Source: Bacteriovoracia bacterium
GTDB taxonomy: Bacteria; Bdellovibrionota; UBA1018; CAIPTA01
Reading direction: 5' to 3'
DNA length: 64,000 nt
Assembly (NCBI GenBank): GCA_050246755.1
Contig: JBFWVL010000001.1
Location: forward strand, 1,216,001-1,280,000
Position numbers and translations under genes: made by a program
Shown: positions 1-64,000 of the stretch, piece by piece
How the letters are laid out: each line of letters opens with the position of its first letter
How positions within the stretch are numbered: position 1 is the first letter of the stretch
The notes under the pieces: model-generated
What the model was told of the DNA's origin: nothing
What the model saw: only the letters and a program-made list of their open reading frames with translations
Databases searched by the model: none

Positions 1-387
1 TCGGCCCCCACCGCTTCCAGCCAAATGATGAAGCAGGCCGTGGCGATCGCGAAAAAACGGCGCCCAGATTTAATTATTGACGGAGAAATGCAAGTCGAAC
101 CCGCGGTGGACGAGAAAATCGCGTCCGAATTCTTCCCCTTCTCCGCTATTCAGGGCGATGCCAACGTGCTAATTTTCCCCAACCTTTCCTCGGCCAATAT
201 CGCCTACAAACTGTTACAACGCCTTGGCGGCGCCGAAGCGATCGGCCCGATCTTGATCGGAATGAATAAGCCCGTGAACGTAATCCCCACCGGGGCCGAC
301 GTGCAAGACGTGGTAAACATCGCCATTTTCACTTCGATCGCCATCCAGAATACCCGCGAACAGCAAGCCCAAATAGGACACTCATGA
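1..387 (+). CDS. maeB: NADP-dependent malic enzyme, C-terminal PTA-like domain (5' partial)
   Basis: Frame is open from base 1. Motifs IDGEMQ, ANVLIFPNLSSANIAYKLL and GPILIGMNKPVNV are present. It lacks the Pta-type DLSRG motif, which favours MaeB over Pta. Confidence 0.75.
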   Translation, partial: SAPTASSQMMKQAVAIAKKRRPDLIIDGEMQVEPAVDEKIASEFFPFSAIQGDANVLIFPNLSSANIAYKLLQRLGGAEAIGPILIGMNKPVNVIPTGADVQDVVNIAIFTSIAIQNTREQQAQIGHS

Positions 388-770
388 AGCAAGTAATCGC
401 CAGTAAGAATGCCCCCGCCGCCATCGGCCCCTACTCACAAGCTATCGCGGTGGAAGGCGCTAAGCGCATGGTGTTTCTTTCCGGGCAAATAGGGCTAGAT
501 CCGACCACCGGCCAGCTCGTTACGGGCGGAATTGATGCCGAAACCAAACAAGTGATGAAAAATATCGAAGCCCTTCTCAAAGAGTGCAACGCCTCTTTTG
601 CCCAGGTAGTGAAGAGCACGATTTTTTTGAAAGATTTTAACGATTTCACCGTCGTGAACCAGATCTACGGGTCCCATTTTCCGAAGGAGCCGCCGGCGCG
701 TTCCACCGTGGAAGTAGCGCGTCTGCCCCGCGATGCCAAGATTGAGATCGAGTGCCTCGTAGCGCTTTAA
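384..770 (+). CDS. ridA: RidA/YjgF family enamine-imine deaminase
   Basis: APAAIGPYSQA, LSGQIGLDP, PPARSTVEVARLP and IEIE motifs. ATGA overlap with the upstream stop. Confidence 0.93.
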   Translation: MKQVIASKNAPAAIGPYSQAIAVEGAKRMVFLSGQIGLDPTTGQLVTGGIDAETKQVMKNIEALLKECNASFAQVVKSTIFLKDFNDFTVVNQIYGSHFPKEPPARSTVEVARLPRDAKIEIECLVAL

Positions 771-872
771 CCTGCTGAAATCAGCGGCATATATTCATTT
801 ACATCCCAAAAGGATTCGCATTTATTTTAGCGAAATACCTGTTATCGTGAGCTCCGGAATACGGGAGAAAAA

Positions 873-1760
873 ATGGTCGTTTTCAAACCAAAGATTTTCG
901 GGATCGTGATCAAACATAACGTGCCTAAGGCTACCAAGCTCGCGCTGGAAGTAGCGGCCTGGCTCGAAAAGAAAAAATGTAAAGTTATCGTGGCCGACGA
1001 AGCCAAATCTTTTATCGAAAAGAAAAAGAGCGTAAAGGCTGTTCCCAAAGAAGAGCTCCCGGCCAATTGCGATATGGTGATCGTATTCGGCGGAGACGGA
1101 ACATTCCTCTCCATCGCTCGCCAGATGATCTGGAAATCTATCCCGATCTTAGGCGTTAACTTGGGCACCCTCGGTTTTCTTACCGAAGTAAAAGTCGACG
1201 AAGTATACGAAACGCTCGAAGGGGTGTTGAAGGGCAAATACAGCGTGCAGGAACGCTCGATGCTCGAAGCCTGCGTAAAACGCGGCGGAAAAGAATTGTT
1301 CTGCCTGCCCGTACTGAACGACGTGGTGATCACCAAAAGCGCGATCGCCCGCGTGATCGATTTCCAGCTTTCTCTGAATGGCGTGCCGGTAGCCCTGCTT
1401 AAGGCAGATGGTTTGATCGCCGCCACTCCCACCGGATCCACGGCTTATTCTCTGGCCGCCGGCGGACCAATCGTGCACCCCCAAGTGGGCGGCATGGTAA
1501 TCGTGGCGATCTGCCCGCATAGCCTGAATGTCCGCCCCCTGGTGATCCCCGAAGACGCCAACGTGGAAGTGGAGTTGATGAAGAAGGACGGGGATATCAT
1601 GCTCACTCTCGATGGCCAGTTCGGCTACGAACTCCACCAAGGCGATAAAATCCTGATCACCAAGTACAAAAGGCACTCTCTGCTCGTGGTACAATCTCCG
1701 CGACGGGATTATTTCGAACTGTTGCGCACTAAGCTATCGCTGGGTTCGCGGAGGGAATAA
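873..1760 (+). CDS. nadK: NAD(+) kinase
   Basis: GGDGT, GVNLGTLGFL, LNDVVI and TPTGSTAYSLAAGGP motifs. Usual position upstream of recN. Confidence 0.96.
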   Translation: MVVFKPKIFGIVIKHNVPKATKLALEVAAWLEKKKCKVIVADEAKSFIEKKKSVKAVPKEELPANCDMVIVFGGDGTFLSIARQMIWKSIPILGVNLGTLGFLTEVKVDEVYETLEGVLKGKYSVQERSMLEACVKRGGKELFCLPVLNDVVITKSAIARVIDFQLSLNGVPVALLKADGLIAATPTGSTAYSLAAGGPIVHPQVGGMVIVAICPHSLNVRPLVIPEDANVEVELMKKDGDIMLTLDGQFGYELHQGDKILITKYKRHSLLVVQSPRRDYFELLRTKLSLGSRRE

Positions 1761-3521
1761 ATGCTTACGAGACTACGCATTCAGAATTTTGCCATTATCG
1801 ATGAAGTGGAAATCGATTTTGGGGCCGGCTTGAATATTATTTCCGGGGAAACCGGGGCGGGAAAATCCATTCTCATGGATGCGCTCGTATTGATCCTCGG
1901 CGGCCGCGCCTCGGCGGATTTGATTCGCCTTGGCACCGACGAGGCCACCGTAGAGGCGCTTTTCGACCTCGGTGAAAGCACGAACCTCAAGGAGGCTCTC
2001 GAGCTTCACGGCATTCCCACCGAGGAAGGCGAACTAATTATCCGCCGTATCGTGCATCGCTCGGGAAAGAACCGAATTTTCGTGAACGGCACCATGGCCA
2101 ATATGGCCACCTTGCAGTCCCTCACCGCCGCCCTCGTAGACCTTTGCTCACAGCACGATCAGCAGTTGATCGCGCGCCCCGAAGAGCAACTTCTCTGGAT
2201 CGACCGATTCGGCGAACTAGAGGGCCAGCGGGCGGAAATAAAAACTCTCCACCAAAAATGGCGGGAGAAGAAAACCGCCCTTGATTCTCTGTCTACCGAT
2301 TCCGTTCAGCGCGCCCAAAAGCTGGATTTCCTGCGCTTTCAAATAGGAGAGCTCGAAGACGCTGAATTAACCTCTCCCTCGGAAGACGAAGAGCTTCAGC
2401 AGGAACTAAAAATCCTGGATAATGCGGAAGCCTTATTCGCGTTCGTATCAGAAGCCGAAGGACTCGTGGGCGGCGGTGAAAGCGCTCCTTCGATGCTCGA
2501 TCAAGTAAACGTATTGCTCATGAAAGTAAAAGCGCTGCAGAATTCCGACCCCAAGCTAGCGGAAGCCACGGAATACCTCGGGGCACTTAAAGTACATGCC
2601 GAAGAGCTTGGTTTTTTCATTCGCCGGTATTCGCAAGGTGTCAGCCGCGACGAAGGCCGTCTCGAAGGCATCAATGCCCGCCTCGCGTTACTGGCTAAGT
2701 TGAAACGGAAATACGGCCCCACTCTGGCTGACGTGTTCACGCAGCTGAGCCATTTCCGCCAGGAAATCTCTCTGCTCGAGAACCACGACTCCTCCCTCGC
2801 CGCCGCTACCGATGCCGCAAGAGAAGCTCTCGCGGATCTACGGAAAGCTTCCGAAAAACTTTCCCAGGCCCGCAACAAAGCCGCCAAGGCATTTGCCTCC
2901 GCCGTGGCCGCCGAGCTAGCCGATCTGCACATGGACCGAGCCCGCTTTCACGTGTCCCTGCAGCGCCTCGAGGAGCCGAACAATACTGGGTTCGACCTCG
3001 CACGTTTTGAAATTGCCGCGAATCCCGGAGAGCCTATGGGCCCCCTCACCAAGGTGGCATCGGGCGGTGAGCTTTCCCGTATCATGCTCGCCATGCACAA
3101 CGTGGTATCTACTCGCGGCGATATCGCTGTTTACCTCTTCGACGAAGTGGATACCGGTATCGGCGGAAAAACTGCGGTGGCGGTTGGGGCAAAACTACAA
3201 AAAGTGGCCGCGCACAATCAGGTAATCTGCATCACCCACCTGCCTCAGGTGGCGGCCTATGCCGATCGCCATTTTCACGTAGAGAAATCGGTGAAGAAGC
3301 GCGAAGGCCAGGAACGTACCGTGGCCACGGTGGTGGCGCTCTCCGCGAATGAGCGTGAGCTAGAGCTGGCCCGCATGCTGGGCGGTAATGATCGCGACAA
3401 AGCCGCCCTGGCGAATGCGAAGGCTATGCTGGATAAAGTGAAGCGCCGGCCCGTGGCCAAAGCCTCCCCGCTAGATAAAAAGCCAAAAGGAAAAGACTCC
3501 GTTTCACTGCGTAAGCACTAA
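1761..3521 (+). CDS. recN: DNA repair protein RecN
   Basis: Walker A GETGAGKS, coiled coil, signature ASGGELSR, Walker B FDEVDTGIGG and QVICITHLPQVA. Confidence 0.96.
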   Translation: MLTRLRIQNFAIIDEVEIDFGAGLNIISGETGAGKSILMDALVLILGGRASADLIRLGTDEATVEALFDLGESTNLKEALELHGIPTEEGELIIRRIVHRSGKNRIFVNGTMANMATLQSLTAALVDLCSQHDQQLIARPEEQLLWIDRFGELEGQRAEIKTLHQKWREKKTALDSLSTDSVQRAQKLDFLRFQIGELEDAELTSPSEDEELQQELKILDNAEALFAFVSEAEGLVGGGESAPSMLDQVNVLLMKVKALQNSDPKLAEATEYLGALKVHAEELGFFIRRYSQGVSRDEGRLEGINARLALLAKLKRKYGPTLADVFTQLSHFRQEISLLENHDSSLAAATDAAREALADLRKASEKLSQARNKAAKAFASAVAAELADLHMDRARFHVSLQRLEEPNNTGFDLARFEIAANPGEPMGPLTKVASGGELSRIMLAMHNVVSTRGDIAVYLFDEVDTGIGGKTAVAVGAKLQKVAAHNQVICITHLPQVAAYADRHFHVEKSVKKREGQERTVATVVALSANERELELARMLGGNDRDKAALANAKAMLDKVKRRPVAKASPLDKKPKGKDSVSLRKH

Positions 3522-3579
3522 GCCAAAATCAAAAAATTTTGAGTCTCTGCATTCGGTAGCACCGGGGTAAGCTTCCTCT

Positions 3580-4779
3580 ATGATTCAGGAAGAATTAGCA
3601 ATCAACGGCGGCCGCCCCGTTCGAGACTCCTACCTAATTTTCGGCAAACCCGATATCCGCGAAGAAGAAATCCAAGAAGTAATCGATTGCTTGCGCTCCG
3701 GATGGGTAGGCACCGGCCCTCGCGTGGCGAAATTCCAGGAAAAAATTAAGAGCTACGTGAATGCCACGCACGCGCTGGCCGTTAATTCCTGCACCGCCGG
3801 CCTGCACCTCTCCATGATCGCGAGTAATCTCGGGCCCGGCGACGAAGTAATCACCACGCCAATGACGTTCGCCGCTACCGCGAACGTGATCGAACACGTG
3901 GGCGCCACCCCGATTTTTGCCGACTGTAAATCGGAAGATATGCTGATCGATCCACACGAGATCGAAAAGAAAATCACTCCCCACACCAAAGCCATCGTGC
4001 CCGTGCACCTGGCCGGACGCTCCTGCGACATGGATCCCATCATGCGGATGGCGAAAGCCCGGGGCCTGAAGGTAATTTCCGATGCCGCCCACGCGCTTGG
4101 ATCGGAGTACAAAGGGAAAAAAATCGGCTCTTTCAGCGATTTCACGGTTTTTAGCTTCTATGCCACCAAGAATTTAGTTACCGCCGAGGGCGGAATGGTT
4201 ACCACCAGCAATGAAGAGGGGCTAGCGAAGCTCGCCACCTATTCCCTTCACGGCATGAGCCGCGATGCCTGGAAGCGCTATAGTGATGCCGGCTTCAAAC
4301 ACTACCTCGTGGAAGCCGCCGGATTTAAATACAACATGACCGATATGCAGGCAGCCATCGGCCTGCGCCAGATGGATCGCTTCGAGGCAATGCAAACGCG
4401 GCGCAAAGAGATTTGGCACCGCTATATGCGGGAACTGCAAGAACTGCCTATCGATCTACCGGCCGTAGAAGATCCCGCGAGCCAGCACAGCTACCATCTA
4501 TTCACGATCTTTCCCCGCCTCGGCGAACTGAAAGCGGATCGAGATACGATTCTCCAGGCCCTGCATAAAGAGAATATCGGTGTAGGCGTGCATTACGTAG
4601 CCCTGCATCTCCATCCGTACTACCAGCAAAAATACGGCTATAAACGTGGCGATTTTCCTAATGCGGAAAATATCTCCGACCGCACGATTTCCATCCCCAT
4701 GGGCAGCAACCTTAGCGATACCGACGTGAGCGACGTTATCTACGCCATCCGTAAGGTGCTCAGCCACTATAAGCGATAA
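3580..4779 (+). CDS. DegT/DnrJ/EryC1/StrS family PLP-dependent sugar aminotransferase
   Basis: NSCTAGLHL, GDEVITTPMTFAAT, DAAHA and SFYATKN (PLP lysine) followed by EGGM. Confidence 0.93.
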   Translation: MIQEELAINGGRPVRDSYLIFGKPDIREEEIQEVIDCLRSGWVGTGPRVAKFQEKIKSYVNATHALAVNSCTAGLHLSMIASNLGPGDEVITTPMTFAATANVIEHVGATPIFADCKSEDMLIDPHEIEKKITPHTKAIVPVHLAGRSCDMDPIMRMAKARGLKVISDAAHALGSEYKGKKIGSFSDFTVFSFYATKNLVTAEGGMVTTSNEEGLAKLATYSLHGMSRDAWKRYSDAGFKHYLVEAAGFKYNMTDMQAAIGLRQMDRFEAMQTRRKEIWHRYMRELQELPIDLPAVEDPASQHSYHLFTIFPRLGELKADRDTILQALHKENIGVGVHYVALHLHPYYQQKYGYKRGDFPNAENISDRTISIPMGSNLSDTDVSDVIYAIRKVLSHYKR

Positions 4780-4826
4780 GAGACCATTTGACGGGCCGGG
4801 GCGCGGGAGTTACGTTCCGTCCCGCC

Positions 4827-5930
4827 ATGAGCAAAGACCTCGCCTATCTTTACGTTCACCTGCCTTTTTGCGAGGTGATTTGCCACTATTGCGATTTCTA
4901 TACGGCGCGCGCCAAGGATGCGCGGCATGAAGATTTTTTTGCGGCACTCACCGCCGAAGCCCAAACCCAGCTACCCAGCTTGGCGCCACGGCTAAAAGCT
5001 ATTTATTTTGGCGGCGGAACCCCGAGCGCTTCTCCACCCGCGCTGATCGAGCGTTTTTTGGATCTATTCCGCGATAGAATTTCAGCCGATACGGAGATAA
5101 CTCTCGAGGCCAATCCCACGAATATAAATGCAACGCTCGTGACTGCCTGGAAAAAAGCCGGCATCACGCGCATTTCGCTCGGGATCCAAAGCCTAGATGA
5201 TTCCATGCTGAAAAAATTAGGGCGCATGCATTCCGGAGAACGGGCAATTTCGGCCCTAAGAATGTGCCTGGCTGAGTTCGAGAACGTGACCGGCGATCTG
5301 ATCTACGGAGTTCCCGGACAGGCGGAAGAGCAGCCCGCCGAACACGCCGGCGTCATGGCCAAACTTGGGTTAAAGCATATTTCCGCCTATAACCTCACGC
5401 TGGAACCCACCCATTTCCTTCACCCGAAGCTTCCCGACGACGCCTTCTCCTGGAAACAGATCCAAAAATTGGCCGAAATTCTCGAGGCGAGGGGATTTCG
5501 TCACTATGAAATTTCCAATTTTGGGATGCCAGGATTTGAATCACGCAACAATAAAAACTATTGGGCCGGGGGAGGGTATTTGGCCCTTGGTCCTTCGGCT
5601 CACGGCTTTGATGGAGCTTTTACCAGGTGGCGTAATGTGGCCGATTGGGAAAAATACATACGCTTGGCGAACCTCGGAGAAAGCGTACGGGAAGAGGTGG
5701 AGGAGCTGACCCTGGAACAGCGAAGGATCGAGACGATCTTTACGTCTTTACGCACCGCAGAGGGTCTGGAAATCGGCAAATTTGCCGAAAAATTTGGGCA
5801 AAACTTGCTCGAAAATCCAGCCATAAAAGAATGCGAAAAAAGTGGCCTCGGAAGAGTGACAAACGGCTCTTTCGTGCTTACTTTCTCGGGGCGAATGCTG
5901 GGAGATGAAATAGCCCGGAAGCTGTTATAA
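4827..5930 (+). CDS. hemW: Radical SAM heme chaperone HemW
   Basis: YVHLPFCEVICHYCDF, FGGGTPS, TLEANP and HYEISNF motifs. Usual position upstream of grpE. Start set at ATG 4827 rather than TTG 4788. Confidence 0.9.
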   Translation: MSKDLAYLYVHLPFCEVICHYCDFYTARAKDARHEDFFAALTAEAQTQLPSLAPRLKAIYFGGGTPSASPPALIERFLDLFRDRISADTEITLEANPTNINATLVTAWKKAGITRISLGIQSLDDSMLKKLGRMHSGERAISALRMCLAEFENVTGDLIYGVPGQAEEQPAEHAGVMAKLGLKHISAYNLTLEPTHFLHPKLPDDAFSWKQIQKLAEILEARGFRHYEISNFGMPGFESRNNKNYWAGGGYLALGPSAHGFDGAFTRWRNVADWEKYIRLANLGESVREEVEELTLEQRRIETIFTSLRTAEGLEIGKFAEKFGQNLLENPAIKECEKSGLGRVTNGSFVLTFSGRMLGDEIARKLL

Positions 5931-5955
5931 CGGATGTCTTTTTATGGTCACTTTT

Positions 5956-5983
5956 CTTGACAGTTTCTAATCCGCCACCATAT
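5956..5983 (+). promoter_or_regulatory. Putative heat-shock (sigma32-like) promoter of grpE-dnaK-dnaJ
   Basis: CTTGAC-N14-CACCATAT resembles the sigma32 consensus CTTGAA-N13-17-CCCCATNT. It also contains TTGACA. Confidence 0.55.
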
Positions 5984-6026
5984 TTCCTAGTAGCAGAGGC
6001 CATACCTTAATTGACGGAAAAACATA

Positions 6027-6602
6027 ATGAATTCAGATGCTTATAAAGAAGAGGCCAAGTCGAATCCGAGCCTAGATGGCCGGGATGAGGAGGCCACCAA
6101 AGAGGCCGGCGGAGATGCCGCGGCCGATGGGGCGGTTTCCGATCCGGTGCAGGAGCTTCAGAGCAAGCTGCAAGATTCGGAAAAGAAATACTTATACCTC
6201 TATTCCGAATTCGAAAACTTTCGCCGCCGCTCGGAGCGTGACCGCATCGATTTTATTAAGTTCGGCCATGAAGGTTTTCTGCGGGAGCTATTGCAGGTGG
6301 TCGATAATTTCGAGCGTGCCCTGGAGCACGCGAAAGGCTTGGCTACCGAAAAGGCTTCACCCGTTAGCCAAGTTACCCAAGGCATCGAAATGATTCATTA
6401 CCAAATGCTGGAGTCGCTAAAGGCTCAGGGCGTAGCTGAGATTCAAGCATTGGGGAAAAAATTTGATCCGGCGCTGCACGAAGCGGTGGGAGAAGAAGCA
6501 GCGGATAGTGAACCGGGCATTATTCTGAAGGTGATGCAGAAGGGCTACCAGCTACACGGAAGATTGCTGCGTGCTGCCCGCGTGATTGTGGCAAAAAGTT
6601 AA
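6027..6602 (+). CDS. grpE: Nucleotide exchange factor GrpE
   Basis: EFENFRRR, LLQVVDNFERAL, FDPALHEA and KGYQLHGRLLRAARV motifs. Confidence 0.96.
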   Translation: MNSDAYKEEAKSNPSLDGRDEEATKEAGGDAAADGAVSDPVQELQSKLQDSEKKYLYLYSEFENFRRRSERDRIDFIKFGHEGFLRELLQVVDNFERALEHAKGLATEKASPVSQVTQGIEMIHYQMLESLKAQGVAEIQALGKKFDPALHEAVGEEAADSEPGIILKVMQKGYQLHGRLLRAARVIVAKS

Positions 6603-6640
6603 TTTTTGATTAGTAAACGTTTTTTGATTAGGAGGAATTT

Positions 6641-8575
6641 ATGGGAAAAATGATTGGAATCGACTTAGGTACTACTAACTCTTGCGTATCGGTGCTTGAG
6701 GGTGGGAGCCCAAAAGTAATCGCCAACTCCGAGGGAGCGAACACCACGCCCTCCGTGGTAGGCTTTACCGAAGGCGGCGAAGTACTCACCGGACAAATCG
6801 CCAAACGCCAAGCGGTTACGAACCCCGATAAGACCATCTTCGAAGCCAAGCGCCTAATTGGCCGCAAGTTCAACTCGAAAGAAGTTCAGGAGTTCATCAA
6901 AGTAGCTCCTTTCAAGATCATCGAGATGAAAAACGGCGACGCCGGAATTGAAGTGAAAGGGAAACAGTATTCTCCTCAGGAAATTTCCGCACATGTGCTC
7001 ATGAAGATGAAAAAGACTGCGGAAGATTATCTCGGCCAGCCGGTAACGGAAGCCGTGGTCACCGTACCCGCTTATTTCGACGACTTGCAGCGCCAGGCCA
7101 CCAAAGACGCCGGACGCATCGCCGGCCTCGACGTGAAGCGTATTATTAACGAACCCACCGCGGCGGCTCTCGCCTACGGCCTCGATAAGAAACGCGACAT
7201 GAAAATCGCCGTATTCGATCTCGGGGGCGGTACCTTCGACGTTTCGATTCTCGAAATCGGCGACGGCGTATTCGAAGTAAAAGCCACCAATGGGGATACC
7301 TTCCTCGGCGGCGGTAACTTCGACCAAAAAATCATCAACTTCCTTGCCGACGAGTTTAAAAAAGAAAACGGCATCGATCTTCGTTCAGATAAAATGGCTC
7401 TCCAGCGCTTGAAAGAAGCCGCCGAAAAAGCCAAGCACGAGCTTTCGAGCTCGGTGGAAACCACCGTGAATCTTCCCTTCATCACCGCGGATGCCACTGG
7501 CCCCAAACACTTAAACGTGAATATCTCACGCTCGAAGTTCGAAGCCCTTGTGGCCGATTTAATACAGGCGCTCGTTAAGCCTTGTGAAATGGCCCTCAAG
7601 GATTCGGGTATCTCTAAGAGCGACATCAACGAGGTAATTCTCGTGGGTGGTATGACTCGCATGCCGAAAGTTCAGGAAAAAGTGCGCGAGATCTTCGGGC
7701 GCGAAGCCTCCAAGGGAGTTAACCCCGACGAAGTAGTAGCCGTGGGCGCTGCGATCCAGGGTGGCGTGCTTCAGGGCGATGTAAAAGACGTTCTCCTTCT
7801 CGACGTGACTCCACTCTCTCTCGGGATCGAAACCTTGGGCGGCGTGTTCACGAAACTCATCGATAAAAACACCACGATTCCGGCCAAGAAGAGCCAAACC
7901 TTCTCGACCGCCGCCGATAACCAGACGGCGGTAACGATCAACGTGCTTCAGGGTGAACGTGAGTTCGCGGCCGATAACCGCCCGCTCGGACGATTCGACC
8001 TCGTGGGTCTTCCTCCTGCTCCCCGCGGTATGCCGCAAGTAGAGGTTACTTTTGATATCGATGCCAACGGGATCGTGAACGTTTCGGCCAAAGATTTGGG
8101 CACCGGAAAAGAACAGAAGATCCAGATCACTCCCAGCTCAGGCCTTTCGGAAGAGGAGATCAAGCGCATGGTTGCCGACGCCGAGAAAAACCGCGGCACC
8201 GACGAAGCCAAGAAGAAATTGGTTACGGCGCGAAACGAACTCGATGGTCTCACTTACTCGGTGGAGAAAACCCTGAAGGAGAACGAAGCGAAGGTAGACG
8301 CGGCTGCCAAGGGTGAAGTAGAAGCCGCCATCGCCGCCGCGAAATCGGCGCTCGAGGGCGAAAGCGCCGACACCATGAAAACCGCTTTGGAAGGATTGCA
8401 GAAGGCCTCCAATAAAATGGCCGAGCAACTCTATAAGCAGACGGCCGATGCGGCTCAGCAAGCAGGCGCTAATGGCCAAGCCGCGAACGGAAACGGCGCA
8501 AACGGCGCGGCCGCTTCCGGCGACAGTAAGAAAGATGGCGACGACGTAATCGACGCTGACTTCAAAGAACTCTAA
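6641..8575 (+). CDS. dnaK: Chaperone DnaK
   Basis: [46 protein letters not shown] and C-terminal [17 protein letters not shown]. Confidence 0.99.
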
Positions 8576-8596
8576 TCCGATAACTAAAAAAATAGG

Positions 8597-8630
8597 ACCG
8601 TTAGCCTCCAAGTGGGGCTAACGGTTTTCT
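8597..8630 (+). terminator. Intrinsic terminator/attenuator-like hairpin between dnaK and dnaJ
   Basis: ACCGTTAGCCTC-CAAGT-GGGGCTAACGGT (12-bp stem with one G-U pair) followed by TTTCT, 1 nt before the dnaJ ATG. Confidence 0.7.
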
Positions 8631-8631
8631 T

Positions 8632-9762
8632 ATGGCAACCAAGCGCGACTATTACGAAATTCTGGAAGTTACCAAAACCGTCACGGCCGAGGATTTGAAG
8701 AAAGCCTACCGTAAGAAAGCGGTTCAATTTCATCCCGATAAAAATCCTGGCGATAAGGAGTCGGAAGAAAAGTTCAAGGAGGTCTCTGAGGCCTACGAAG
8801 TGCTTTCGAATCCCGAGAAACGCCGCGCCTACGATCAATTCGGCCACGCCGGAGTGGGTCAAGGAAGCCCGTTCGGTGGAGGGGGTGGCTTCGAGGGCGC
8901 CAACATCAATGATATTTTCGGTGATATCTTCGGCGATATTTTCGGCCAAGGCGGAGGAAGAAGCCGTGGGCGCCGCTCTCGTTCCCATGGGCGTCCCGGG
9001 GAAGATTTAGCTTACGATTTAGAAGTAAAATTTGAAGAGGCGGCATTTGGGAAAACCGAAACCGTCGAAGTATGGCGTGAAACCGCCTGCGGTACTTGCA
9101 GTGGCACCGGCTCTAAATCCGGCAAGGCTCAGTCTTGTGGTACCTGCGGCGGTGCGGGTGAAGTGCACTTCCAGCAAGGATTTTTTAGTGTTTCACGGCC
9201 TTGTCCCGCCTGCCACGGCGAGGGGATCACGATCAAAGATCCCTGCTCAGCATGCCGCGGTCATGGTCGCACCCAAACCAAATCGAAATTGGAAGTCCGC
9301 ATTCCGGGCGGTATCGCCACGGGGCAGCGACTTAAGTTGTCGGGTGAAGGTAATAGTGGAGTGCGTGGCGGAGAAGCGGGCGATCTCTACGTGAGTATTC
9401 AAGTAAAACCCCACCCTATATTCGAGCGCGATGGCGATAACGTGCTCTGCGACATTCCGGTAAGCATTGCGCAGGCCGCGATTGGCGCAGAGCTAGAAGC
9501 CCCCAGCCTCGACGGGAAAGTAAAAGTAAAAATCCCGAGCGGAACGCAAAGCCATCAGACCCTAAGGCTCAAGGGAAAGGGGATTCCCCACCTCGGTGGC
9601 TATGGACGAGGAGATCAACTCTTGCGTATACTTGTGGAAACCCCGACGAAGCTTTCGCAGAAGCAAAAGGATCTCTTGCTGGAGCTCGAAAAGAGCTTCG
9701 GAGTGGAATCCCAGCCGCTCACGAAAACGTTCCTCGGCAAAGTGAAGGATCTCTTTGGATGA
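8632..9762 (+). CDS. dnaJ: Chaperone DnaJ
   Basis: J domain with HPD, G/F region with DIF repeats, four CxxCxGxG motifs. Confidence 0.98.
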
Positions 9763-11771
9763 AAATCATGCTCGCGCTTTTGGTGGCCCTTTTCTTTTTT
9801 GCCCCGCAAGCACGCGCTGCCGATCCCTCCCCTGACGCAGAAACTCTTTACGCCGACGCCGAACGCCTTTACTTAAAAAGTAATTCTCAAGGGGCCCTTC
9901 AAAGCCTGGGGAAATTTTTTGCTCTTCCTAGCAGCGCGGTTCCGGTTCGTTCGAAAATCCGAGCCCATAACCTACGGGGCCTTATTTACTTTCAATCCCG
10001 CACCCTGCAGCCCGCGATGCAGGAGTTCGAAGCGGCCGTGCAGCTAGCCAATCGTGGCCTGCAAGACAACGACTCGCTTCTTCACCTTACTCGTTACAAC
10101 CTCGGAAATGCATATTTCCAGGTAAATAAGGCCGAAGACGCCTACGACCTACTGAAAACCGTGACTCCCGACGCCCTCGACGCGGATACGCGCGCGCGCT
10201 TTCACCATCTTTTTGGAAACGTACTTTCGGCCCGCGAAGAAAAACTAGAGGCACTCGTTCAATATCTTGGCGCCGCCAACCTCGCCAAAGACGTAGCCGC
10301 GCGCGATACTTTTTTGCAAAAAGCCCAGAATGCCTCCAAGAGCATTTACCTAAAAAACCCGAAGGTAGACCTAGACCGCCTCGCGAATCTTTCTTTTCCG
10401 GGCGGAAGCGCCGCGGATCTTGCTACCCGGATTTTCATGGCCCGCGGTTATATGTATCTCGGAGATACGAGCAAGGCCGAGAGCTTGCTCGAAAAAGTAC
10501 TCAAAGAAATTGAGCCTAATCATCCTCTTCGCCCGCGCGCTGAAGAAATGCTTTCCGACTTGGGAAAACTTTCGCGCGTAAACCCTAAGGCTATCGGCGT
10601 ACTGCTTCCGCTCAGCGGAAAATTCGGAAAATTTGGCCGTCTCTGCCTGAATGCGATCCTCATGGCCCACGGCGTATTCGAAGAAATGGCCGAAAAAGTA
10701 GACGCAAACGGCCTCCGCCTCGTGATTCGCGATTCTGGGGAAACCCCCGAGTCGGCTACGGAGAAATTCGAGGAGCTCGTGAAAGACGAGGGCGCGATCG
10801 CGGTAATCGGCCCGCTCCTCAGCAAACAGTTTCCCGCCTTGGCACGCAAGGCCCAAGAGTTTGGGGTACCGCTTATCAGCCTTAGCCAACGCATCGAAGC
10901 CGGCCAAATGGGTTCTTATATTTTTCCCGTAGCGCTCTCCCCCAACCAACAAATCGAAACGATCGTCTCTCACGCCATAGGTAAGGAAGGCTTCAAGCGG
11001 TTCGCCATTCTCGCCCCGAGCGATACTTTCGGCGAAGAATACGTACATTTATTCTGGGACGCCGTGGAAAAAGCCGGTGGAAAAATCGTGGGCATAGAAA
11101 GATACGAACCCAGGAGCACCGACTTCCGCGAAGAAGTGCGGCGCTTGCTTGGGCAAGAATATTTAGGTGCCCGGAAAATCGAGCTTGAAGATCTCGAGCG
11201 CCGCAAAGAGCGCTACGCTGCCACCCTAAAGGTAAAGGGCAAGCTGCGCCAGCGCATGCTAAAAGTATATGATCCTAAACCAGTGGTCGATTTCGACGCA
11301 CTCTTTATCCCCGACGATCCGGCAACGGTAGGCCAGATTGCTCCCGCCTTCGCCGTGGAAGACGTGGCCAATCTGCCCCTCTTGGGAATCAATACCTGGA
11401 ATACTCCGGACATCGTGCAACGCGCTGGCAGGTACCTGCAAAGGGCGCTATTTGTGGATGGTTTTTTTGCCAATAGCCAGGACGCCAAGAGCATTCAATT
11501 CACCCAGGACTACATGAAATTTTTCAAATCCGTACCTGGTACCATTGAAGTGCAGGCGTACGATGCCGCTTCAATCCTGATCGAAGCACTTAAGGATCAT
11601 TCCATCGGGAATCGTTCCGCGCTTCGCGATCAACTTCTTTCCAAGGAGAAATTCTCCGGAATATCGGGCGATTACCGCTTTAGCGAAAATGGCGTAGAAA
11701 GAAGCGCCCATCTTTTGACGGTCCGGGGAAATTCAATCGCAGAAATTTCCGAATCTCAGGGCAAGCGGTAG
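9759..11771 (+). CDS. Exported LpoA/LppC-like penicillin-binding-protein activator (TPR plus type I periplasmic-binding fold)
   Basis: Signal peptide ending ARA, TPR-like N-half, then [34 protein letters not shown] and FSGISG. Confidence 0.72.
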
Positions 11772-11780
11772 CGGCATTTC

Positions 11781-11809
11781 TTGCTAGCTATGTAGTCGTT
11801 ACGTATAAT
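11781..11809 (+). promoter_or_regulatory. sigma70-type promoter upstream of fliD
   Basis: TTGCTA-N17-TATAAT, followed by SD AAGGAGG and a TTG start. Confidence 0.65.
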
Positions 11810-11845
11810 TTTAAGAGGTGGTTCTTTTGTCAAGGAGGATAAAAG

Positions 11846-13222
11846 TTGCCGTCCATATCACTTGGGCCAATTGCATCGGGACTTCCCAAAGACTTAGTCA
11901 AGCAGCTCGTAGAAGCTGAGCGCGAACCCATTCGTAAATTGGAAAATCGTAAGCAAGATGAAGAGGCGAAGCTGAAACTCGTCCAAGACCTTTCTTCGCG
12001 CATCAATGACATCTCCAGCGGCCTAAAGGACCTCACTAAATTCAGAAATTTCCGCGATCTCATGGCCGTGAACCCCAGAGCCGATCTCATGGACGTAACC
12101 GTAGATAAGAATTCCGCGGAACCCGGCAGCTACCAGATCGAAGTGGTGCGCCTCGCCGGACAATCTTCGATTATGTCGAATGGATTTCCCGACGCCGACG
12201 ATACCCAAGTGGGCGCCGGTTATTTCAGCTACGAGCTACCGAACGGCGAGACCAAAGAAGTTTATATTGACCCCGACAACAGCACGCTTCAGGGCGTGGC
12301 GAGGATGATCAATAAAGAAAAGGACCTGCAGTTAAATGCCATCGTCGTGGACGACGGAACCGGCTCCGAAAACCCCTTCCGCCTCATCGTGACCCACACC
12401 AAAACCGGCGAAGTGAACGACGCAGAATTTCCTAATTTTTATTTCCTCGATGGCGACGAAGACTTCTACATGGAGAAGGAAAGGCCTGCGCAAAACTCCT
12501 TAGTGAAGGTGAACGGTTTCGAGGTGGAGTTTGAAGGAAATAAGATCGACACCCTTCTTCCCGGGGTAACCTTGGACCTGAAAGACGCGGCCCCCGGAAA
12601 AGAATTCACGCTCAAAGTGCAAGAAGACAATAAGAGCGTACGCGGAAAAGTGGAAGGAATGGTTGGCAAGCTCAATGAAGTGCTGAGCTTCATCCAGGGC
12701 CAGAATAAACTCGATAAAGACAGTAATACTAGGACCACGCTCGGCGGAGATATCACGCTGCAAACTCTCGAGTATAAAGTACGCCAGCTGGTGCAAACCC
12801 CAGTGGCCACCGAATTCGGCGGGGTGCGCATGGGCGATCTCGGGGTCACTTTCACCCGTAACGGACTGCTGGAATTCTCGGGCGATAAATTCGAGAAAGC
12901 ACTTAATAAGAACTTCGCGGCGGTATCGCAGTTTTTCGTGGGCCTCGAGGACGAGGGGGACGGTTTTGCCTCCAAATTAGACGGCACCGTGAAATCCATG
13001 ACCCGCCAAGAGGGCGTGGTACAATCGCGGGTAGATGGGATCAAGCGCAGGATTCGCGATATTGACCAGCAGATTGAAGTGAAAGAGCGGCAAATCGCGC
13101 GCACGGAACAGGCGCTTAAAGACAAATTTTCTGCACTCGAAGGAACGATCGCGAAACTAAAAGGACAACAAGCATCAGTGGCGGGAGCCTTGGGCGGCGG
13201 TGGCGCCCTTCCCGGACTTTAA
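11846..13222 (+). CDS. fliD: Flagellar filament cap protein FliD
   Basis: N-terminal IASGL..LV.QLVEAEREPI, GSYQIEVVRLA, LPGVTLDLK and C-terminal LKDKFSALE helix. Lies upstream of fliS. Confidence 0.9.
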   Translation: MPSISLGPIASGLPKDLVKQLVEAEREPIRKLENRKQDEEAKLKLVQDLSSRINDISSGLKDLTKFRNFRDLMAVNPRADLMDVTVDKNSAEPGSYQIEVVRLAGQSSIMSNGFPDADDTQVGAGYFSYELPNGETKEVYIDPDNSTLQGVARMINKEKDLQLNAIVVDDGTGSENPFRLIVTHTKTGEVNDAEFPNFYFLDGDEDFYMEKERPAQNSLVKVNGFEVEFEGNKIDTLLPGVTLDLKDAAPGKEFTLKVQEDNKSVRGKVEGMVGKLNEVLSFIQGQNKLDKDSNTRTTLGGDITLQTLEYKVRQLVQTPVATEFGGVRMGDLGVTFTRNGLLEFSGDKFEKALNKNFAAVSQFFVGLEDEGDGFASKLDGTVKSMTRQEGVVQSRVDGIKRRIRDIDQQIEVKERQIARTEQALKDKFSALEGTIAKLKGQQASVAGALGGGGALPGL

Positions 13223-13250
13223 AAACTACCCTAAGGATGGGGACTAAAAA

Positions 13251-13646
13251 ATGAACCAGCACGGCGCAAAGGCATACCACAACACCTCGGTCCAAACGGC
13301 CAGCAAGGAAAAAATCCTGTTGATGCTCTACGAAGGCTGCATTCGCAATCTAAAGAAGTGCAAGATTGCGATGGAAAACAAACAATGGGCCGAAAAGGGC
13401 CAATACTTGGGTAAGGCTCAGGACATTATCAATGAGCTTTCGAACTCGTTAAACTTCGAAGTGGGCGGAGAGCTTTCTAAGCAACTGGAAGGCCTTTATA
13501 TTTATATTTTCAGCCAAACCACTCAGGCCAATATCGATAACGATCCAAATAAAATCGCTCATTGCATCAAGCTCCTGGAAACGCTCTACGAAGGCTGGAA
13601 AGAAGCCGTGGAAAAGCTAAAAGGCCCCGAAGGGAGCAAAAAATGA
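13251..13646 (+). CDS. fliS: Flagellar export chaperone FliS
   Basis: AY...VQTASKEKILLMLYEG, KAQDIINELSNSLNFEVGGE and LYEGWKEA. Confidence 0.95.
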   Translation: MNQHGAKAYHNTSVQTASKEKILLMLYEGCIRNLKKCKIAMENKQWAEKGQYLGKAQDIINELSNSLNFEVGGELSKQLEGLYIYIFSQTTQANIDNDPNKIAHCIKLLETLYEGWKEAVEKLKGPEGSKK

Positions 13647-14083
13647 CGCACTTATACAAGCTGCTCGAGCAAAAGAACTACTGGTACGGAAAATACCTTA
13701 ATTGCACCGCCGCTTTCCAGGCCGCGCTTAAGCACGCCCCGGAGATTGCGCTCTCCGAGCTCGAGCTTTTTTACGGCAACCGCGACAGCCTCCTGAAGAT
13801 TTTAGAAGGCATAGACCAAAAAATCGATGAGCTATTGGCCACCCCGGAATGGCAGGCCCACCAGTACTCTTCCGAGCAAACCGCGCGTATCCAGCAGTTC
13901 ATCCGGGAAAAAGATAACGCCGTGGAAAAGATCGTGGCCATCGATAAGGTGGTTATCGCCGAATTAGAGAGAATTCAGCTGGAAGGCCGAGGTAAGATGC
14001 AGTCTCTGCTTAGGGGAAAAAAGGCTCTTGCCAAATATAAGAGCGAGCCCAAACATAATGAAAAAATCGATAAGCGGGTATAA
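13643..14083 (+). CDS. FliT/FlgN-like helical flagellar chaperone (putative)
   Basis: ATGA overlap with the fliS stop gives a 146-aa helical protein ending KKALAKY. Sits in the fliD-fliS-fliT slot. Confidence 0.5.
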   Translation: MTHLYKLLEQKNYWYGKYLNCTAAFQAALKHAPEIALSELELFYGNRDSLLKILEGIDQKIDELLATPEWQAHQYSSEQTARIQQFIREKDNAVEKIVAIDKVVIAELERIQLEGRGKMQSLLRGKKALAKYKSEPKHNEKIDKRV

Positions 14084-15097
14084 ATGAGCCGGGATAAAGA
14101 AATCGAATTCAGTCAGAGCTTTGAACACCAAGCGGCGGTGAATAATTTGGTGGCCGAAACGTTTGAGAGCGCCGATGCTAGCGGCGGCGAGCAAGTATTT
14201 GAGTCCAATGGGCGCCTCAATACCTCCGTGCTCGTGCGTAACGCCAAAATTCTTTTGGCCGCCGGCGACGTAATCCTCGCCAAAAATATTTTCCGCGCCC
14301 TCGTGGAAGCCGGAGAGTCGTTAGGCGTGGCTTATTCAGGCCTCGGAAGCTGCTATGAGCTGGAGAACAAGCCCGACCTCGCCATCAAAGCTTACCGCGA
14401 AGCCATCATCTTTGAGCCCACCTATGGATGCCTCTACGCTCTCGCGGATCTCTACATCAAGCGCGAAGAATATCAAAATGCCGTGGGAACTTTGCTTCGC
14501 GCCCAGAACTTGAATCGCCTTTCTTCTACCCACTTATTCGAAATCCATAAAAGCCTTGGTAGCTGCTATATGCAGCTCTCCCAGCTCAATAACGCCGAAG
14601 CCCACTATCGCCGCGCCTACGAAATCAATCCCGGCTCAGATGCGCTTCACGTGAATATCGGATCTCTTGCAATGAAAAAGGGGGATCTCTCTACCGCGCT
14701 TCTGCATTTTAAAGAAGCCACGCGGATCAATCCCCTCAACGGCGGCGCTTATACCGGTCTGGGCTTGGCTCATATCGGACTAGGAAACAGAGAGCCGGCT
14801 CACGAAGCATTTGCCAATTCCCTCCGCATTGATATTCACGATGTAACCGCGCTTTACCATCTGGTGAAGCTTGCCTACGAGCTCAAGCAGTTTGAAACCG
14901 TTTCCGAGCTCCTGAATAAATATATTCAGAACAACACCGTGAACTCGAATATTTTGTATAGCTACGCGGGGATTCTTTATCACCGCATGCTCTATAGAGA
15001 AGCACTGGAAGAATGTGAAAAGTTATCGGCCCTTAAGCCGGATCACGAAGGTGCAAAAAAAATGAAAGAGCTGATCCTGACGAAATTATCAAACTGA
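14084..15097 (+). CDS. Tetratricopeptide repeat protein
   Basis: Multiple TPR units, e.g. AYSGLGSCYE..AIKAYREAI..EP and LGSCYMQL..AEAHYRRAYEINP. Confidence 0.85.
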   Translation: MSRDKEIEFSQSFEHQAAVNNLVAETFESADASGGEQVFESNGRLNTSVLVRNAKILLAAGDVILAKNIFRALVEAGESLGVAYSGLGSCYELENKPDLAIKAYREAIIFEPTYGCLYALADLYIKREEYQNAVGTLLRAQNLNRLSSTHLFEIHKSLGSCYMQLSQLNNAEAHYRRAYEINPGSDALHVNIGSLAMKKGDLSTALLHFKEATRINPLNGGAYTGLGLAHIGLGNREPAHEAFANSLRIDIHDVTALYHLVKLAYELKQFETVSELLNKYIQNNTVNSNILYSYAGILYHRMLYREALEECEKLSALKPDHEGAKKMKELILTKLSN

Positions 15098-15131
15098 AGA
15101 GTCAGGACGCCGGACAAGGATTGTTGGCGCT

Positions 15132-16670
15132 ATGAAAAATAACAGAATTGCCGTTCGCGGCGACAATACACTCGAAGGAACGATCTCCTTGGCGCCCGCC
15201 ATTGCGGCGCTTCGGTCCCGTTATCCCGAATCGGAGATCATCTTCGTGGGCAATGAGTCCATGCGTGAGGCGGCGGGCCTCTTGCCCGGAGTGAATGGTT
15301 TCTCGAGCGATTTTAATTCCGTAAATCCGGGCGCCACTTTTAGTATTTCGGGTCCTGCCGGATCTGAATCCGTAGACTGGAAAATTTATCTCGAAGGTCC
15401 AGCGTTAGGCGCCGAGGGTAACCCCTATCACCACATTGATCTTCTCCGGAAGGTAATAGGAGCCGATTTGGTGGACGTGAATTTCGAGCTTATAGCTCCT
15501 TCCACCGACACCGGCCTTCTTCCGCCCGGATTACTGAGTGGCGAAGAAGGCCTGCGGATCGCGATCTGCGTTGGCTCACTGGAAATCTCCGAACTAGAAG
15601 CGATTTTACAAGGCATATCCTCGCTCACCATTCCCCGCGAAGTATATCTAGTGGGAACCGTGAAGGACAAAAAGAAATCCTCCGAGATCATTTCTCGCCG
15701 TGATGGACAGCTGGCCATCCACGATCTATGCGGCCGCCTAACCCTAACCCAATTTTCGCAAGTGCTCCGTTCCGCCGATGTTTGCATCGCCGGCCCCGGA
15801 GCCAGCATTCTCCTTAGCTCCGGTTACGGAACATTTACTGTATGTTTCGATAACCAACCCAAACGCGGTCCGCTGCACTATCCTTATGGCCATGGCCACC
15901 TAGTGATCCAGAGCGCGGCCGAGCAAGATTTCGCCGCCAGCATCGGGCTGCTTACGCGGGAAATTCTCGAATATGCCGTGAGTGCCAACACGGGTAGCGT
16001 GCCCACACTGGACCAATGGCAGGCCTTCGCCGATTCCCGCTTGGATGAATATTTGGGGAAAATCCGTCTGCTCGCCACGCAGAGAATAGAGATCGTGCTC
16101 GACGAAGAAAAACGACTCACCGAGCTCTACCTGCGCCCGCTAATCTATCTCGGCTCGGAAGCCAGCGACGTGATGGAAACCTTTTACCGTTTACTGTGGG
16201 AACATTCGCTAAATGCCCGTACGCTCTCCAGCGAAGATATCGAGATGCTGCATCAGGATACGGTGGCTTCGATCTGCACGCTGCTTGCTCCCCTAGAAAA
16301 ACTATTCGAGTTATCGAAGTTCGGACATAGCTATTGTCAGCAGGTGAAGAAGGCGCTTATTGCGGGAGACGTGGGTCTAGCGCAGCAAGAATCATCGAAA
16401 GTGCAAGAAGTAGAAGAGTTGGTTTTTCAGCTAAGTGAAAGTTTTCCAGCTCTTAGCGCACTTTGTGCGTTTCATAGGAAGAGCCAGGCTCATATTCCTG
16501 AACTCGACGCGGTGGATATGGCGGAAGAAATGTCGGACGTATTCGCCGACCTCCAATCTCGAGTACTCGTGGTGCTCGACTTGGCCAAAACTTTGTTCCA
16601 TACTACTTTCCAGAAAGAGTCCGCGCAGCTAGCGGAATCCTCTCCGGTGGAGGGCTTATCCGATGGTTAA
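15132..16670 (+). CDS. Glycosyltransferase family 9-like protein, degenerate, with helical C-terminal extension
   Basis: PAIAALRSRYPESEIIFV and DLCGRLTLTQFSQVLRSADVCI match the GT9 scaffold, but the usual GD and DSG..H motifs are altered. Confidence 0.6.
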   Translation: MKNNRIAVRGDNTLEGTISLAPAIAALRSRYPESEIIFVGNESMREAAGLLPGVNGFSSDFNSVNPGATFSISGPAGSESVDWKIYLEGPALGAEGNPYHHIDLLRKVIGADLVDVNFELIAPSTDTGLLPPGLLSGEEGLRIAICVGSLEISELEAILQGISSLTIPREVYLVGTVKDKKKSSEIISRRDGQLAIHDLCGRLTLTQFSQVLRSADVCIAGPGASILLSSGYGTFTVCFDNQPKRGPLHYPYGHGHLVIQSAAEQDFAASIGLLTREILEYAVSANTGSVPTLDQWQAFADSRLDEYLGKIRLLATQRIEIVLDEEKRLTELYLRPLIYLGSEASDVMETFYRLLWEHSLNARTLSSEDIEMLHQDTVASICTLLAPLEKLFELSKFGHSYCQQVKKALIAGDVGLAQQESSKVQEVEELVFQLSESFPALSALCAFHRKSQAHIPELDAVDMAEEMSDVFADLQSRVLVVLDLAKTLFHTTFQKESAQLAESSPVEGLSDG

Positions 16671-17277
16671 TTTAGTTATTAATGGCAGAAGACATGAGAA
16701 AGAAGAAACCGTTCTCTTTGGTGAATTCCTGAACGGTCTCAATAAAGACTTGGCGTCGCGAGCGCAGGTTATTTCTATATTAAAAATCGACGGCCAAACC
16801 ATCGACGAGAAAAATGAAATTAGCTACGCCATGCGTGCACTGGGCCAAATCGGCAAGATTGAAATCACCACCGTTGATCAGTTGGAGCTCGCGTTCGAGG
16901 CCCTTACTTCGGCCAAGGCCTACAGTAAAAAACTTATCTCTTATTGCCGGCTAAATGCTCAAAGCTATAAGACGGGTAATATCAAAGAAGCCGATAAAAA
17001 TTTCGTGGATCTAGTAGAAGGCCTCGAGAATCTTACGCAGCTAATTATGGCGTCGCAAAGCATTCTGCGCGGCAAGTACCGCGGGATTCACACCAATGAT
17101 TCCTCGCTTCGTATCGCCCAGGTGCGCTTGGTTTCGGCGATCGAAGAATTACTTCCCGCCAAACGCGGAAACGATCACCAAATGCTCGCCGATATTCTCG
17201 GCAATGAGCTACCGGACGCTCTGCTCGAGATGGCCGAATATGGTATCCCGGTGCTGCAGCGGCTGCGCACCTCCTAA
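16663..17277 (+). CDS. Hypothetical flagellar-locus protein
   Basis: Overlaps the upstream gene. Beta-rich N-terminus and helical C-terminus (D..MLADIL..EL) resemble proteins seen in flagellin-modification loci (inference). Confidence 0.6.
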   Translation: MVNLVINGRRHEKEETVLFGEFLNGLNKDLASRAQVISILKIDGQTIDEKNEISYAMRALGQIGKIEITTVDQLELAFEALTSAKAYSKKLISYCRLNAQSYKTGNIKEADKNFVDLVEGLENLTQLIMASQSILRGKYRGIHTNDSSLRIAQVRLVSAIEELLPAKRGNDHQMLADILGNELPDALLEMAEYGIPVLQRLRTS

Positions 17278-17280
17278 AAG

Positions 17281-19245
17281 ATGCCGGCCTCTCTTCGACT
17301 AAAACTGGTAGGCGAAGGGCCGGAAATCGATAGCATCGAGAACTCTATTCGCGCGGCGTCTATCGCCTACCAGCGATTTCCCGAAATCGAGGGCGCCTGC
17401 GAAAGCCAAGAGCTGGAACCGGCAGAAATTTTCTTGCTTAGCCCTTCGCTTTATTTTCAATCCCACCTAAGTCAAATTTCGAAGCTAGATCGTGCGCCCG
17501 AAGTCCTACTGGTGACCGGAAAGAAATTACCGAACTTAGCAAAAATTTTGGTTCCTCATCCCATTTATACCAATTGGGGCCCCGGTGAAATCGACTGGCA
17601 AATTCAGCGAGCCGCCGAATTCCACCGTCGCAAGCGCCGCCTAGACGCGCTTCGCGATCATCACAAGCGAAGCTGGAATTTAGAATCTAATCCCGCTATC
17701 AATCTCGTAACGAATTTGATGCGTAAATGCACCATGGCCGAGGAATATCAGGATCTACTCACCGCGGTGCTCACGCTGCGCTCGGTAATTGACTTTCACG
17801 ACTGCTGCCTTGTTACGCTCGATGGGGACCAAAACCTAATTGAAGGCTGGCACTGCCCACGAGAATCCAAAGAACGCTTTGAACGTATTGATTTAAGTAA
17901 AGCAGAGCCGCAGGTTCTCCGTTCCCTAGAGGAAGGCACTGCCCAGCTCTTTAGCACCGAGCAAGCTGGAAAATGGGAAAAATTCACCAAGCACCCTTGG
18001 AGTTTCGGCATGGCCATGCCTTTCTCCGTGCACGAAAGCCCCCGCCGCTCAAAGGCTGCTAAATCAGCGGTACTTCTGCTTTTTCGTCGGGAACTGGTGC
18101 CATTCGTGGAGCGGGATGTCTGGCTGCTGGAGCTCACCTATGGCCCGCTAGCGCTCGCCCTGGAAAAAATCGCGATGCTCAAGGCCATCGGTCAGGCGAG
18201 CAAAGAATGGCGCGCCACCTTCGACGGAATATCCGAACCGCTTACCGTAATTGACTCTACCTACCAAATCGTGAAAGCGAACAAAGCATTCGCGGCCCTA
18301 GTAGACCAAGACTACAAGAAACTTAAAGGGAAGCGTTGCTATTCTTTACTTGCCAACCGTCGCACCCCCTGTGTCGGATGTCCCGTCGGCATGGGAACTC
18401 AGCCGCAGGGTGGTTCTCGCGTGCAGCTGCAAGGCAAAATCCGCAAGGATCTTCTGGTTTGGTCTTACGGCATTCGCACCGGCCTGGAATCTTACCAGTT
18501 CCAATTTTATCGTAACGTTTCCAAAGAAACTGCGTTGGCTTCTACGCTTATCCAATCCGAGAAAATGGCGGCGCTCGGTCGCCTAGTGGGGGCGGTAGCG
18601 CACGAATTAAATAATCCCCTCGCCGGAATCTTAGCCACCAGCCAGATTCTTCTGCAGGAAGGCAAAGAAGACGGCCTGGATGCCGCCACGATGGATGATC
18701 TCGAAGAAATTCGTTCCGCTGCCTGGCGCTCCAAAAAGATTATCGATGATCTTCTCGGTTTCACTTCCACCGAGGAACAAAAACTCGTGGAAGCGAACTT
18801 GCTTGATGCCGTACGCTCAGCGCTCACCTTCTCCAAGGCCGCCCTGAAAGACGTAGCCGTTAAAGTGCATTCAGAAAAAGTCGTTCCGCGCGGAATCGTT
18901 TCTACGCACGCCCTGCAGCAAGTTCTCTTCAATCTGATCACGAATGCCGCCCAAGCCATGAACGGAAAGGGGGCGATCGAGATCTCGATCCGCGGCGAGG
19001 ACGAAAGTTACCGCATCGACGTAAAAGACTCCGGGCCTGGCATTCCGGCCGAAAAATTGAAAAATATCTTTGAGCCCTTCTTCACGAGCAAGCAAGAGGG
19101 AATGGGTACCGGCCTCGGGCTTTCCATTGTGCGCCACCTTACCCAAAAAATGAATGCTCGCCTCGAGGTAACGAGCGCCCCGGGCAAAGGCACTTGTTTC
19201 AGCATCTTCGTTCCACTTGCTCCTTCCCCCGAGGAAAAAGCATGA
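17281..19245 (+). CDS. Cytoplasmic sensor histidine kinase (GAF-like, PAS, HisKA, HATPase)
   Basis: QSEKMAALGRLVGAVAHELNNPL H-box, QVLFNLITNA, DSGPGI, FEPFFTSK and GTGLGL. No TM segment seen. Confidence 0.93.
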   Translation: MPASLRLKLVGEGPEIDSIENSIRAASIAYQRFPEIEGACESQELEPAEIFLLSPSLYFQSHLSQISKLDRAPEVLLVTGKKLPNLAKILVPHPIYTNWGPGEIDWQIQRAAEFHRRKRRLDALRDHHKRSWNLESNPAINLVTNLMRKCTMAEEYQDLLTAVLTLRSVIDFHDCCLVTLDGDQNLIEGWHCPRESKERFERIDLSKAEPQVLRSLEEGTAQLFSTEQAGKWEKFTKHPWSFGMAMPFSVHESPRRSKAAKSAVLLLFRRELVPFVERDVWLLELTYGPLALALEKIAMLKAIGQASKEWRATFDGISEPLTVIDSTYQIVKANKAFAALVDQDYKKLKGKRCYSLLANRRTPCVGCPVGMGTQPQGGSRVQLQGKIRKDLLVWSYGIRTGLESYQFQFYRNVSKETALASTLIQSEKMAALGRLVGAVAHELNNPLAGILATSQILLQEGKEDGLDAATMDDLEEIRSAAWRSKKIIDDLLGFTSTEEQKLVEANLLDAVRSALTFSKAALKDVAVKVHSEKVVPRGIVSTHALQQVLFNLITNAAQAMNGKGAIEISIRGEDESYRIDVKDSGPGIPAEKLKNIFEPFFTSKQEGMGTGLGLSIVRHLTQKMNARLEVTSAPGKGTCFSIFVPLAPSPEEKA

Positions 19246-19601
19246 AAATTCTAGTGGTAGACGATGAAAAAATAATTTCTAGCAGCCTCCAGCGAGTGCT
19301 TACTCGCGCTGGCCACGAGGTAATGGTGGCAAATAACGGCGTAGAAGCATTGCGCATCATCTCCGAAAATAAAAAATTTGAAGTGGTTTTTCTGGATCTC
19401 CTGATGCCGGAAATCGGCGGCGCGGAAGTTCTGGATTTCGCGAAAAGAGCAATGCCCCAGGCTAAAGTATTGATGATGACGGCCTACGGGGATCTATCGG
19501 TGAAAGAAGATCTAGTGGCCCGCGGCGCGCTCCGAGTGCTTGCCAAGCCCTTCGACGACATTACTTTAATTCCGCAAATGGTAACAGAACTTGGGAATTA
19601 A
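19242..19601 (+). CDS. Single-domain response regulator (receiver only)
   Basis: MKILVVDDE, LDLLMPEIGG, MMTAY and AKPF. ATGA overlap with the kinase stop sets the start at 19242. Confidence 0.92.
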   Translation: MKILVVDDEKIISSSLQRVLTRAGHEVMVANNGVEALRIISENKKFEVVFLDLLMPEIGGAEVLDFAKRAMPQAKVLMMTAYGDLSVKEDLVARGALRVLAKPFDDITLIPQMVTELGN

Positions 19602-21124
19602 AAAATCGCGGCCTTTTTCACGGTGGCGATCAGCGCACCCGGAAACAAGCCATAGTTAATCGTGAGAAATATGCAAATCGCGATTGCCAGGTAGGCAAAG
19701 TTAGATTTGCGGAATACCAGACTGGGCTCAGTTCCCTCGCTCATATACATGAGCACCACGAGGCGCAGGTAGTAGTAAACGGATACGGCGCTCGTGAGAA
19801 CGGCGATCAATACCAGCAGGCCTTCACCCGCTTCGAGGGCGCCCGAGAACATATAGTATTTTCCCACGAAGCCCGCGGTCGGCGGAAAGCCTCCCAGACT
19901 GAGCAAGAAAATCGTCAGCGCCGCGGCCACCCAGGGGTGGCGTTTTGCAAGGCCGGCCAGGCCCTGCGTGGTGAGCGCGCCGTCGGCTTTGCCGGCGAAG
20001 AGCGACATCAGGGTGAAAGCCCCGATATTCATCGCCGAATAGGCCACTAGGTAGAAAATAATTCCCGAATATCCCACCCAGGGACCCGCCAGTAGGCCCA
20101 CCAGCAAATAGCCCGTGTGGGCAATCGCCGAATAGGCCATTAGCCGCTTTAGGTTCGTCTGCATTAGAGCCACGAAATTCCCGATGAGCATGGTGGAAAG
20201 AGCAATCCACCAGAAGATCGTATGAATGAGATGAAATGCCTGCACGTGAGCGCCAATTCCATCCACCACCCCGTGTACCTGAGGCCCCCAAAAGGCATGC
20301 CCAACGCGAATCAGCGCTGCAAATACGGCGGCCTTCAAAGCGGTGGCCATATAGGAGGTAATGTTCGTAGGCGCGCCCTCGTATACGTCGGGGGCCCACA
20401 TGTGAAAAGGAGCAGCAGCAATTTTAAACAAGAACCCCACGAGCAAGAACACGAATCCCGCGATCAGCAGAGGATTCGAAAAGGCATCGGGTTGGGCGGT
20501 AAGGGCCTTCGAAATATCCACGAGCTTCGTGGTATTCAGAGCACCGTAGATCAGCGCCATTCCGTAGAGATAAATCGCAGCGGAAGCGCCGCCCATCACG
20601 AAATATTTTACCGAGGCTTCATTGCTGAACGCATTCATGCGGCGCATGCCCACGAGCACATACACCATGAGGCTCATCAGCTCGAGCGCCACGAAAAGCA
20701 TGAGGAGTTCTTCCGAGCAAGCCAGCAGCATCATACCGAGAGTGGAAGCGAGCAGGATCGGGTAAAATTCGGCGAAGTGGATCTCGCTTTCGTCGAGGTA
20801 GGAATAAGAGCCCATCATTACGAGTAAAGTGGCTCCACAGAGAAGCACATTAAAAAAAGACGAGAAGTAGTCGAGTACGATTGCGCCGCCAAATACGCGG
20901 ATGGGCTCCTGCACCCAATGGAGTTCCGTCCAAACGATGGTCATCACGAGTGTAATCGCCGAAAAGATAAAAAGCGGAAGCTTCTTGCCCGGGCCTTCGC
21001 CGAAGTGGACGGTAGCCAAAAGCATCGAAAGCATAATTCCCAGCGTGAGAATTAGGTACGGGCCGAGCGCCATCCACTGGGCCGTGGAGAGCACCAAGTT
21101 TTGTGGATTAATTATAGTGAGCAT
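19598..21124 (-). CDS. nuoN: NADH-quinone oxidoreductase subunit N
   Basis: FVALELMSL, EASVKYF, FKIAAAPFHMWAPDVYEGAP, LKRLMAYSAIAH and PPTAGFVGK; all key Glu/Lys residues present. Confidence 0.96.
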   Translation of the reverse strand: MLTIINPQNLVLSTAQWMALGPYLILTLGIMLSMLLATVHFGEGPGKKLPLFIFSAITLVMTIVWTELHWVQEPIRVFGGAIVLDYFSSFFNVLLCGATLLVMMGSYSYLDESEIHFAEFYPILLASTLGMMLLACSEELLMLFVALELMSLMVYVLVGMRRMNAFSNEASVKYFVMGGASAAIYLYGMALIYGALNTTKLVDISKALTAQPDAFSNPLLIAGFVFLLVGFLFKIAAAPFHMWAPDVYEGAPTNITSYMATALKAAVFAALIRVGHAFWGPQVHGVVDGIGAHVQAFHLIHTIFWWIALSTMLIGNFVALMQTNLKRLMAYSAIAHTGYLLVGLLAGPWVGYSGIIFYLVAYSAMNIGAFTLMSLFAGKADGALTTQGLAGLAKRHPWVAAALTIFLLSLGGFPPTAGFVGKYYMFSGALEAGEGLLVLIAVLTSAVSVYYYLRLVVLMYMSEGTEPSLVFRKSNFAYLAIAICIFLTINYGLFPGALIATVKKAAIF

Positions 21125-22667
21125 CGGGAATAGCCTTTCTCAGCAGGGCGGTCTCTTCGGGTGTAGGCACCGAAATGCGCTTCGTGAATTCTTTTACGGA
21201 AGGTTCCATGTGCCGGAAGAAGGTCTTAGGAAAGAGCCCCATATAACCAATGAGGAAAATCAGCGGGAGAAGATAAGCAAACTCTCTCCAGTTGATATCC
21301 GTTAGGCCTTCCGATTTTTTCGCGTCCGGCACGCCGAAAAGAATACGCTGGGTGAGCCAAAGCATATAGACGGCACCGAAAATCACCCCCGTAGCGGCCA
21401 GGGCCGTCCAGTAGGGGTGCGCGAGGAATCCACCCTGCAGAATGAGAAATTCGCCGATGAAACCATTCGTGCCCGGAAGCGCGATCGAGCTGAAAGTTAC
21501 TATGAGCCACACGATCGAAAAGAAAGGTAAAGTTTTGGCGAGACCGCTATACGCAATAATCTCGCGAGTATGTTTACGCTCGTAGAGAACACCTACCAAA
21601 AGGAAGAGCGCGCCGGTGGAAACGCCGTGATTCAGCATTTGATAGAGTGAGCCGGTGATCCCGATTTGATTTAGGGCGAAAAGACCAAGAATCACGTAAC
21701 CCATATGAGACACGGAGCTATACGCCACCAGCTTTTTGATATCGTCTTGCGCAATGGCCACAAAGGCACCATAAACGATCGCGATCGCGGCAATACCCAT
21801 CATCCAAGGAGCAACGATCGGCAAAATAGAAACCGAAAGCGGCATCGCGAAGCGCATGAGTCCGTAGCCGCCGAGCTTCAAGAGAACGCCCGCTAGAATC
21901 ACGGAACCTCCCGTTGGAGCCTGCACGTGGGCGTCCGGCAGCCAAGTATGCAGAGGGAAAAGCGGAACCTTGATTGCAAACGCCAAGGTAAAGGCCAGAA
22001 AGATCAGCCCTTGGGGGGTCATCATGTGTCCGCCGGCAAGCTGCAGCCTTAGAATATCTGGCAAGTAGGCCGAGTACCCGCCGAACTGCGCCTTCGTTTG
22101 GAAAACTAAATAGATAATTGCCACCAGCATCGGCACGGAACCGGCGAAAGTGTAGAGCAGGAATTTCTGGGCCGCGTAGATCTTGTCTTTGCCGCCCCAG
22201 ATTCCGATCAAGAAAAACATGGGAATCAACATCGCTTCCCAGAAAACGTAGAAGAGAAAAAGATCCAGCGCGAGGAAAGCGCCGAGGATGGTGCTTTCAA
22301 GCATCAGCATGAAGAAAAGGTATTTCTTGATGTCTTTCTCCACGGCGTGCCATGCGGACAGTACGATGATAGGAATCAAAAATGTCGTGAGTAAAATCAA
22401 ATAGAGGCTGATGCCGTCGATACCCAGCGCGTAGCGAGCTCCGATCTGGGGGAGCCAGTCCATTTGCGAAACCATCTGCAAACCGGCGTTGCCTATGTCG
22501 AAGTTTTTATACATGCAAATTGAAAGGGCAAAAATCGCGGAGGAACCGATAAAAGCGACCCAGCGCACGGCCACTTCTAGCTTGGAAGGAATCAAAGCTA
22601 CGATCACGGCCAGCAGGAGCGGGCTAAAGACCAAGCAAGAAAGAATATGTTCAGAAATGCCCTGCAT
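21108..22667 (-). CDS. nuoM: NADH-quinone oxidoreductase subunit M
   Basis: FYVFWEAMLIP, AIKVPLFPLHTWLPDAHVQAP, LLKLGGYG and LPGTNGFIGEF. Confidence 0.97.
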   Translation of the reverse strand: MQGISEHILSCLVFSPLLLAVIVALIPSKLEVAVRWVAFIGSSAIFALSICMYKNFDIGNAGLQMVSQMDWLPQIGARYALGIDGISLYLILLTTFLIPIIVLSAWHAVEKDIKKYLFFMLMLESTILGAFLALDLFLFYVFWEAMLIPMFFLIGIWGGKDKIYAAQKFLLYTFAGSVPMLVAIIYLVFQTKAQFGGYSAYLPDILRLQLAGGHMMTPQGLIFLAFTLAFAIKVPLFPLHTWLPDAHVQAPTGGSVILAGVLLKLGGYGLMRFAMPLSVSILPIVAPWMMGIAAIAIVYGAFVAIAQDDIKKLVAYSSVSHMGYVILGLFALNQIGITGSLYQMLNHGVSTGALFLLVGVLYERKHTREIIAYSGLAKTLPFFSIVWLIVTFSSIALPGTNGFIGEFLILQGGFLAHPYWTALAATGVIFGAVYMLWLTQRILFGVPDAKKSEGLTDINWREFAYLLPLIFLIGYMGLFPKTFFRHMEPSVKEFTKRISVPTPEETALLRKAIPDAHYN

Positions 22668-22676
22668 GTAGCTCTC

Positions 22677-24617
22677 CTAGAAAAAGCGCACTACGGTTAT
22701 CAGCAAAAACACCAGCATGCCCAGCATGAGCGCGGTGAGGTAATGTTCGAGCCGGCCCGTGTGCATCAAGCGCAAGGTGCGACCAGAAATTTTCGAAACT
22801 TTTGCGGTTAGCAGTACCGCCCCGTCGATTACCACCACGTCTACCATTTTCCAGAGAAAAACGGAGAAGGCGTGGATGGGACGAACCACCAAAGCCTCGT
22901 AAAACTCATTGAGGTAGTAGCTATTGTAGAGAAAAGAAAACAGCGGGCCTTCTTCTCGGCTTTCCGGTTTCGAGAGGAACAGCGTTTTCGCGAGGAAAAG
23001 GCAACCCACTGCCACCACCACAGAAACCAGCATGAGCCCCCATTCCATGGCCAGAGTTCCGTGCCCCTGACTAGCCGGAACGATTCCCTCGAGCAAATGC
23101 TCTAGGTAATTCGGGATTGAGTGGCCGCCGAGAAAATGAGGCACGCTGAGAAACCCACCCAATGCCGCGAGCGCCGCAAGAATAATCAGCGGAACCGTCA
23201 TTAAGGGAGGAGATTCGTGCAAGTGGTGGCGCACCTCTTCGGTAGAGCGATTCTTGCCGAGGAAGGTCAAGCACACGAGACGCCCCATGTACGTGGCGGT
23301 GAGCCCCGCGGTAGCCAGCCCAACGATATAGAGAGGCAATCCACCGAGAGGGCTGGAGAAGGTCTGCCAGAGAATCTCATCTTTGGAGAAGAACCCCGAA
23401 AAAATCGGCACACCAGAAATCGCGAGAGTTCCCACCACGAAGGTCCAGTAAGTAATCGGCATATACTTCTGCAGGCCGCCCATCTTTCGCATGTCTTGCT
23501 CGCCGCCGCAGGCGTGAATCACCGAGCCCGAGCCGAGGAACATCAATGCTTTGAAAAAAGCGTGAGTCATAAGATGGAAAATCGCGGTGGTATACGCGCC
23601 CACGCCCACGGCGAGGAACATATAACCGAGCTGACTCACGGTGGAGTATGCGAGCACTTTCTTGATATCCGTCTGCACGATCGCGATCGTCGCGGCCACG
23701 AACGCGGTCCCCACCCCGATCACCGCGATCACCGTCGAAGTAATCGGCGCGAGGCTGAATAGGAATCCTAGGCGGCAGCACATGTATACCCCGGCCGTCA
23801 CCATGGTAGCGGCGTGAATGAGAGCGGAAACGGGAGTAGGGCCGGCCATTGCATCGGGCAGCCAAACGAAGAGCGGAATCTGCGCCGATTTACCTGTAGC
23901 GCCCACGAAGAGCAAAAGGGTAATTACGGTTAGGATGCCGAAACCCACTTCCACCGAAAGACTTCCCATTGCCTCTTTCAGCTCCACAAAGTCGAGAGTG
24001 CTGAAATGCATGAAAATTAGGAACATGCCGAGGAGGAATCCAAGGTCTCCGATACGGTTCACTACAAAAGCTTTTTTTCCGGCCTTCGCCTTTTCGATAT
24101 CTTCGAACCAGAAACCAATTAGGAGGTAAGAGCAAAGCCCCACGCCTTCCCAGCCAATGAAGAGAATGGGCAGACTCGCGCCCAAGATGAGGATGAGCAT
24201 CGAGGCCGTGAACATATTGAGGTAGGTGAAATAGCGGGCGGGATTCTCGTCCTCATGCATGTAGGCGATCGAATAAATGTGAATTAGGCAACCAACGCCG
24301 CTCACTACGAGGGAAAGCACGCCGGAGAGCGCGTCCACGCGGAAACGCATCGGAATATTGAAGTTCGCCACTTCGATCCAAGAAAATGCCGTTTGCTCGA
24401 AGGCGGAGGAAACGCCCTCCTTGCCGGTGAGACGGAGATAGAGCGACACAGCCAATGCAAAGCTGCCGAAAACGCAGCCACTGGCGATCACGCCGGCCAA
24501 ATCGCCAGGAATTCGCGGGATTTTTTTCCAGGGTATAGCCCCGAACAATCCGTTAATCGTGGCGCCGATAAGCGGCAGCAGGACAATCCAACCTAAGAGA
24601 CTTGTTTGTTCGGTCAT
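22677..24617 (-). CDS. nuoL: NADH-quinone oxidoreductase subunit L
   Basis: GWEGVGLCSY, NRIGD, GKSAQIPLFVWLPDAMAGPTPVSALIHAATMV, HAFFKA, GFFSKD and a C-terminal transverse helix. Confidence 0.97.
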   Translation of the reverse strand: MTEQTSLLGWIVLLPLIGATINGLFGAIPWKKIPRIPGDLAGVIASGCVFGSFALAVSLYLRLTGKEGVSSAFEQTAFSWIEVANFNIPMRFRVDALSGVLSLVVSGVGCLIHIYSIAYMHEDENPARYFTYLNMFTASMLILILGASLPILFIGWEGVGLCSYLLIGFWFEDIEKAKAGKKAFVVNRIGDLGFLLGMFLIFMHFSTLDFVELKEAMGSLSVEVGFGILTVITLLLFVGATGKSAQIPLFVWLPDAMAGPTPVSALIHAATMVTAGVYMCCRLGFLFSLAPITSTVIAVIGVGTAFVAATIAIVQTDIKKVLAYSTVSQLGYMFLAVGVGAYTTAIFHLMTHAFFKALMFLGSGSVIHACGGEQDMRKMGGLQKYMPITYWTFVVGTLAISGVPIFSGFFSKDEILWQTFSSPLGGLPLYIVGLATAGLTATYMGRLVCLTFLGKNRSTEEVRHHLHESPPLMTVPLIILAALAALGGFLSVPHFLGGHSIPNYLEHLLEGIVPASQGHGTLAMEWGLMLVSVVVAVGCLFLAKTLFLSKPESREEGPLFSFLYNSYYLNEFYEALVVRPIHAFSVFLWKMVDVVVIDGAVLLTAKVSKISGRTLRLMHTGRLEHYLTALMLGMLVFLLITVVRFF

Positions 24618-24627
24618 GACGAAATCC

Positions 24628-24945
24628 TTATTGCTTCATCTGGTTCAGCTGCGCGGTGCCCACTTCACGTAAGTTCCGATAGAGCGCAATTAAGAGGCCT
24701 AATCCGATCGCGCCCTCGGCGGCGGCCACGGTCACGATAAAAAACACCATGAGCTGGCCGTTCATATCTTGATTTAAGCGGGAAAAGGTCACGAGGGTGA
24801 GGTTCACGGCCGTGAGCATTAGCTCGATGCACATTAAAACCGCGATGAGGGAGCGGCGAAGCATAATGCCCGTAAGCCCAATCGCAAACAAGGCCGCGCC
24901 CGTTATTAGCGCTGGAAAAATCATGGGGTCCGCTAAGTGATGCAT
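24628..24945 (-). CDS. nuoK: NADH-quinone oxidoreductase subunit K
   Basis: LMCIELML and VAAAEGAIGL. Confidence 0.95.
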   Translation of the reverse strand: MHHLADPMIFPALITGAALFAIGLTGIMLRRSLIAVLMCIELMLTAVNLTLVTFSRLNQDMNGQLMVFFIVTVAAAEGAIGLGLLIALYRNLREVGTAQLNQMKQ

Positions 24946-25484
24946 CAGTCCACCCTTCTTTTTGCCAGAACCACGCAGCCCACTACCGCGATGGAAAGCA
25001 GCATGCCCACCGTGAGGAAGGGCATTACGTAATCCGAAAACATAATTTCCGAAACCACTCTCACGTTTCCACCGTTCTCGGCCACGGCCGCCGAGGTGAA
25101 TGGGCCTTTATTCGCGGCGGGAATCGACTTCATAAAAATAATCGTCATCAACGCGCAGAATCCCACCGCAATCGCGATCGGTACCGGCCAAAAACCTCTG
25201 TTCGTAGGCCAATCGATTTCCACCTGCTCCACGCTGAGAAGCATGATCACGAACACGAAGAGCACCATGATCGCGCCGGCATAAACAAGAACTTGCACCG
25301 CGGAAACGAAATAGGCTTCCTGCATGGCGAATACTCCCGCCACATTCAGCAATACGGAGATCAGCGAGAAAGCACTCGATACTGGATTCTTCAATGCGAT
25401 CACGCCGATGGCGGAGAGCACGGCCAAGCCGCAAAAAAGATAAAAAAGAATTTGTGGGAGTAGATCCTGAAAAAATTCGTTCAT
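24945..25484 (-). CDS. nuoJ: NADH-quinone oxidoreductase subunit J
   Basis: NPVSSAFSL and QVLVYAGAIMVLFVFVIMLL. Confidence 0.95.
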   Translation of the reverse strand: MNEFFQDLLPQILFYLFCGLAVLSAIGVIALKNPVSSAFSLISVLLNVAGVFAMQEAYFVSAVQVLVYAGAIMVLFVFVIMLLSVEQVEIDWPTNRGFWPVPIAIAVGFCALMTIIFMKSIPAANKGPFTSAAVAENGGNVRVVSEIMFSDYVMPFLTVGMLLSIAVVGCVVLAKRRVD

Positions 25485-25924
25485 TTCTTCGCCCTTTGAA
25501 TCAAGAGATAATCTTTGTCATACACGCGGCGCTCGTAGTCGGCCATTTCGTAAATATTCGAAAGCTTAATGGCGTCCTTCGGGCAGGCTTCTTCACAAAA
25601 ACCGCAAAAGCAGCAGCGTAAGATATCGATTTCGAATTTCACGGGATACTTCTCTTTATTGGCGCGCTCGCCGGCTTCAATGTGAATGCAATCGGCGGGG
25701 CAAATCGTGGGGCAAAGCATGCAGGCCGTGCAGTTCTCCACGCCATTTACGGTTTTGATGTAATGCTGGCCACGGTAACGCGGAGAATAACTACGGCGCT
25801 CCTCGGGATATTGGTACGTGATGTTTTTTCCGAAAAACCAGAACTTCATCGTGATCAGAAGCCCTTTGAAGAGCTCGATCAAGTAGAAGCGCTGCAGAAA
25901 TCCATGTTCGCGTTTAATCAGCAT
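25481..25924 (-). CDS. nuoI: NADH-quinone oxidoreductase subunit I
   Basis: TYQYPEE, CTACMLCPTICP and CCFCGFCEEACP. Confidence 0.95.
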   Translation of the reverse strand: MLIKREHGFLQRFYLIELFKGLLITMKFWFFGKNITYQYPEERRSYSPRYRGQHYIKTVNGVENCTACMLCPTICPADCIHIEAGERANKEKYPVKFEIDILRCCFCGFCEEACPKDAIKLSNIYEMADYERRVYDKDYLLIQRAKK

Positions 25925-25933
25925 AAATTTTCC

Positions 25934-27037
25934 TTAATGCCCGTACATTACGGCGATCGAAACCGCCGTTGCTAGAATATTAATGAGAGCCAAGGGGACC
26001 AAAACTTTCCATCCCAGCCACATCAGCTGATCGTAGCGGAAGCGCGGAAGCGTAAAGCGAACCACGATGAAGAAAAGCATAAAGAGGATTACTTTTAGCC
26101 AGAACGTAAGCACTTGGCCGATCACCACCGCCCAATAGAGCATTTGGTCGGTGAGATGGAAATGGCTCAGGAGCGCGTGCAGGCCGGGGGCTTGCCAGCC
26201 GCCAAGAAAAAATGTCGCCACTAACCCGGAGGCGGTGATCATATGCGCGTACTCGGCCATGAAAAACAGCGACCACTTCATGCCGCCGTACTCCAGGTGA
26301 TATCCGGCCACGATCTCGGCTTCCCCCTCGGGAAGGTCGAAGGGCAGACGGTTGGTTTCGGCGAAAGCGGCCACGATAAAAATCAATGCGGCGAGAGGCT
26401 GATGAAAGATTCCCCAGTTCGGCAGAAAGCTAATCTGCTGGCCGAAGATCATCAGGGGGCCGCCCTGACTAACGGCCATCTCCATTAAGTCTACCGTATT
26501 GTAGTTCATGATGATGGCCACAAGGCTCATCCCCATCGCGAGCTCGTAGCTGATCATTTGGGCCGTGGAGCGAAGTCCGCCGAGCATGGAATATTTATTA
26601 TTAGAAGCCCACGAAGCCACGATGATTCCATATACGGCAAGCGAAGATATCGAAGTGATGTATACGAAGCCCACGTTCATCGAAGAAAGCTGCAGGGAAA
26701 TGATCGTTCCATTTACGTCGATCACCGGACCGAAAGGAACCACGGCGAAGGTCATGAAAGCGGGAACTACGCAAATTCCGGGAGCCAACAAGTAGTACCA
26801 CTTGCGCACGTGACCGGGCACTAGGTCTTCCTTGAAGATAAACTTCACGGCATCGGCGATCGATTGCAGAAGGCCGAATGGGCCCACGCGGTTCGGTCCG
26901 GTTCGATTCTGCATCCAGGAACAGATTCGGCGTTCGGCCCACGCCATTAACGGCGCCACGTGCAGGAGCACTAAAAGCACCATCGCGAGCTTTCCCACCA
27001 TCGCTATCAATAAAATATTCGGAACGGTCATTTCCAC
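25934..27037 (-). CDS. nuoH: NADH-quinone oxidoreductase subunit H
   Basis: ERR..QNRTGPNRVGP, AQMISYE, AETNRLPFDLPEGEAEIVAGYHLEY and TLPRFRYDQLM. Confidence 0.97.
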   Translation of the reverse strand: MEMTVPNILLIAMVGKLAMVLLVLLHVAPLMAWAERRICSWMQNRTGPNRVGPFGLLQSIADAVKFIFKEDLVPGHVRKWYYLLAPGICVVPAFMTFAVVPFGPVIDVNGTIISLQLSSMNVGFVYITSISSLAVYGIIVASWASNNKYSMLGGLRSTAQMISYELAMGMSLVAIIMNYNTVDLMEMAVSQGGPLMIFGQQISFLPNWGIFHQPLAALIFIVAAFAETNRLPFDLPEGEAEIVAGYHLEYGGMKWSLFFMAEYAHMITASGLVATFFLGGWQAPGLHALLSHFHLTDQMLYWAVVIGQVLTFWLKVILFMLFFIVVRFTLPRFRYDQLMWLGWKVLVPLALINILATAVSIAVMYGH

Positions 27038-27040
27038 GAC

Positions 27041-28459
27041 TTAACTCACTTTCCGCGACGATTCGATCAACGCGCCGATCAGGCTCGCGAGGGGCCGGCT
27101 CATGCCGATCGGCTGCGTAACGGCCTGGAAGGTTTGCTGCATTCCCTGATAATTCACGAAAGTTCCGGCTTTTTCGTACGTCGAGAGACCGGGCAATACG
27201 AATTGGTAACCGAGAAGCTCTTCCTTCAAAAACAACCCGATCGCCACCGCTTTTTTCGCTTTCTTCGCCAGCCCGTAAGGGGGGCGCACTTTGCCCGCGC
27301 TCACGAAGAAGCAAAGGTCGAATTTCGCCGGATCGAATTCCGCCGAAGCCTTAAATCCCACGGCTTCGAGTCCCTTCAAATTAGGAGATTTATCTTTACG
27401 GCGCAGCAAGTGATCGAGCGGCTTATCTTCTGAGCTCGAATTCACGGTTGGGCTATAGGAAAAATAGGCGGCGTTTGGAAATGCTTTCTTCAGCGCATGA
27501 GCTTCTTCTTGCGTGGCATCAGCGCACACGAAGAAAGCAATCGACTTGGCGCCATCCATCATTTCTTTTACGGCGGGAAGCGCTTCGTTCCACATCATGC
27601 CCTTAGGATTTCCGCCACGGAGATCCGTAGGCCCCAGTACGCGAGAGGGAGTGTGCACGTGGTGAAAGCCGTAACGGCCTTCATCGCACATCCACCACTT
27701 ATTCACTTCCATATTCACGCGCGGCTCCAGACGGAAAACCACGCCGGAATCCTGCGAACCAAGAATATTACAGCCCTGCGCACAGCCGTCGCATACGCTT
27801 TCGGCCGTTTTGAGATACCACACGCGCTTTTTGAAGCGGAAATCCTTGGTGGTGAGAGAGCCCACAGGGCAAACATCAGCCAGCCCGCCGGCATAAGCAG
27901 TTTGCAGGGGCTTATCATCGATCGTGATGATCTCAGTGCTGTTTCCGCGCTGCTCGGCGATCATTTCGTGGATACCACCCACTTCGTCGCAATAGCGGAT
28001 GCAGCGGGTGCAGTGAATGCAACGATTCATATTCTTCTTGATCGAAGGGCCCATATCCACATCGATAAAGGTACGGCGGAAAAACTGGTTCCGGGTGTCT
28101 TCGGCGCCGTGGTTATAGCTATACTCCTGAAGGCTGCATTCTCCGGCCTGATCGCAAATCGGGCAATCGAGCGGATGGTTAGCGAGCAAAAATTCCTGCA
28201 CGCCACCCACAGATTTTTTTACTTTTTCGGAAGTGGTGGAAATTTTCATTCCATCGGCGCAGGGCGTGGAACAAGCGGTCACCAGTTTCTTCTGGCCCTC
28301 CACTTCCACCAAGCACATTCGGCACTGTGCCACGATCGAAAGACCGTCGTGGTAGCAATAGCGGGGAATATGATTGTTTTTGGCACGGTCGGTAGCCTGG
28401 ATGATCTTCTCACCCGGCTTAAACTCTACCTGCACTCCGTCGACTATAATGTTCGGCAT
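27041..28459 (-). CDS. nuoG: NADH-quinone oxidoreductase subunit G (short, 472 aa)
   Basis: PRYCYH..CRMCLVE..TAC (N1b), HPLDCPICDQAGEC (N5), CIHCTRC..CPVG (N4) and CDGCAQGC..MCDEGR (N7). Confidence 0.92.
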   Translation of the reverse strand: MPNIIVDGVQVEFKPGEKIIQATDRAKNNHIPRYCYHDGLSIVAQCRMCLVEVEGQKKLVTACSTPCADGMKISTTSEKVKKSVGGVQEFLLANHPLDCPICDQAGECSLQEYSYNHGAEDTRNQFFRRTFIDVDMGPSIKKNMNRCIHCTRCIRYCDEVGGIHEMIAEQRGNSTEIITIDDKPLQTAYAGGLADVCPVGSLTTKDFRFKKRVWYLKTAESVCDGCAQGCNILGSQDSGVVFRLEPRVNMEVNKWWMCDEGRYGFHHVHTPSRVLGPTDLRGGNPKGMMWNEALPAVKEMMDGAKSIAFFVCADATQEEAHALKKAFPNAAYFSYSPTVNSSSEDKPLDHLLRRKDKSPNLKGLEAVGFKASAEFDPAKFDLCFFVSAGKVRPPYGLAKKAKKAVAIGLFLKEELLGYQFVLPGLSTYEKAGTFVNYQGMQQTFQAVTQPIGMSRPLASLIGALIESSRKVS

Positions 28460-28473
28460 TTTATTCCTTTAAT

Positions 28474-29763
28474 CTAGTGGCTATAGCTCGAGCTTCCAAA
28501 AGGGCAACGCTTCTCGTTCACGTGTTGCTCGTATTCGGTTCGGAATTTTTTCACCATTGAACGCAACGGCCAGGCAGTGGCTTCGCCGAATGCACAGATC
28601 GTGGTTCCGTCCATGTTATTGCAAATGTCTTCGATCAGATCGAGGTCGCCAATATTCCCCTCGCCCCGCTCGAGGCGCAGGTGAAGATCTTTGAGCCACA
28701 TGGAGCCCTCGCGGCAAGGTGTACATTGTCCGCAGCTTTCCACTTGGTAAAAATGCGCGGTGCGGATCGCCACCTTGAGAATACAAGTAGCGTCGTCTAT
28801 TACCATAATGCCGGCCGAGCCGAGCATGGAACCAGCCTTCGCCAAAGAATCAAAATCCAGGTTCACACTGCATTCTTCGGCCGTGAGCACCGGCGAGGAG
28901 GATCCGCCGGGAAAAGCCGCCTTCAGCTTCCGGCCCTTCCAAATTCCCCCACAATCTTCGTTGATCAACTGCATGAGAGGGTAACCGAGGGGACGCTCGT
29001 ATAGGCCAGGACGGTTTACGTGTCCAGAAATACAGAACAGCTTCATGCCGTGATTGCGCTCGGGACCGAACTGCTTGAACCAGGCGGCGCCGCGATTAAT
29101 GATCATCGGAATGCAGGCTAAGGTTTCCACGTTATTCACTACCGTGGGGCAACCGAACAAACCGATAGCGGCCGGGAAAAAAGGAGGCTTGATTCGCGGT
29201 TCGCCCCGCTTTCCCTCGAGGGAATTCAGGAGCGCGGTTTCTTCTCCGCAAATATACGCGCCGGCCCCGCGATGCACGATCATGTCGAGCTGGTATCCCG
29301 TGCCGTTCACGTTTTTTCCAAGCAAACCGGCCTTATAGGCTTCTTCGATCGCTTTATCGAGGATCTTTGCCTCCTTCACGTATTCACCGCGGATATAGCA
29401 GTAAATCATATGAGCATTGATCGCCATCGCGGCGATGATGGCACCTTCGATCATGAGATGAGGCTGGTAAGCCATGATCGCGCGATCCTTAAAAGTGCCG
29501 GGCTCAGATTCGTCGGCGTTGATCACGAGATACTTCGGTTTATCTGAATTCTTCGGAATGAATCCCCATTTCGTGCCGCAAGGAAATCCGGCGCCCCCGC
29601 GCCCGCGAAGGCCGCTTTCCTTTACCTCGGCCAAAACTTTTTCTGGCCCCATTTCCACGGCCTTCGGAAGAGCCGTATAACCCGATTCATTCTTTTTATA
29701 GGCGTCGAGGCCTTCCACACCGGCCTGGCCGTAATATTTAGAGAATACGATTTCCTGCTGCAT
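28474..29763 (-). CDS. nuoF: NADH-quinone oxidoreductase subunit F
   Basis: GRGGAGFP, NADESEPGTFKDR, GAGAYICGEETA and SCGQCTPCREG..ICAFG. Confidence 0.98.
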   Translation of the reverse strand: MQQEIVFSKYYGQAGVEGLDAYKKNESGYTALPKAVEMGPEKVLAEVKESGLRGRGGAGFPCGTKWGFIPKNSDKPKYLVINADESEPGTFKDRAIMAYQPHLMIEGAIIAAMAINAHMIYCYIRGEYVKEAKILDKAIEEAYKAGLLGKNVNGTGYQLDMIVHRGAGAYICGEETALLNSLEGKRGEPRIKPPFFPAAIGLFGCPTVVNNVETLACIPMIINRGAAWFKQFGPERNHGMKLFCISGHVNRPGLYERPLGYPLMQLINEDCGGIWKGRKLKAAFPGGSSSPVLTAEECSVNLDFDSLAKAGSMLGSAGIMVIDDATCILKVAIRTAHFYQVESCGQCTPCREGSMWLKDLHLRLERGEGNIGDLDLIEDICNNMDGTTICAFGEATAWPLRSMVKKFRTEYEQHVNEKRCPFGSSSYSH

Positions 29764-30236
29764 TAGCGGAACTCCTCAAGCACTTTATCGAGCTGTTTCT
29801 CATCGAAATTCTCGTGGTAGTCGTCGTTGATCTGGCAAACCGGCGCCGTGCCGCAAGATCCGAGGCACTCCACTTCGGAAATAGTGAACATTCCATCCTT
29901 GGTGGTACCACCCAGAGAAACACCGCACTTCTTTTCCGCGCGGTGAATGAGGTCTTCGGAGCCGCGCAGCCAGCATGCGATGTTATTGCAAAACTGGAGG
30001 TTATACTTGCCCACCGGCTTGGTGTGGAACATGTGATAAAACGTAACCACTTCTTTCACCCGCGTTTTCGGAATCGCGAGAAAATCGGCCACATCTTGCA
30101 TCGTATCGTCGGAGATCCAGCCGCGGTCTTTTTGGGCCGCATGCAGAGCCGGTAAGAGCATGGCTAGCTTATTGGGATACATTCCTTGAATGCGGTCCAT
30201 CTCGGCGTAAAATTCGTTTCCAAATTTCTTTTCCAT
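29763..30236 (-). CDS. nuoE: NADH-quinone oxidoreductase subunit E
   Basis: VVTFYHMF and the 2Fe-2S ligands CNNIAC..ECLGSC. Confidence 0.96.
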   Translation of the reverse strand: MEKKFGNEFYAEMDRIQGMYPNKLAMLLPALHAAQKDRGWISDDTMQDVADFLAIPKTRVKEVVTFYHMFHTKPVGKYNLQFCNNIACWLRGSEDLIHRAEKKCGVSLGGTTKDGMFTISEVECLGSCGTAPVCQINDDYHENFDEKQLDKVLEEFR

Positions 30237-30237
30237 A

Positions 30238-31479
30238 TTAGCGGTCTAACTCCCCGGCAATAATATTCACGGAACCAATCACGGCGATCACGTCGCCCAC
30301 GTTTTCACCCTTCACCATCTCGTCTACGGGCTGGAACATGAAGAAAGAGGGGGCGCGGATACGCAAGCGGTAGGCCTTGGGACCGCCGCGGCTGATCGCG
30401 TAGAAGCCCATTTCGCCATTTGGGCCCTCCATAGGGCAGTACGCTTCTCCTGGAGGAACATCGAAACCTTCCATGAAAAATTTGAAATGGTGGATCAAGG
30501 ACTCCATCGAATTATAAACGCGTTCCTTTTCCGGAATCTTCACGCGTTTATCGTCGGCCCAGATTGGGCCTTTGGGCATTTTCTGCGCGATCTGGCGGAG
30601 CATGCGGATGGATTCGAAAATTTCCGCCATACGCACCAGATAGCGATCGTACACGTCGCCGCCCTTTGCCACCGGAACGTCGAACTCCAGCTCGCGGTAC
30701 GCAAGATAAGGGCGGTCCCTGCGTAGGTCGATATTTACGTTGGAAGCGCGGAGGCAAGGGCCCGTCATCGAGTAAGCGAGTGCCTGTTCGGCGGTGAAAA
30801 CGCCCACACCGCGGGTACGATCCACCCAGATACGGTTGTTCGTGAGCAGCTTGTCGAGCTCCTTAAAACATCTTTCGGTTTCATCAAGCCAAGCGTTCAG
30901 ACGGGGAATGAAGCCATCGGGCAAATCACCAGAAAGACCGCCCACGCGGGTATAGGTGGTGGTCAACCGTGACCCACAGAGACTTTCGATCAAACTATAA
31001 GCTTCTTCGCGCTGGTGGAATCCGATGAGAAAGTAGGTCATGGCGCCAAGGTCGAAGGCATTGATGCCCACGCAAATGATATGATCAATGATCCGCGCCA
31101 TTTCGCAAACCATCGTGCGAATCCACACGTTGCGCGGAGGAATCTCGATGCCCATGAGCTTCTCGATCGTGGTCACGTAGGCCACGTTATTCTGCAGGGC
31201 CGAACAATAATTCAGGCGGTCCGTATAGGGAATAAACTTATGGTAGGTTTTCACCTCGCCGAGCTTTTCCATCCCGCGATGCAAATAACCGATCTCACAT
31301 TTGCTCTCCTCCACCACTTCGCCGTTGAGCCGGCAAACGATACGAAGCGTTCCGTGGGTCGCCGGATGCTGGGGACCGATATTGATAAGCATCTGCGAAC
31401 TCTCGAAGATATCGCCATTATCGTCGTCTTCGAAGGCATCGCCTTTTCTAGGGAGCTGGAGTCCGGTTAGTTTATCCAT
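30238..31479 (-). CDS. nuoD: NADH-quinone oxidoreductase subunit D
   Basis: GPQHPATHG, GYLHRGMEK, DRLNY, FDLGA and C-terminal GELDR. Confidence 0.97.
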   Translation of the reverse strand: MDKLTGLQLPRKGDAFEDDDNGDIFESSQMLINIGPQHPATHGTLRIVCRLNGEVVEESKCEIGYLHRGMEKLGEVKTYHKFIPYTDRLNYCSALQNNVAYVTTIEKLMGIEIPPRNVWIRTMVCEMARIIDHIICVGINAFDLGAMTYFLIGFHQREEAYSLIESLCGSRLTTTYTRVGGLSGDLPDGFIPRLNAWLDETERCFKELDKLLTNNRIWVDRTRGVGVFTAEQALAYSMTGPCLRASNVNIDLRRDRPYLAYRELEFDVPVAKGGDVYDRYLVRMAEIFESIRMLRQIAQKMPKGPIWADDKRVKIPEKERVYNSMESLIHHFKFFMEGFDVPPGEAYCPMEGPNGEMGFYAISRGGPKAYRLRIRAPSFFMFQPVDEMVKGENVGDVIAVIGSVNIIAGELDR

Positions 31480-32132
31480 TATTCACGCTCCAATACGGTC
31501 TTGGCCGAGCCTGGAGAGCCGATTGTTTTTTCTTTACGCAGCTCGTGCCGCGACATTCTCTCCGCCGATGGATCAAGACCGAAGCTATCGGTGGATGCCG
31601 ATCCCTCGAAGCGCTGGTAGCGCTTAATGGGATAGTCCTTACGCTGGGGATGCCCCACCCAGCGCTCGTCGAGCAGAATGCGGTGCAGGTGGGGATGGCC
31701 CGAAAATCTCACGCCGTACATATCGAACACCTCGCGCTCCAGCCAATTGGCGGCCCTCCAGATGCCCACCACCGAGGGAGTTTCTTCTTCTTCTCTCACC
31801 CGCACCTTAATACGGATGCGGTCGTGGTTCTGCAGGGAAAAAAGCTGGTACACCACCACGAAGCGGTGCGCCCCGCCGGGGTTCTTCAAAGTGCCGAGGC
31901 CGTAGTCCGCGATCTTATCCAGCGGAGGATTATCATCGTAAGCGGTGAGATCAGAAAGGAAGCTGTACTCGAGGCCCTCTTCCGTGCGGATCGACTGCAA
32001 AAATTCTACGATTTTTTCTTTGCGCACGAAAAAAATAGGATCATCGGTATTTTCCGATACTACTTCCTCAATGGCATCGCCGTAACGGGCTTTGATCCTG
32101 TCGATTTTTTCCTTCGGAAAATCCATCTTCAT
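31479..32132 (-). CDS. nuoC: NADH-quinone oxidoreductase subunit C
   Basis: [33 protein letters not shown] and GHPQRKDYP. Confidence 0.95.
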
Positions 32133-32611
32133 TGCAGCATCGCCTTACTTTTTTTAATTTTTTCCTGGAGCCGCATCACGCCGTGAATCACGCCCTCAGG
32201 AGAGGGCGGGCAGCCGGGAATATAGATGTCCACCGGAATTACTTCATCCGCACCCTGCATAACACTGTAGGTATCGAAAATGCCGCCGGAAGAAGAACAA
32301 GCGCCCATTGCGATCACCCACTTAGGATCGGCCATTTGCTCATAGAGAGTCTTGAGCACGGGGCCCATCTTCTCCGTGATCGTGCCGGCGATGATCATCA
32401 TATCGCTCTGACGAGGAGAAAAGCGCACCACCTCGGCGCCGAAACGCGCAAGATCGTAGTCGGCCGAAAGCGTGGCCATCATCTCGATTCCGCAGCAGCT
32501 CGTACCGAAAGGATAGGGCCAGAGAGAGTTGGCTCTCGCCCAATTTACAAAATCTTCCAGTCTAGTAGTTAAAACATCCGGTGCGCCGTCTTTTGGCATA
32601 TCGCCCCCCAT
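32129..32611 (-). CDS. nuoB: NADH-quinone oxidoreductase subunit B
   Basis: [23 protein letters not shown] and IPGCPP. Alternative start at ATG 32599. Confidence 0.97.
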
Positions 32612-32636
32612 TCAGGCCGCTTCTGCGGCCCAGAAA

Positions 32637-32999
32637 CTATTCCCACTCGAGCCCGCCGCGGCGCCATTCGTATAAAAAGGCCACGGTAATCATGGTCATG
32701 AAAAATAGCATTACGCCGAGGATGAAAAAGTTCACCCCGAGAAATTTCCGGTACGCGAGGGCCCACGGAAAGAGCAGGGCTACCTCCACATCGAATAATA
32801 GAAAAGAAAGTGCCACGAGATAGAAGCGAACCGAAAAACGCTTTCTCGCGTCTCCACTAGGAGGTACGCCGCATTCGTATACGGAATTTTTGAATTTATT
32901 AGGTCGCTTTGGTCCCAAGAGAGCCGCGCCGAAAATTACGGCGAACGAGATGCCTAACCCCACGAGAAACAAAAGCAAAACCGGAAAATACCCGGACAT
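32637..32999 (-). CDS. nuoA: NADH-quinone oxidoreductase subunit A
   Basis: YECG, RFYLVALSFLLFDVE and YEWRRGGLEW. Confidence 0.96.
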   Translation of the reverse strand: MSGYFPVLLLFLVGLGISFAVIFGAALLGPKRPNKFKNSVYECGVPPSGDARKRFSVRFYLVALSFLLFDVEVALLFPWALAYRKFLGVNFFILGVMLFFMTMITVAFLYEWRRGGLEWE

Positions 33000-33041
33000 G
33001 CTGCACCCCCTAATGTGTGCAAAAAATTTAGCATGTTGGAT

Positions 33042-34496
33042 TTATTTAAGAAAGACTTTTGCAGTTTCGAAAAGTAAGGCAAATACCCGATGCCAAAGGA
33101 ATCCAAGCGCGGCGAGAGCAACGATTGCGACGGCTAACGAGAGCCACTCCAACGCGCCGTACCGAAACAGAACAAGAGGCGCAGTGTTTGTCGACGACGA
33201 AGCGCGTTGGCGGAATAGTAAATCCGTTCCCACGCGAATGGAAATTAGCGAAAGGGTGGCCACCAGCAGTACTTCGGCCGCGAGGAAAAATAGGGATTTC
33301 TGTTCCATCATCGCCGCCAAAAGATTCAATGCCATGGGAAATCCAGGTAAACCAGGAATGCAAAGCGGGCTGGCGAGCGCCAATAATAGCAATAACCCCG
33401 AAGAGCGAAACGTGCGCGCGGCACCGTAGACATCTTTTAAATTTTCGCCGCCGGCACTTTCTTGAAATCGTCCCCAGTTAAAACCCAAAAGACTGGTCCA
33501 AACAAAAACCGAGGCAAAAGCATAGGTAATGGAGGATGCACTAAGTACGGTCGGCAATGCACCGGCCACTAAAATGGCCGACCACTGCGCGCCCACTAGG
33601 GCACTGAAAAGACGCTTTGAATTTTCCTGCGTGAGCGCCACTAGGGCCAGCCAAAAGCCACCGCTAAGCCCACAGAGCTGTAACGTGCGCAGTCCCTCGG
33701 AAACTTCCCCGGGCCGAGCCTTGCCAAAAACCTCCACTCCCATTTTCCACAAAGCGAGGGTAACCGTTCCCTGCCAGATCACGGAAAGGGTTACCACTAC
33801 CGGCCAGGGCATTCCTTGGTCGCGATCCACGTGCGCAAAGTGAAATGGAAAGAGTCCGGCGGCCATCACGAAGGGCAGGCAAAGCGCAAACACCACGAGA
33901 AGCGCGCTGAGGGAATAAATCGATTGCGCGTGAAGAAAAGAAGAGATCACATCATAGTGAACGCCGCCGGCGACCACGGCCAGAGCCGTAGCCGCGCCAA
34001 ACCCACCCGCCATTACCAGAGAAGCTTGAATCCAGTACTTCAAGACGGCTTCCCCTTCACCGCGACCCCGAAACGCCAGGCCGCCGAGGAAAAGAGATAA
34101 CCACGATCCGCAAACCAGAAGGATAATCGAAAGGGTCATCTGTCGGGAAAGCAGCAAGAGATCACAAAGCATTACCAGCGTGGAAAGCAGGAAAAGAACT
34201 TCGTGTTTTCTTTTTGCGGGTAACTCTTTGGTGGCCACAACGCCGCGCCCCAGGAGAAGGGCCGCCACGAAAAGAGCCGCACGCGGCAAACGGAAAAGCG
34301 GTTGATCTTCCAGAAGCCCGAACCAGATTTGGGACTGATCGGCCGATTGGCCCACGGCCAAGGTTGCCATTGCCGCCAAAAATCCGAGGCTTGAAAGAAA
34401 TTCAATCGCCGTGCGCGAGCGAGAACTGCGGTTAAAAAGCAGCGCCACTCCTTGCGCTAGCGTGGCTAATCCGACGACTAAAATCGATAAGGGCAT
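33042..34496 (-). CDS. Divergent NuoN-like antiporter-fold subunit
   Basis: About 14 hydrophobic segments. EAVLKYW, FPFHFAHVDRDQGMP and ALTQENSKRLF align by eye to NuoN EASVKYF, PFHMWAPDVYEGAP and QTNLKRLM. Confidence 0.8.
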   Translation of the reverse strand: MPLSILVVGLATLAQGVALLFNRSSRSRTAIEFLSSLGFLAAMATLAVGQSADQSQIWFGLLEDQPLFRLPRAALFVAALLLGRGVVATKELPAKRKHEVLFLLSTLVMLCDLLLLSRQMTLSIILLVCGSWLSLFLGGLAFRGRGEGEAVLKYWIQASLVMAGGFGAATALAVVAGGVHYDVISSFLHAQSIYSLSALLVVFALCLPFVMAAGLFPFHFAHVDRDQGMPWPVVVTLSVIWQGTVTLALWKMGVEVFGKARPGEVSEGLRTLQLCGLSGGFWLALVALTQENSKRLFSALVGAQWSAILVAGALPTVLSASSITYAFASVFVWTSLLGFNWGRFQESAGGENLKDVYGAARTFRSSGLLLLLALASPLCIPGLPGFPMALNLLAAMMEQKSLFFLAAEVLLVATLSLISIRVGTDLLFRQRASSSTNTAPLVLFRYGALEWLSLAVAIVALAALGFLWHRVFALLFETAKVFLK

Positions 34497-34508
34497 GCCG
34501 ACCTCAAA

Positions 34509-35963
34509 CTAATTGCCATTTAATCCTTTCAGCAGGGCCGCCACCGATACTCCCATGGGCCCCAGAAGCAGGCTCGGCAAAACCCCTAAAACCAAAAGCA
34601 CCAGACCAAGCGGTGCAATCGCAAGAATCTCTTCCCAAACCAAGTCGTGAAACTCTCCGCGATCTCCATCACCGGCCCCGGCGTCGAGACGAAAAAACAT
34701 AATGCTCATCCCAGCAAAAGCAACCACCGGAACTGCTAGCGTAACCACGAGCAGCGGCCAGCTATGCACCCCGCTCAGCGACCAAATAACGAAAAGTACC
34801 CCGTAGAATCCAATGGAAACCGGCAGAAAGAGCGCAAAAAGGGAGGCCGCCGCCGTGCTGAGCGCAAAGGCAGGAAATTCACGGATTCTTTGGAGCGGTA
34901 AGGGGAATTTTCTTCTCTCGTGACAAGCAAGCACGAAGAGCATGAACGGAATAGAGAGCGTTTGGAAAAATAGGAGAATAAGAGAGCCGTGCCACCCTTT
35001 GGGATTTAAATTGAACAAGCCGATGGCGATGAACGAGCAAACGGTCTGCTGCAACCAAAATACGCGATCGCGCGCCTGGCGTGCGCCGAGAAAATTCAGC
35101 GCACAGTAAAGGGCGCCGATGGAGAAAAAGGCCAGAAGGTAATGGCCGAACCGCAAAAGCTCGCCGGGAAAAAGCTCCACCACGAAACGAGAGAGCAAAG
35201 TAAATCCCAGAAGCGGCTGCAGCGCTAGCGGCACCGCTTTTTCTACGGATTCCATTTCGAATATCCGGCGGGTGCTGCCGTGAAAGGGAAATATTCCGGC
35301 GCCGATCCCGAATGCCAGCAGCAATAATCCAAAGCCGATCGACCCCGGCAGTACCATATAGGTATCGCCCGATAGTCGGAACCACTCCCCGATGGAACCA
35401 CGGAATCCCTCCGAGAACGCCAGCACGCAAAGCAATAACGACAATGAAGCGATGGTAGAGAGAAAAGCCGCCTCGCGTACCGGCTCAATGCGATTTTCCT
35501 TTGCGTCTACCCCGGAAAATATAAATCGGGGGAGTAATGCGCCGGCAAAGAAAACAGAGAAAAGCAAAAGGTGATCAGCGCCTAGGGCACCGAGCACACA
35601 AGTCAAGTAGGCGGAAAGGCTGGCTACCGAGGCGCGGGATTTCTCGAGCATTCCCCTCGCCAGAAAGTGATAGCAAACGGTTACGGAAGAGACCGCTAGC
35701 GCCAATATTCCCGAATGAAATACCCAGCGGAGGCCCGTGTGATTCGACCAAGCGCTCTGGGCGAGAATCGCCGGAGAAAGCACGCTTCCGGCGTATTCGT
35801 TGGGCGAATAGAAGCCGATGGCCAAAAACAGAAAACAAACCCAAGAGAGAAGGTGCACCAACAACGAAAATGCCCAGAGCTTCTTCCCGCGCACGGGACC
35901 GCAAGCCGCCACCGTGACGAGCAGAGGCAAAAACGTAGCGATTAGTCCCGCCCAGCCTTTCAC
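34509..35963 (-). CDS. Divergent NuoM-like subunit (M2)
   Basis: DHLLLFSVFFAGALLPRF, IFPFHG, LPVSIGFYG and DLVWEEILAIAPL..LGVLP resemble NuoM. GTG start overlaps the upstream TGA (GTGA). Confidence 0.75.
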   Translation of the reverse strand: MKGWAGLIATFLPLLVTVAACGPVRGKKLWAFSLLVHLLSWVCFLFLAIGFYSPNEYAGSVLSPAILAQSAWSNHTGLRWVFHSGILALAVSSVTVCYHFLARGMLEKSRASVASLSAYLTCVLGALGADHLLLFSVFFAGALLPRFIFSGVDAKENRIEPVREAAFLSTIASLSLLLCVLAFSEGFRGSIGEWFRLSGDTYMVLPGSIGFGLLLLAFGIGAGIFPFHGSTRRIFEMESVEKAVPLALQPLLGFTLLSRFVVELFPGELLRFGHYLLAFFSIGALYCALNFLGARQARDRVFWLQQTVCSFIAIGLFNLNPKGWHGSLILLFFQTLSIPFMLFVLACHERRKFPLPLQRIREFPAFALSTAAASLFALFLPVSIGFYGVLFVIWSLSGVHSWPLLVVTLAVPVVAFAGMSIMFFRLDAGAGDGDRGEFHDLVWEEILAIAPLGLVLLVLGVLPSLLLGPMGVSVAALLKGLNGN

Positions 35964-37303
35964 AGGATCCCCCCGGCCAGCTGCGTGGCCACGACAATGA
36001 AACACATCAGGAAAACTCCATACCCAGCGAAAGCGGCCGGGGCCGACTCGAGAGAGGATTCCGCTCCCGGCTCAGGAGGACGATCATCCACAAAAATTCT
36101 TCGGCAGATATGCACGTTGGCGCAGAAGTAAAAAAACCAAAGCAAGCCGAATACGATGCCGTAGCTGATACCGAGATCGAGGGAACGAGCGCCGATCCCA
36201 CTGAAAATCTGAAACACCGGGGTGCCGGGCACTCCGAGGATAAGCGCGAAAAGAATTCCCACGAAAACCTTCTGTAGCGGGCGCACCACTTTGACCACCG
36301 AAGCATAAAGTACTAGCCCGGTGAATACTGGTACGAAGAGACAGGTAAAGTACGCGGATAGTACTAAGCTTGTCTTCGAGACTCCCACCGAAACCAAAAT
36401 GAGCGAAAAGAAAAAACTCGGTAGGCTTCCCAGCATTTTTCGCCTGGATCCGGCCGCAAAAAGACCGCTGATAGAAAAGGCGCAGCCGGAGATTCCCAGT
36501 AGATACAAAGCCAGCTTCTGCTTCCACCCCATATCGGGATAAACCACAGAAAAAAGCGTGGATATCTTCAAGGCCACCGCGCTGATGAAGGTAACCAAGG
36601 TAACGGTTACGCCTTCCGGAAGATTTTCCACCGCCATACTGAACCATCGGGACCATGGCGGAAGCGGAATCGAGAGCACTACAAGGCCCAGCCAGATAAA
36701 TAAACCGAGCGAAGAACCGGAGCGGGGGCCGAATAGCATATCCTTCGCGCCGAATTCCACCACGCCCCATACAATCATCAGCAGTCCCAACAAGAAGTAG
36801 AGGCTATACATACGGCGGGAAATTCTATCTCCCATCTCACGACTGGCCCCGGCAATGGCAAAGCGAATTAGGTAGAAGAACACCGCCGCCGCCAGCAAAA
36901 GCAAACCCCCAGTAGCTACCGCGTTGTTAGAAATTATAAAAAGGCTGGTAAACGCCTGCGCCAGCGATAGCAGCACGCTTACCACTCGCAGGCCGCCCGC
37001 CACCGCCCCCATCGCATGGGCAAAAAGAAAGCAGAGTTCTGCGGTGAGCAAAAAACCAAGCCGGAAAGAATCAAGCGAGAGCACGAATTCGAGCGGATAA
37101 CCATCAGCAAGCGAGGTAGAAATTTCAATTACCGCTCCGCCAAATACAACCGGGCGTAAAAGCACGATGAGAAGTAGAGCGCGAAGGCTCGACGCGATGA
37201 TCCCCGGGGAAACGAGCCTTTTGTGAAATGCATTCGGCAAAGGTATCGCGGCGGCGAAGGGCAAAACTATATACAGTAAGAATATTAGCCGTTCTAAGCT
37301 CAT
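35960..37303 (-). CDS. Divergent NuoM-like subunit (extra, M1)
   Basis: LSLDSF, IPLPPWSRW, SRRKMLG, LGVPGTPVF and RRIF resemble the NuoM/MrpD scaffold. ATGA overlap. Confidence 0.65.
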   Translation of the reverse strand: MSLERLIFLLYIVLPFAAAIPLPNAFHKRLVSPGIIASSLRALLLIVLLRPVVFGGAVIEISTSLADGYPLEFVLSLDSFRLGFLLTAELCFLFAHAMGAVAGGLRVVSVLLSLAQAFTSLFIISNNAVATGGLLLLAAAVFFYLIRFAIAGASREMGDRISRRMYSLYFLLGLLMIVWGVVEFGAKDMLFGPRSGSSLGLFIWLGLVVLSIPLPPWSRWFSMAVENLPEGVTVTLVTFISAVALKISTLFSVVYPDMGWKQKLALYLLGISGCAFSISGLFAAGSRRKMLGSLPSFFFSLILVSVGVSKTSLVLSAYFTCLFVPVFTGLVLYASVVKVVRPLQKVFVGILFALILGVPGTPVFQIFSGIGARSLDLGISYGIVFGLLWFFYFCANVHICRRIFVDDRPPEPGAESSLESAPAAFAGYGVFLMCFIVVATQLAGGIL

Positions 37304-39048
37304 TTAGCCCCCAGGAGAAAGAGCACTCCGGCGAAAAGCGTGAGCACGGTTCCAAAAAACAAATAAAAGCGAATATTTCCGGAATGAAGAAAACGCATCA
37401 GCCGAGAAAGCGAGGATCCGTAAGCGAGAAAACCACCCGGAAATTTCTCGGCAAAGAGCATCCGATCCGTCTCTTGCAGGGCACTGGCAGCGCGAATATT
37501 TATGGTTCCAGCTCTAAGCGCAATCCAGTCCATTCCTTTTTCGGGCGCAAGCACGGCCGCCTGATTCCAGCGGACAACCGCAGGATCGATTCGCGGAAAA
37601 AGATCTTCCATTTTCTTTTCCTTATTGGCGCTCCAAATACTAAGGCGAGAATTAGCTCCAAGGAGCATACCCGCCAACCCTCCCACCAGCAGGGCGGCCC
37701 CGCGCACTACAAGGGAAATATCGGATAAGAAATCTATCGGGAACTGAAGCAGCCCGGACAACCCATCGTAGGCCCGGAATAGAGCGGCCAGTTGAATCAG
37801 GATAACCAGTGACGCGGGCAAAACCGCGGAAGCGAAAGTAAAATTATTTTCCTTCTCTTTGTTCTGCCGCAGAGAACCCACCAATGCCTTCACGGCCACC
37901 AGAGAAAGCAGAAAAGTGAGTATTCCCATGATGGCTATTTTCAAGATCGTTTCCCGATTCTCGGTATGCGCCGAAGGTACGCTCGTAAAAGGAACCACGC
38001 CGGAGATGATTCCCAGCAAAAACAGTGTGGCTAAGAATATGAGCGCCGTTCGCCACGCTTGGGCACTTTGGCGGGCGAAGCGGAGCAAAAGGCTTAGGGC
38101 GTAACAAGAAAGCAGGCCCATCGCTTCGAAGGCTCCCCAGCTTAATTCTTCCGGCTTTAAAGACGAGAAGCGCAGAAAGAGGATGTATCCAAAAATGCCG
38201 AATAACATCCAAAAGCTGGCGCTAAGCGTGGTGGAGGCGAGAAAAGACAAAGCCGAAAACAGTGCCGTGGCAACTGCAAATAGCGCCGAAAGCGGGATCC
38301 ATAATTCGCCCGACATGTCCTCGTGGATAACTCTACCCAGCAGAAAAAAGGCCGTACCCGCCTGAATCAACGCGAGCGGAACATAGCGCCACTCGCTGAA
38401 ATTATGCTTAGAAAGCATGAATGCCATCACGTAAAGCACCATGCCGAGCAGAACGACGGAGCTATTGGTAAAGAAGCTCGCCGCGGTGAGGCCGAGCATC
38501 GCGATCAATCCGAGAAATAAAAAACTATTTCGCTTAAAATAGGAAATTCTCTCGAGCTCGCCCTCTGTGCCGCCCATTTCTAGGCTGAAAGAATGCAAGA
38601 GGAAAACGGTGATTTCGATGAACATCAGCGAAAGGAGCGCGTTCTCGCTCAAGTAGGCGAGGGCCAGGAATAAGAACGAACCGCTTAGGAATAGAAAGCG
38701 CAGCGTACCCCTCGCGCCGCCGAAGGAAGAAGCGCCGTCGAACATGACCAAACCAAGCAAAACGGAGGCAGAAAGAAAAATCCAAACGTACCGCACCCAA
38801 TACATGAGTAACGACGGCTCAAAATAGCCGGAAGTGTCGGTGGAAAGGGGCAATAGAAATTCCATTTTCACCGGAAGCTCAAACTGAAAAATCCCGATTA
38901 GGGAGGCGAGCAGCATCGTGCCGAACAAAATAAGACCGCCACGCTTCTCGGAATCGGAACGGCGATCGCTCTTAAGCGCAAACAAAACCAGCGCCGCAAG
39001 CGGGGCGCAGAATATAAGCAGTGGCACTACGATATTCCCAAAATTCAT
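37300..39048 (-). CDS. Divergent NuoL-like subunit
   Basis: SENALLSLMFIE (TM5 Glu), a long amphipathic C-terminal helix, and LMRFLHSGNIRFYL matching canonical LRLMHTGRLEHYL plus a final TM. Confidence 0.75.
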   Translation of the reverse strand: MNFGNIVVPLLIFCAPLAALVLFALKSDRRSDSEKRGGLILFGTMLLASLIGIFQFELPVKMEFLLPLSTDTSGYFEPSLLMYWVRYVWIFLSASVLLGLVMFDGASSFGGARGTLRFLFLSGSFLFLALAYLSENALLSLMFIEITVFLLHSFSLEMGGTEGELERISYFKRNSFLFLGLIAMLGLTAASFFTNSSVVLLGMVLYVMAFMLSKHNFSEWRYVPLALIQAGTAFFLLGRVIHEDMSGELWIPLSALFAVATALFSALSFLASTTLSASFWMLFGIFGYILFLRFSSLKPEELSWGAFEAMGLLSCYALSLLLRFARQSAQAWRTALIFLATLFLLGIISGVVPFTSVPSAHTENRETILKIAIMGILTFLLSLVAVKALVGSLRQNKEKENNFTFASAVLPASLVILIQLAALFRAYDGLSGLLQFPIDFLSDISLVVRGAALLVGGLAGMLLGANSRLSIWSANKEKKMEDLFPRIDPAVVRWNQAAVLAPEKGMDWIALRAGTINIRAASALQETDRMLFAEKFPGGFLAYGSSLSRLMRFLHSGNIRFYLFFGTVLTLFAGVLFLLGAK

Positions 39049-39063
39049 CCGTTAAAACTCCAG

Positions 39064-39384
39064 CTAATGCCGCAAACTATCTTCTTCATCCACATCCAGC
39101 GTTCCGCGAAATCGGCTACAGCGGTGCAATACCAGCAGACCCACCGCCACGAGCGCGGGAACCATTCCCAATGCCACTAACGAGAGCACGATGAGATCTC
39201 CGCCGCCGGAAGAAAAATATTGCGAGAATAAAAATCCACATGCCACCACGGCCTTAAGTGCGGTGGCCTGACCCACCAGCCCCCATGCCGCCACCCGGCG
39301 CAGCGCGATGGCCGAAAGGCCCGCCACAAATACGGCCAAGAGCAAGATCACGTTAATTTTGTTTGCCACCGAGGTTAAATCCAT
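39064..39384 (-). CDS. Divergent NuoK-like subunit
   Basis: ATG at 39384 (TAATG overlap) gives 106 aa with 3 TMs. FVAGLSAIALRR and GTLDVDE..SLR match the NuoK pattern. Confidence 0.75.
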   Translation of the reverse strand: MDLTSVANKINVILLLAVFVAGLSAIALRRVAAWGLVGQATALKAVVACGFLFSQYFSSGGGDLIVLSLVALGMVPALVAVGLLVLHRCSRFRGTLDVDEEDSLRH

Positions 39385-39878
39385 TACCGCTCCCTCCGCA
39401 CAAGGAAGAATCCTCCGGTAACGATTACGATCAGGAAAAGCAGCGGAATCACCGCTAGCAGCCAGTCGGAGGTCCAGATTTTTTCGTGGAGCAGAGACAA
39501 ACTTGGCGCCGGCGTCACCCCCGGTGGCATCAACTCCTCGAGCTCCAAGATCGCCAGCGCGCCGGTGACCACCGAGCAAAGGCCTAGCCATAGGAAAAAC
39601 AGGCGATACAGCCAATCGGCACGGCGATTGCGGGCCGGGCGCGCGGGAAGCAGTTCTTGGGTGCGAAAATAAAGATAAATAGCGAAATCGGCCGAAAGAA
39701 ATACCGCAATCATCATAATCCCAAAGTATCCGCCACTCATGAGTTCTACGGCCGCGCCCAAGCCAATGGAGCAAAGAATAGATCCCCAGAGTAAACGTTC
39801 GGTGGAATCGGCGGTGATCGCCATAATCGCGGAAATCAATGCCAACGCCAAACAGCTGCCAACAAAAAATGAGATCAT
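39384..39878 (-). CDS. Divergent NuoJ-like subunit
   Basis: 164 aa with 5 TMs, ALISAIMAIT, and C-terminal IWTSDWLL..IVIVTGGFFL. Sits between the I-like and K-like genes. Confidence 0.72.
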   Translation of the reverse strand: MISFFVGSCLALALISAIMAITADSTERLLWGSILCSIGLGAAVELMSGGYFGIMMIAVFLSADFAIYLYFRTQELLPARPARNRRADWLYRLFFLWLGLCSVVTGALAILELEELMPPGVTPAPSLSLLHEKIWTSDWLLAVIPLLFLIVIVTGGFFLVRRER

Positions 39879-40348
39879 CGTCTCACCTCGTAAGTACGAA
39901 TACGGGTGATGTCTTTATCGCTCTTCTGGCCGCCACCACGAAATACGGCGATTAAATCTTTCGTGCTCTCGGTAACGATTTCAAATTCTTTGGAATAGGA
40001 AAGGCTAGCCTCGGGACAGATCTCGATACAAACACCGCACGAAAAGCATTTTCCCAAATGAATATTGAATTCTTGCACGCGAATCGTACCGTCGCGCAGG
40101 TTCTCGGAAGTAAAATCAATTGCCTTCACCGGACAGGCCGGAACGCAAAGACCGCATCCACTGCACTTCGATAAATCATTGGTCACGTAGCCCTTATAGC
40201 TAGTGAACATGTCTAATGGGGCCTTGGCGGACACTAGGTCTGGATACTTTTCCACGACGCTTTTGTAACGATGCTTCGTACGGCGCAGAAAGCCGAAATT
40301 GATTTTCAGCGTGCTCTTGAGGGCGTTAATTACCTGCCTGACCTTCAT
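39875..40348 (-). CDS. NuoI-like 2[4Fe-4S] subunit
   Basis: EKYPD, CSGCGLCVPACP and CFSCGVCIEICP. ATG 40348 overlaps the upstream stop (ATGA). Confidence 0.88.
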   Translation of the reverse strand: MKVRQVINALKSTLKINFGFLRRTKHRYKSVVEKYPDLVSAKAPLDMFTSYKGYVTNDLSKCSGCGLCVPACPVKAIDFTSENLRDGTIRVQEFNIHLGKCFSCGVCIEICPEASLSYSKEFEIVTESTKDLIAVFRGGGQKSDKDITRIRTYEVRR

Positions 40349-41280
40349 CCGCGCACCCCCACCCAAACGGCTTCGAGAAAGAATCCGATGAGACATAGAC
40401 GCAATAGCCAGCGGGCCGCCAATTCACTGGCGTCGGCCGAGCGAATCTTAGGAAAACTAGCCTGCAGAAGGGTGAACACGAATATTCCGGCCGCCACTTT
40501 CAGCGGAAAGAGAACTTTCACGATGAGCCCGCTGGCCCCTCCGCAAAAAACGTATACCCAGAAACAAATCAAAGAGAATACCCACATTTTCTGCACGAAA
40601 ATCGTGATGTATTGCATCGAGTGATTGAGGCTCTGCTCATCTTGCAGCTGCACTGGACTTTCCGTGGCGAAAAGGAAAATGGAGCAGAAGGCGGTTATGC
40701 CGCAAAGGAAAAGACCCGGACTGCTCAGCAGCGCGTGATAGGGGAAATAAATCTGAAAATCCGAAATCGCGCTCAAGTTGAGCTGACCCACCCTTAGGGT
40801 TACGGCGAAAACCGATAGCAGCAATCCCGAAACTCCCATCGCCCGAAGCAAAAGCCGGCGGCGGCGGTCGAAACGCTCGCGTGAATCGGCGGTGGCATGC
40901 ACCAGCAGCGCCTCTAAAGCGGCCGCGATCATCGGAAAAAGCAGCAGGAGTGGAAGATCAATTTGATCGCCGCCCTCCGGGTAAGTTACCGCCAGCAAAG
41001 CCAGCAGGAATACTATGGGAAGAATTCGCCAAACCAAGGAGGCGAGACGTATCCGAAACGGCAGGGCCAATAAATCCGCCGGCTTCTTTTTCCGGGTTTT
41101 CTGAAAATCTTTCCAGACCTGAAAAAAATCCGTTTGCCCATGCCGGCCGGGCCCGTCGCGATGCTGCACGCGAGCAGCGACGAAGCGTTCGCAAAAAAGA
41201 AGGAAGAAGGTTCCCCCAAAGAGAAAGAGTAGCGAGCCCACGAGCGCCGCCCCGGCGAGCAAGAAATCTAGCGCACTCAT
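40345..41280 (-). CDS. Divergent NuoH-like subunit
   Basis: ERFVAARVQHRDGP, FFQVWKDFQK and SFPKIR match NuoH. The acidic TM5-6 loop is absent. Confidence 0.82.
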   Translation of the reverse strand: MSALDFLLAGAALVGSLLFLFGGTFFLLFCERFVAARVQHRDGPGRHGQTDFFQVWKDFQKTRKKKPADLLALPFRIRLASLVWRILPIVFLLALLAVTYPEGGDQIDLPLLLLFPMIAAALEALLVHATADSRERFDRRRRLLLRAMGVSGLLLSVFAVTLRVGQLNLSAISDFQIYFPYHALLSSPGLFLCGITAFCSIFLFATESPVQLQDEQSLNHSMQYITIFVQKMWVFSLICFWVYVFCGGASGLIVKVLFPLKVAAGIFVFTLLQASFPKIRSADASELAARWLLRLCLIGFFLEAVWVGVRG

Positions 41281-42380
41281 TTGTCTACCTCCGAAAAGGA
41301 GATATCGAGCGAATGAATCACGAGGAAAGCGTCTTCCGCGTGAATTCCGCGCAGCAGGCGCGGCAGCACCTGAACCGCCATAGCCGAAGGGCAGAAAAAA
41401 CTTACTTGCGACGGCTGCGAACGGCCATCGGATTCAACCATCGCGTAGATAGCTCCGCGAGGGCCCTCCACGCCACAAACTGCTTTTCCGGGCGCCGGGC
41501 GCACGTCTAGACCCACCCGGATGCGGTGGTTACCCGAAGGAATATGGCGAAATACGGATTCGATGAGCTGAGCCGACTGCAAAATTTCCCGCTTGCGAAT
41601 GTGTGCGCGGTCGAACGCGTCTCCCAGATAATTCCTCGAGGTGTCTAGCATCATCTCTGTGCCACGATAAGCGCCGTAGGGGCGCGAAACCCGAAGATCG
41701 CAGTCCGCTAAGCCGCTCGCACGCGCGTTAGGACCAGTAATATTCCAATTTTTAACCATCGCCGCATCTAACTGGCCCAAACCCCGGGTGCGCTTTTCGA
41801 AAAACGGGTGCGTAAGGAGGGAGCTTTCTAGATCCGGCAAAAATTCTCTTAAGCTGGCCACGGCTTTTTCGATTTTAAAAAACCATCCGTCGGTGGCGTC
41901 GCTGATCACTCCACCAAGGCAAATAGAGCCGAAACCAAGGCGCGAACCGCAATACATCTCAAATATATCCGCGAAGCGCTCGCGTTCCCGGAGGCAGTGA
42001 TTCATGATCGCAGCCTGCCCGGCAGCCCTGGCCAAATTTCCGTAGTAATGAAGATGGCTGGCAATTCGGTTGAGCTCGAGCAGAATTAGGCGAATCTGCT
42101 CAGACCGAGCCGAGATTTCTATGCGCAGCAAGTCTTCGCAGGCCGAGGCAAGAGCGAAATTGAAGGCCGGAGCCGCGAGATAATCGAGGCGATCCATGTA
42201 ATTTAGGGCTTGGGCTAAAGGTAGCTGCAATGCGATCGCTTCCAGGCTACGGCGTCCATAACCCACGGTCATCCGGGCGTCGGCCACTAAGCCACCGTCT
42301 TCTTCGAGCTTCAGCCCGAAAGCACCGATTCCCTGCGTTCCCGCAAGATACATAGGAGTATAATCTAAAGTGGTCGCCAC
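41277..42380 (-). CDS. Divergent NuoD-like subunit
   Basis: MDRLDY, IRLILLELNRIASHL, ERERF, CGSRL, TGPNARASG, EGPRG and SLDISFSEVDK. No NiFe CxxC motifs. Probable GTG start at 42380 after GAAAGGGA. Confidence 0.88.
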   Translation of the reverse strand: MATTLDYTPMYLAGTQGIGAFGLKLEEDGGLVADARMTVGYGRRSLEAIALQLPLAQALNYMDRLDYLAAPAFNFALASACEDLLRIEISARSEQIRLILLELNRIASHLHYYGNLARAAGQAAIMNHCLRERERFADIFEMYCGSRLGFGSICLGGVISDATDGWFFKIEKAVASLREFLPDLESSLLTHPFFEKRTRGLGQLDAAMVKNWNITGPNARASGLADCDLRVSRPYGAYRGTEMMLDTSRNYLGDAFDRAHIRKREILQSAQLIESVFRHIPSGNHRIRVGLDVRPAPGKAVCGVEGPRGAIYAMVESDGRSQPSQVSFFCPSAMAVQVLPRLLRGIHAEDAFLVIHSLDISFSEVDK

Positions 42381-42757
42381 GTGGCGTCCCTTTCTGGAAT
42401 CATGCCGGCGAACTCTACTCCGTTGAAAGTGCGTAGCTCTTCTTCCCACCAAAGACTAAACGGCCAGAGGGCGCTGGGGCGCGGAAAGGCCGAAGAAGGA
42501 GCAACTTCCAGAATAAAAAAGATCGGTTCATTTCCGCACGTAAGCAGCAGCTCGATGGAAAGATTCGTGCCCGCGCCGGCCGTCGATAACCCATGCAAAG
42601 CGGGGCGTTCGCCAGAGGGTAGCGCGCCCCAATGCTCGAGCAATTTTGCCAGCTCCGAAGTTCCCGCCTGGACGCGAGAAACTTTATCTCCGGCCGCAGG
42701 GGTGCCCGGCACCTTCACGATGCCTCCCCAAATATTTTTTTCTCCGCCTGATCTCAC
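42365..42757 (-). CDS. Divergent, C-terminally shortened NuoC-like subunit
   Basis: SALWPFSLWWEEELRTFNGVEFAG matches [27 protein letters not shown] overlap. Confidence 0.72.
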   Translation of the reverse strand: MRSGGEKNIWGGIVKVPGTPAAGDKVSRVQAGTSELAKLLEHWGALPSGERPALHGLSTAGAGTNLSIELLLTCGNEPIFFILEVAPSSAFPRPSALWPFSLWWEEELRTFNGVEFAGMIPERDATWRPL

Positions 42758-43203
42758 GACGCGGACCTCCGGATTTTTTCCTGCAATTTAATCAGCGCAT
42801 GAATCAATGACTCCGGTCGTGGAGGACAGCCCGGAATAAAAAGATCCACGGGAATTATGGCCTCGAGACCCGGGATACGATGTTTTCCTTCGGCCGAAAA
42901 CATTCCACCGGTGCTGGCGCAACTGCCAACGGCCACCACGAATTTTGGATCGCGCATCTCGGCGTAAATCTTTTTCAGTTCTTCGGCAATGCCGGGAGTT
43001 ACCGGGCCTGAAACAAAGAGCACATCGGCGTTACGATGATCGGTCACAATCCGGCAACCGAGCCTCTCCCAATCGAATCTCGGTCCGGAAGCAGCTTCCA
43101 CTTCCAGGGTACAGCAAGAAAGCCCCACATGATAAACCCATAACGAATCCGCGAGCGCGGATTTTGGCTGAGAGGGAGCGGATTCTTTTTGGATCTCCAT
43201 CAT
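42754..43203 (-). CDS. NuoB-like N2 [4Fe-4S] subunit
   Basis: SLW..GLSCCTLE, RFDWERLG, PKFVVAVGSCASTGG and PVDLFIPGCPPRPE. Confidence 0.92.
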   Translation of the reverse strand: MMEIQKESAPSQPKSALADSLWVYHVGLSCCTLEVEAASGPRFDWERLGCRIVTDHRNADVLFVSGPVTPGIAEELKKIYAEMRDPKFVVAVGSCASTGGMFSAEGKHRIPGLEAIIPVDLFIPGCPPRPESLIHALIKLQEKIRRSAS

Positions 43204-43577
43204 TGGTTTTCCTTATCGGGCCACTCGAGATTGTCTATCCACTTCAGGTAGCTTTTACGGCCGCCGTACCAAAGTAGGGCCAGCATCAACGCGGGAAAAA
43301 TCAAAACCTTTCCCATCACCAGCCAGCGGTCGTGCATTTCGAGGGAAACTATTTTTTGCCGGTACGAAGCCCACATCGGCAAAGAGAGTGCGATTCCGCA
43401 CCAGAGCATTAGCAGCCAAAGAACGTGATAGAATGAACGGAACGCACCTTCCGGGGCGCCGTTCCCTGGCTCACGAATTCCCTGAACCTTTTCGAGACGA
43501 TCCCATAGCACGAGCACCAAAATGGCCACAAAAAGCAGCACTGCTGGAATTAAAAAGAGGAGAAATCTAGAATACAT
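43200..43577 (-). CDS. Divergent NuoA-like subunit
   Basis: Three TMs with SFYHV..LPMW and WYGGRKSYLKW (cf. YEWRRGGLEW). ATG 43577 gives 125 aa; alternative starts at 43616 and 43622. Confidence 0.72.
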   Translation of the reverse strand: MYSRFLLFLIPAVLLFVAILVLVLWDRLEKVQGIREPGNGAPEGAFRSFYHVLWLLMLWCGIALSLPMWASYRQKIVSLEMHDRWLVMGKVLIFPALMLALLWYGGRKSYLKWIDNLEWPDKENQ

Positions 43578-43679
43578 CTGCCGTCCTTGAGTTTCAGTGC
43601 CTCTTCCCACAGCCATATTCACCCGGCGGCAATGCCGATCCGGATCCTTGAAATGCCTAATGTGAGAACTGACCTAGGA

Positions 43680-43708
43680 AGCGTAAGAACTTTGCAGGAA
43701 CGTGTCAA
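43680..43708 (-). promoter_or_regulatory. sigma70-type promoter driving the divergent nuo-like cluster
   Basis: Minus strand TTGACA (43708-43703)-N17-TACGCT (43685-43680) in the divergent gap with mfd. Confidence 0.62.
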
Positions 43709-43736
43709 GAATTATGCTGTAATATGGGATAGTTAG

Positions 43737-46700
43737 ATGTCGCAATCCGCCGGTAAAAAACAGTCCGCAGTTTCGCTCAACGGGCTTTCCCCGGCGGCCT
43801 TCGCTTATCTGCTTCCGGAACTTCTGAGCGAAGGCAATGAATTGCGGGCAGTTGTGCTCGTAAGCGATGAGAGCGCGGCGGACCAAGTTGCGGAAGATAT
43901 CGCTTTTTTTGCGGACTTTCGGGGCGGTGCGTGGAAACACACTTCCTTGTTACGTTTGGGGGGGTGGGAGCAAAGCCCTTACCGAAACCTCCAGCCCGGT
44001 CTTTCCGCCCGGCTCGATCGCATCAAAGCGAGTCACTTTCTCGTTTCACCCAGCTCCAACCGAAACTGGATTCTGGTCAGCTCCGCCCGTTCATTTCTTC
44101 AGGCCGCCGCCACCCGCGAGCATTTAACCGAAACGGTTCAAGTGGGTAAGGGCATCGCTATTCATCCGGAAACCTTAGCCGCCCAACTTACTAAAATAGG
44201 CTACACGAAAACCGAAAACGTAGAAGATCCCGGAAACTTCAGCGTGAGGGGCGGGATCGTGGATGTATTTCCCCCTTCGCTGGAAAATCCCGTGCGCCTT
44301 GAATTCTTCGATGAGGAAATCGAGTCCGTTCGCATATTCAATCCCGAAACTCAACGCAGCGTGCGCCTGCTTTCCGAAAAAGAAACCGTAGAACTGATCC
44401 CGGTACGCGAGTTCACCTGCGATCCCCTGAGCCTCGCCGCGGCCAGAGAAACGATCAAGGAATGGTGTGATCAGCACGATCTCCCGCGGGCGGCAAGGGA
44501 AAGAATAGGCCTATTGCTGAGCCAAGGCGTGGCCACGCCCGAAATGGATTATTTGCTGCCCTTTTTCCGGAACGAGCAAACCTGGCCGGTCCAGCTTTTA
44601 CCTCCCGGCGTAACCCTTTGCATTTTCGAGCCAGAAATCTTCCGCGAAACCGTGGCGGCCTGGCGGGAAAAAGAAGAAGAACTATATAAGAACAGTTTAG
44701 ATAGGCAGCAGGTAGTTCCCGAGCCCGATCGATTGTTCATGCCGCTCAACACCGCGCTCGCCCCGGAACGCTGGAATAAAATTATGGAAACCCGCGAGCT
44801 CGCCCTCGGCGAAGGTTCGCCGCGCTTCGAGCGCATCCGGCTGGGATCCAAGAAAAAAGCCACCGACATGCCGGGCCTCATGCGCACCCTCACAAGTATG
44901 CGGGAGCGCGGCACCACCACGGTTATAGTGGCGAATTCTCAGTCGCAGCTCGATCGCGTACTTTTCCTGCTCAATCAAAGTAAAGTGCGCGCGGTGGCGG
45001 TGAAGGGTGAATTCGACCTGCCGAAAGATCCCTCGATCGTAGCCCTTGCGCTCGGCCAGCTCTCCGAGAGTTTTCACCTCCTCGAGAAAAAAATCGCTTT
45101 CCTTTCCGAAGACGAGATCTTCGGTGAAAAACAGCATATTCACCGGCCGGGACGTAAGCGTTCCGCGGCGCCCACCGTTACGATGGACGATCTCGTAGCG
45201 GGCGATATGGTGGTGCATATCGAGCACGGAATCGGACGTTACGTGGGGCTGGCGCGGGTAAAAGCGCTGGGCAATGAGGGCGATTTCGTTCAGCTGGAAT
45301 ATGCCGACGGCGATAAGCTTTATATTCCGGTTTACCGCCTCGAAGGCCTTTCCCGCTACGTGGGAACATCGGGCGAAAACGCATCGCTCGACCGCCTTGG
45401 CTCAGGCTCTTTCGCAAAAACGAAAGATAAAGTAAAAGCCGCGATCAAAGACATCGCCCAGGACTTGCTACGGGTACAGGCTGAGCGCGAGCTCCGCGAG
45501 GGTTACGCCTTTTCCTCTCCCGACGACGAATATCGCCGCTTTGAAGCCGAATTCCCTTTCGACGAAACGCCGGACCAGGCCAAAGCCATTCAGGAAACTA
45601 TCGATGATATGACCGAAGGAAAGCCCATGGATCGTCTCGTATGCGGCGACGTGGGTTTTGGAAAAACGGAAGTGGCCATCCGGGCGGCGTTCAAGGCCGC
45701 CCAGGATGGGAAGCAGGTGGCGGTGCTGGTGCCCACCACGATCCTCGCCGAGCAGCACTACCTCACGTTCAGTCAAAGAATTTCTTCTTACCCCTTTAAG
45801 ATCGCAAGTCTCTCTCGCTTCAAAACGCGCAAAGAACAAGCCGAGATCCTAGAAAATCTGGCGGCCGGAAAAATAGACATCGCGATCGGAACGCATCGTT
45901 TGCTTTCCAAAGACGTAAAATTTAAAGAGCTCGGCCTCGTGATCATCGACGAAGAACAGCGCTTCGGCGTGGAGCACAAGGAAAAATTAAAACAACTGAA
46001 GGCTACGACCGACGTGCTCACGCTCACGGCCACGCCCATTCCCCGCACCCTGCAGATGTCGCTGATGGGCTTAAAAGACGTGAGCATCATCCGCACCCCG
46101 CCGGGCGATCGCCTTTCTATCAAAACCCACCTCGCTACTTTCGATCACGAACTGATCCGCGACGCGATTCGCACCGAGCTCAGCCGGGGCGGGCAAGTTT
46201 TTTTCATCCATAATCGCATACAAACCATTGGAAAAATGGAAGAGTTGCTTCAGCGGCTGGTGCCCGAGGCGAAATTCGTAGTGGCGCATGGCCAGATGGC
46301 CGAGGGACAGCTCGAGCGGGCCATGATCGGCTTTTATCAGAAAAAGTTCGACGTGCTGATCGCTACCGCCATTATCGAAAATGGTCTCGACGTGCCCAAC
46401 GCGAACACGCTGATAGTAAATCGTGCCGATACCTTCGGCCTCTCGCAACTTTACCAAATCCGGGGCCGCGTGGGCCGCTCCCAGACGCGAGCCCATGCGT
46501 ATTTTCTGCTGCCCGAAAATGCATCGGTCAGCGACGAGGCCCGCGAGCGATTGTCGGTACTGCAGCGATTCGTGGAACTGGGTAGCGGCTATATGATCGC
46601 CACGCACGATCTAGAAATCCGGGGCGGGGGCGATGTTCTTGGCCAGGCTCAGTCCGGCCACATCGCGGCCGTGGGTTATGAAATGTATATCGAATTGCTG

Positions 46701-47186
46701 CAGGAGGAAGTGCAGCGGCTGAAGGGTGAAAAAATCGCGGAGCCACTCGCCGAGGTGGAGATCAACGTTCCCTTCTACGCCGTTCTTCCCGATAACTATG
46801 TTCCCGACATGAAAGCTCGACTGGCTCTTTATCGTCGTCTCTCCGCGATGCGCACCGAAGAGCAGACCGACGATGCCCGCAAAGAACTCGAAGATCGATA
46901 CGGGCTTTTGCCAAAAGAGACCGAGGAATTACTCTGCGTGCTCCGCCTCAAGGTTCTGATGCGCCGGATGGGCCTGAAAACTCTTTCGCTCGGACCCAAA
47001 GGCATGAGCTTAACACCAGGTAAGGATCCTATTTTCGAGCCAGCGCTCATTCTGCAGCTCGTTCACACGCAACCGAAAGAGTACTCGATTCTTCCCGACG
47101 GAAAGTTTGTGATTCAGGGAAGTTTTCGTTCAGCGTCCGAGCTATATGATCGGTTGCGTCAAATGCTGAACAGCTGCACGCAGTGA
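43737..47186 (+). CDS. mfd: Transcription-repair coupling factor
   Basis: FSVRGGIVDVFP, CarD-like VVHIEHGIGRY, CGDVGFGKTEVA, IDEEQRFGV, TATPIPRTL, QIRGRVGRS and a TRCF C-terminus. Confidence 0.98.
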   Translation: MSQSAGKKQSAVSLNGLSPAAFAYLLPELLSEGNELRAVVLVSDESAADQVAEDIAFFADFRGGAWKHTSLLRLGGWEQSPYRNLQPGLSARLDRIKASHFLVSPSSNRNWILVSSARSFLQAAATREHLTETVQVGKGIAIHPETLAAQLTKIGYTKTENVEDPGNFSVRGGIVDVFPPSLENPVRLEFFDEEIESVRIFNPETQRSVRLLSEKETVELIPVREFTCDPLSLAAARETIKEWCDQHDLPRAARERIGLLLSQGVATPEMDYLLPFFRNEQTWPVQLLPPGVTLCIFEPEIFRETVAAWREKEEELYKNSLDRQQVVPEPDRLFMPLNTALAPERWNKIMETRELALGEGSPRFERIRLGSKKKATDMPGLMRTLTSMRERGTTTVIVANSQSQLDRVLFLLNQSKVRAVAVKGEFDLPKDPSIVALALGQLSESFHLLEKKIAFLSEDEIFGEKQHIHRPGRKRSAAPTVTMDDLVAGDMVVHIEHGIGRYVGLARVKALGNEGDFVQLEYADGDKLYIPVYRLEGLSRYVGTSGENASLDRLGSGSFAKTKDKVKAAIKDIAQDLLRVQAERELREGYAFSSPDDEYRRFEAEFPFDETPDQAKAIQETIDDMTEGKPMDRLVCGDVGFGKTEVAIRAAFKAAQDGKQVAVLVPTTILAEQHYLTFSQRISSYPFKIASLSRFKTRKEQAEILENLAAGKIDIAIGTHRLLSKDVKFKELGLVIIDEEQRFGVEHKEKLKQLKATTDVLTLTATPIPRTLQMSLMGLKDVSIIRTPPGDRLSIKTHLATFDHELIRDAIRTELSRGGQVFFIHNRIQTIGKMEELLQRLVPEAKFVVAHGQMAEGQLERAMIGFYQKKFDVLIATAIIENGLDVPNANTLIVNRADTFGLSQLYQIRGRVGRSQTRAHAYFLLPENASVSDEARERLSVLQRFVELGSGYMIATHDLEIRGGGDVLGQAQSGHIAAVGYEMYIELLQEEVQRLKGEKIAEPLAEVEINVPFYAVLPDNYVPDMKARLALYRRLSAMRTEEQTDDARKELEDRYGLLPKETEELLCVLRLKVLMRRMGLKTLSLGPKGMSLTPGKDPIFEPALILQLVHTQPKEYSILPDGKFVIQGSFRSASELYDRLRQMLNSCTQ

Positions 47187-47192
47187 ATCATC

Positions 47193-47221
47193 TTGACCGC
47201 TCCGCGCCGGGAAGCAATAAT
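47193..47221 (+). promoter_or_regulatory. Possible sigma70 promoter for the foldase genes
   Basis: TTGACC-N17-AATAAT followed by an AT-rich tract. Confidence 0.35.
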
Positions 47222-47253
47222 TTAATTAAATTGAAGCGATACGAATCGCAAGG

Positions 47254-48108
47254 ATGCGAGGGATAAGGGGAATACGTATGCTGAACGGGTTAAAATTAGT
47301 AGGTTTCTTTGCCGCCATCTTAATTGCCTCGGCATCTCAGGCCGCGCTCGACAAAGAAACAGTTGCCGACGTGAATGGGAAAAAGATCACGAAGGAAGAC
47401 TTCGATCGCCGCTACAAAGAAAACGTCTCCTACTTTAATTATACCGAGCCCACAAAGGCTAACGTGCTTGATTCCATCATCAAGTTCGAAATCGCCGTGC
47501 AGGAAGCGAAGCGCCTAGGTCTCGATAAAGATCCACAGGTGCAAGAGCGCATGAACGCGGTTCTTTACCAGTCTCTCGTGGACAAACAACTTTCGGAAAA
47601 ATTCAAAGGCGCGGTGGATATCTCGGAAAAAGAAGCCCGTGACTATTGCGGACGCAACCCCGCCATCCGCATTAGCCACGTTTACGTAGCCCTCAAGCCA
47701 ACGGCACTGAAGAGCGAAGAAGCGGCTGCCCGGAAGCGCCTGCAAGATGCCCAAGCTGCCCTTGCCAAAGGGGAAAAGTTCGAGCAAGTAGTGGCCAAAT
47801 ATTCCGAAGGCTATAGCGCTCCCGCGGGCGGAGATACCGGCTTTGTGACCAAGATGCAGATTGATCCTACGATCTACATGGAAGCTCGCAAGCTAAGCGT
47901 AGGCCAAATCGCGAAGAATCCCATCCGTTCTCAGCTGGGTTTGCATATCGTAAAACTTACTGGCATTCAGGACTGCAAAGGAATCAACATTCCCGAGTGG
48001 CAGCGTATGGTTTTTGACGAGAAGCGTGTAAAAATCCTGGATAACTACCTTTCTTCTCTGCGCTCGAAATCGAAAATTTCCGTCAACGAGGAACTGATCA
48101 AAGAATAA
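47254..48108 (+). CDS. Exported PpiC/parvulin-type peptidyl-prolyl isomerase (PrsA/SurA-like)
   Basis: Signal peptide, VADVNGKKIT, ISHVYV, FEQVVAKYSE, GGDTGF and SQLGLHIVKL. Start may be ATG 47278. Confidence 0.87.
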   Translation: MRGIRGIRMLNGLKLVGFFAAILIASASQAALDKETVADVNGKKITKEDFDRRYKENVSYFNYTEPTKANVLDSIIKFEIAVQEAKRLGLDKDPQVQERMNAVLYQSLVDKQLSEKFKGAVDISEKEARDYCGRNPAIRISHVYVALKPTALKSEEAAARKRLQDAQAALAKGEKFEQVVAKYSEGYSAPAGGDTGFVTKMQIDPTIYMEARKLSVGQIAKNPIRSQLGLHIVKLTGIQDCKGINIPEWQRMVFDEKRVKILDNYLSSLRSKSKISVNEELIKE

Positions 48109-48148
48109 ATCTCTAGCTCTGCCTAGAGGACGGGAGTAGAACTTTTGC

Positions 48149-49075
48149 ATGCATAAGTTCACTCCCGTTTTTCTTTTTCTCCTCTTCTTCACAATCAACT
48201 CCGTGCACGCCCGCATAATTGATCGCACTCTCGCCCTCGTGAATGCCGAAGTGGTGCTGCAGTCGGACTTAACCGCCTTCCGCAAAGCTTTCCCCCTTCG
48301 CCGAGAAATCGACCCCTTCATTCAGCTCCTAGAATTCCCTTCGGATTCTACTCCCAAGCAAGCACTCGATTACCTGGTGCAAGAACGCCTGGTATTACAA
48401 AAATTTCCCGCCACCGAGGATGAAATTGAAGAGGAGATCAATGCCGTTCAGCGCAATAACCGCATCGACCGCGATCGGCTTAAGGAAGTTTTAGGCTCTC
48501 AAGGTGTAAAGTTCGACGATTACCGTCGCCTCATGTCGGTGAGCGTTTCTAAACGCAAATTGATCGAACGCGAGCTGCGCCCACTCGCCGCCGTTTCCGA
48601 TGAAGACGTAAAAAACTTTTATTATACCGATTCCGCCTTCTTGGCCCGGCGCAAAGAGCAAAAGCTGGTGCTCACCTATACGCTCCAACAGCTCCTCTTG
48701 CCCAGCGCGGAAATTGCCGAATCAGCGCAAAAGCGCCTACGCAGCGGCAGCGACTTCGACACCGTGGCCTCGGATTTAGCCAGTAAAGGAGTAGAATCAT
48801 CCCGACTGGCTGGCATTTCCGAAGAGAACATGAACAGCAAAATTCGTGAATCCATTCAGGGCCTGAAAGTGGGCGAAACGACCAAAACGCTTTCCGCCGG
48901 TTCCGGGTATATGATCCTGCGCATTCAGGAAATCGGCGCCCCTAAAGATCCCGTGTTCGAGGGGGAAAAGGAAAAAATCCGCGGGGCCCTCTTCCAAAAG
49001 GGTTTACTCAGCCAACTCAAGCTATGGTCGGAGCGCGAACGCAATTCTTCCTACGTGCACCTCTCGCAAAACTAG
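48149..49075 (+). CDS. SurA-like periplasmic chaperone
   Basis: Signal peptide followed by IIDRTLALVNAEVVLQSD (SurA N-domain) and a degenerate parvulin domain. Confidence 0.8.
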   Translation: MHKFTPVFLFLLFFTINSVHARIIDRTLALVNAEVVLQSDLTAFRKAFPLRREIDPFIQLLEFPSDSTPKQALDYLVQERLVLQKFPATEDEIEEEINAVQRNNRIDRDRLKEVLGSQGVKFDDYRRLMSVSVSKRKLIERELRPLAAVSDEDVKNFYYTDSAFLARRKEQKLVLTYTLQQLLLPSAEIAESAQKRLRSGSDFDTVASDLASKGVESSRLAGISEENMNSKIRESIQGLKVGETTKTLSAGSGYMILRIQEIGAPKDPVFEGEKEKIRGALFQKGLLSQLKLWSERERNSSYVHLSQN

Positions 49076-49125
49076 CCTCTGCGCTTAGGCTTCCTTCCCC
49101 GGCATGATATCCTTTACTAAGGAAA

Positions 49126-52100
49126 ATGCCGGCACCAGGAAGCGCCAAAAATTATAAGATTCAACTTACGCCCGAGCGCACTTTAGGCCCGATCGGCATC
49201 GAACGCGTGCGCGCGCTCGTGATGAAGGGTCGCATTCACGGCGATGAGCCTACCAGCGTGGAACCATTCCTCGAATGGAAACCATTTACTTCTTTCTCCG
49301 AACTCGGTGAATTGCTGCTGAAAAAAATGGAACAGGACCAAAACCGGGGTTCCGCCGCAGATACCAATCCCGAAGTGGAAGTGGCCACCAAGACATTGGC
49401 CCACGTGAGTTTTCCCGATCGCCCGCCTGGTGCCGATAAAGAAGAAGATGAAAGCTACGGAATGCCCACCCTGGTGGATATTCCCACTCCACCTCCCGAA
49501 CCTGAAAATCCCGACAACGAAAAAACCATGGTCGGCCTCCTCATGCCTCTTCCGGAACAGGAAGACGGTGCCACTAAAATGCTTTCCCTCGACACCGTGG
49601 AAAAGGAGATGGAAAAATATATTCCGCCCCCTCCTCCGCCCGCTCCCGTGAAGAAATCGCTGTTCGGTCTCGGCAAGCCCATCAAGGCCGAAGACTACGT
49701 AACCGAGACCGGCAAAAAGCGCTTGCTCACTCGCAATACAGCGGCGCTCTTGGCCATGGGAATTCTGGCCATCGCCTATCTCTCCGCCCAACCCCAGCCC
49801 GGCGACCCTTCGCTGATTCTTCCGCGCTACCATACTTTCCCTTACGTGGAAGTGAATATGCCTCCGCGCCTCGGCGCAATCGCCGATCCCGCCATCTCCG
49901 CGGAACTCACGGAAAAAGGCCAAAAGCTTATCGAAGCGGAAACTCCCAGCGCCTATATCCTCGCGATCAGAAAGTTTTTCTACAACGGGGCGGGAAAAAA
50001 TCCGCAAAACTACGACGCGCGCGCGCTGCTCGCCTCCTCCTATATGCGCCTTTCCGAAATCGTGCCCCGCGATGAGCGCCTGTTCGAAACCGTGGACAAG
50101 CTTCTCCTTCCGGGCCCGTCCAGCAGCCAGTGGACTCCCGAATACGTGGTGGCACGTGCCGAATACTACCAAATGCTCAATCGCCACGATCAAGCGCAGG
50201 AAATCGTGGATAACTTTCTAAAAGCGCGGCCAACCGCCGAGCTCTATTACCAAAAAGCGAAAATCGCCTACGAGCGGCGTGAGCTCGACCTCGCCCTAAA
50301 CTCGATTAATAAATCGATTCCTCCCGAAGGCGTGCAGAAAGCAAACCCCCGCCACATTCTGCTTCAGGCGATTCTCTTGCAGAAAAAAGGACAGAGCGAC
50401 GCCGCTCAACAAGCCTTCAAGCGGCTCTACAAAGAGCACCGTAATTTCGGTCCCGGTTTAATCGCCTACGCGGAATATTTGCTTACCACTGGCAAACCCA
50501 AAGAAGCGCGTGCCTTGCTGGGGTATTTACTCGAGCGTCCTTACCTCATGGACCGCACGCAGCTCGCCGAAGCCTTCGTGGTAGCTGCCCGTACCTTCGA
50601 GACGCTGAAAGATATGCGCCGCGCGCTCGTTTTCGCCAACGCGGCCTACGGGATCCACTACAATAACGACGAAGCCGAAGATCTCCTAGTCCGGATCAAG
50701 TCCAAAATCCCCGAGACGCAAAAAGCCTATGAACAAATCATGCAGGGCCGGCAGAGAGAACAGGCCAAGCAAGCCGATCTCGCGCAGAATAACTACATCA
50801 AGGCGCTCGAAGAAAATCGTAAAGACCCTATCCCCTTCCTGCTCCTTGCTCATCTCTACGAAGAAAAAGGCAATATCGTGGAGGCCATCGATCGCTACCA
50901 AAAAGCGCTTTACGAAACCCCAGCCAAACCGATCGTGGCCGCCCTAAATCTCGCCCGCATCTACGCCACCCGTTTCGATTTCGAAAAAGCCGGAAACATG
51001 ATCAAGCTCGCCAGCGACATGAAGCGCAAGCGCGATCAGGTTCTCTTTTATCGGGGCTTAGTGCAACTCAAGCAAAAGCGCTACGATCTTGCCGAACCGT
51101 TTTTAGAAAATGCCCTTCATCTCGGATCCCGCTTCCCAGAGCTCTATATCCAAATGGGCGATTTTGAAACGAGAAGAAAAAATCAGAAGCTCGCCGAATA
51201 CTACTATTCCGTAGCGCTCCGTTACGAACCCTATCACGCCAAAGCCATGCTCGGCGTGGCCATGACCCGCTTTCACCTCGACAGCCCGTCGCGCGCCATC
51301 TCCTTCCTAAAAGACAAGCTCGCGGCCCAGCCTAATTCCGCCGCGATCATGACCAACCTTGCGATCATCTTCATTAAGTCCGGCGACCAAGATGCCGCCC
51401 GCTCTTATTTGCTCAATGCCATCCGCAGCGACGGAAAATACGCCGACGCCTTCCGGCTTCTCGGCAATCTCACCCGGGAAGAAGCGCTTCGCCAGAATTC
51501 CAACGATGAAGAGAAGAAGAAAAGCTACCAGCTTGCCCTGGCTAGCTACGTTCGCTATTCCCAGCTCGCCCCTCACGACCCCGAAGGCTACAAAGCCGTG
51601 GGCGATCTCTACCTAACCATCAACGATCTCGGCGCCGCCGCGCAGAACTACTATAAAGTTCTCGAGCTCACCCCCAACTATCCCGACGTTCGCCGCAGCC
51701 TGGCCGAAATTTCCCTCAACGGAAACGACGTGGACAAAGCCATGGAGCTTCTCAACAAAGAGATGGAGATCAATCCCGCCAACGACGCGGCCCTGGTCTC
51801 CAAGGGTGATATTTACCGCCGTAAAGGCGACTTTCAGGCCGCCACCAAGGCTTATACCGATGCCGCCCGCCTAAACGATAAAAACTCCGACGCCCTCTTC
51901 GGCCTCGGAGTTGTATATTCCGTGCAGGGTAGTTACGATAACGCCCTCTCCCTGTTTGGACGGGTAATCAAGCTCGACCCCCTCAAGGCGGAAGCGTATT
52001 TCGCCACGGGAGAGATTTACCAGAAGCAAAATAATCGCGGGAAAGCCAAGCAAGCGTTTATTAACTATAAGGGAATCGTACGGGATCCTCGCCTGGCCGC

Positions 52101-52137
52101 CCAAGCCGACCAGCGAATCCAGCAACTTTCGAGATAG
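49126..52137 (+). CDS. Large single-pass membrane TPR protein with N-terminal GYF_2-like domain
   Basis: N-terminal YKI..LGP...RVRALV..GRI, a Pro/acidic linker, one TM (AALLAMGILAIAYL), then about 750 aa of TPRs. Confidence 0.8.
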   Translation: MPAPGSAKNYKIQLTPERTLGPIGIERVRALVMKGRIHGDEPTSVEPFLEWKPFTSFSELGELLLKKMEQDQNRGSAADTNPEVEVATKTLAHVSFPDRPPGADKEEDESYGMPTLVDIPTPPPEPENPDNEKTMVGLLMPLPEQEDGATKMLSLDTVEKEMEKYIPPPPPPAPVKKSLFGLGKPIKAEDYVTETGKKRLLTRNTAALLAMGILAIAYLSAQPQPGDPSLILPRYHTFPYVEVNMPPRLGAIADPAISAELTEKGQKLIEAETPSAYILAIRKFFYNGAGKNPQNYDARALLASSYMRLSEIVPRDERLFETVDKLLLPGPSSSQWTPEYVVARAEYYQMLNRHDQAQEIVDNFLKARPTAELYYQKAKIAYERRELDLALNSINKSIPPEGVQKANPRHILLQAILLQKKGQSDAAQQAFKRLYKEHRNFGPGLIAYAEYLLTTGKPKEARALLGYLLERPYLMDRTQLAEAFVVAARTFETLKDMRRALVFANAAYGIHYNNDEAEDLLVRIKSKIPETQKAYEQIMQGRQREQAKQADLAQNNYIKALEENRKDPIPFLLLAHLYEEKGNIVEAIDRYQKALYETPAKPIVAALNLARIYATRFDFEKAGNMIKLASDMKRKRDQVLFYRGLVQLKQKRYDLAEPFLENALHLGSRFPELYIQMGDFETRRKNQKLAEYYYSVALRYEPYHAKAMLGVAMTRFHLDSPSRAISFLKDKLAAQPNSAAIMTNLAIIFIKSGDQDAARSYLLNAIRSDGKYADAFRLLGNLTREEALRQNSNDEEKKKSYQLALASYVRYSQLAPHDPEGYKAVGDLYLTINDLGAAAQNYYKVLELTPNYPDVRRSLAEISLNGNDVDKAMELLNKEMEINPANDAALVSKGDIYRRKGDFQAATKAYTDAARLNDKNSDALFGLGVVYSVQGSYDNALSLFGRVIKLDPLKAEAYFATGEIYQKQNNRGKAKQAFINYKGIVRDPRLAAQADQRIQQLSR

Positions 52138-52143
52138 GACATT

Positions 52144-53427
52144 ATGTTAGACCTCCGATGGATCATTGAAAACGAAGCCACTCTCCGCAAAAAATTGCAG
52201 GCCCGTAATAACTTTCCCACCGATTCCCTCGACCGTATCCTCGCCCAGGACGGAAAACGCCGGGAGCTTATTCAAAAAGTAGAAAAAGCCCGCGCGCGTA
52301 AAAACACTATCTCGAAAGAAATCCCGCAGAAGAAAAAGGCCGGCGAAGACGTTGCCCCCTTGATGGCGGAATCCACCAAGATCGGCCAAGAGATGGAAGC
52401 CGTGGACAAGGAGCTCAACGAGATCCAGGCCCAGATCGACAGCGATCTCCTCCAGATCCCCAACGCCTTCGACGATTCCGTGCCCGTGGGCTCGGATGCG
52501 GAAAGCAATAAAGAGATCCACCGCATCGGCGAGCCGAGAAAATTTTCCTTCCAGCCCCTCGACCACCACGACCTTGGCATAAAACTCGGTATCATCGATT
52601 TCGACCGCGCCGTGCGTCTCGCCGGACCCCGCTTTGCCGCGCTCCTCGGCAAAGGCGCCAAGCTCGAGCGCGCCCTCATCCAATTCATGCTCGATCTTCA
52701 CACCGAGCAACACGGCTATACTGAAATGATTCCGCCCTTCATGGCGAATACCAAATCCAATATCGGCACCACCCAGCTGCCAAAATTCAAAGAGGATCTT
52801 TTCAAGATCGAGGGCTTCGATCTCTACCTTATTCCCACCGCGGAAGTTCCCGTAACGAACTTCTACCGCGAAGAAGTGTTGGACGAAGAAAAACTTCCCA
52901 TCCAGTTCACCGCCTATACCCCCTGCTTCCGCTCGGAAGCCGGATCCTACGGCCGCGACACCAAAGGCCTCATTCGCCAGCACCAGTTCGATAAAGTAGA
53001 GCTCGTGATGTTCACCAAGCCCGAGCAATCGATGGAAATGCACGAGAAGCTCACCTCTCACGCCGAGCAAGTGCTCAAACTCCTCGAGCTTCCTTTTCGC
53101 CGTATGCTTCTTTGTTCGGGAGACATGGGCTTCGGATCCGTAAAAACCTACGACCTCGAAGTTTGGCTCCCGGCCCAGAACACCTACCGCGAGATCTCGA
53201 GCTGCTCGAACTTCGGCGATTTCCAGGCCCGCCGCGCCATGATCCGCTGCAAAGGCAAAGATGGGAGCAAGCCACGCTACCTACATACCCTTAACGGCTC
53301 GGGTTTGGCCGTAGGGCGCACGCTCGTGGCGATTTTAGAGAACTACCAGCAGGAAGACGGAAGCATTCTGATTCCTAGGGCCCTGCAAAAATATACCGGC
53401 TTTGACCGCATCGGCCCGGCAAGGTAG
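52144..53427 (+). CDS. serS: Serine--tRNA ligase
   Basis: MLD start, coiled-coil arm, [36 protein letters not shown] and [11 protein letters not shown]. Confidence 0.98.
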
Positions 53428-53449
53428 AAGAATTACGGAAGCGCACCTA

Positions 53450-53539
53450 GGAGAGATGGCCGAGTGGCTGAAGGCACCAGTCTTGAAAACTGGCAGGGTT
53501 GCAAGACCCTCGTGAGTTCGAATCTCACTCTCTCCGCCA
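53450..53539 (+). tRNA. tRNA-Ser(UGA)
   Basis: Acceptor stem GGAGAGA/TCTCTCC plus GCCA, anticodon arm CCAGT-CTTGAAA-ACTGG, long variable arm AGGGTT-GCAA-GACCCT and T-loop GTTCGAATC. Confidence 0.97.
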
Positions 53540-53625
53540 ATCAAAAACATTTTTCAGTCATGATGCTGAAAAGCGCGTAAATCTAAAATCAAAACATAAA
53601 ATAGATTAATAATTTTTCGAAAAAA

Positions 53626-54195
53626 TTAGTAAACCGTAATCGACTCTACGATCACCGGCTCGAGCGGCACATCGCTGAAGCCGTCTTTATCCCCGGTGGC
53701 CACGCCCTGAATCCTGTCCACCACGTCGGTTCCGGCTATCACTTTCCCGAACACGCAGTAGCCCCAGTCATAACGAGAGGGTGGGTTGAGAAAATCGTTG
53801 TCCACGGCATTGATGAAAAACTGGGAGGTGGCGGAATGGGGTTCGCCCCGGCGGGCCATCGCGATGGTATACGCTTTATTTTTTAGGCCATTTTTTGATT
53901 CGTTTTTAATCGGGGGGTAGAGGGGTTCTTTGGTTTCCATGTCCGGAGTTAATCCACCTCCTTGGATCATAAATTTCGTGATCACGCGGTGAAAGATCGT
54001 ACCGTTATAGAAACCGCTCTTCACGTATTTTAGGAAATTATTTACGGTGATCGGCGCCCTCTCGCGATTGAGCTCAATCTTCATATCGCCCACATTCGTT
54101 TTGATCAGAACTTTAGGGGTGCCGGCATTAGCAATACCGCCGGGGAGCATTGCTAGAAAAAGAATTATCGGAATAGCACGAAAAGTTCGCATCAT
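53626..54195 (-). CDS. Exported cyclophilin-type peptidyl-prolyl isomerase (PpiA-like)
   Basis: Signal peptide, APITVNNF, FYNGTIFHRVI..FMIQGGG, IAMAR, SATSQFFIN and YCVFGKV. Confidence 0.94.
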   Translation of the reverse strand: MMRTFRAIPIILFLAMLPGGIANAGTPKVLIKTNVGDMKIELNRERAPITVNNFLKYVKSGFYNGTIFHRVITKFMIQGGGLTPDMETKEPLYPPIKNESKNGLKNKAYTIAMARRGEPHSATSQFFINAVDNDFLNPPSRYDWGYCVFGKVIAGTDVVDRIQGVATGDKDGFSDVPLEPVIVESITVY

Positions 54196-54209
54196 TCGCT
54201 CCAAGAAAA

Positions 54210-54836
54210 TCAGGAAATCAAAGGTCCGGCGGCGAAGATTGCCACGTTTTCTTCGGGGTGCAGGATCTCTTCGATCTCGAAACCCGCGGCGTGGATTTCC
54301 GCCTTCACTTCCTCTTCGGTGGCGTAGTAGATCGTGCCCGATTTATTCATCTTCGTTTCGGGATTTATCGGATCATCAGCCACATTGGGCGTGCCGACTA
54401 CGGTGCTGATGAGCAGGATTCCATCGCTTTTAACGGACGCGCGGCAGTTGGTAAGCCACTTGGTGCGGTCAGCACCCACGAGGCATTGCAAAAATTGGTG
54501 GGCCACTAAGCAGCCGTATTTTTTGGTGTAGTACTGAGGATTGAGCGCGTCACCACGCCAAATTTTAGCGTCTTCAAACGCAGCTAAGCGTGACCTGGTA
54601 TTTTTTACGGCCGTCTCGGAGAAGTCAAAACCAGAGTAGGTTTTTACGCCCATTTTTAAGAGGTACTCGGCGAGCCAGCCGCCGCCACAGCCGATTTCGA
54701 GCACGGAACGCTTCGTAGCGTACTCTTTTAGAGACTCACGCATGGCTTCATTGGTTTTCTCCATCTGGAGGTACCAATCTTGCTTTTTTTCTCGGAGATA
54801 TCTTGGCTCGGCGTCGTAATAAGCGCGTGTCTGCAT
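54210..54836 (-). CDS. Class I SAM-dependent methyltransferase
   Basis: VLEIGCGGG, GFDFSETA, GDAL and VKSDGILLI. Confidence 0.88.
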   Translation of the reverse strand: MQTRAYYDAEPRYLREKKQDWYLQMEKTNEAMRESLKEYATKRSVLEIGCGGGWLAEYLLKMGVKTYSGFDFSETAVKNTRSRLAAFEDAKIWRGDALNPQYYTKKYGCLVAHQFLQCLVGADRTKWLTNCRASVKSDGILLISTVVGTPNVADDPINPETKMNKSGTIYYATEEEVKAEIHAAGFEIEEILHPEENVAIFAAGPLIS

Positions 54837-54894
54837 GCTTTAGATCTAGCATGCACCCTTGTCCGGCCCATAGAACCAAAATACTCTTCCGGGA

Positions 54895-55077
54895 TTAAGC
54901 TACGTCGCGGCGAATCGCTTCGTCGGCCGTGATCGATCCTGGTTCGGCAGTATTGTGATCATGGTTGATGTCACGAATGTCTTCGGGGGTAGGGGGATGG
55001 TATCCGCTCTCCGCCGCTTCCGCGCTTTCCACTAGTTCTTCGCCAGAAATCTGCTTTTGCTTCTTCTGTTTTTTCAT
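54895..55077 (-). CDS. Small hypothetical protein (60 aa)
   Basis: SD GGAGG upstream of ATG 55077. Basic N-terminus and acidic remainder. Confidence 0.6.
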   Translation of the reverse strand: MKKQKKQKQISGEELVESAEAAESGYHPPTPEDIRDINHDHNTAEPGSITADEAIRRDVA

Positions 55078-55161
55078 AAAGGCCTCCAAAGAGCAGATTA
55101 CCAAAAGAGCAATACTTCCGCAGCGGAAGGAACGCCGCACAATAAGTGACCGGCTTGGTTA

Positions 55162-55353
55162 TTAATCGTCGAGCCGATCGGCCGCGAATCCAGTGATCTC
55201 GCCTTCCTCAGCCTCATAAGAAACCTGGATGGGGCGGCAGCAGACTTCGCAGTCTTCAATATAGGACTGAGGTCCGGAGAAAGCCTCGCAAACGAAAGAA
55301 ATGGGAGAAAAGCAATAAGGACACTGCGCGGGTATTTCTTGTTCACCCATCAT
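55162..55353 (-). CDS. CPXCG-motif cysteine-rich small protein
   Basis: QCPYC...QSYIEDCEVCCRPI. TAATG overlap with the upstream gene. Confidence 0.85.
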   Translation of the reverse strand: MMGEQEIPAQCPYCFSPISFVCEAFSGPQSYIEDCEVCCRPIQVSYEAEEGEITGFAADRLDD

Positions 55354-56330
55354 TAGAAAAGCGCCACGAGCTTAAGGCCAAAACTAGAGGCAGGCTCTAC
55401 GTCTAGGCGACGCCCGGTCTTACGATCGCTAAAGCCCTTGCCCTCATAGTAATCTCGCTTAAAGGTATAGCGGGCGCCGAGGTCCATGAGCAAATAAGCA
55501 TTTAGAGGCATGGTAAATCCTAGGTGCAAATCTCTTTCCACGGCGAATAGACGATCCCGCTTATCGTCCCGCCCCGCGCGCAGGAAAACATCCTGGCCGG
55601 AACGAAACCCAAAGTAAGCACGAGCCGGCCCAAATAAGTAATAACTAATTTCCACTTGGCCGCTTTGCACCGGAAAGTAGAAGCCGCTCAAGAACCACTT
55701 TCCGCCGGGACGCCAAAAAAATCCCAGGACGGGAGCACCCACGAAAAGTTTCCAGCTGTCACTGCGGTCGAATAAGTACCCTACTCCGGGAAGGGGGATC
55801 CACGGCAGAAACCCGCGGGTATTGGATTCGTTCACCAGAACCAGCCACTGGTCTTTGGCCTTGCCAGCGGGAAAGCGGTAAGTAAAATTCGCGCTCAAGG
55901 AAACTTCTCGCATGGTGCGGAAGGGCTTATCGCTGGGAGAACCAATACCCAGGCTGGCGCCGATACTTCGCTCACCCTCGAGAGGCTTGCGGTAGTTTCC
56001 CGAAAGCGAAACGTTCCATAGCTGCTTGGGCAAGGCATTGCGTGAATCCGGAAATACGGCCGTTGTCTTCGTTTGATCGAGCTCTACGTTCCCTTCCACG
56101 TTGAGAAACGCGGGGTCATTGCGCAAAGTGTGACTGGCGCGCATCCGGTGTTTTTGCAGAGAGAGCTCTGCGATCTTTCCTTGCACATTTTCTTTCTCGT
56201 ATAGCTGCCCTTCGTAGCTGACGCGATTATTACCGGGGCGCTTCGGGGCTGCGAATAGATCCTGAAATAAATCAGCTTCGGCGGCGAACGCGGTGGAGGA
56301 AAGCAACGACAGGAGGAGAAAAATTTTCAT
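55353..56330 (-). CDS. Putative outer-membrane beta-barrel protein
   Basis: Signal peptide MKIFLLLSLLSSTAFA, alternating amphipathic strands, PLPGVGY and terminal Phe (LKLVALF). Confidence 0.7.
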   Translation of the reverse strand: MKIFLLLSLLSSTAFAAEADLFQDLFAAPKRPGNNRVSYEGQLYEKENVQGKIAELSLQKHRMRASHTLRNDPAFLNVEGNVELDQTKTTAVFPDSRNALPKQLWNVSLSGNYRKPLEGERSIGASLGIGSPSDKPFRTMREVSLSANFTYRFPAGKAKDQWLVLVNESNTRGFLPWIPLPGVGYLFDRSDSWKLFVGAPVLGFFWRPGGKWFLSGFYFPVQSGQVEISYYLFGPARAYFGFRSGQDVFLRAGRDDKRDRLFAVERDLHLGFTMPLNAYLLMDLGARYTFKRDYYEGKGFSDRKTGRRLDVEPASSFGLKLVALF

Positions 56331-57565
56331 CGTTTTTCCGGAATCGCGCGATGAATTTGATACATCATGAATAGGGTGACTACCGAGGCGCCGATGATCA
56401 CGTAGCCAATTTTATCAAAATGCAAGAGCGGGCTTTTCTCGCTTTCTTGCACCACGATCAGCCCCGCAATTACAGAGGCAAAACCTCCCGAAATTTGTTG
56501 CAGGGAGGAACTAATTGCCATGAAAGATCCACGGCTCGCCGGATCCGGCACGGCCGACATCAATGCCTGGGAAGGGATCATTCGCGAAAAAATCCCCACG
56601 AAAAGAATGATATTCACGATGATCACCCAAGTCAGTGGCGTTACCCCGAGGTGCGTATAGATATAAACCATCACGATGCTCAGCATCGTACCGAATACGA
56701 ATACATTGAACTTTCCGTAGCGGTCGCTAAGCCGACCGACCATCGGGCCAATCAGAATCGCCGCGATACCCGTAAGCAAGTAGATCATCGGGAGTTTTTC
56801 CACCTGAATGCCGAGATTATTCACCGTGAAGGCGCTACCAAACGGCATCAACATATAGCCGCCCGTAGCCAATAAGGCGGTGGCACCAAATCCCGTGAGG
56901 TACCTCGTATTGGTAACCGTGGCGATTAAATGGTGGAAAGCGTTCTTATCGGGACGCAACTTCAAGTGCGCGTCCACCGGACGCAAATAAACGAAGATCA
57001 CCACCCCTACTAGGGAACTTACGGCCACGATCATCAGGAAAGGCGCGTGCCACCCCCAAAGGTTGGAGAAAAATAAGCCGGCCGGAATTCCTAATACTTG
57101 GCTGGCCGCAAATGCGGTTTGAATAAACCCCATCACCCGCCCGCGCATTTCAAACGGAAATAAATCCGCGGTGATGGCGAACACGGTGGACCCCACCACG
57201 CCGCCGAAAAAACCGGTGATCAGACGGGCGAACATCAAAAAATGAAAGTTCGGAGCAATGCCGCAGAGGAGAGTGCCAAGCACGAAACCGCAGTAGAAAA
57301 TCAAAAGCAGTTTCTTCCGATCGAAGCGATCGGCGAATCCCGCCGCAAGCAGCCCCGAAATTCCGGCCGCGAAAGCGTATACCGAAACCACCACGCCGAA
57401 CTGCGAAGGGGAAATTCCCAATGAGGGCATGAGGATCGCGCCCAGCGGCGAGATGATCATGAAATCGAGGATGATCGTGAATTGCAGGAATGCGAGGAGC
57501 GAAACTACGAATTTCTGGTATCCCGTGAATGCGACTACGCCGCCGCTAACTGCTTTCAATGCCAT
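56327..57565 (-). CDS. MFS transporter
   Basis: About 12 TMs, motif A GFADRFDRKK, ARLITGFFGG and GRLSDRYGK. Confidence 0.93.
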   Translation of the reverse strand: MALKAVSGGVVAFTGYQKFVVSLLAFLQFTIILDFMIISPLGAILMPSLGISPSQFGVVVSVYAFAAGISGLLAAGFADRFDRKKLLLIFYCGFVLGTLLCGIAPNFHFLMFARLITGFFGGVVGSTVFAITADLFPFEMRGRVMGFIQTAFAASQVLGIPAGLFFSNLWGWHAPFLMIVAVSSLVGVVIFVYLRPVDAHLKLRPDKNAFHHLIATVTNTRYLTGFGATALLATGGYMLMPFGSAFTVNNLGIQVEKLPMIYLLTGIAAILIGPMVGRLSDRYGKFNVFVFGTMLSIVMVYIYTHLGVTPLTWVIIVNIILFVGIFSRMIPSQALMSAVPDPASRGSFMAISSSLQQISGGFASVIAGLIVVQESEKSPLLHFDKIGYVIIGASVVTLFMMYQIHRAIPEKR

Positions 57566-57772
57566 GAATGAACCCTTGGTTTGGAGAAATCTGGAGAAGA
57601 TTAATTATTGCGTGCTGCTTTTCTCTTTGGAAGAGATGGGGCCATTTTTCTGCTTTTTCCAGACTAACGCTGGTTCTAACCCCTTAAAATATTTAAAAAA
57701 TAGGCTATTCCTTGCGTATTTATGCATTGCGTTATAAAAGTCTTCAACCACTACTTCTTTTGGAGACCCCTA

Positions 57773-58339
57773 ATGCGTCACATCCTTCTCGCCCTAGCTT
57801 TCCTATCCGCCGCCCCGGCCTTTGCCGGAACGCAGATGCGTTCGCGTGCTACCGTAATCAAAGGCGCCTTGATTCGCGCCGGCGGCCCCGGAGGAGCACA
57901 ATCAGCTCCCGCCTCCACTATCCAAGGCCTCTGCGAAGAAGGCGTGCGCAAAGTATTCTATCTTTACCCTGAAAATAACTTCAACACTCGCGGCACCTAT
58001 CGCTGCTCGCGCGGAACCACCGAGTATACCGGCGGAGCCTTCCGCGGCCCCGCGGTAAAAGGCGTACTCGCTGAAGTACTACGCTCGGCGAACGAAGGGG
58101 GCGGCCCCGTTCTCGTTCATTGCTGGAATGGCTGGCATGCCGCCGGTGAAATTTCCGCGCTCGCGCTCATCCAATTCTGCGACTGGTCCGGCCAGCGCGC
58201 GGCCGACTACTGGGTAAAAGGGATCCAAGACAAAGGCAACCTCGGCAAATACGGAAGCATCATCAACCGCATCCGCAATTTCCAGCCAATTCCCGGCCTG
58301 CGCTTCTCCGATTCGCAAAAAGCCAGCCGCTGCCCATAA
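57773..58339 (+). CDS. Secreted protein-tyrosine/dual-specificity phosphatase-fold protein with atypical P-loop
   Basis: SD GGAG and signal peptide MRHILLALAFLSAAPAFA. LIRAGGP and GPVLVHCWNGWHAAG match a PTP-type P-loop with Ala in place of Arg. Confidence 0.65.
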   Translation: MRHILLALAFLSAAPAFAGTQMRSRATVIKGALIRAGGPGGAQSAPASTIQGLCEEGVRKVFYLYPENNFNTRGTYRCSRGTTEYTGGAFRGPAVKGVLAEVLRSANEGGGPVLVHCWNGWHAAGEISALALIQFCDWSGQRAADYWVKGIQDKGNLGKYGSIINRIRNFQPIPGLRFSDSQKASRCP

Positions 58340-58364
58340 TTTTAAGGCAGAAATCAATTTTCAT

Positions 58365-58391
58365 AAAAGGCAGCGGAACCCGCTGCTTTTT
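58365..58391. terminator. Bidirectional intrinsic terminator
   Basis: AAAAG-GCAGCGG-AAC-CCGCTGC-TTTTT between convergent genes. Confidence 0.8.
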
Positions 58392-59063
58392 CTATTTTTG
58401 GGATAGGGCGGCTGATATTACCGATAAAATCCGCGCCCGCGCCGCTTTTCCACGAAGGCAACGCTGATTAATTTCCAGCTCTAGTCCAATATATCTGTCT
58501 GCCGGAAATTCTTTCCTTAGCGCCGTAACCAGCCCGTTCCCCGTTCCGCGGTAAGGAAGATTGCGGTGAACGGCGAAATCTGTTTCTTTGCGTAGTTTTT
58601 TTTGCAGTCCGAGGCACAATTCCGTTTCTAATTTCCTCTTGGGATCGTGGAGTAAGCCGATATCGGTTTTTCTCACTGAGCCATAGAGAACCGGGGTAAA
58701 GGAGTGCACGCCAACATGAATCACCCAGTCTAGCTTCCGAATTGCTTGGCGTACCTTGTTCCAATGAGCTTCGTGATATTTTTCAATCAACTCCCTTTTT
58801 TCTTTCTCGGGGAGTGGCCTCGTCCAATCAGAGAAAACGCCCCGATTATCGGAAGTGCGATTGAGATCCACCAGCAGTCGGGAATTTTTTCCTAGAATTA
58901 CCTTCGTCCGTAACGCTTTAGCCAGGCCCTCGGCTAGCTCCTTCGCGCCTTCATCCCAGCCGCGGTGCGTACGCAGAATTTTTTCTTCTCCGCGAAATAG
59001 TACTCGATACGCCGCGGGAATATCTGCGGAACTATGCTCGCAGGTAAAAAGATACTTGTTCAT
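58392..59063 (-). CDS. N-formylglutamate amidohydrolase family protein
   Basis: TCEH, HRGWDEGA, SRLLVDLNR, VHSFTP, N.PYRG and ELEINQ. Confidence 0.88.
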   Translation of the reverse strand: MNKYLFTCEHSSADIPAAYRVLFRGEEKILRTHRGWDEGAKELAEGLAKALRTKVILGKNSRLLVDLNRTSDNRGVFSDWTRPLPEKEKRELIEKYHEAHWNKVRQAIRKLDWVIHVGVHSFTPVLYGSVRKTDIGLLHDPKRKLETELCLGLQKKLRKETDFAVHRNLPYRGTGNGLVTALRKEFPADRYIGLELEINQRCLRGKAARARILSVISAALSQK

Positions 59064-59130
59064 CTCCTACCTATAGCAAATCCTCCGCGTTTTTATTGGC
59101 CGTATTATGAAAAAACGTTAGGCTAGCGCC

Positions 59131-59547
59131 ATGAATAAAGCGCTTATCTATCCAATGTTTTCCATGGTGCTGCTAACCTTCGCGGTGGCTGCAATTCTCT
59201 TGAAGGTGCGGGTCAAGGCCGCACTTAGCGGAAAAGTTCAGATGCGTTACTATAAAACCTTCACCGAAGGAGAACCTACCGAGGAAATGCTCAAAGCCTC
59301 GCAGCATTTTACCAACCTCTTCGAGATCCCCATTCTCTTCTACGCTGGCTGCTTGGCGGCCATGCAAACGGAGGTAACGAAAGGAATTATTATTTCGGCC
59401 TGGATCTTTGTGCTTTCACGCGTAGCCCATGCCGTTGTTCACATTGGATCGAATCGGGTGAAGTACCGCATGCGCGCTTATCTATTAAGCTGGTTCGCGT
59501 TGATGAGCCTGTGGATAGGAATCGTATGGAACGTGGCGCAAAGTTAA
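59131..59547 (+). CDS. MAPEG family membrane protein
   Basis: Four TMs with HFTNLFEIPILFY, AWIFVLSRVAHA and N.VKYR. Confidence 0.88.
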   Translation: MNKALIYPMFSMVLLTFAVAAILLKVRVKAALSGKVQMRYYKTFTEGEPTEEMLKASQHFTNLFEIPILFYAGCLAAMQTEVTKGIIISAWIFVLSRVAHAVVHIGSNRVKYRMRAYLLSWFALMSLWIGIVWNVAQS

Positions 59548-59700
59548 CTATTCTTGCGACGGCCTTCGCGCCACTTCGGGGCTGCCGTTTGCTTTTTTCA
59601 TTTCGGATTTTGCACGGACAGGACGCCCTTTGATCACAGCCACGGAAAGTGCGCTCCCCAGCAAAACTCCGAATAGAACTAGAAATCTGACTTTTATCAT
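59548..59700 (-). CDS. Small (50 aa) membrane-anchored or exported peptide, absent from the ORF track
   Basis: My translation: MIKVRFLVLFGVLLGSALSVAVIKGRPVRAKSEMKKANGSPEVARRPSQE*. Its stop abuts the MAPEG stop. Confidence 0.55.
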   Translation of the reverse strand: MIKVRFLVLFGVLLGSALSVAVIKGRPVRAKSEMKKANGSPEVARRPSQE

Positions 59701-59850
59701 TCACCGTATGCTTCGGAGTTTTTGCGCACTCCATTAAGCGCTGATATTCACTACGATAAAAAATTTCACCCCACCTCCACCTTCCGCCGTGTAGGCGGAA
59801 CTAATTCTCTCGGAAACGCCCAAAAGCGCCGATAGATAAGGGAGTAATAA

Positions 59851-61149
59851 ATGTTTATTTTCAGCTGGATCGCCATTTTCACCGCCACCCTCGCTAACGC
59901 CGAGCCCCCACGTATTTTGCAGATTGCACCCGTGAAAGATTTCTTCCAGTTCAACCAAGAATCGGGCGGAAACTCTTCTTGCATGGTGAGCTTGCCCAAG
60001 CCTGTGCCCGTGAAGGTTCTAAGCGAGACCCCCACTGAATTCGAGGTGGAGTGGAAAGTAGAAATATCCGGCTGCTATTGGCAGCAGCTCAAAGGTCAGA
60101 GCATGAAGCGCGGCTTTATTAAGAAACGCGATATTATTTGGGATGAAAACCTCAAAGAAGAGCTCCCCATGATCAGTTTCGCGCAGAGAATGCCGGAAAA
60201 AGCCCTTACGCCGGTGGAGTGCCTTAACCCCGTAGAGCAGAAGTTCGTCCCCGACGCCGTGAAGGCGATGGACCTTAGTAATTTCGTAGATTTCCTCCGC
60301 CGCGAAACCGCCGGGATAAAACCCAAGGCGAAGGTAGACCAGTACCTTCGCTGTTACCCTTATAGAAATAATCCCGCTAATTATCAGAAATATAAAAAAT
60401 TCCTCGATATGACCGGAGATGTTTTTAAGCTCACCAATCGCAGGGAACCCCAGGAAGTAAATCCTAGCTTACTGAGCTGCCTCTATCGCCGGGAAAGTGG
60501 ATTTGAAATCCCTACTGGAGAAGGCGCGGCCGGTCTGGGCCAGCATACGAATATAAATATCAAAGAAATTTCTAATCGCTTGAAGAAGCCTGGCTCTTGG
60601 GAAGCCGCCCTATGGAAGCAATACTTTGAAAAAGTGCGAAGCACTTCCGACGGACGCGCCATGCTAGCCTCTTGCATGGGAAGCTCTAAGAGCGGAGAGC
60701 CCGCTTTCGATACGAAGCAAGATGCCGCTTGCCCGCTCCAGTCTATGGCGGCCGGGTCTATTTATATCTTAATGATTCAGCGCGAGCTTTCTAGAAATTC
60801 TAAGATCATAGATATTAAATGGGAAAACGAGCTGGAGTACCAAGTAGCGATTGCGGCCGCCTATAATCTGGGCGACGGCGCGGCCGGCAGCGCGGTTAAG
60901 AACCTTTTGGTAAATGATTGGGTGGGTGCGATTCGCCGGAAAAGCACCCAAGCCGCTCCGGGAAAAGATTGCGAGGTTCTCTTGCATATCAACGCCGTGA
61001 AAAATTGCCTACAGGCGAATAATCCGTGGCAGCCAATGCATCCTGGCGATACGCCCCAATGCGAAGAGTTACGAGGCGTGAAAATTAATTTGGTGGACAA
61101 GAAAAATTCCTGCGCGGTTCCACCGCCGGCCGTAAAACCAAAAAAATAA
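59851..61149 (+). CDS. Exported protein with lytic transglycosylase (SLT)/lysozyme-like domain
   Basis: Signal peptide and the three SLT motifs in order: RRESGF, GAAGLGQ and AAAYNLG. Confidence 0.68.
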   Translation: MFIFSWIAIFTATLANAEPPRILQIAPVKDFFQFNQESGGNSSCMVSLPKPVPVKVLSETPTEFEVEWKVEISGCYWQQLKGQSMKRGFIKKRDIIWDENLKEELPMISFAQRMPEKALTPVECLNPVEQKFVPDAVKAMDLSNFVDFLRRETAGIKPKAKVDQYLRCYPYRNNPANYQKYKKFLDMTGDVFKLTNRREPQEVNPSLLSCLYRRESGFEIPTGEGAAGLGQHTNINIKEISNRLKKPGSWEAALWKQYFEKVRSTSDGRAMLASCMGSSKSGEPAFDTKQDAACPLQSMAAGSIYILMIQRELSRNSKIIDIKWENELEYQVAIAAAYNLGDGAAGSAVKNLLVNDWVGAIRRKSTQAAPGKDCEVLLHINAVKNCLQANNPWQPMHPGDTPQCEELRGVKINLVDKKNSCAVPPPAVKPKK

Positions 61150-61151
61150 AC

Positions 61152-62873
61152 CTAATTGCCGGCCATTTGGCTATGCGCGCGCAGAAGCTCGTCGCATTCT
61201 TTCTGAATCCTATCCACGGCTTCATGGCTGCTGCAGGCTTGAAGGGGATTTCGGAACTGTTCCTTCCACGGAGCTAGGGCCACTGCTTGCACCGCGGATT
61301 CCCGCATCTTCTCGTCCGCATCGAAAAAATGATTCACCAAAACTGCGGTGCTTTCTCCCGTATTCATGAACCGAAGAGAAAATACCGCCTTCGCGCGCAA
61401 TGCAATCTGCGCTTGGCTTTCCACCAAGGTTTTTAAATCGGACACGAATTCGGTACGACCGCTATTTCCGATCGCGTCGAGAACGGAAAGCTGCGCACCA
61501 AGATCACCGCTCTGAACGGCCGCCTGCCATTGTGCCCGGAGGCTCGCCATTGCTGAATCCGCCACAACTCCCCTTGCGTTCTGTAAGCTCGAACCAAGCG
61601 CGTAGGAAGAGCCAGACTTTAGGTCGGGATCCTGCTGATTTTCCATTTCGTCGCGTAAGAAATCTACGGTTTCCGGAGTAGCAGCCGCCTGCGTGGTGGT
61701 GAGCGCACCGAGAATGGTTCCTTTCCCCGACAAAGGGCATTCCGGATTTTGATACAATGAAAGCAGAGCCTTCTGATTTTCGGCGCCGCCGGCGGTAGCT
61801 AATGCCCCCACTATCGTCTTGAATAGCGTGGAATCGGCACCGAGCCGGATATCTTTAGCGCCCAGTAAACCGAGAACTTTTTCCAGCGAGCCGGGTTCGC
61901 GGCGCAACACGCGGACGAGGTCCCCGAAAGCTTCGAGGCGTTCACCCGAAGTCATCGCATCGAGGCGCTGGAGTTTTTCCACGAGAGCGGCCCAATCTAC
62001 TTTGCCATATTCCAAGTTGTCCGCGGTATTTCCGGCGGCGAGGGTGAGCGAATCGGCGTGGTTTAAGGCCGCCATCTGGGCCTTCGTGTAAACGGGAGAA
62101 GGCCCGCGAGCTTGGAACTTCACGTGATAGCTAGTGAATGATTCCAAGTATGCGCCGTTTTGCCCCATGCGGGTGGCTTCGTCTCCCTTAAGTTCGGCCG
62201 GCAGAGAAAGGGTACTATCCCAGCGCAGCCAGTGCGTGGACGAGACGATCTCGGTTTTTGGCTGATTTAAATACTTTAGCTTCGTTTTTTTCTGAAGCTG
62301 AAAATTCGCCTGGGCAGGCAGTGCTTCCACGCGAAATTCGTATTTTCCCAGCGTGTCTGTATCCGCGGAAAAATTCCAGAGCGCGAGTAGATCTTTAGTT
62401 ACCGCAATGTATTGCTGGGTTTCTTCGTCGTGGGCCTGGCCCGTGTGGAGCTCCAGCTTTTTTCCTTTAGCGTTTAAATGCATTTTCACTAGCGGAGATT
62501 CTTTCCCAGAATATTCTTTCACCTTCGCCTGGGCGATGGCGCTAAATCCTTGTTTATCGACGCTAAGAATATCCAAGGTTAGCGTCCCGCCATAGGCGAT
62601 GGTGGGCACGTTGTCGCCGAAGCCGCGAATCGTAATTTTTCGCTGAAATCCGTAGGTATAGCGCTGCCCGGCTTGAGGACTAAAAACCAAATCCCCGGCG
62701 AGGGTGGAGGCGGGCGGCGATGCTAAGCTGGCCGGCGAACGGTCGACCGCTTTCTCTCCGGAATTTTGGGCGCGCTTTTCAATCGCCCAGCCAGCAACCA
62801 CTAGCAAGCAGGACAAGCCAATTCCCACTTTCACTAAGAGGCGGGAGGTTTTACCTACTGCTTGACTGGGCAT
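61152..62873 (-). CDS. Membrane-anchored/exported protein with beta-sheet N-domain and HEAT-like helical domain (vitellogenin/MTP N-region-like)
   Basis: N-terminal TM, then FSPQAGQRYTYGF and DTDTLGKYEF..KKTKLKY, then HEAT-like repeats (LDAIGNSG, LRAKAVFSLRF). Confidence 0.6.
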   Translation of the reverse strand: MPSQAVGKTSRLLVKVGIGLSCLLVVAGWAIEKRAQNSGEKAVDRSPASLASPPASTLAGDLVFSPQAGQRYTYGFQRKITIRGFGDNVPTIAYGGTLTLDILSVDKQGFSAIAQAKVKEYSGKESPLVKMHLNAKGKKLELHTGQAHDEETQQYIAVTKDLLALWNFSADTDTLGKYEFRVEALPAQANFQLQKKTKLKYLNQPKTEIVSSTHWLRWDSTLSLPAELKGDEATRMGQNGAYLESFTSYHVKFQARGPSPVYTKAQMAALNHADSLTLAAGNTADNLEYGKVDWAALVEKLQRLDAMTSGERLEAFGDLVRVLRREPGSLEKVLGLLGAKDIRLGADSTLFKTIVGALATAGGAENQKALLSLYQNPECPLSGKGTILGALTTTQAAATPETVDFLRDEMENQQDPDLKSGSSYALGSSLQNARGVVADSAMASLRAQWQAAVQSGDLGAQLSVLDAIGNSGRTEFVSDLKTLVESQAQIALRAKAVFSLRFMNTGESTAVLVNHFFDADEKMRESAVQAVALAPWKEQFRNPLQACSSHEAVDRIQKECDELLRAHSQMAGN

Positions 62874-63679
62874 GCATTTACGTCCGTAGCAAAACAGTAT
62901 CCGTTCCAGTTATAGAGGTCATAGTTCCACAGACGCTTCCAGCCCATTTGCGAGAGCCAGAAAACATCGGCGAAGGCATATAGGCGCCCCTTGAGGAATT
63001 CCACCATGGCCGAAATCAGTACCAAGGGTTTCGTGGAGGGAGTGAAACGAGCGTTCACGCTCGCGTGCGCGTCGATGAGATCGAGTTGTCCACCCACTCC
63101 GGCGCGCACGATAAAGAGCTTGGCGTAACCTTCGATGAAGCCCGCGGCGGCGGCCACGGCCTGCATATCTACCGCAAAGTTCGCGAATTGAAGGGGAAAC
63201 GCAATTTCGGTGCTATTTTGCACGATGATATTTGCTTCAAAGCGGGCGCCACCGTCTATCTGCAGCAGGAGAGGCCCAACGGGATAGGCATAAACGGGAA
63301 TTCTCACTTCCGTGGGGCTGATGCCCGCGCGGAATTTCAGCAGGCCGCTTTTTTCGATCGTGGTGCTATTGCTGAAAATGCGCTTCCCGAAAGAATAGAA
63401 TTCCGTATAGGTTTTTCCGCCGATCGTATTTGCCGGCTGCATGGACGCCATGAGGGCTTCCATCGCAATGCCGAGAACGGTGATCTTCGCCTTGGTTTTC
63501 ACCGTTTGCGAATCGGTAGGAACTCCGGCCGTAAAGGTACCGCTCATTTCCTTGCCTAATACCTCGGTGCCCTGCTTGCCTTCGAATTGGTCTTCGGAGG
63601 CAAACGCTGGAACCTCGATAAGGAGGGTTGCGATAGCGGTTGCGAGGGTCAGGGTATATCGGTGTGCTTTCCTGATCAT
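62855..63679 (-). CDS. Exported beta-strand-rich hypothetical protein
   Basis: Signal peptide from ATG 63679 (MIRKAHRY...VPAFA) and amphipathic strands (YPVGPLLLQIDGG, IVRAGVGGQLDLI). Overlaps the downstream gene by 19 nt. Confidence 0.7.
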   Translation of the reverse strand: MIRKAHRYTLTLATAIATLLIEVPAFASEDQFEGKQGTEVLGKEMSGTFTAGVPTDSQTVKTKAKITVLGIAMEALMASMQPANTIGGKTYTEFYSFGKRIFSNSTTIEKSGLLKFRAGISPTEVRIPVYAYPVGPLLLQIDGGARFEANIIVQNSTEIAFPLQFANFAVDMQAVAAAAGFIEGYAKLFIVRAGVGGQLDLIDAHASVNARFTPSTKPLVLISAMVEFLKGRLYAFADVFWLSQMGWKRLWNYDLYNWNGYCFATDVNACPVKQ

Positions 63680-63766
63680 ATTAGTACTATTATACGCAGA
63701 ATTACACGCAGTGTTAATATAATTAAACAATTAATATAAAATATTGATTTTATTGATTATTATTGT

Positions 63767-64000
63767 CTATTGAGGACGAGTAATGCGTGCGCAGACCAGC
63801 TCGGTATCCCCAGGAAAGGCCCCAATTGCCTTGGCTGCTAATGCCCCGCCCGGCATAAAAGCCAGGCTAGGAATACGGTGAAACAGGTTATCCAGGTCAC
63901 TATCTCCCCATCTCATCTCTATTGTAAGGCCCGCATTGCGCAGAAACCGGCCCAAAGAAACCCGAGAGAAATAGTGAAAATGGGGGGGAAAGGTGCCGGC
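63767..64000 (-). CDS. 3' end of a probable class I SAM methyltransferase (runs off the window)
   Basis: Frame is open to the window edge and reads AGTFPPHFHYFSRVSLGRFLRNAGLTIE, a typical methyltransferase C-terminal pattern. Confidence 0.5.
   Translation of the reverse strand, partial: AGTFPPHFHYFSRVSLGRFLRNAGLTIEMRWGDSDLDNLFHRIPSLAFMPGGALAAKAIGAFPGDTELVCARITRPQ

What the first reader, a model, noticed from the sequence alone, without database searches (positions are those of the whole stretch)
33042..43577. Second, intact but de-energised complex-I-like operon (A-B-C-D-H-I-J-K-L-M-M-N): candidate pseudo-complex I
Seen: twelve intact ORFs in nuo order, mostly joined by ATGA/GTGA/TAATG overlaps, with no frameshifts, a promoter of their own and no nuoEFG. 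Compared by eye with the canonical operon in this window, all Fe-S ligands remain while most energy-coupling residues are gone. Established: those Glu/Lys/His residues are required for proton pumping in complex I and Mrp. Inference: about 10.5 kb of intact, coupled ORFs argues for selection on a new function rather than decay. Options are a non-pumping electron conduit, a redox sensor, an assembly or regulatory scaffold, or a different transporter.
Basis: partly seen in the sequence, partly recalled or inferred. Interest (0 to 1): 0.92.

Follow-up and report, generated by a model that had tools for sequence, protein, structure and literature searches.

The report
Conserved, charge-stripped second complex I operon
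An uncultured Bdellovibrio-related bacterium carries, just upstream of its normal respiratory complex I genes, a second twelve-gene complex-I-like operon that has been kept intact across a whole bacterial order although nearly all residues known to bind quinone and pump protons have been replaced.

Summary
Twelve intact, tightly coupled minus-strand genes (43577 to 33042) encode NuoA-B-C-D-H-I-J-K-L-M-M-N relatives without NuoEFG. They end 42 nt upstream of a canonical nuoA-N operon.

The same 12 genes, in the same place, are open in all 8 relatives examined, covering two families of one order of Bdellovibrionota. Non-synonymous change is far below saturated synonymous change, so the operon is under purifying selection and is not decaying.

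In this window all 12 Fe-S cysteines remain. Lost are both quinone-loop histidines and the partner aspartate of NuoD, the NuoH/A/K carboxylates, and the TM5/TM7/TM8/TM12 Lys/Glu of N and both M subunits.

- The L subunit keeps an invariant TM5-like Glu.
- One sub-clade has lost the N2 cluster ligands yet keeps the operon.
- The operon descends from an EFG-less 11-subunit Nuo type rather than from its neighbour.

Best reading: a selected, non-pumping "pseudo-complex I" co-expressed with the real one. Its function is unknown. I found no description in print. Other first-reader notes of this scan already flagged this same stretch of the same genome.

The parts
43200..43577 (-). A2, NuoA-like (125 aa)
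   Evidence: No Pfam or NCBIfam hit. hhalign to canonical NuoA gives prob 43.5%, E 2.4e-4 over TM2-3. The canonical FDVE acidic pair is replaced and the TM1-2 loop is deleted. The start was set by orthologues.
42754..43203 (-). B2, NuoB-like (149 aa)
   Evidence: Pfam Oxidored_q6 1.4e-28. It is 41% identical to canonical NuoB. The CC..C..C N2 ligands are present here and in 8 of 9 genomes, but lost in G002 and in 16 of 120 database relatives.
42365..42757 (-). C2, short NuoC-like (130 aa)
   Evidence: No Pfam hit. hhalign to canonical NuoC gives prob 96.6%, E 6.6e-10 over the C-terminal 55 residues. It is the least constrained gene, with pN 0.46-0.52.
41277..42380 (-). D2, NuoD-like (367 aa)
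   Evidence: Pfam Complex1_49kDa 7e-49, with NCBIfam NuoD models below cut-off. Both His of the canonical GPQHPATHG loop are replaced and 3 residues are inserted. The canonical D of FDLGA is replaced, while the Tyr of YxDR is mostly kept. There are no NiFe cysteines, and a 25-residue segment is absent.
40345..41280 (-). H2, NuoH-like (311 aa)
   Evidence: Pfam NADHdh 3.5e-15. The family profile hits E. coli NuoH at 2.8e-22. The Glu of the canonical SYELA motif is replaced, the TM5-6 and TM7-8 loop segments are deleted, and no Glu is invariant.
39875..40348 (-). I2, NuoI-like (157 aa)
   Evidence: Two 4Fe-4S motifs are present. All 8 Cys are conserved in 9 of 9 genomes. It has a conserved basic C-terminal tail.
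39384..39878 (-). J2, NuoJ-like by position (164 aa)
   Evidence: No sequence homology was detected. The AF2 model has pLDDT 72.9, and its top 19 Foldseek hits are all NdhG/NuoJ/ND6 chains, but with E 0.024-0.75. The only invariant residue is D64, in a hydrophobic helix.
39064..39384 (-). K2, NuoK-like (106 aa)
   Evidence: Pfam Oxidored_q2 2.2e-6; hhalign prob 85.8%. Both canonical TM Glu are replaced or absent. There is a new invariant Lys44 in TM2, present in 9/9.
37300..39048 (-). L2, NuoL-like by fold (582 aa)
   Evidence: There are no Pfam, NCBIfam or PDB sequence hits. The AF2 model has pLDDT 80.9 and pTM 0.79. 49 of the top 50 Foldseek PDB hits are NuoL/ND5/NdhF chains, with E about 1e-8. 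The model has a long C-terminal helix plus an anchor helix. E145 is invariant.
35960..37303 (-). Ma2, first NuoM-like subunit (447 aa)
   Evidence: No Pfam or NCBIfam hit. Only 27 relatives were found among 1.84 billion representatives. The family profile hits E. coli NuoM at 2e-6, and hhalign to canonical NuoM gives prob 92.7%.
34509..35963 (-). Mb2, second NuoM-like subunit (484 aa)
   Evidence: NCBIfam NuoM 4.5e-22, below cut-off. The profile hits ND4/NuoM at 1.6e-25, and hhalign gives prob 99.9%. The TM5 E, TM8 K and TM12 E positions are not conserved. The TM7 K column reads GGSNRRIKQ.
33042..34496 (-). N2, NuoN-like (484 aa)
   Evidence: NCBIfam NuoN 1.9e-15, below cut-off. The profile hits NuoN at 5.8e-20, and hhalign gives prob 100%. 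TM5 E, TM7 K, TM8 K (now Gln) and TM12 K are lost. The TM7 His is kept in 9/9.
33000..33041 (-). 42-nt spacer to canonical nuoA
   Evidence: It holds a GGGGG Shine-Dalgarno-like motif and no terminator-like site. Spacers in the relatives are 42-234 nt, computed from the coordinates.
43578..43736 (-). Upstream region shared with divergent mfd
   Evidence: There is a TTGACA at 43708-43703 with a weak -10, and the scan found no consensus promoter. mfd lies divergently upstream in all 7 relatives checked.
19598..32999 (-). Canonical nuoA-N (context, not part of the finding)
   Evidence: Strong Pfam hits. It is 66-97% identical in the same-family relatives. All key residues are present.

Best explanation
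The twelve genes encode a complex-I-shaped assembly that descends from an EFG-less 11-subunit Nuo enzyme plus an extra M-type subunit. This assembly has lost the canonical quinone-reduction and proton-pumping machinery, yet it is kept by purifying selection and is probably transcribed together with the canonical complex I downstream.

I commit to this reading. It still assembles, with a peripheral B2-C2-D2-I2 module on an H2-A2-J2-K2-L2-Ma2-Mb2-N2 membrane arm. In most lineages it still carries the N6a, N6b and N2 clusters. It does not translocate ions by the known mechanism. What selection preserves is a structural or regulatory role beside the active enzyme (a 'pseudo-complex I'), possibly with slow uncoupled electron transfer as a secondary activity.

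Shown here: homology, gene order, conservation, selection, residue losses and ancestry.

Inferred: assembly, co-transcription, the absence of pumping, and the scaffold or partner role.
For: Conservation. The same 12 genes lie between mfd and canonical nuoA in 8 of 8 relatives examined, spanning two families of one order. All are open.

Selection. pN is 0.19-0.41 (C2 up to 0.52) against pS 0.65-0.91. Where dS is computable, omega is 0.06-0.41, against 0.02-0.10 for the canonical genes. Divergence is similar to that of the neighbouring mfd, which is 35-62% identical.

Residue loss, with a control. At 12 key positions of NuoM and NuoN, the canonical and outgroup sequences are 6/6 conserved. The divergent families keep only the TM7 His (in agreement). 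NuoK, NuoA and NuoH carboxylates and the NuoD His/His/Asp are also lost.

Remaining membrane charges. Across 9 genomes only about one conserved charge per membrane subunit remains in a hydrophobic context.

Function without N2. One clade of 15 B2 clusters has lost 2-4 of the 4 N2 ligands, yet B2 remains conserved there. In G002, the only member of that clade examined at the locus level, the whole operon remains intact.

Expression signals. Overlapping stop/start junctions and Shine-Dalgarno-like motifs are present throughout, and a 42-nt terminator-free spacer leads to nuoA.
Against: - The 8 cysteines of I2 are invariant (9/9). The N2 ligands are kept in 8 of 9 genomes and in 104 of 120 database hits. 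The quinone-site Tyr is mostly kept. Together these argue that electron transfer still matters in most lineages.
- L2 keeps an invariant Glu in its predicted TM5 and K/R at the predicted TM7 break in 6 of 7 genomes.
- K2-Lys44 and J2-Asp64 are invariant new membrane charges.
- In Ma2 a mostly basic residue aligns with the TM8 Lys in one of two alignments.

A rewired ion path is therefore not excluded.

There is no expression, assembly or interaction evidence. No 3-D residue mapping was possible because the tools do not return model coordinates.
Confidence: 0.42

Rival explanations
1. Uncoupled electron conduit. The Fe-S chain accepts electrons from a ferredoxin- or flavodoxin-like donor and reduces membrane quinone, or another acceptor, without ion translocation. 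The membrane arm is kept only as an anchor.
For: All 12 Fe-S cysteines are present here. The I2 cysteines are 9/9, the N2 ligands are kept in most of the family, and the Tyr of the quinone site is mostly kept. The ancestry is from EFG-less Nuo operons, whose donor is not NADH via NuoF.
Against: Both loop His and the partner Asp of NuoD are lost, and the NuoH and NuoA loops that line the cavity are deleted. A clade lacking the N2 ligands still has a conserved B2, and its one member examined at locus level (G002) keeps all twelve genes. A simple anchor role does not explain selection on four large antiporter-like subunits.
Confidence: 0.25
2. Still an energy converter with a rewired charge network. 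The candidate residues are L2 Glu145 and K/R214, K2 Lys44 with J2 Asp64, N2 His219/Asp224/Lys251, and the basic residue in Ma2.
For: These residues are invariant or nearly invariant in hydrophobic contexts. The alignment registers near TM8 disagree by 5-8 residues between methods.
Against: Only about one conserved charge per subunit remains, against 4-8 in the canonical and outgroup subunits. The TM5, TM7 and TM12 positions are hydrophobic and variable in N2, Mb2 and Ma2. No continuous axis is evident.
Confidence: 0.12
3. Second isozyme that borrows the single NuoEFG module of the downstream operon and oxidises NADH without pumping.
For: The genome holds one nuoEFG and two sets of the other subunits in one likely transcription unit. 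Spero et al. 2015 (PMC4453560, passages read) note such a possibility for another genome.
Against: The nearest normal relatives are EFG-less operons with the same short NuoC and NuoD, so the lineage probably never docked NuoEFG. C2 is truncated and poorly conserved. This was not tested by modelling.
Confidence: 0.07
4. Decaying duplicate on its way to loss.
For: The operon is very divergent. C2 is nearly unconstrained in its N-terminal part and is shortened in G007. The N2 ligands decay progressively in one clade.
Against: There are no stops or frameshifts in 107 complete genes across 9 genomes at 22-76% identity. pN is well below saturated pS, gene lengths are conserved, and Shine-Dalgarno-like motifs are retained.
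Confidence: 0.03
5. A transporter or membrane machine for a different substrate that re-uses the antiporter-like fold.
For: New family-specific invariant motifs exist, such as FPFHFxxIDRDHGxPW in N2, PWSRW in Ma2, and the C-terminal tails of A2, K2 and I2.
Against: No accessory genes or substrate-related domains are present in or beside the operon. The full Q-module is retained.
Confidence: 0.07

Closest known systems
EFG-less 11-subunit Nuo operons (nuoABCDHIJKLMN) with short NuoC and short NuoD, as in metagenome loci L035, L038, L041, L046 and L048 and an Alicyclobacillus NuoD (P0166)
   Same: The gene order is the same, nuoEFG is absent, NuoC is short, and NuoD lacks the same ~25-residue segment. 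D2 is 32-36% identical to these NuoDs against 28% to its own neighbour. L035 also shows such an operon directly followed by another nuoABC, so the tandem layout is not unique.
   Different: The outgroup operons keep the NuoD loop His residues and every Lys/Glu examined in NuoL/M/N (6/6), and they have one M gene. The Bdellovibrionota operon has lost these residues and has two M-like genes.
2M-type complex I of Nitrospira (Chadwick et al. 2018). That paper is not held; it is known here only from passages of the citing paper PMC9040806, read.
   Same: It has four antiporter-like subunits through an additional NuoM.
   Different: According to the citing paper, 2M complexes are read as having extra pumping capacity and carry a 26-residue insertion in the NuoL lateral helix. 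Here the pumping residues are gone, and L2 (582 aa) is shorter than the canonical NuoL (646 aa) and the outgroup NuoLs (665-760 aa). An insertion was not demonstrated.
Canonical 14-subunit complex I (the operon at 19598-32999)
   Same: There are homologues of all 11 non-EFG core subunits in the same order, and the Fe-S ligands of NuoB and NuoI are present.
   Different: Identity is 19-41%. The quinone-site His/Asp, the E-channel carboxylates and the antiporter Lys/Glu are lost, and there is no N-module.
Ehr, energy-converting hydrogenase-related complexes (definition taken from passages of PMC6349859)
   Same: It is a complex-I-superfamily member whose large subunit lacks both the NiFe ligands and a normal acceptor site, and its function is unknown.
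   Different: Ehr complexes are placed with the group 4 hydrogenases and are assumed to translocate charge through Mrp-like subunits. This operon instead nests within Nuo: its best NCBIfam matches are NuoB and NuoD, and its nearest relatives are Nuo operons. It has the full A, C, I, J, K set.

Membership tests
Energy-converting complex I (Nuo) | Homologues of NuoA, B, C, D, H, I, J, K, L, M, N in one cluster | tested here: met
   Sequence or profile matches support B, C, D, H, I, K, both M and N. A2 is weak. L2 is supported by predicted fold. J2 is supported by position and a weak fold match.
Energy-converting complex I (Nuo) | Cysteine ligands of clusters N2 (NuoB) and N6a/N6b (NuoI) | tested here: met
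   All 12 Cys are present in the window. I2 is 9/9 across genomes. N2 is lost in G002 and in 16 of 120 database relatives.
Energy-converting complex I (Nuo) | Quinone-site His (beta1-beta2 loop), Tyr and Asp of NuoD (role recalled from the literature) | tested here: not met
   The His residues and the Asp are replaced in all 9 D2 sequences. The Tyr is kept in most, with Phe in G007 and in P0120.
Energy-converting complex I (Nuo) | Membrane carboxylates of NuoH, NuoA and NuoK (the E-channel; role recalled) | tested here: not met
   These are replaced or deleted in H2, A2 and K2.
Energy-converting complex I (Nuo) | TM5 Glu, TM7 Lys, TM8 Lys/His and TM12 Lys/Glu in each antiporter-like subunit (role recalled) | tested here: not met
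   N2 and Mb2 conserve none of these, although the control columns are 6/6. In Ma2, TM5, TM7 and TM12 are lost and TM8 is ambiguous. In L2 only a TM5-like Glu is invariant, and the mapping is by predicted helices only.
Energy-converting complex I (Nuo) | NADH-oxidising N-module (NuoE, F, G) | tested here: not met
   It is absent from the operon. The only copy in the genome window belongs to the canonical operon.
2M-type complex I | A second NuoM-type gene between L and N | tested here: met
   Ma2 and Mb2 both align best to NuoM.
2M-type complex I | Insertion of about 26 residues in the NuoL lateral helix (from PMC9040806 passages) | tested here: inconclusive
   L2 is shorter than the canonical and outgroup NuoL. 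The model shows helices 489-531 and 541-554 before the anchor, with low confidence at 530-560. No residue-level alignment to NuoL was obtainable.
2M-type complex I | Common descent with the Nitrospira 2M clade | not tested
Group 4 [NiFe] hydrogenase | Two Cys pairs ligating NiFe in the large subunit | tested here: not met
   D2 has no Cys at the N-terminal DR(L/V)DY or the C-terminal DISxSEVD positions.
Ehr complexes | Affiliation with group 4 hydrogenase-like subunits rather than Nuo | tested here: not met
   The best models are NuoB and NuoD, and the nearest relatives are Nuo operons. No Ehr reference set was available for a tree.
EFG-less 11-subunit Nuo clade | Short NuoD lacking the ~25-residue segment, short NuoC, gene order A-B-C-D-H-I-J-K-L-M-N | tested here: met
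   It differs by an added M gene.
EFG-less 11-subunit Nuo clade | Retention of catalytic and coupling residues | tested here: not met

The most novel reading that the evidence does not exclude
A whole twelve-subunit respiratory complex has become a pseudoenzyme. It is catalytically disabled yet has been selected for over order-level time as a structural or regulatory partner of the active complex I with which it is co-transcribed. In one clade even the terminal Fe-S cluster has become dispensable.
Probability: 0.35. Interest if true: 0.88.

Novelty: new variant of a known kind. Interest (0 to 1): 0.72.

Why it matters
Complex I is one of the most conserved molecular machines, and the Lys/Glu axis of its membrane arm is regarded as indispensable. 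Here nature has removed almost all of that axis, together with the quinone-site His/Asp, but has kept all twelve subunits under selection for a long time.

If the complex assembles, it is a ready-made "charge-less" complex I. That would allow tests of which structural features, such as the lateral helix, the broken helices and the E-channel geometry, exist independently of pumping. It would also open the question of what non-bioenergetic role a complex-I scaffold can play.

The operon also warns annotators. Its B, D, H, I and K genes are named as ordinary Nuo subunits in public records, while L2 relatives that carry a name are called 'hypothetical protein'.

Tried and rejected
Searches that found nothing usable:
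- No RNA holder was listed for window:33042-43041, so read laying was not used and expression could not be examined.
- The L2 profile has no PDB sequence hit at E<=1.
- hhalign of L2 against canonical NuoL found only a 24-column C-terminal match at prob 0.5%. It was not significant against a 6-sequence NuoL alignment either. Global-mode hhalign for Ma2 and L2 gave junk alignments, so I used local mode for Ma2.
- J2 against NuoJ by hhalign was not significant.
With the single Ma2 protein it found no relative. Alignment A3 then gave 4 loci and the organism names.

Limits of the analyses:
- dN/dS could not be estimated properly because dS is saturated even within the genus. Closer contigs exist in the protein database, for example relatives at 72-91% identity, but could not be fetched.
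- The careful B2 tree did not finish in 268 s, so the quick tree is reported.

Literature:
- Searches for a described degenerate or pseudo complex I, and for Bdellovibrionota nuo clusters, found no description of this operon.
- The Peredibacter paper (PMC13147790, passages) describes other nuo clusters in the phylum. A nuoAHJKLMN-only cluster of that kind was not found in this genome: there are 3 Pfam antiporter-like genes plus a weak Mb2 match, and 2 NuoD homologues.
- Chadwick et al. 2018 is not held. Supplementary figures of PMC9040806 and PMC6349859 were not seen and may bear on the 2M and Ehr comparisons.

Not attempted:
- Complex prediction was not used. The pairs I could name are textbook pairs that would pass by likeness to solved structures.

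Rejected readings:
- Hydrogenase: there are no NiFe cysteines.
- Recent local duplication of the neighbouring operon.

Full report
WHAT IS THERE

On the minus strand, twelve ORFs run from 43577 to 33042. None has an internal stop, and each has an ATG or GTG start, mostly preceded by a GGAGG-like motif. The junctions are -4, -4, -16, -4, -4, -4, -1, +15, -4, -4 and +12 nt. Forty-two nucleotides downstream, with no terminator-like site in the gap, begins a canonical nuoA-N operon at 32999-19598. Upstream, mfd is transcribed divergently. A TTGACA sits at 43708-43703, but the consensus scan found no promoter-like site in 32500-44000. The genome holds no other NuoD homologue and no further Pfam-level antiporter-like gene.

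IDENTITY OF THE TWELVE PRODUCTS

- B2, D2, H2, I2 and K2 match Pfam or NCBIfam Nuo families, mostly below NCBIfam's curated cut-offs.
- Mb2 and N2 match NuoM and NuoN weakly as single sequences. As family profiles they match strongly. Against PDB chains the E-values are 1.6e-25 and 5.8e-20. hhalign against canonical-plus-outgroup alignments gives probabilities of 99.9% and 100%.
- Ma2 has no Pfam or NCBIfam hit. It has only 27 relatives among 1.84 billion representatives, none of them canonical. Its profile reaches E. coli NuoM at 2e-6, and hhalign gives 92.7%.
- C2 is a short NuoC (hhalign 96.6%). A2 is weakly NuoA-like (43.5%).
- L2 has no detectable sequence relative outside its own family. 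An AlphaFold model built on 26 sequences has pLDDT 80.9 and pTM 0.79. 49 of its top 50 PDB hits are NuoL/ND5/NdhF chains at E about 1e-8 and TM about 0.55.
- J2 is assigned by position. Its model has pLDDT 72.9, and its 19 best Foldseek hits are all NdhG/NuoJ/ND6, but with E 0.024-0.75.

WHO HAS IT

Titles of related contigs name uncultured Bdellovibrionales or Bdellovibrionota MAGs. One relative is labelled Oligoflexia.

- The L2 protein was found in 8 of 8 other genomes of the same family and in 0 of 32 genomes from other families of the class.
- A Ma2 profile searched over 401 genomes of the phylum gave strong, near-full-length matches only in the same family (7 of 7) and in a second family of the same order (2 of 2). 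The other 66 matching genomes gave weak hits (E 2e-18 to 1e-5), mostly on ORFs of canonical NuoM/N size.
- In all 8 relatives whose locus I fetched (G002, G003, G004, G006, G007, G008, G009, G010), the same 12 genes lie between mfd and canonical nuoA. Their sizes are similar and all are open. One gene in G004 is cut by a contig end.

SELECTION

Within the same family, canonical subunits are 66-97% identical to the window's, while divergent subunits are 23-76% identical. That is about the same divergence as the neighbouring mfd, at 35-62%.

Synonymous sites are saturated even within the genus (pS 0.64-0.91). Non-synonymous differences are 0.19-0.41 in the divergent genes (C2 0.46-0.52), against 0.03-0.20 in the canonical genes. 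Where dS could be computed, omega is 0.06-0.41 for divergent genes against 0.02-0.10 for canonical ones.

There are 107 complete open genes in 9 genomes. Unconstrained sequence of this length would carry many stops, which argues against decay.

WHAT HAS BEEN LOST

The functional roles of the residues below are recalled from the complex I literature. The positions come from the calls cited.

- NuoD. The canonical loop GPQHPATHG becomes AGTQGIGAFG-like with 3 extra residues. Both His are gone in 9 of 9 D2 sequences, and the Asp of canonical FDLGA is replaced. The Tyr of YxDR is mostly kept. There are no NiFe cysteines.
- NuoH. The Glu of SYELA is replaced, two loop segments are deleted, and no Glu is invariant.
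- NuoA. The acidic pair is replaced and the TM1-2 loop is deleted.
- NuoK. Both membrane Glu are gone.
- NuoM and NuoN. I mapped six key positions each by profile-profile alignment. As a control I used the canonical protein plus five outgroup proteins, and every control column is 6 of 6 conserved. In Mb2 and N2 only the TM7 His survives (8/9 and 9/9). The TM5 Glu, TM7 Lys, TM8 Lys and TM12 Lys/Glu columns are variable and mostly hydrophobic. The Mb2 TM7 column reads GGSNRRIKQ, and the N2 TM8 column is Gln in 7 of 9. These results agree.
- Ma2. The TM5, TM7 and TM12 positions are lost. A mostly basic residue (K246 here) aligns with the TM8 Lys in hhalign but lies 5 residues downstream of it in the hmmsearch alignment, so this site is ambiguous.

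WHAT HAS BEEN KEPT OR GAINED

- All 8 Cys of I2 are kept in 9 of 9 genomes. The four N2 Cys of B2 are kept in 8 of 9.
- L2 has an invariant Glu145 in a hydrophobic helix that is the fifth TM helix of the model. It also has K/R at the end of helix 195-213, the predicted TM7 break, in 6 of 7 genomes. The 'de-energised' label is therefore least secure for L2.
- New invariant membrane charges appear. These are Lys44 in TM2 of K2 and Asp64 in J2, which is the only invariant residue of that protein. I infer that they may form an ion pair where the E-channel used to be.
- Overall, about one conserved charge per membrane subunit remains, against 4-8 in the canonical and outgroup L, M and N.

First, the Fe-S wire is not universally kept. 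G002 has SFSG and PGNPP in place of SCC and PGCPP. Among the 120 best database hits of a B2 profile, 16 lack at least one N2 ligand, with patterns such as CSCS, YSCS, FSCN and GDSN; one of the 16 is a partial sequence. About 100 of the 120 hits belong to the B2 family and 19 group with the canonical NuoB. In a quick tree, 15 of the 16 form one clade with SH-aLRT 97; the careful search did not finish. In G002 the other eleven genes are intact, I2 keeps its 8 Cys, and pN is not higher than in its sister genomes. Whatever is selected in that clade therefore does not need N2.

Second, the operon is not a copy of its neighbour. D2 lacks a ~25-residue segment that canonical NuoD has, and so do its nearest normal relatives. 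Those relatives are 32-36% identical to D2, whereas D1 is 28% identical, and they keep the loop His residues and the Asp. Five loci of such relatives show A-B-C-D-H-I-J-K-L-M-N with a short NuoC, no E/F/G and a single M. One of them is itself followed by another nuoABC. The ancestor was thus an EFG-less 11-subunit Nuo sitting in tandem with a 14-subunit one. That layout is known, and Spero et al. 2015 describe genomes with two isozymes (PMC4453560, passages). The M duplication and the loss of residues came later.

MECHANISM

I commit, at 0.42, to a non-pumping pseudo-complex I. It still assembles and usually carries its Fe-S clusters, and it is co-expressed with the canonical enzyme. It is retained for a structural or regulatory role, with slow uncoupled electron transfer possible as a secondary activity.

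The rivals are:
- an uncoupled electron conduit as the main function (0.25);
- a rewired pump (0.12);
- an isozyme that borrows NuoEFG (0.07);
- a different transporter (0.07);
- decay (0.03).

Assembly, co-transcription, the absence of pumping and any partnership with canonical complex I are inferences. No expression data could be obtained.

COMPARISON AND NOVELTY

The operon is a member, by descent, of the Nuo family and of its EFG-less branch, but it fails the functional membership tests for an energy-converting complex I. It shares the four-antiporter layout with 2M complexes. However, 2M complexes are described as having extra pumping capacity and a lengthened NuoL helix (PMC9040806, passages), and neither is seen here. 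It resembles Ehr complexes in lacking both NiFe ligands and a normal acceptor site (PMC6349859, passages), but it does not descend from hydrogenase-like subunits.

Four full-text searches found no description of such an operon. Other first-reader notes of this scan flagged the same stretch of the same genome.

Noticed in passing
window 27041-28459 (-): The canonical NuoG is only 472 aa. It has the N-terminal Fe-S domains but only a remnant of the molybdopterin-like domain (Pfam Molybdopterin match at residues 421-466). Relatives have the same short form (461-481 aa).
   Followed up: partly
L011 (G002) 16564-16998 and 15 database B2 clusters: A clade within the genus has progressively replaced the N2-cluster cysteines of the divergent NuoB (CSCS, YSCS, FSCN, GDSN), while the protein stays conserved.
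   Followed up: yes
L035 (metagenome contig), 2063-13746: An unrelated organism also has an EFG-less nuoA-N operon directly followed by a second nuoA-B-C..., so the tandem layout of two Nuo operons occurs elsewhere with normal-looking sequences.
   Followed up: partly
window 39064-39878 (-): J2's only invariant residue is an Asp in a hydrophobic helix, and K2 has a new invariant Lys in TM2. They may form a membrane ion pair replacing the E-channel carboxylates.
   Followed up: partly
window 37300-39048 (-): L2 (582 aa) is shorter than the canonical NuoL (646 aa) and the outgroup NuoLs (665-760 aa). The model shows lateral helices 489-531 and 541-554. A lengthened transverse helix, as suggested in another first-reader note, was not evident.
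   Followed up: partly
window 43737-47186 (+): mfd (transcription-repair coupling factor) lies divergently upstream of the operon in the window and in all 7 relatives checked, so the mfd / divergent nuo / canonical nuo arrangement is syntenic across the order.
   Followed up: yes

Follow-up and report, generated by a model that had tools for sequence, protein, structure and literature searches.

What does a bacterium keep when it carries a second complex I whose membrane arm has lost nearly all of its charged axis? The window, as we call the whole 64,000-nucleotide stretch analysed here, comes from an uncultured predatory-type bacterium that has regular respiratory complex I genes as well as a second complex I. 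Four antiporter-like subunits, N2, M2, M1 and L2, are encoded on the minus strand between 33042 and 39048, as part of a 12-gene complex-I-like cluster in the order A-B-C-D-H-I-J-K-L-M1-M2-N. An initial annotation had claimed a parallel loss of the central charged axis in three of the four, with the fold kept and the chemistry gone. The genes concerned, and the canonical genes against which they were read, are the following.

33042..34496, minus strand: N2, NuoN-type antiporter-like subunit of 484 aa, with 0/4 axis residues (V, A, Q, A instead)
34509..36005, minus strand: M2, NuoM-type antiporter-like subunit, with 0/4 axis residues (A, G, L, V instead)
35960..37303, minus strand: M1, second M-type subunit of 447 aa, with 14 predicted TM helices and breaks in TM7 and TM12
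37300..39048, minus strand: L2, NuoL-type subunit of 582 aa, with lateral helix and C-terminal anchor
19598..32999, minus strand: canonical nuoA-N operon, from its open reading frames, with all axis residues present
19598-21124: canonical nuoN, the window's own reference
21108-22667: canonical nuoM, the window's own reference

The true start of M2 is probably the GTG at 35963, in a GTGA overlap with the M1 stop. All motifs on which the annotation relied were found in the translated reading frames: LVCGSW, VMAAGLFPFH, IWQGT and GFPMA in N2, FFAGALLP, GIGAG and GFYGV in M2, ALK in M1, and FIE, KRN and SKH in L2; the canonical counterparts are present in the window's own nuoN and nuoM.

N2 is a full-length profile homologue of canonical NuoN (hhalign, 99.3%, E 4e-20), and its family profile matches the solved NuoN chains 8e9g_N (E 3.2e-18) and E. 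coli 3rko_N (3.6e-12), while the protein itself has no match in Pfam, PF00361 staying below cut-off. When 8 N2-type sequences were aligned by MAFFT with 10 canonical and 3 intermediate ones, the four axis residues read, in canonical numbering, E148 to V, K234 to A, K264 to Q and K422 to A. The profile alignment to 8e9g_N gives the same assignments for TM5, TM7 and TM12; it opens a 4-residue gap before TM8 that places the TM8 Lys at T246 and not at Q242, both of which are uncharged. The pattern E-K-K-K occupies these columns in 91 of 116 other full-length NuoN-like cluster representatives, whereas 14 of the 15 N2-family representatives have no axis residue and the remaining one has a single residue, so that the loss in the family, as judged from these sequences, exceeds chance. 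All 53 genus-level homologues of N2 are uncharged at TM5, TM7 and TM12, gaps excepted (one at TM5, one at TM12), and carry Gln (52/53) or Arg (1/53) at the TM8 position. M2 is likewise a full-length profile homologue, of canonical NuoM (hhalign, 99.5%, E 2.6e-22), with a PF00361 score of 18.3 bits, under cut-off. Its axis reads E144 to A, K233 to G, K264 to L and E406 to V, and the phmmer alignment to the solved NuoM 8e9g_M (E 2.9e-9) gives matching columns. Conserved charges surrounded by hydrophobic sequence, as picked out by hydropathy, number nine in canonical N, nine in canonical M, three in N2 and none in M2; two of those in N2, K251 and R421, are off-axis counterparts of the canonical R273 and R454, and the third is R72.

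M1 and L2 have no match in Pfam or among PDB sequences, and were assigned by their models. That of M1 (pLDDT 87.3, pTM 0.91) superposes on ND4/NuoM with an rmsd of 2.8 Å over 429 of 447 residues (Z 35.9 for Nad4 and 34.9 for E. coli NuoM; VIA) and is predicted to be a complete 14-helix NuoM/ND4 fold. Sequence profiles join M1 to the M subunits of less diverged 11-gene second clusters (hhalign, 79% probability, E 1.6e-5, 351 columns). One of four axis residues is retained in M1, the TM8 Lys (K246), which is the Lys of the ALK motif as the annotation had guessed; the TM5 Glu has become L136, the TM7 Lys a Ser and the TM12 Glu a Val, in a mapping made from weak profile alignments and helix boundaries rather than residue-level superposition, with which the helix boundaries of the model agree. 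M1 also has a Glu89 of its own in TM3, invariant in this family.

Comparison of the L2 model (pLDDT 75.1, pTM 0.77) with E. coli NuoL gives Z 25.6 across 490 residues (VIA), Foldseek matches it to 7p7e_L (E 1.3e-8), and L2 is accordingly modelled as a NuoL fold. This subunit was said to keep its TM5 Glu and possibly further basic residues: Glu145 is present in 22/22 sequences and position 214 in TM7 is Lys or Arg in 21/22, here Lys214. The Lys of KRN did not hold up as an axis residue, being a conserved Lys of the TM5-6 loop. The TM8 His is replaced by Gln227, with His in 3/22 at this position, and mid-L2 shares the weak-profile mapping described for M1. Beyond what the annotation had noted, L2 keeps within the genus Glu308 in TM11 (19/22) and an Arg or His at the TM12 break (18/22), both in a low-confidence region of the model. 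Each family has invariant prolines or glycines where TM7 and TM12 break, as well as invariant Pro, Gly and Trp positions, in line with the persistence of helix-breaking prolines proposed earlier, and leads from the ESM Atlas agree with the antiporter-like fold assignments. The parallel loss of axis charge is thus confirmed, and the analysis supports the reading of a preserved fold with lost chemistry, in which the L-like channel at most might still work.

The loss extends beyond the three subunits originally named, into the rest of the second cluster.

39064..39375, minus strand: K2, NuoK-like (PF00420, E 2e-5, under cut-off), both membrane Glu replaced
39384..39878, minus strand: J2, NuoJ-position membrane subunit, from gene order and orthologues in 4 relatives; no Pfam match
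39875..40396, minus strand: I2, NuoI-like 2x[4Fe-4S] subunit (Fer4 families), eight Cys ligands present
40345..41280, minus strand: H2, NuoH-like (PF00146, 3.5e-15)
41277..42452, minus strand: D2, NuoD-like (PF00346, 7.3e-49)
42365..42757, minus strand: C2, short NuoC-position subunit of 130 aa, from gene order; no Pfam match
42754..43203, minus strand: B2, NuoB-like (PF01058, 1.4e-28), four cluster-N2 Cys present
43200..43622, minus strand: A2, NuoA-position subunit; no Pfam match, canonical Asp/Glu pair replaced

In H2 the channel and loop acids are mostly replaced, E165 and E227 among them. The K2 family has A, L or V for E41 and P, L or F for E77 in 6/6, and the A2 family W or L for D70 and G, W, F, C or L for E72, again in 6/6. 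D2 has other residues in place of both His of the HPxxHG loop, which are absent in 9/9 second-cluster orthologues, and retains the Tyr of DRxDY (alignment blocks). The iron-sulfur ligands are kept: all eight ligand cysteines of I2 in 10/10 second-cluster orthologues, and the four of B2 in 8/9, the exception (genome G002) lacking three of the four. Orthologues of C2 give weak phmmer matches to canonical NuoC.

The genes for N2, M2, M1 and L2 are, by sequence comparison, under purifying selection. All twelve frames are intact at 20-60% identity in genomes from two families, with dN at 0.36-0.60 and dS saturated. In one relative (run X3), covering 19602-39048, the DNA differs by 5.5-12.9% depending on the piece, with zero indels over 19 kb; its N2 protein (P0072) differs in 14 of 484 residues (97% identical) at about 6% DNA difference, giving a rough pN/pS near 0.07 for N2 when scaled from the contig-wide 451/7504 nucleotide differences. 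Charges that are invariant in the canonical subunits are retained at 2/18 buried and 14/41 exposed positions of N2 and M2 (Fisher p = 0.11); since most conserved charges are lost, exposed ones too, a selective targeting of the axis lacks statistical support.

A sample of 401 Bdellovibrionota genomes contained nine with a fully stripped N2, which all belong to one order. The less diverged second clusters of G026, G028 and G040 have exactly 11 genes; in G028 the M subunit keeps E-R-K-E and the N subunit E-K-A-R, and the other two retain fewer. A FastTree phylogeny of 154 NuoN-like proteins places N2 and the intermediates in a single clade with 24 of the 25 partly stripped representatives (53 tips, support 0.964, one E-K-K-K member), a grouping that may in part reflect long-branch attraction. 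On these sequences the fully stripped N2 stands at the far end of a gradation that runs through the partly stripped paralogues.

We consider it probable that N2, M2, M1 and L2 form the arm of a non-pumping second complex of 12 subunits, a structural anchor for an uncoupled iron-sulfur peripheral module. The antiporter-like subunits would lie in the order N2-M2-M1-L2 in an assembly lacking its own NADH-oxidising module. No unbroken chain of protonatable residues would lead from the quinone site to the distal subunits, and with the chain broken this arm should be unable to couple redox chemistry to proton pumping in the way known for complex I. In E. coli, changes at M_K234, L_K229 and N_K217 abolished function and those of M_E144 and L_E144 to Ala or Gln abolished activity (PMC3046159), which favours this reading; N_E133A had modest effects only, so the loss of a single residue does not prove inactivity. 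The arm would be maintained as a membrane anchor or scaffold, the formerly charged TM12-to-TM5 junctions now being hydrophobic contacts. A complex prediction for M2 and M1 scored 0.66 against 0.23 for the best of three controls; 116 of 157 solved complexes attain this mark, as do 2 of 215 mismatched pairs, counts that hold only roughly because custom alignments were used. At least 84% of contacts agree between runs, partner pLDDT is at least 76, and the pass may be memory because similar complexes have already been solved. The predicted interface lies between TM12-14 of M2 and TM5-6 of M1, with F400 of M2 contacting L136, the canonical TM5 Glu site, of M1. What the arm anchors would be a small iron-sulfur peripheral module, B2-C2-D2-I2, selected for a function independent of pumping; drawn from the conserved cysteines only, that function would most likely be electron transfer uncoupled from the proton-motive force. 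The fully stripped state would then be the endpoint of a gradual erosion, traceable through the less diverged second clusters of related families.

A less probable explanation, to which we still give some weight, sees in the second complex a non-catalytic partner, structural or regulatory, of canonical complex I; the second complex might enter into hybrid assemblies, rely on a borrowed NuoEFG module, or serve as an assembly or organising scaffold. Only 42 nt separate the end of the second cluster from the canonical operon; this stretch between N2 and nuoA contains a ribosome-binding site and lacks a hairpin, and the tight linkage recurs in relatives. No promoter-like site was found in 32500-44000 where 6.0 ± 2.5 were expected, although the scan relied on a consensus of E. 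coli type, which may not suit this genome, and the two gene sets are a probable single transcription unit. Among the window's reading frames none within the second cluster encodes NuoEFG, which the adjoining operon has, and the loss of three NuoB cysteines in G002 suggests that the redox chemistry may be dispensable. Against partnership, the iron-sulfur cysteines of NuoI and NuoB are otherwise conserved as described, and the cluster itself supplies a full set of subunits, which makes canonical ones unnecessary for the second complex.

That the arm still moves ions, through distal L2 (with M1) or by an unconventional path that uses neither Lys nor Glu, is unlikely. Ion handling by the distal pair is conceivable from Glu145 and Lys214 of L2, joined in the genus by Glu308 and the TM12-break Arg or His, from the occasional TM8 His of L2, and from Lys246 and invariant Glu89 of M1; a proton path of Ser, Thr, Tyr and water may also run through the arm. 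Speaking against ion movement, N2 and M2 have neither axis residues nor a family-specific conserved buried charge at axis positions, the signal-transmitting acids of NuoH, NuoA and NuoK are absent, and Glu308 and the TM12 Arg or His of L2 are unconserved beyond the genus. Finally, a decaying, non-functional duplicate with pseudogenes in the making could draw on the fast evolution (the ratio of dN to that of the canonical paralogues in the same genome pairs is about 1.7 to 3), the loss of the majority of conserved charges and an L2 that appears split into two overlapping frames in G001, but is strongly disfavoured by the intact frames, the zero indels, the near-identical N2 in the relative, the invariant Pro, Gly and Trp positions and the confident models.

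The non-pumping complex that we favour has the gene order of canonical NDH-1 (NuoA-N), A, B, C, D, H, I, J, K, L, M, N. Its antiporter-like subunits have the same NuoN, NuoM and NuoL folds, in which TM7 and TM12 are interrupted, L2 carries the lateral helix and the C-terminal anchor, and the iron-sulfur cysteines of NuoI and NuoB are retained. Unlike canonical NDH-1 the second complex has two M-type subunits and no NuoEFG, misses four of four axis residues in N2 and M2 and three of four in M1, and has replaced its NuoH, NuoA and NuoK acids and NuoD loop histidines; PF00361 exceeds its cut-off in none of N2, M2, M1 and L2, and in the canonical operon in L, M and N only. A literature search found no description of a second complex I with a charge-stripped membrane arm. 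With its four antiporter-like subunits arranged L, M, M, N, the complex recalls the '2M' variants of complex I, for which Chadwick et al. 2018 (ISME J) reportedly described an additional NuoM and an extended lateral helix of NuoL; in L2, too, the helix region before the last TM appears to exceed that of E. coli NuoL by some 17-20 residues, by model ranges of low confidence. The '2M' complexes are said to retain their pumping residues and to have been interpreted as pumping more protons, whereas here the extra M and its neighbours are stripped. The antiporter-like fold is also common to Mrp antiporters and MBH/MBS modules, and MrpD chains are among the structural matches of M1 (Z about 34), as 7qru_D is of the N2 profile (4.5e-15); solved NuoM/ND4 and NuoL chains score at least as high as Mrp chains, and the second cluster differs in having NuoB/D/H/I-type subunits and no MrpE/F/G-type genes. 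Cyanobacterial and chloroplast NDH-1 and the 'NUO11' enzymes are proton pumps with intact axis residues, which the second complex of this genome, by its sequence, would not be. It resembles these 11-subunit enzymes in having no NuoEFG genes, as the cited parts of two reports describe for 'NUO11' clusters, complex-I-like and lacking the N-module (PMC4758237; PMC3144371).

The second complex-I-like cluster comprises 12 tightly packed or overlapping genes in the order A-B-C-D-H-I-J-K-L-M1-M2-N, next to a canonical operon on the same strand. NuoE, NuoF and NuoG are absent from the 12 genes and are encoded in the window only by the canonical operon, and Pfam matches at E <= 0.01 are absent for seven of the 12 proteins, among them the four large membrane proteins N2, M2, M1 and L2.

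Complex I features of the window (second-cluster proteins with Pfam matches indented)
33042-43622, minus strand: second cluster, 12 genes
 minus strand: NuoB-like protein (PF01058, 1.4e-28)
 minus strand: NuoD-like protein (PF00346, 7.3e-49)
 minus strand: NuoH-like protein (PF00146, 3.5e-15)
 minus strand: NuoI-like 2x[4Fe-4S] protein (Pfam)
 minus strand: NuoK-like protein (weak Pfam match)
33042-39048, minus strand: N2, M2, M1 and L2, the four antiporter-like subunits
32999 down to 19598, minus strand: canonical nuoA-N operon, 14 genes

In its longest frame M2 begins with GTG at 36005 and shares 46 nt with M1. With the alternative GTG at 35963, the overlap with the M1 stop would be GTGA and the protein would have 484 aa; 4-nt M1/M2 overlaps are seen in two orthologues, and 35963 is the likelier start. 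AT skew on the plus strand reaches its window maximum at 34001-40000 (+0.30 to +0.35), as expected since the minus strand there encodes very hydrophobic proteins rich in T-centred codons.

The residues that form the central charged axis of pumping subunits are largely missing from the four antiporter-like proteins. Axis residues of the E. coli subunits include K247, K395, K265, E407, K399 and H254. The TM5 Glu and TM7 Lys are E133 and K217 in E. coli NuoN, E144 and K234 in NuoM, and E144 and K229 in NuoL (PMC3046159). At the corresponding columns N2 and M2 keep none of four residues, M1 keeps one, and L2 firmly keeps two, the TM5 Glu and the TM7 Lys.

Axis positions in the antiporter-like subunits (canonical residues numbered as in the window's canonical proteins)
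N2: TM5 E148 to V; TM7 K234 to A; TM8 K264 to Q; TM12 K422 to A
M2: TM5 E144 to A; TM7 K233 to G; TM8 K264 to L; TM12 E406 to V
M1: TM5 Glu to L136; TM7 Lys to Ser; TM8 Lys kept (K246); TM12 Glu to Val
L2: TM5 Glu145 kept in 22/22; TM7 Lys/Arg214 kept in 21/22; TM8 position (n=22) Gln in 16, His in 3, Ser in 2, gap in 1

The initial annotation had described a lost axis in the N-like subunit, missing TM5, TM7, TM8 and TM12 charges in M2, an M1 without TM5 Glu or TM7 Lys and with a possible TM8 Lys, and an L-like subunit keeping its TM5 Glu and possibly an Arg or Lys; this read-out was right in all tested details. M2 is also without His321 and His347. The invariant K251 of N2 corresponds to canonical R273 and not to the TM8 Lys, as judged by spacing from the conserved PFH histidine, and a HMMER alignment, which opens a 4-residue gap before N2 TM8, aligns the TM8 Lys with T246 and not with Q242, both residues being uncharged.

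Homology is recovered for N2 and M2 once profiles are compared. None of the four proteins reaches the curated cut-off of PF00361 (Proton_antipo_M); in a whole-genome search M2 alone of the four matches, at 18.3 bits against a cut-off of 21.5, and precomputed PF00361 annotation is carried by three of 53 N2 homologues. Profile-profile alignment (hhalign) of orthologues with the canonical subunits of the same genome set gave 99.3% (E 4e-20, 448 columns) for N2 with NuoN and 99.5% (E 2.6e-22, 471 columns) for M2 with NuoM. The single M2 sequence matches the solved NuoM 8e9g_M at 2.9e-9, and the N2 profile matches the solved NuoN chains 8e9g_N at 3.2e-18 and 3rko_N of E. coli at 3.6e-12. Against 1.84 billion cluster representatives the N2 profile retrieves 27 proteins at E <= 1e-30, followed by a plateau of ordinary NuoN-like proteins. 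Judged by full-length homology, N2 and M2 are antiporter-like subunits. The persistence of helix-breaking prolines, also asserted in the initial annotation, holds, with Pro/Gly invariant at the TM7 and TM12 breaks in both families, and because the alignments are full-length and both breaks are preserved, N2 and M2 would have the 14-helix core with discontinuous TM7 and TM12.

For M1 and L2, Pfam found no match, and neither phmmer nor profiles of 21 (M1) and 22 (L2) sequences found anything relevant in the PDB; hhalign against canonical L, M and N gave a probability of 1.1% or less. Their standing as antiporter-like subunits, beyond sequence detection, is settled by structure prediction. The M1 model (pLDDT 87.3, pTM 0.91) is built of fourteen helices, of which the seventh is interrupted at 212-218 and the twelfth at 357-361, and it superposes on Nad4, NdhD and NuoM chains (Z 35.9, rmsd 2.8 A, 429 of 447 residues) and on E. 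coli NuoM itself (Z 34.9, rmsd 3.0 A). The L2 model (pLDDT 75.1, pTM 0.77, with low confidence over the last ~100 residues) has a helix break after residue 213 and is most like E. coli NuoL chains (Foldseek E 1.3e-8; VIA Z 25.6, rmsd 6.7 A, 490 residues); at its C-terminus L2 can be aligned to the lateral-helix and anchor motif of canonical NuoL, and ESM Atlas leads for both proteins agree independently. An all-family L/M/N tree was uninformative as a guide to the origin of M1, the long-branch families grouping together.

The M1 axis was mapped by aligning the M1 profile with that of M subunits from second clusters that have diverged less (79%, E 1.6e-5); this alignment also gives D135 to N127 and the PFH His to Ser. 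Helix boundaries of the model agree with this mapping, TM5 (128-149) being without an acid and K246 lying inside TM8 (230-254). Separately, M1 Glu89 (window 37037-37039), in mid-TM3, is acidic in 21 of 21 M1 sequences and has no canonical NuoM counterpart.

Complex prediction for M2 with M1 scored 0.66, the best of three controls reaching 0.23; since like complexes are already solved, the pass may reflect likeness and not binding. Of 157 solved complexes 116 reach the mark applied, as do 2 of 215 mismatched pairs; these counts hold only roughly, since our own alignments were used. Runs share at least 84% of contacts with partner pLDDT of at least 76. The predicted interface is the canonical one, M2 TM12-14 packing against M1 TM5-6 and the beta-hairpin, and M2 F400, three residues before the TM12 Glu position, is predicted to touch M1 L136 at the TM5 Glu position. 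M1 would thus be distal to M2, matching gene order, and the charged junction between them would have turned hydrophobic.

The loss goes beyond chance. The four NuoN columns read E-K-K-K in 91 of 116 ordinary full-length representatives, and in N2-family representatives 14 of 15 carry no charge there and one carries a single charge. Among NuoN-like cluster representatives (P0103-P0216), 25 of 116 are without one to three axis residues, nearly all retaining the TM12 Lys/Arg; these partly stripped paralogues make up a sizeable group, one of whose members comes from an Oligoflexia bacterium. Screening by hydropathy for conserved charges set among hydrophobic residues, which recovers known axis residues in the canonical proteins (nine in N, nine in M), returned three charges in N2, of which K251 and R421 match canonical non-axis positions and R72 was unmapped, and none in M2; by this screen no conserved compensating charge occupies the axis positions of either. 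Conserved charges of every kind have mostly gone from N2 and M2, being kept at 2 of 18 buried and 14 of 41 exposed positions, and the buried ones were not lost significantly more often than the exposed ones (p = 0.11). This is best described as wholesale divergence in which the axis was lost completely, not as targeted removal.

The remainder of the coupling path is altered likewise. In all six aligned orthologues of the 12-gene type, NuoK E41 and E77, NuoA D70 and E72, and NuoH E165, E227 and most loop acids are replaced. At the quinone site, the two histidines in the HPxxHG motif of the NuoD beta1-beta2 loop are replaced in 9/9 second-cluster NuoD-like proteins, and the nearby DRxDY Tyr is retained in seven of the nine. 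The iron-sulfur ligands have been kept: all eight N6a/N6b cysteines of the NuoI-like I2 in 10 of 10 orthologues, and the four cluster-N2 cysteines of the NuoB-like B2 here and in eight of nine second-cluster orthologues. The NuoB-like protein of the related genome G002 (L009:11064-11498) has lost three of the four (F, S, C, N), which points either to a lineage that can do without redox chemistry or to an error in the MAG sequence.

With the protonatable chain apparently broken from the quinone site as far as M1, redox-coupled pumping by the known mechanism would be impossible for the second complex. Under selection the complex has retained its fold and helix breaks, the contacts between its subunits, and the iron-sulfur sites of NuoI and, for the most part, of NuoB, and we therefore read the membrane arm as an anchor that holds a small iron-sulfur module in place structurally. 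We hold this non-pumping scaffold to be fairly probable. The iron-sulfur module itself would probably have a function independent of pumping, in uncoupled electron transfer.

The genomic setting bears on another explanation, that the second complex is a non-catalytic partner of the neighbouring canonical complex. The second cluster stops 42 nt short of the canonical operon, and the gap before nuoA contains a ribosome-binding site and no hairpin. A sigma-70-type promoter scan of window 32500-44000 gave no matches against 6.0 +/- 2.5 expected from shuffles, with a consensus that may not suit the host, and terminator-like sites there are at chance level (27 against 25.3 expected). If the promoter consensus applies to the host, this is consistent with one long transcription unit running across the cluster and the gap to nuoA. 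Considered together with the retained iron-sulfur ligands, a non-catalytic partnership seems unlikely to us.

Residual ion handling by L2 with M1 would draw on the charges that these two subunits keep. In the model, L2 Glu145 is in mid-TM5 and Lys/Arg214 is at the break after helix 195-213. Within the genus, Glu308 (TM11) is present in 19 of 22 L2 sequences and an Arg or His at the TM12 Lys position in 18 of 22; both are unconserved in three more distant orthologues and fall in or near a low-confidence stretch of the model. We judge this explanation quite improbable.

Decay is very hard to credit: frames are intact across two families and pN/pS in N2 is roughly 0.07, an estimate scaled from 451 differences in 7504 bases in a relative (~87 nucleotide changes in N2, ~14 of them protein-changing). 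This relative, from a public run and about 6% different in DNA, spans 19602-39048 with piecewise nucleotide differences of 5.5-12.9% and no indels, and its N2 (P0072) differs from that of the window at 14 of 484 residues. All four genes are intact in same-genus genomes (M2 identity 45-59%), and likewise in two further genera within that family (27-28%) and in members of a second family. For the same genome pairs dN is 0.36-0.60 in second-cluster genes versus 0.15-0.24 in canonical L, M and N, with dS saturated; codon-model omega values of 0.03-0.04 (7/7 genes) are untrustworthy with dS saturated among genus-level genomes and were set aside. In genome contigs a single-protein query found no closer DNA relatives and an alignment query found seven loci, all 32-62% identical; metagenome contigs held two related loci at 58-60% identity. 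The second-cluster genes are not pseudogenes. The L2 orthologue of the related genome G001 (L011:5177-6404) appears as two overlapping frames (126 aa and 328 aa), both matching L2, and it runs into the contig end, possibly a frameshift or an assembly error in this 630-contig MAG.

Fully stripped N2-type proteins (E <= 1e-40) occur in nine of 401 sampled Bdellovibrionota genomes: six of seven from the family of the window, together with the window's own genome, and two of two from a sister family, with none in the other 392. Three genomes from other families of the class have an 11-gene second cluster with one M in the same place upstream of nuoA, and their axis positions are graded: M E-R-K-E and N E-K-A-R in G028 (L016), M S-R-P-Q and N Q-Q-P-Q in G040 (L017), and M Q-R-K-R and N A-S-A-H in G026 (L015). 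The M of G028 has all four axis residues and both histidines, while a query with canonical NuoL already fails to recognise the 654-aa L-like protein of this genome; divergence may therefore have begun with the distal subunit. The TM7 Lys/Arg of M2 is still present in G008, G006 and G009, genomes related to that of the window, and is lost only in the window's genus. A FastTree phylogeny of 154 NuoN-like proteins, with the canonical Bdellovibrionales clade as root, unites N2, the intermediates and 24 of the 25 partly stripped database representatives in one clade (53 tips, support 0.964) with a single E-K-K-K member, to which long-branch attraction may contribute. Given the graded intermediates and the losses by lineage, the stripped state looks like the end of a stepwise erosion of an old paralogous complex that was repeated in several lineages.

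A further-reaching proposal, which we put forward tentatively, is that an entire complex I has been turned from an ion pump to another use and kept order-wide in Bdellovibrionota by purifying selection, its hydrophilic axis changed to small and hydrophobic residues along the whole arm, so that the architecture is needed and proton translocation is not. Such a complex might serve as a redox module, uncoupled and seated on an inert anchor; it might organise the true complex I encoded next to it; or it might conduct a hydrophobic substrate along the former axis. If true, it would offer a natural 'dead-pump' control for the coupling mechanism of complex I.

How quinone reduction drives pumping through the Lys/Glu chain is the central open question of complex I. 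The second cluster would be a natural complex from which this chain has been removed in the NuoH/A/K channel, N2, M2 and most of M1, and natural variants, including the graded intermediates in related genomes, could separate residues needed for coupling from those needed for assembly. The membrane arm would accordingly have a selectable role apart from pumping. Annotation calls for caution as well: with 'subunit N' as the JGI name of many N2-type proteins, a metabolic reconstruction would include a second proton pump where there probably is none. Two nuo clusters in Bdellovibrionota have been mentioned (PMC4758237, PMC13147790), the accessible part of the latter making no mention of residue loss. 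The literature searches turned up no account of a complex I paralogue that has lost its charges.

We know of no described complex I relative that works like the second cluster. As the initial annotation proposed, the fold is kept and the chemistry lost: the subunits have the structural features of the PF00361/NuoL/M/N family and lack its defining chemical ones. Compared with canonical NDH-1, the second cluster is without NuoEFG, the E-channel acids and the NuoD loop histidines, and shares the NuoI and NuoB cysteines. The 2M-type complex I (Chadwick et al. 2018) reportedly gains a pumping subunit, a second NuoM with intact pumping residues, along with a lengthened lateral helix in NuoL. The second cluster also has two M-type genes, but neither product has the TM5 Glu, the TM7 Lys or the TM12 Glu. 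In L2, the helical stretch ahead of the last TM appears ~17-20 residues longer than in E. coli NuoL (window 37300-37650), an extension that comes from low-confidence model ranges (pLDDT <50 there; model 5-537 against E. coli NuoL 1-589, last TM from 557) and would suit an arm with four large subunits. NDH-1, MBH, MBS and Mrp all keep the relay, whereas the second cluster is largely without it.

Follow-up and report, generated by a model that had tools for sequence, protein, structure and literature searches.

A second set of complex I genes lies beside the normal respiratory complex I genes in the genome of an uncultured member of the Bdellovibrionota. The window, by which we mean the whole 64,000-nt stretch analysed, carries this set on its minus strand at 33042-43622 in the order A B C D H I J K L M M N, with tight packing and overlapping stops and starts; the homologues of B, C, D, H and I take up 39875-43203 (Table 1, where primes mark the second set). 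This is the Nuo order A B C D H I J K L M N of a NUO11-type complex, with one extra M. The stop of D' and the start of H' overlap by 4 nt, and genes for E, F and G were found neither between these two nor anywhere else in the second cluster. On its upstream side the neighbour is mfd, and on the other side the canonical nuoA-N operon, which we used as an internal control, follows after a short spacer. Terminator-like sites showed no excess between 32500 and 44000 (27, against a mean of 25.3 in shuffled sequences), with none inside the spacer.

Table 1. Position of the second complex I gene set and of the adjoining canonical genes in the window.
Feature	Position	Strand	Remark
A' (NuoA-like, 140-aa ORF; true start uncertain)	43200..43622	-	position conserved in relatives
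B' (NuoB homologue, 149 aa)	42754..43203	-	PF01058 1.4e-28
C' (truncated NuoC homologue, 130 aa)	42365..42757	-	hhalign
D' (NuoD homologue, 367 aa, GTG start)	41277..42380	-	PF00346 7.3e-49
H' (NuoH homologue, 311 aa)	40345..41280	-	PF00146 3.5e-15
I' (NuoI homologue, 157 aa; longer ORF to 40396)	39875..40348	-	two CxxCxxCxxxCP motifs
J' (164 aa)	39384..39878	-	position and size only; conserved in relatives
K' (NuoK-like, 106 aa from ATG at 39384)	39064..39384	-	PF00420 2e-5, below cut-off
L' (NuoL-like by position)	37300..39048	-	TM5 Glu present, TM12 Lys/Asp absent
M' (first antiporter-like subunit, 447 aa)	35960..37303	-	position
M'' (NuoM-like, up to 498 aa; start uncertain)	34509..36005	-	TIGR01972 4.5e-22
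N' (NuoN-like, 484 aa)	33042..34496	-	TIGR01770 1.9e-15
Spacer between N' and canonical nuoA, 42 nt	33000..33041	-	second set ends 42 nt upstream of nuoA-N
Canonical nuoA-N (internal control)	19598..32999	-	
Canonical nuoB	32129-32611	-	
Canonical nuoD	30238-31479	-	has GPQHPATHG, GYLHRG, DRLNY, FDLGA
Canonical nuoF	28474-29763	-	
Canonical nuoH	25934-27037	-	
Canonical nuoI	25481-25924	-	

Family matches support the identity of B', D', H', I', K', M'' and N', an hhalign comparison that of C' and, weakly, that of A'; J', L' and M' owe their assignment to position, to which the fold of L' adds weak support. The Pfam E-values of B', D' and H' rule out chance. B' passes both NuoB subfamily cut-offs, with 157.1 where 116 is required and 148.3 where 142.7 is, whereas D', H', I', M'' and N' fall far under their NCBIfam equivalog or subfamily cut-offs (233 bits against 360 for D', 39.6 against 305 for H', 69.4 against 113 for I' with TIGR01971, 78 against 264 for M'' and 57 against 333 for N'). 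C' has no Pfam match and aligns with canonical NuoC at a probability of 97% (E 6.5e-11, columns 71-125 against 96-152); the family profile of A', which matches nothing in Pfam or NCBIfam, aligns with canonical NuoA over 107 columns (probability 69%, E 4e-5). No Pfam or NCBIfam match was obtained for J', L' or M', the hhalign comparison of J' with canonical NuoJ was not significant, and hhalign gave nothing for L' or M'. The AlphaFold2 model of L', of low confidence (pLDDT 56), has about 14 helices, then one of 45 residues and finally a terminal one, and NuoL, ND5 and NdhF chains make up most of the 50 Foldseek matches listed, including ranks 1-29, at E-values of 1.2e-3 or worse.

The iron-sulphur subunits retain their ligands. 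I' carries the two CxxCxxCxxxCP motifs, CSGCGLCVPACP and CFSCGVCIEICP, that hold the N6a and N6b ligands, and B' has SCC, GSCAS and PGCPP, matching, in alignment, all four N2 cysteines in the canonical NuoB of the window (pattern CCCCP). Every one of the 48 full-length relatives of I' has both motifs, eight cysteines in all, and 61 of the 76 full-length relatives of B' have the N2 ligands. With all twelve Fe-S cysteines and the quinone-site Tyr in place here, the route for electrons to N2 is formally complete, an observation that, like the invariance of the I' cysteines and the wide retention of N2, speaks against catalytic degeneration. The same can be said of the basic C-terminal tail of I', RxRTYEVRR, which is invariant in the family and could dock an acidic electron donor.

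The quinone site has changed profoundly. The first 22 residues of D' (MATTLDYTPMYLAGTQGIGAFG) contain no His, GYLHRG has become GYGRRS and FDLGA has become ARAAG, while DRLDY is retained. In a HMMER alignment with Thermus Nqo4, H34 is replaced by Y, H38 by Q and D139 by A, and Y87 is kept, so that Tyr87 is the only one left of the three head-group ligands (His38, Tyr87 and Asp139 in Thermus numbering); the Asp401 equivalent is retained, and the loop has a 3-residue insertion. The NiFe cysteines are missing at both the N- and the C-terminal positions, and the C-terminus, HSLDISFSEVDK, is invariant across the family. The predicted fold is nevertheless confidently NuoD-like: the AlphaFold2 model reaches a pLDDT of 92.3 and superposes on complex I 49-kDa/NuoD chains with Foldseek TMq values of 0.91-0.93. 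Across the family, the Asp139 equivalent is Asp in none of 77 members (39 of 39 in canonical NuoD), and the Tyr87 equivalent varies among 76 relatives (Y 22, F 43, C 6, A 3, S 1, H 1), being Tyr in all 39 canonical proteins. The beta1-beta2 loop has no His in 32 of 77 relatives, one in 40 and two in 5, against two in every one of 39 canonical sequences; a His stands at the His38 position in 14 of the 77 (MAFFT alignment). The ten second clusters of the same class that are less derived likewise have neither His38 nor Asp139. At the His position of GYLHRG there is an Arg in 55 of 76 relatives, and an Arg or Lys adjoins the Asp139 position in 66 of 77. These conserved basic residues at the His/Met site, in a D' that is predicted to be ordered, could form a new pocket rather than a plug, which also tells against degeneration.

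Remodelling extends to the subunits that surround this site and to the membrane arm. In H', the TM5-6 loop reads ATESPVQLQDEQS---LNHS where canonical NuoH has its acidic loop; it is 9 residues shorter and non-conserved, and H' has no counterpart to the Glu of the SYE motif found in canonical NuoH. R41, G43, Q54, D58 and K61 are retained, at positions of the TM1-2 loop which we take to face the peripheral arm in canonical NuoH. C' stops just ahead of the canonical GHPQRKDYP. Presuming that the key charges of antiporter-like subunits lie on TM5, TM7 and TM12, the part of the alignment covered shows that M', M'' and N' lack the TM5 Glu, the TM7 Lys and the TM12 Lys/Glu (in M' no charge stands where TM5 has its Glu, TM7 its Lys and TM12 its Glu), and that L' has only the TM5 Glu. 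The sequence-only reading had described most of these features, and for the proteins of the window it was accurate: the cysteine motifs of I' and B', the changes in D' with loss of the loop His and a kept Tyr, the replaced acidic loop of H', the missing GHPxRKDYP tail of C' and the lack of E, F and G genes are all as it said. Extended to the family, the kept Tyr does not hold, and neither does the loss of all loop His. Its picture of a preserved Fe-S wire beside a remodelled quinone site stands for this genome as far as the N6a, N6b and N2 ligands and the absence of canonical His38 and Asp139 are concerned. Its view that coupling is merely different is not supported as it stands, given the loss of the H' loop and SYE Glu and of the charges of M', M'' and N'.

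Could the second complex still reduce quinone, uncoupled or weakly coupled, with the Tyr and the Gln that replaces His38 as head-group ligands? Gln is able to hydrogen-bond a carbonyl group, Tyr and the Asp401 equivalent are there in D', H' retains a NuoH-like architecture, and the relatives with a His at the loop position would fit. We consider this improbable, since 54 of 76 relatives have Phe, Cys, Ala, Ser or His in place of the Tyr, Asp139 is missing in 77 of 77, the loop carries its insertion, one clade has no N2 and the cell already possesses a canonical complex I.

The second set is an old lineage-specific paralogue, conserved over an order-level clade of uncultured Bdellovibrionota. 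Relatives of D' form about 77 clusters (38-85% identity, 349-370 aa), and every record is labelled Bdellovibrionota or comes from an unnamed metagenome. In all 18 same-class loci with enough flanking sequence (the window, L004-L006 and L009-L022, of which L013-L022 are the less derived ones), the second cluster lies directly upstream of canonical nuoA-B-C-D-E-F. D' is nearest to short NuoD types of about 365 aa and not to the NuoD of its own host, to which it shows 28% identity (BLASTP E 1e-42), so it is not a recent copy. We also weighed whether these genes are a duplicate decaying towards pseudogenes, with the surviving motifs as leftovers. Rapid change would agree with this: dN is 0.25-0.9 in the second cluster against 0.04 in nuoB and 0.10 in nuoA, protein evolution is 5-10 times faster than in the canonical genes, most subunits score far below family cut-offs and catalytic residues have been lost stepwise. 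That evolution is constrained, however. L004 and L005 each carry 12 intact ORFs (L006 has 11, its A' being cut off by the end of the contig), and among the 12 genes of the window, L004 and L005 neither a stop nor a frameshift was observed. Length is also conserved, in D' (about 77 clusters), in B' (78) and in I' (49). Where dS can be estimated, dN/dS is 0.06-0.43, below 0.45 throughout, and as dS is saturated these values give the strength of selection only roughly. Together with the age of D', this brings decay close to refutation.

Among 78 B' clusters, the pattern is CCCCP in 60 and CCCCA in 1; another 2 are fragments truncated at the N-terminus, and 15 lack two to four of the four N2 cysteines; in outgroup NuoB, CCCCP is found in 42 of 42. 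The 15 form a single clade (SH-aLRT 97) in a quick tree built on metagenome proteins, their branch lengths resemble those of relatives that keep N2, and the rest of B' stays conserved. A genome of the same genus, L005, belongs to this clade: its B' has the pattern FSCNP, all 12 genes are intact, and its I' retains both CxxCxxCxxxCP motifs. The sequence-only reading had proposed that electrons still reach N2 and that only the acceptor or the coupling differs; this presumes an active redox enzyme and is not borne out by a family in which these 15 clusters have lost N2 cysteines and the Tyr retained in D' is not conserved.

An active enzyme with another acceptor, as that reading has it, is, all the same, the main rival. 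Electrons would enter at I', pass N6a, N6b and N2 and reach a non-canonical acceptor in a pocket of D', B' and H', with little or no pumping, the donor being ferredoxin, flavodoxin or a shared NuoEFG module. The complete set of Fe-S ligands in this genome, their frequency among I' and B' relatives, the invariant I' tail, the Arg/Lys at the former head-group site, the predicted intact fold of D' and the retained TM1-2 loop residues of H' all suit such an enzyme. The strict tandem of the second cluster with nuoA-N, seen in 18 of 18 loci, would fit a shared N-module. Published NUO11 complexes without H38, Y87 and D139 are assumed to be ferredoxin-dependent oxidoreductases (Degli Esposti 2015, PMC4758237). 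Against this, a whole clade retains the complex despite losing N2 ligands, and the pocket is free to vary where Tyr87 and His38 used to be. Neither a candidate acceptor nor a partner gene nor a ferredoxin-reducing enzyme was found for the second set: upstream lies mfd, no POR_N-type 2-oxoacid:ferredoxin oxidoreductase was found in the genome (95.7% completeness). A flavodoxin-domain search of the genome returned one weak match only. We regard an active enzyme as somewhat unlikely.

We tentatively favour a catalytically degenerate paralogue of complex I, which would neither reduce quinone at the canonical site nor pump and would be kept for its architecture; the second set is probably no longer a respiratory pump. 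The sister clade that lost N2, with its intact 12-gene congener, implies that selection maintains the assembled architecture and not electron transfer from N2 to quinone, and it is on this ground that we read the set as degenerate. The altered quinone site and the lost charges of H', M', M'' and N' point the same way, as does a genome with two NuoB and two NuoD but one NuoF, which belongs to the canonical operon, and with no POR_N-type enzyme found. The second set would be produced together with the ordinary complex I and may act as its structural, assembly or regulatory partner, a role suggested by elimination. The two clusters of I' may have been retained because the ferredoxin fold needs them, a requirement that would predict the motifs in every full-length relative, as is seen, and N2 in the window genome may be a vestige, at most a low-flux or sensing centre.

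Compared with canonical NDH-1 (NuoA-N, including the downstream copy), the second set has the same subunit order and architecture, with a four-cysteine N2 NuoB homologue above its subfamily cut-offs, a two-motif NuoI homologue and a D' whose modelled fold superposes; it differs in lacking the N-module, His38/Asp139, the canonical H' Glu and the Lys/Glu of the pump. The second set does not match a group 4 membrane-bound [NiFe] hydrogenase (Mbh/Ech/Hyc), as there are no Ni-Fe cysteines at either D' position. Ehr complexes, which stand nearer to group 4 hydrogenases than to Nuo and which we compared by description only, likewise combine a large-subunit homologue without Ni-Fe ligands with antiporter-like subunits, but D' scores nearer to the NuoD/FpoD models of NCBIfam than to hydrogenase models, and its best family and structure matches are NuoD. 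The second cluster also has genes at the NuoA/J/K positions and the full Nuo order, neither of which, to our knowledge, is found in Ehr clusters. The 11-subunit cyanobacterial NDH-1 and archaeal Fpo (ferredoxin- or F420-dependent) share the lack of NuoEFG, so that electrons would enter at the NuoI homologue, and the FpoD model matches D' over its full length (2e-52); these complexes differ in that their pump is charged and a site for quinone or methanophenazine is retained, and no NdhS/V/O-like or FpoF-like gene was seen beside the second cluster.

NUO11 complexes without the quinone triad are an already known kind, published from, for example, Sulfolobus, Nautiliales and Desulfurobacteriales (PMC4758237), and the second set is a variant of it. 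The two share an eleven-subunit set without NuoEFG, NuoB and NuoI with their Fe-S ligands, and a NuoD homologue lacking NiFe cysteines and the quinone-binding His/Asp (in D', H38, D139 and the NiFe cysteines are all absent), and there too donor and acceptor are only presumed. The second set is set apart by its strict tandem with a full NUO14 operon, an extra M-like gene and truncated C' and H', by the loss of conserved charges also from NuoH and the antiporter-like subunits, and by a clade that has lost even the N2 ligands.

Two complex I gene sets lie consecutively on the minus strand of the window (see the table), and in the upstream one, whose genes carry primed names, stops and starts mostly overlap or are 12-15 nt apart, the set ending 42 nt from canonical nuoA. 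Judging from gene order and sequence, we tentatively favour, at a little less than an even chance, the view that this second set encodes a catalytically degenerate paralogue of complex I, which would be produced together with the canonical enzyme and retained to serve in structure, assembly or regulation. A sigma-70 promoter scan of positions 32500-44000 gave 0 sites, and the 27 terminator-like sites in the same interval are at chance level (25.3 expected). The matches of a sequencing-run search were landfill metagenome DNA runs, with no RNA run among the matches listed. On the upstream side, mfd and the two genes behind it are syntenic with the flank of the cluster in relatives (e.g. L005:3414-8729, a locus of the window's own genus), mfd being the divergent neighbour in the window, L005, L009-L013 and L019. 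In the downstream set, the canonical NuoG is just 472 aa long (462-491 aa in 14 same-class relatives). The NuoG proteins of Thermus and E. coli, at ~780-900 aa, are much longer.

Features of the window, and family-scan results for the second complex I gene set (primed names)
Feature	Position in window	Strand	Remark
canonical nuoA-N, including NuoE, F and G	19598-32999	-	downstream set
canonical NuoG	27041-28459	-	
A' B' C' D' H' I' J' K' L' M' M'' N', in that order	33042-43622	-	upstream set
I', H', D', C', B'	39875-43203	-	feature under study
basic tail of I'	39875-39905	-	RIRTYEVRR
start of I'	40348	-	ATG, as in called protein (157 aa)
start of D'	42380	-	GTG, as in called protein (367 aa)
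mfd with two genes behind (284 and 308 aa)	43737-49075	mfd opposite to second set	upstream neighbour
strongly negative GC skew	48001-54000		-0.09 to -0.18, across the 1003-aa ORF and its neighbours
1003-aa ORF	49126-52137		
B'			passes the cut-offs of the NuoB subfamily
D'			NuoD equivalog, 233 bits, below the cut-off of 360
H'			NuoH equivalog, 39.6 bits, below the cut-off of 305
I'			TIGR01971, 69.4 bits, below the cut-off of 113
M''			TIGR01972, 78 bits, below the cut-off of 264
N'			TIGR01770, 57 bits, below the cut-off of 333
K'			weak match

Family scans returned zero matches for A', C', J', L' and M'. Profile comparison recovered C' as a NuoC homologue (probability 97%, E 6.5e-11) and matched A' weakly to NuoA (probability 69%). 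The identities of J', L' and M' were assigned by position, and their family alignments had no significant match to canonical NuoJ/L/M/N in hhalign, where the templates were mostly single sequences. The structure model of L' is of low confidence (pLDDT 56), with no Foldseek row at E <= 0.001, and its predicted fold weakly suggests a NuoL-like protein.

All the motif statements that the sequence-only reading had made about the five proteins of the feature hold in their translations. I' has both cluster-binding motifs, CSGCGLCVPACP and CFSCGVCIEICP, and B' keeps its cysteines (tandem CC, GSC and GCP) in register with the window's own NuoB. The remodelled quinone site described for D' is borne out by alignment to Thermus Nqo4 (HMMER), whose numbering we use: the first 22 residues contain no histidine, H34 is replaced by Y, H38 by Q and D139 by A, and Y87 is retained. 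In the same alignment T135 is further replaced by N and F146 by M, D401 being kept. The acidic loop of canonical NuoH aligns in H' with ATESPVQLQDEQS..LNHS, nine residues shorter, and the Glu of SYE is gone as well. C' stops directly behind its GVEFAG block, short of the canonical GHPQRKDYP. D' shares 28% identity with the window's own NuoD and lacks NiFe cysteines; its model is confident (pLDDT 92.3, pTM 0.92) and matches complex I 49-kDa/NuoD chains (TMq 0.91-0.93).

The quinone ligands are H38, Y87 and D139 according to the available text of Degli Esposti 2015 (PMC4758237). Across the D' relatives the Asp139 position holds Asp in 0/77 sequences, against 39/39 canonical ones; the Tyr87 position (n=76) is Y in 22, F in 43, C in 6, A in 3, S in 1 and H in 1; and the loop (n=77) has two histidines in 5 sequences, a single one in 40 and none in the other 32. 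With the former ligands drifting in this way, residual uncoupled quinone reduction seems to us improbable. Family-specific features are conserved too, among them a 3-residue loop insertion (LAGxxGLGAFG), an Arg where GYLHRG has its His (55/76) and an Arg or Lys adjoining the former Asp139 (66/77). Two further readings of D' were considered and rejected. GLGAFG is not a dinucleotide-binding GxGxxG, as its place is in the beta1-beta2 loop of a hydrogenase-type fold and more distant family members do not keep it. The cysteines of YCGSR...ICLGG do not form a new metal site, as canonical NuoD also has the first one and several relatives have Ser at the second.

The Fe-S proteins differ in how well their cysteines are kept. 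In I', the two CxxCxxCxxxC motifs are kept in 48/48 full-length relatives (a 49th protein is a 96-aa fragment), and the C-terminal tail RxRTYEVRR is invariant in the family; the window's basic tail, which is missing from canonical NuoI, is invariant at R149, R151-R157 across an alignment of 22 family sequences and might act as a docking motif. In B', outgroup NuoB being CCCCP in 42/42, the 78 family clusters comprise 60 with CCCCP, 1 with CCCCA, 2 N-truncated fragments and 15 in which two to four of the N2 cluster's four cysteines are missing (CSCSP in six, YSCSP and GDSNP in two each, and CNCSP, CSSSP, FSCNP, GDCSP and SECSP once each). These 15 form one clade (SH-aLRT 97; proteins P0280-P0335), otherwise well conserved, with terminal branches like those of their neighbours, in a quick IQ-TREE analysis from which two fragments < 125 aa were dropped and whose careful search is unfinished. 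Among them is L005 (B' at L005:9187-9621), where 12/12 second-cluster genes are intact and the I' motifs are kept.

In the coupling machinery, the canonical TM5 Glu is kept in L' alone among L', M', M'' and N', and the TM7 Lys and TM12 Lys/Glu positions of M', M'' and N' are uncharged, among the output listed for an alignment with the window's NuoL/M/N (TM5, TM7 and TM12 being what we take to be the helix names of antiporter-like subunits). Overall, the clusters of I' are retained without exception, N2 is lost from some B' proteins, the residues at the former quinone ligands drift, and the pump has been stripped of its charges. We consider this pattern better explained by selection for a folded, assembled complex-I-like particle than by selection for electron delivery to N2, because the 2x[4Fe-4S] ferredoxin fold needs its cysteines and NuoB evidently tolerates the loss of N2. 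It fits less well the proposal of the sequence-only reading that electrons can still reach N2 and that the acceptor or the coupling differs, which is also the main rival: an active enzyme whose donor is unknown and whose acceptor, likewise unknown, would sit in an Arg-lined pocket. In favour of this rival, which we regard as possible but doubtful, are the conservation of the basic tail in I' and that of the pocket residues in D'. As to a donor, the genome (95.7% complete) encodes a single NuoF and two copies each of NuoB and NuoD, so that NADH could enter only through a shared N-module; a complex prediction of canonical NuoG with I', modelling the docking of a borrowed N-module, scored 0.00 and gave no answer. 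A POR_N-type 2-oxoacid:ferredoxin oxidoreductase was not found in this 95.7% complete genome and a flavodoxin-domain search of it gave a weak match only; a ferredoxin route would appear to have no evident source.

The second cluster has been kept. None of its 12 genes carries a stop or frameshift in the window, L004 or L005, and the L006 cluster lacks A' alone, which runs off the contig end. Second-cluster proteins of the window share 29-76% identity with those of L004-L006, compared with 85-97% for canonical NuoA/NuoB in the same pairs; dN (Nei-Gojobori) is 0.25-0.9 versus 0.04 for nuoB and 0.10 for nuoA; and dN/dS of the second cluster is 0.06-0.43 where definable, dS being saturated. Intact frames and these values together indicate relaxed but real constraint, and we think simple decay very improbable.

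A word-indexed search returned ~77 D' relatives (E <= 2e-68, 38-85% identity, mostly 364-367 aa), those named being Bdellovibrionota, Bdellovibrionales or 'Proteobacteria' MAGs and one being labelled 'subunit D-related protein'. The tight family has ~11 representatives at 50% clustering, and it grades into a continuum of NuoD-like proteins 360-390 aa long, many of which have neither His38 nor Asp139. Short NuoD/FpoD models align with D' over its full length; the second set is therefore no recent duplicate of the genes of the host itself. Loci were sampled from a species-genome collection (five) and a 401-genome phylum search (twenty more regions). In 18/18 same-class loci with enough flank, canonical nuoA-B-C-D-E-F has a second cluster immediately upstream of it. 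The strongly derived form of this cluster (C' ~130 aa, H' ~310 aa) occurs in the window's family and order (window, L004-L006, L009-L012), and L013-L022, ten loci belonging to other families in the class, have a less derived, NUO11-like cluster (NUO11 being gene sets without NuoEFG), with a longer C carrying YPLRKSY and a longer H carrying PFD. D lacks His38 and Asp139 there too, which makes loss of the quinone pair an old event and the remaining degeneration order-specific. In one of these loci, L014:11328-15458, canonical nuoB, nuoD and nuoF are each present as two ORFs, owing either to frameshifts in that genome or to errors in its assembly. Six loci of other classes (L023-L028) were set aside for their different arrangement: the best D' match lies in B-C-D-I, where D and I are not separated by a NuoH gene and the stretch fetched contains no canonical nuoA further downstream. 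These loci may represent the 'split' arrangement of nuo genes mentioned in the available part of PMC13147790.

Complex I homologues are usually classed by substrate. In the second set, selection seems to have preserved the entire L-shaped architecture after the loss of quinone ligands, the canonical NuoH Glu and pump residues, and in one clade even after loss of the terminal Fe-S cluster. If inactive, the second complex would be a rare large membrane pseudoenzyme, and the question becomes what use the complex I shape has beyond catalysis, e.g. in assembly, supercomplex scaffolding or membrane organisation. More specifically, though we hold this to be rather unlikely, a twelve-subunit respiratory complex may have become a non-catalytic 'pseudo-complex I', co-transcribed with the working complex I and pairing with or organising it, its Fe-S clusters being structural cofactors only and N2 being discarded in one clade. 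If active, it would have new acceptor chemistry beside N2 without ion pumping. Either way, the less derived second clusters of the class, the window form and the N2-less form make a natural series usable to test models of coupling between quinone site and membrane arm.

Our literature search found no account of a tandem, charge-stripped, partly N2-less form. The available part of the Peredibacter genome paper describes two nuo clusters in Bdellovibrionota, of other kinds than the second set (PMC13147790), and Ehr complexes are described, in the text available, as hydrogenase-related complexes that lack Ni-Fe ligands and whose function is unknown (PMC6349859). Closest are the NUO11 complexes of Sulfolobus, Nautiliales and Desulfurobacteriales, which, in the available text of PMC4758237, lack H38, Y87 and D139 and are presumed to carry electrons from ferredoxin, like Mbx. 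The second set resembles these in being of NUO11 type without the quinone triad, but differs in having been carried much further towards loss of function.
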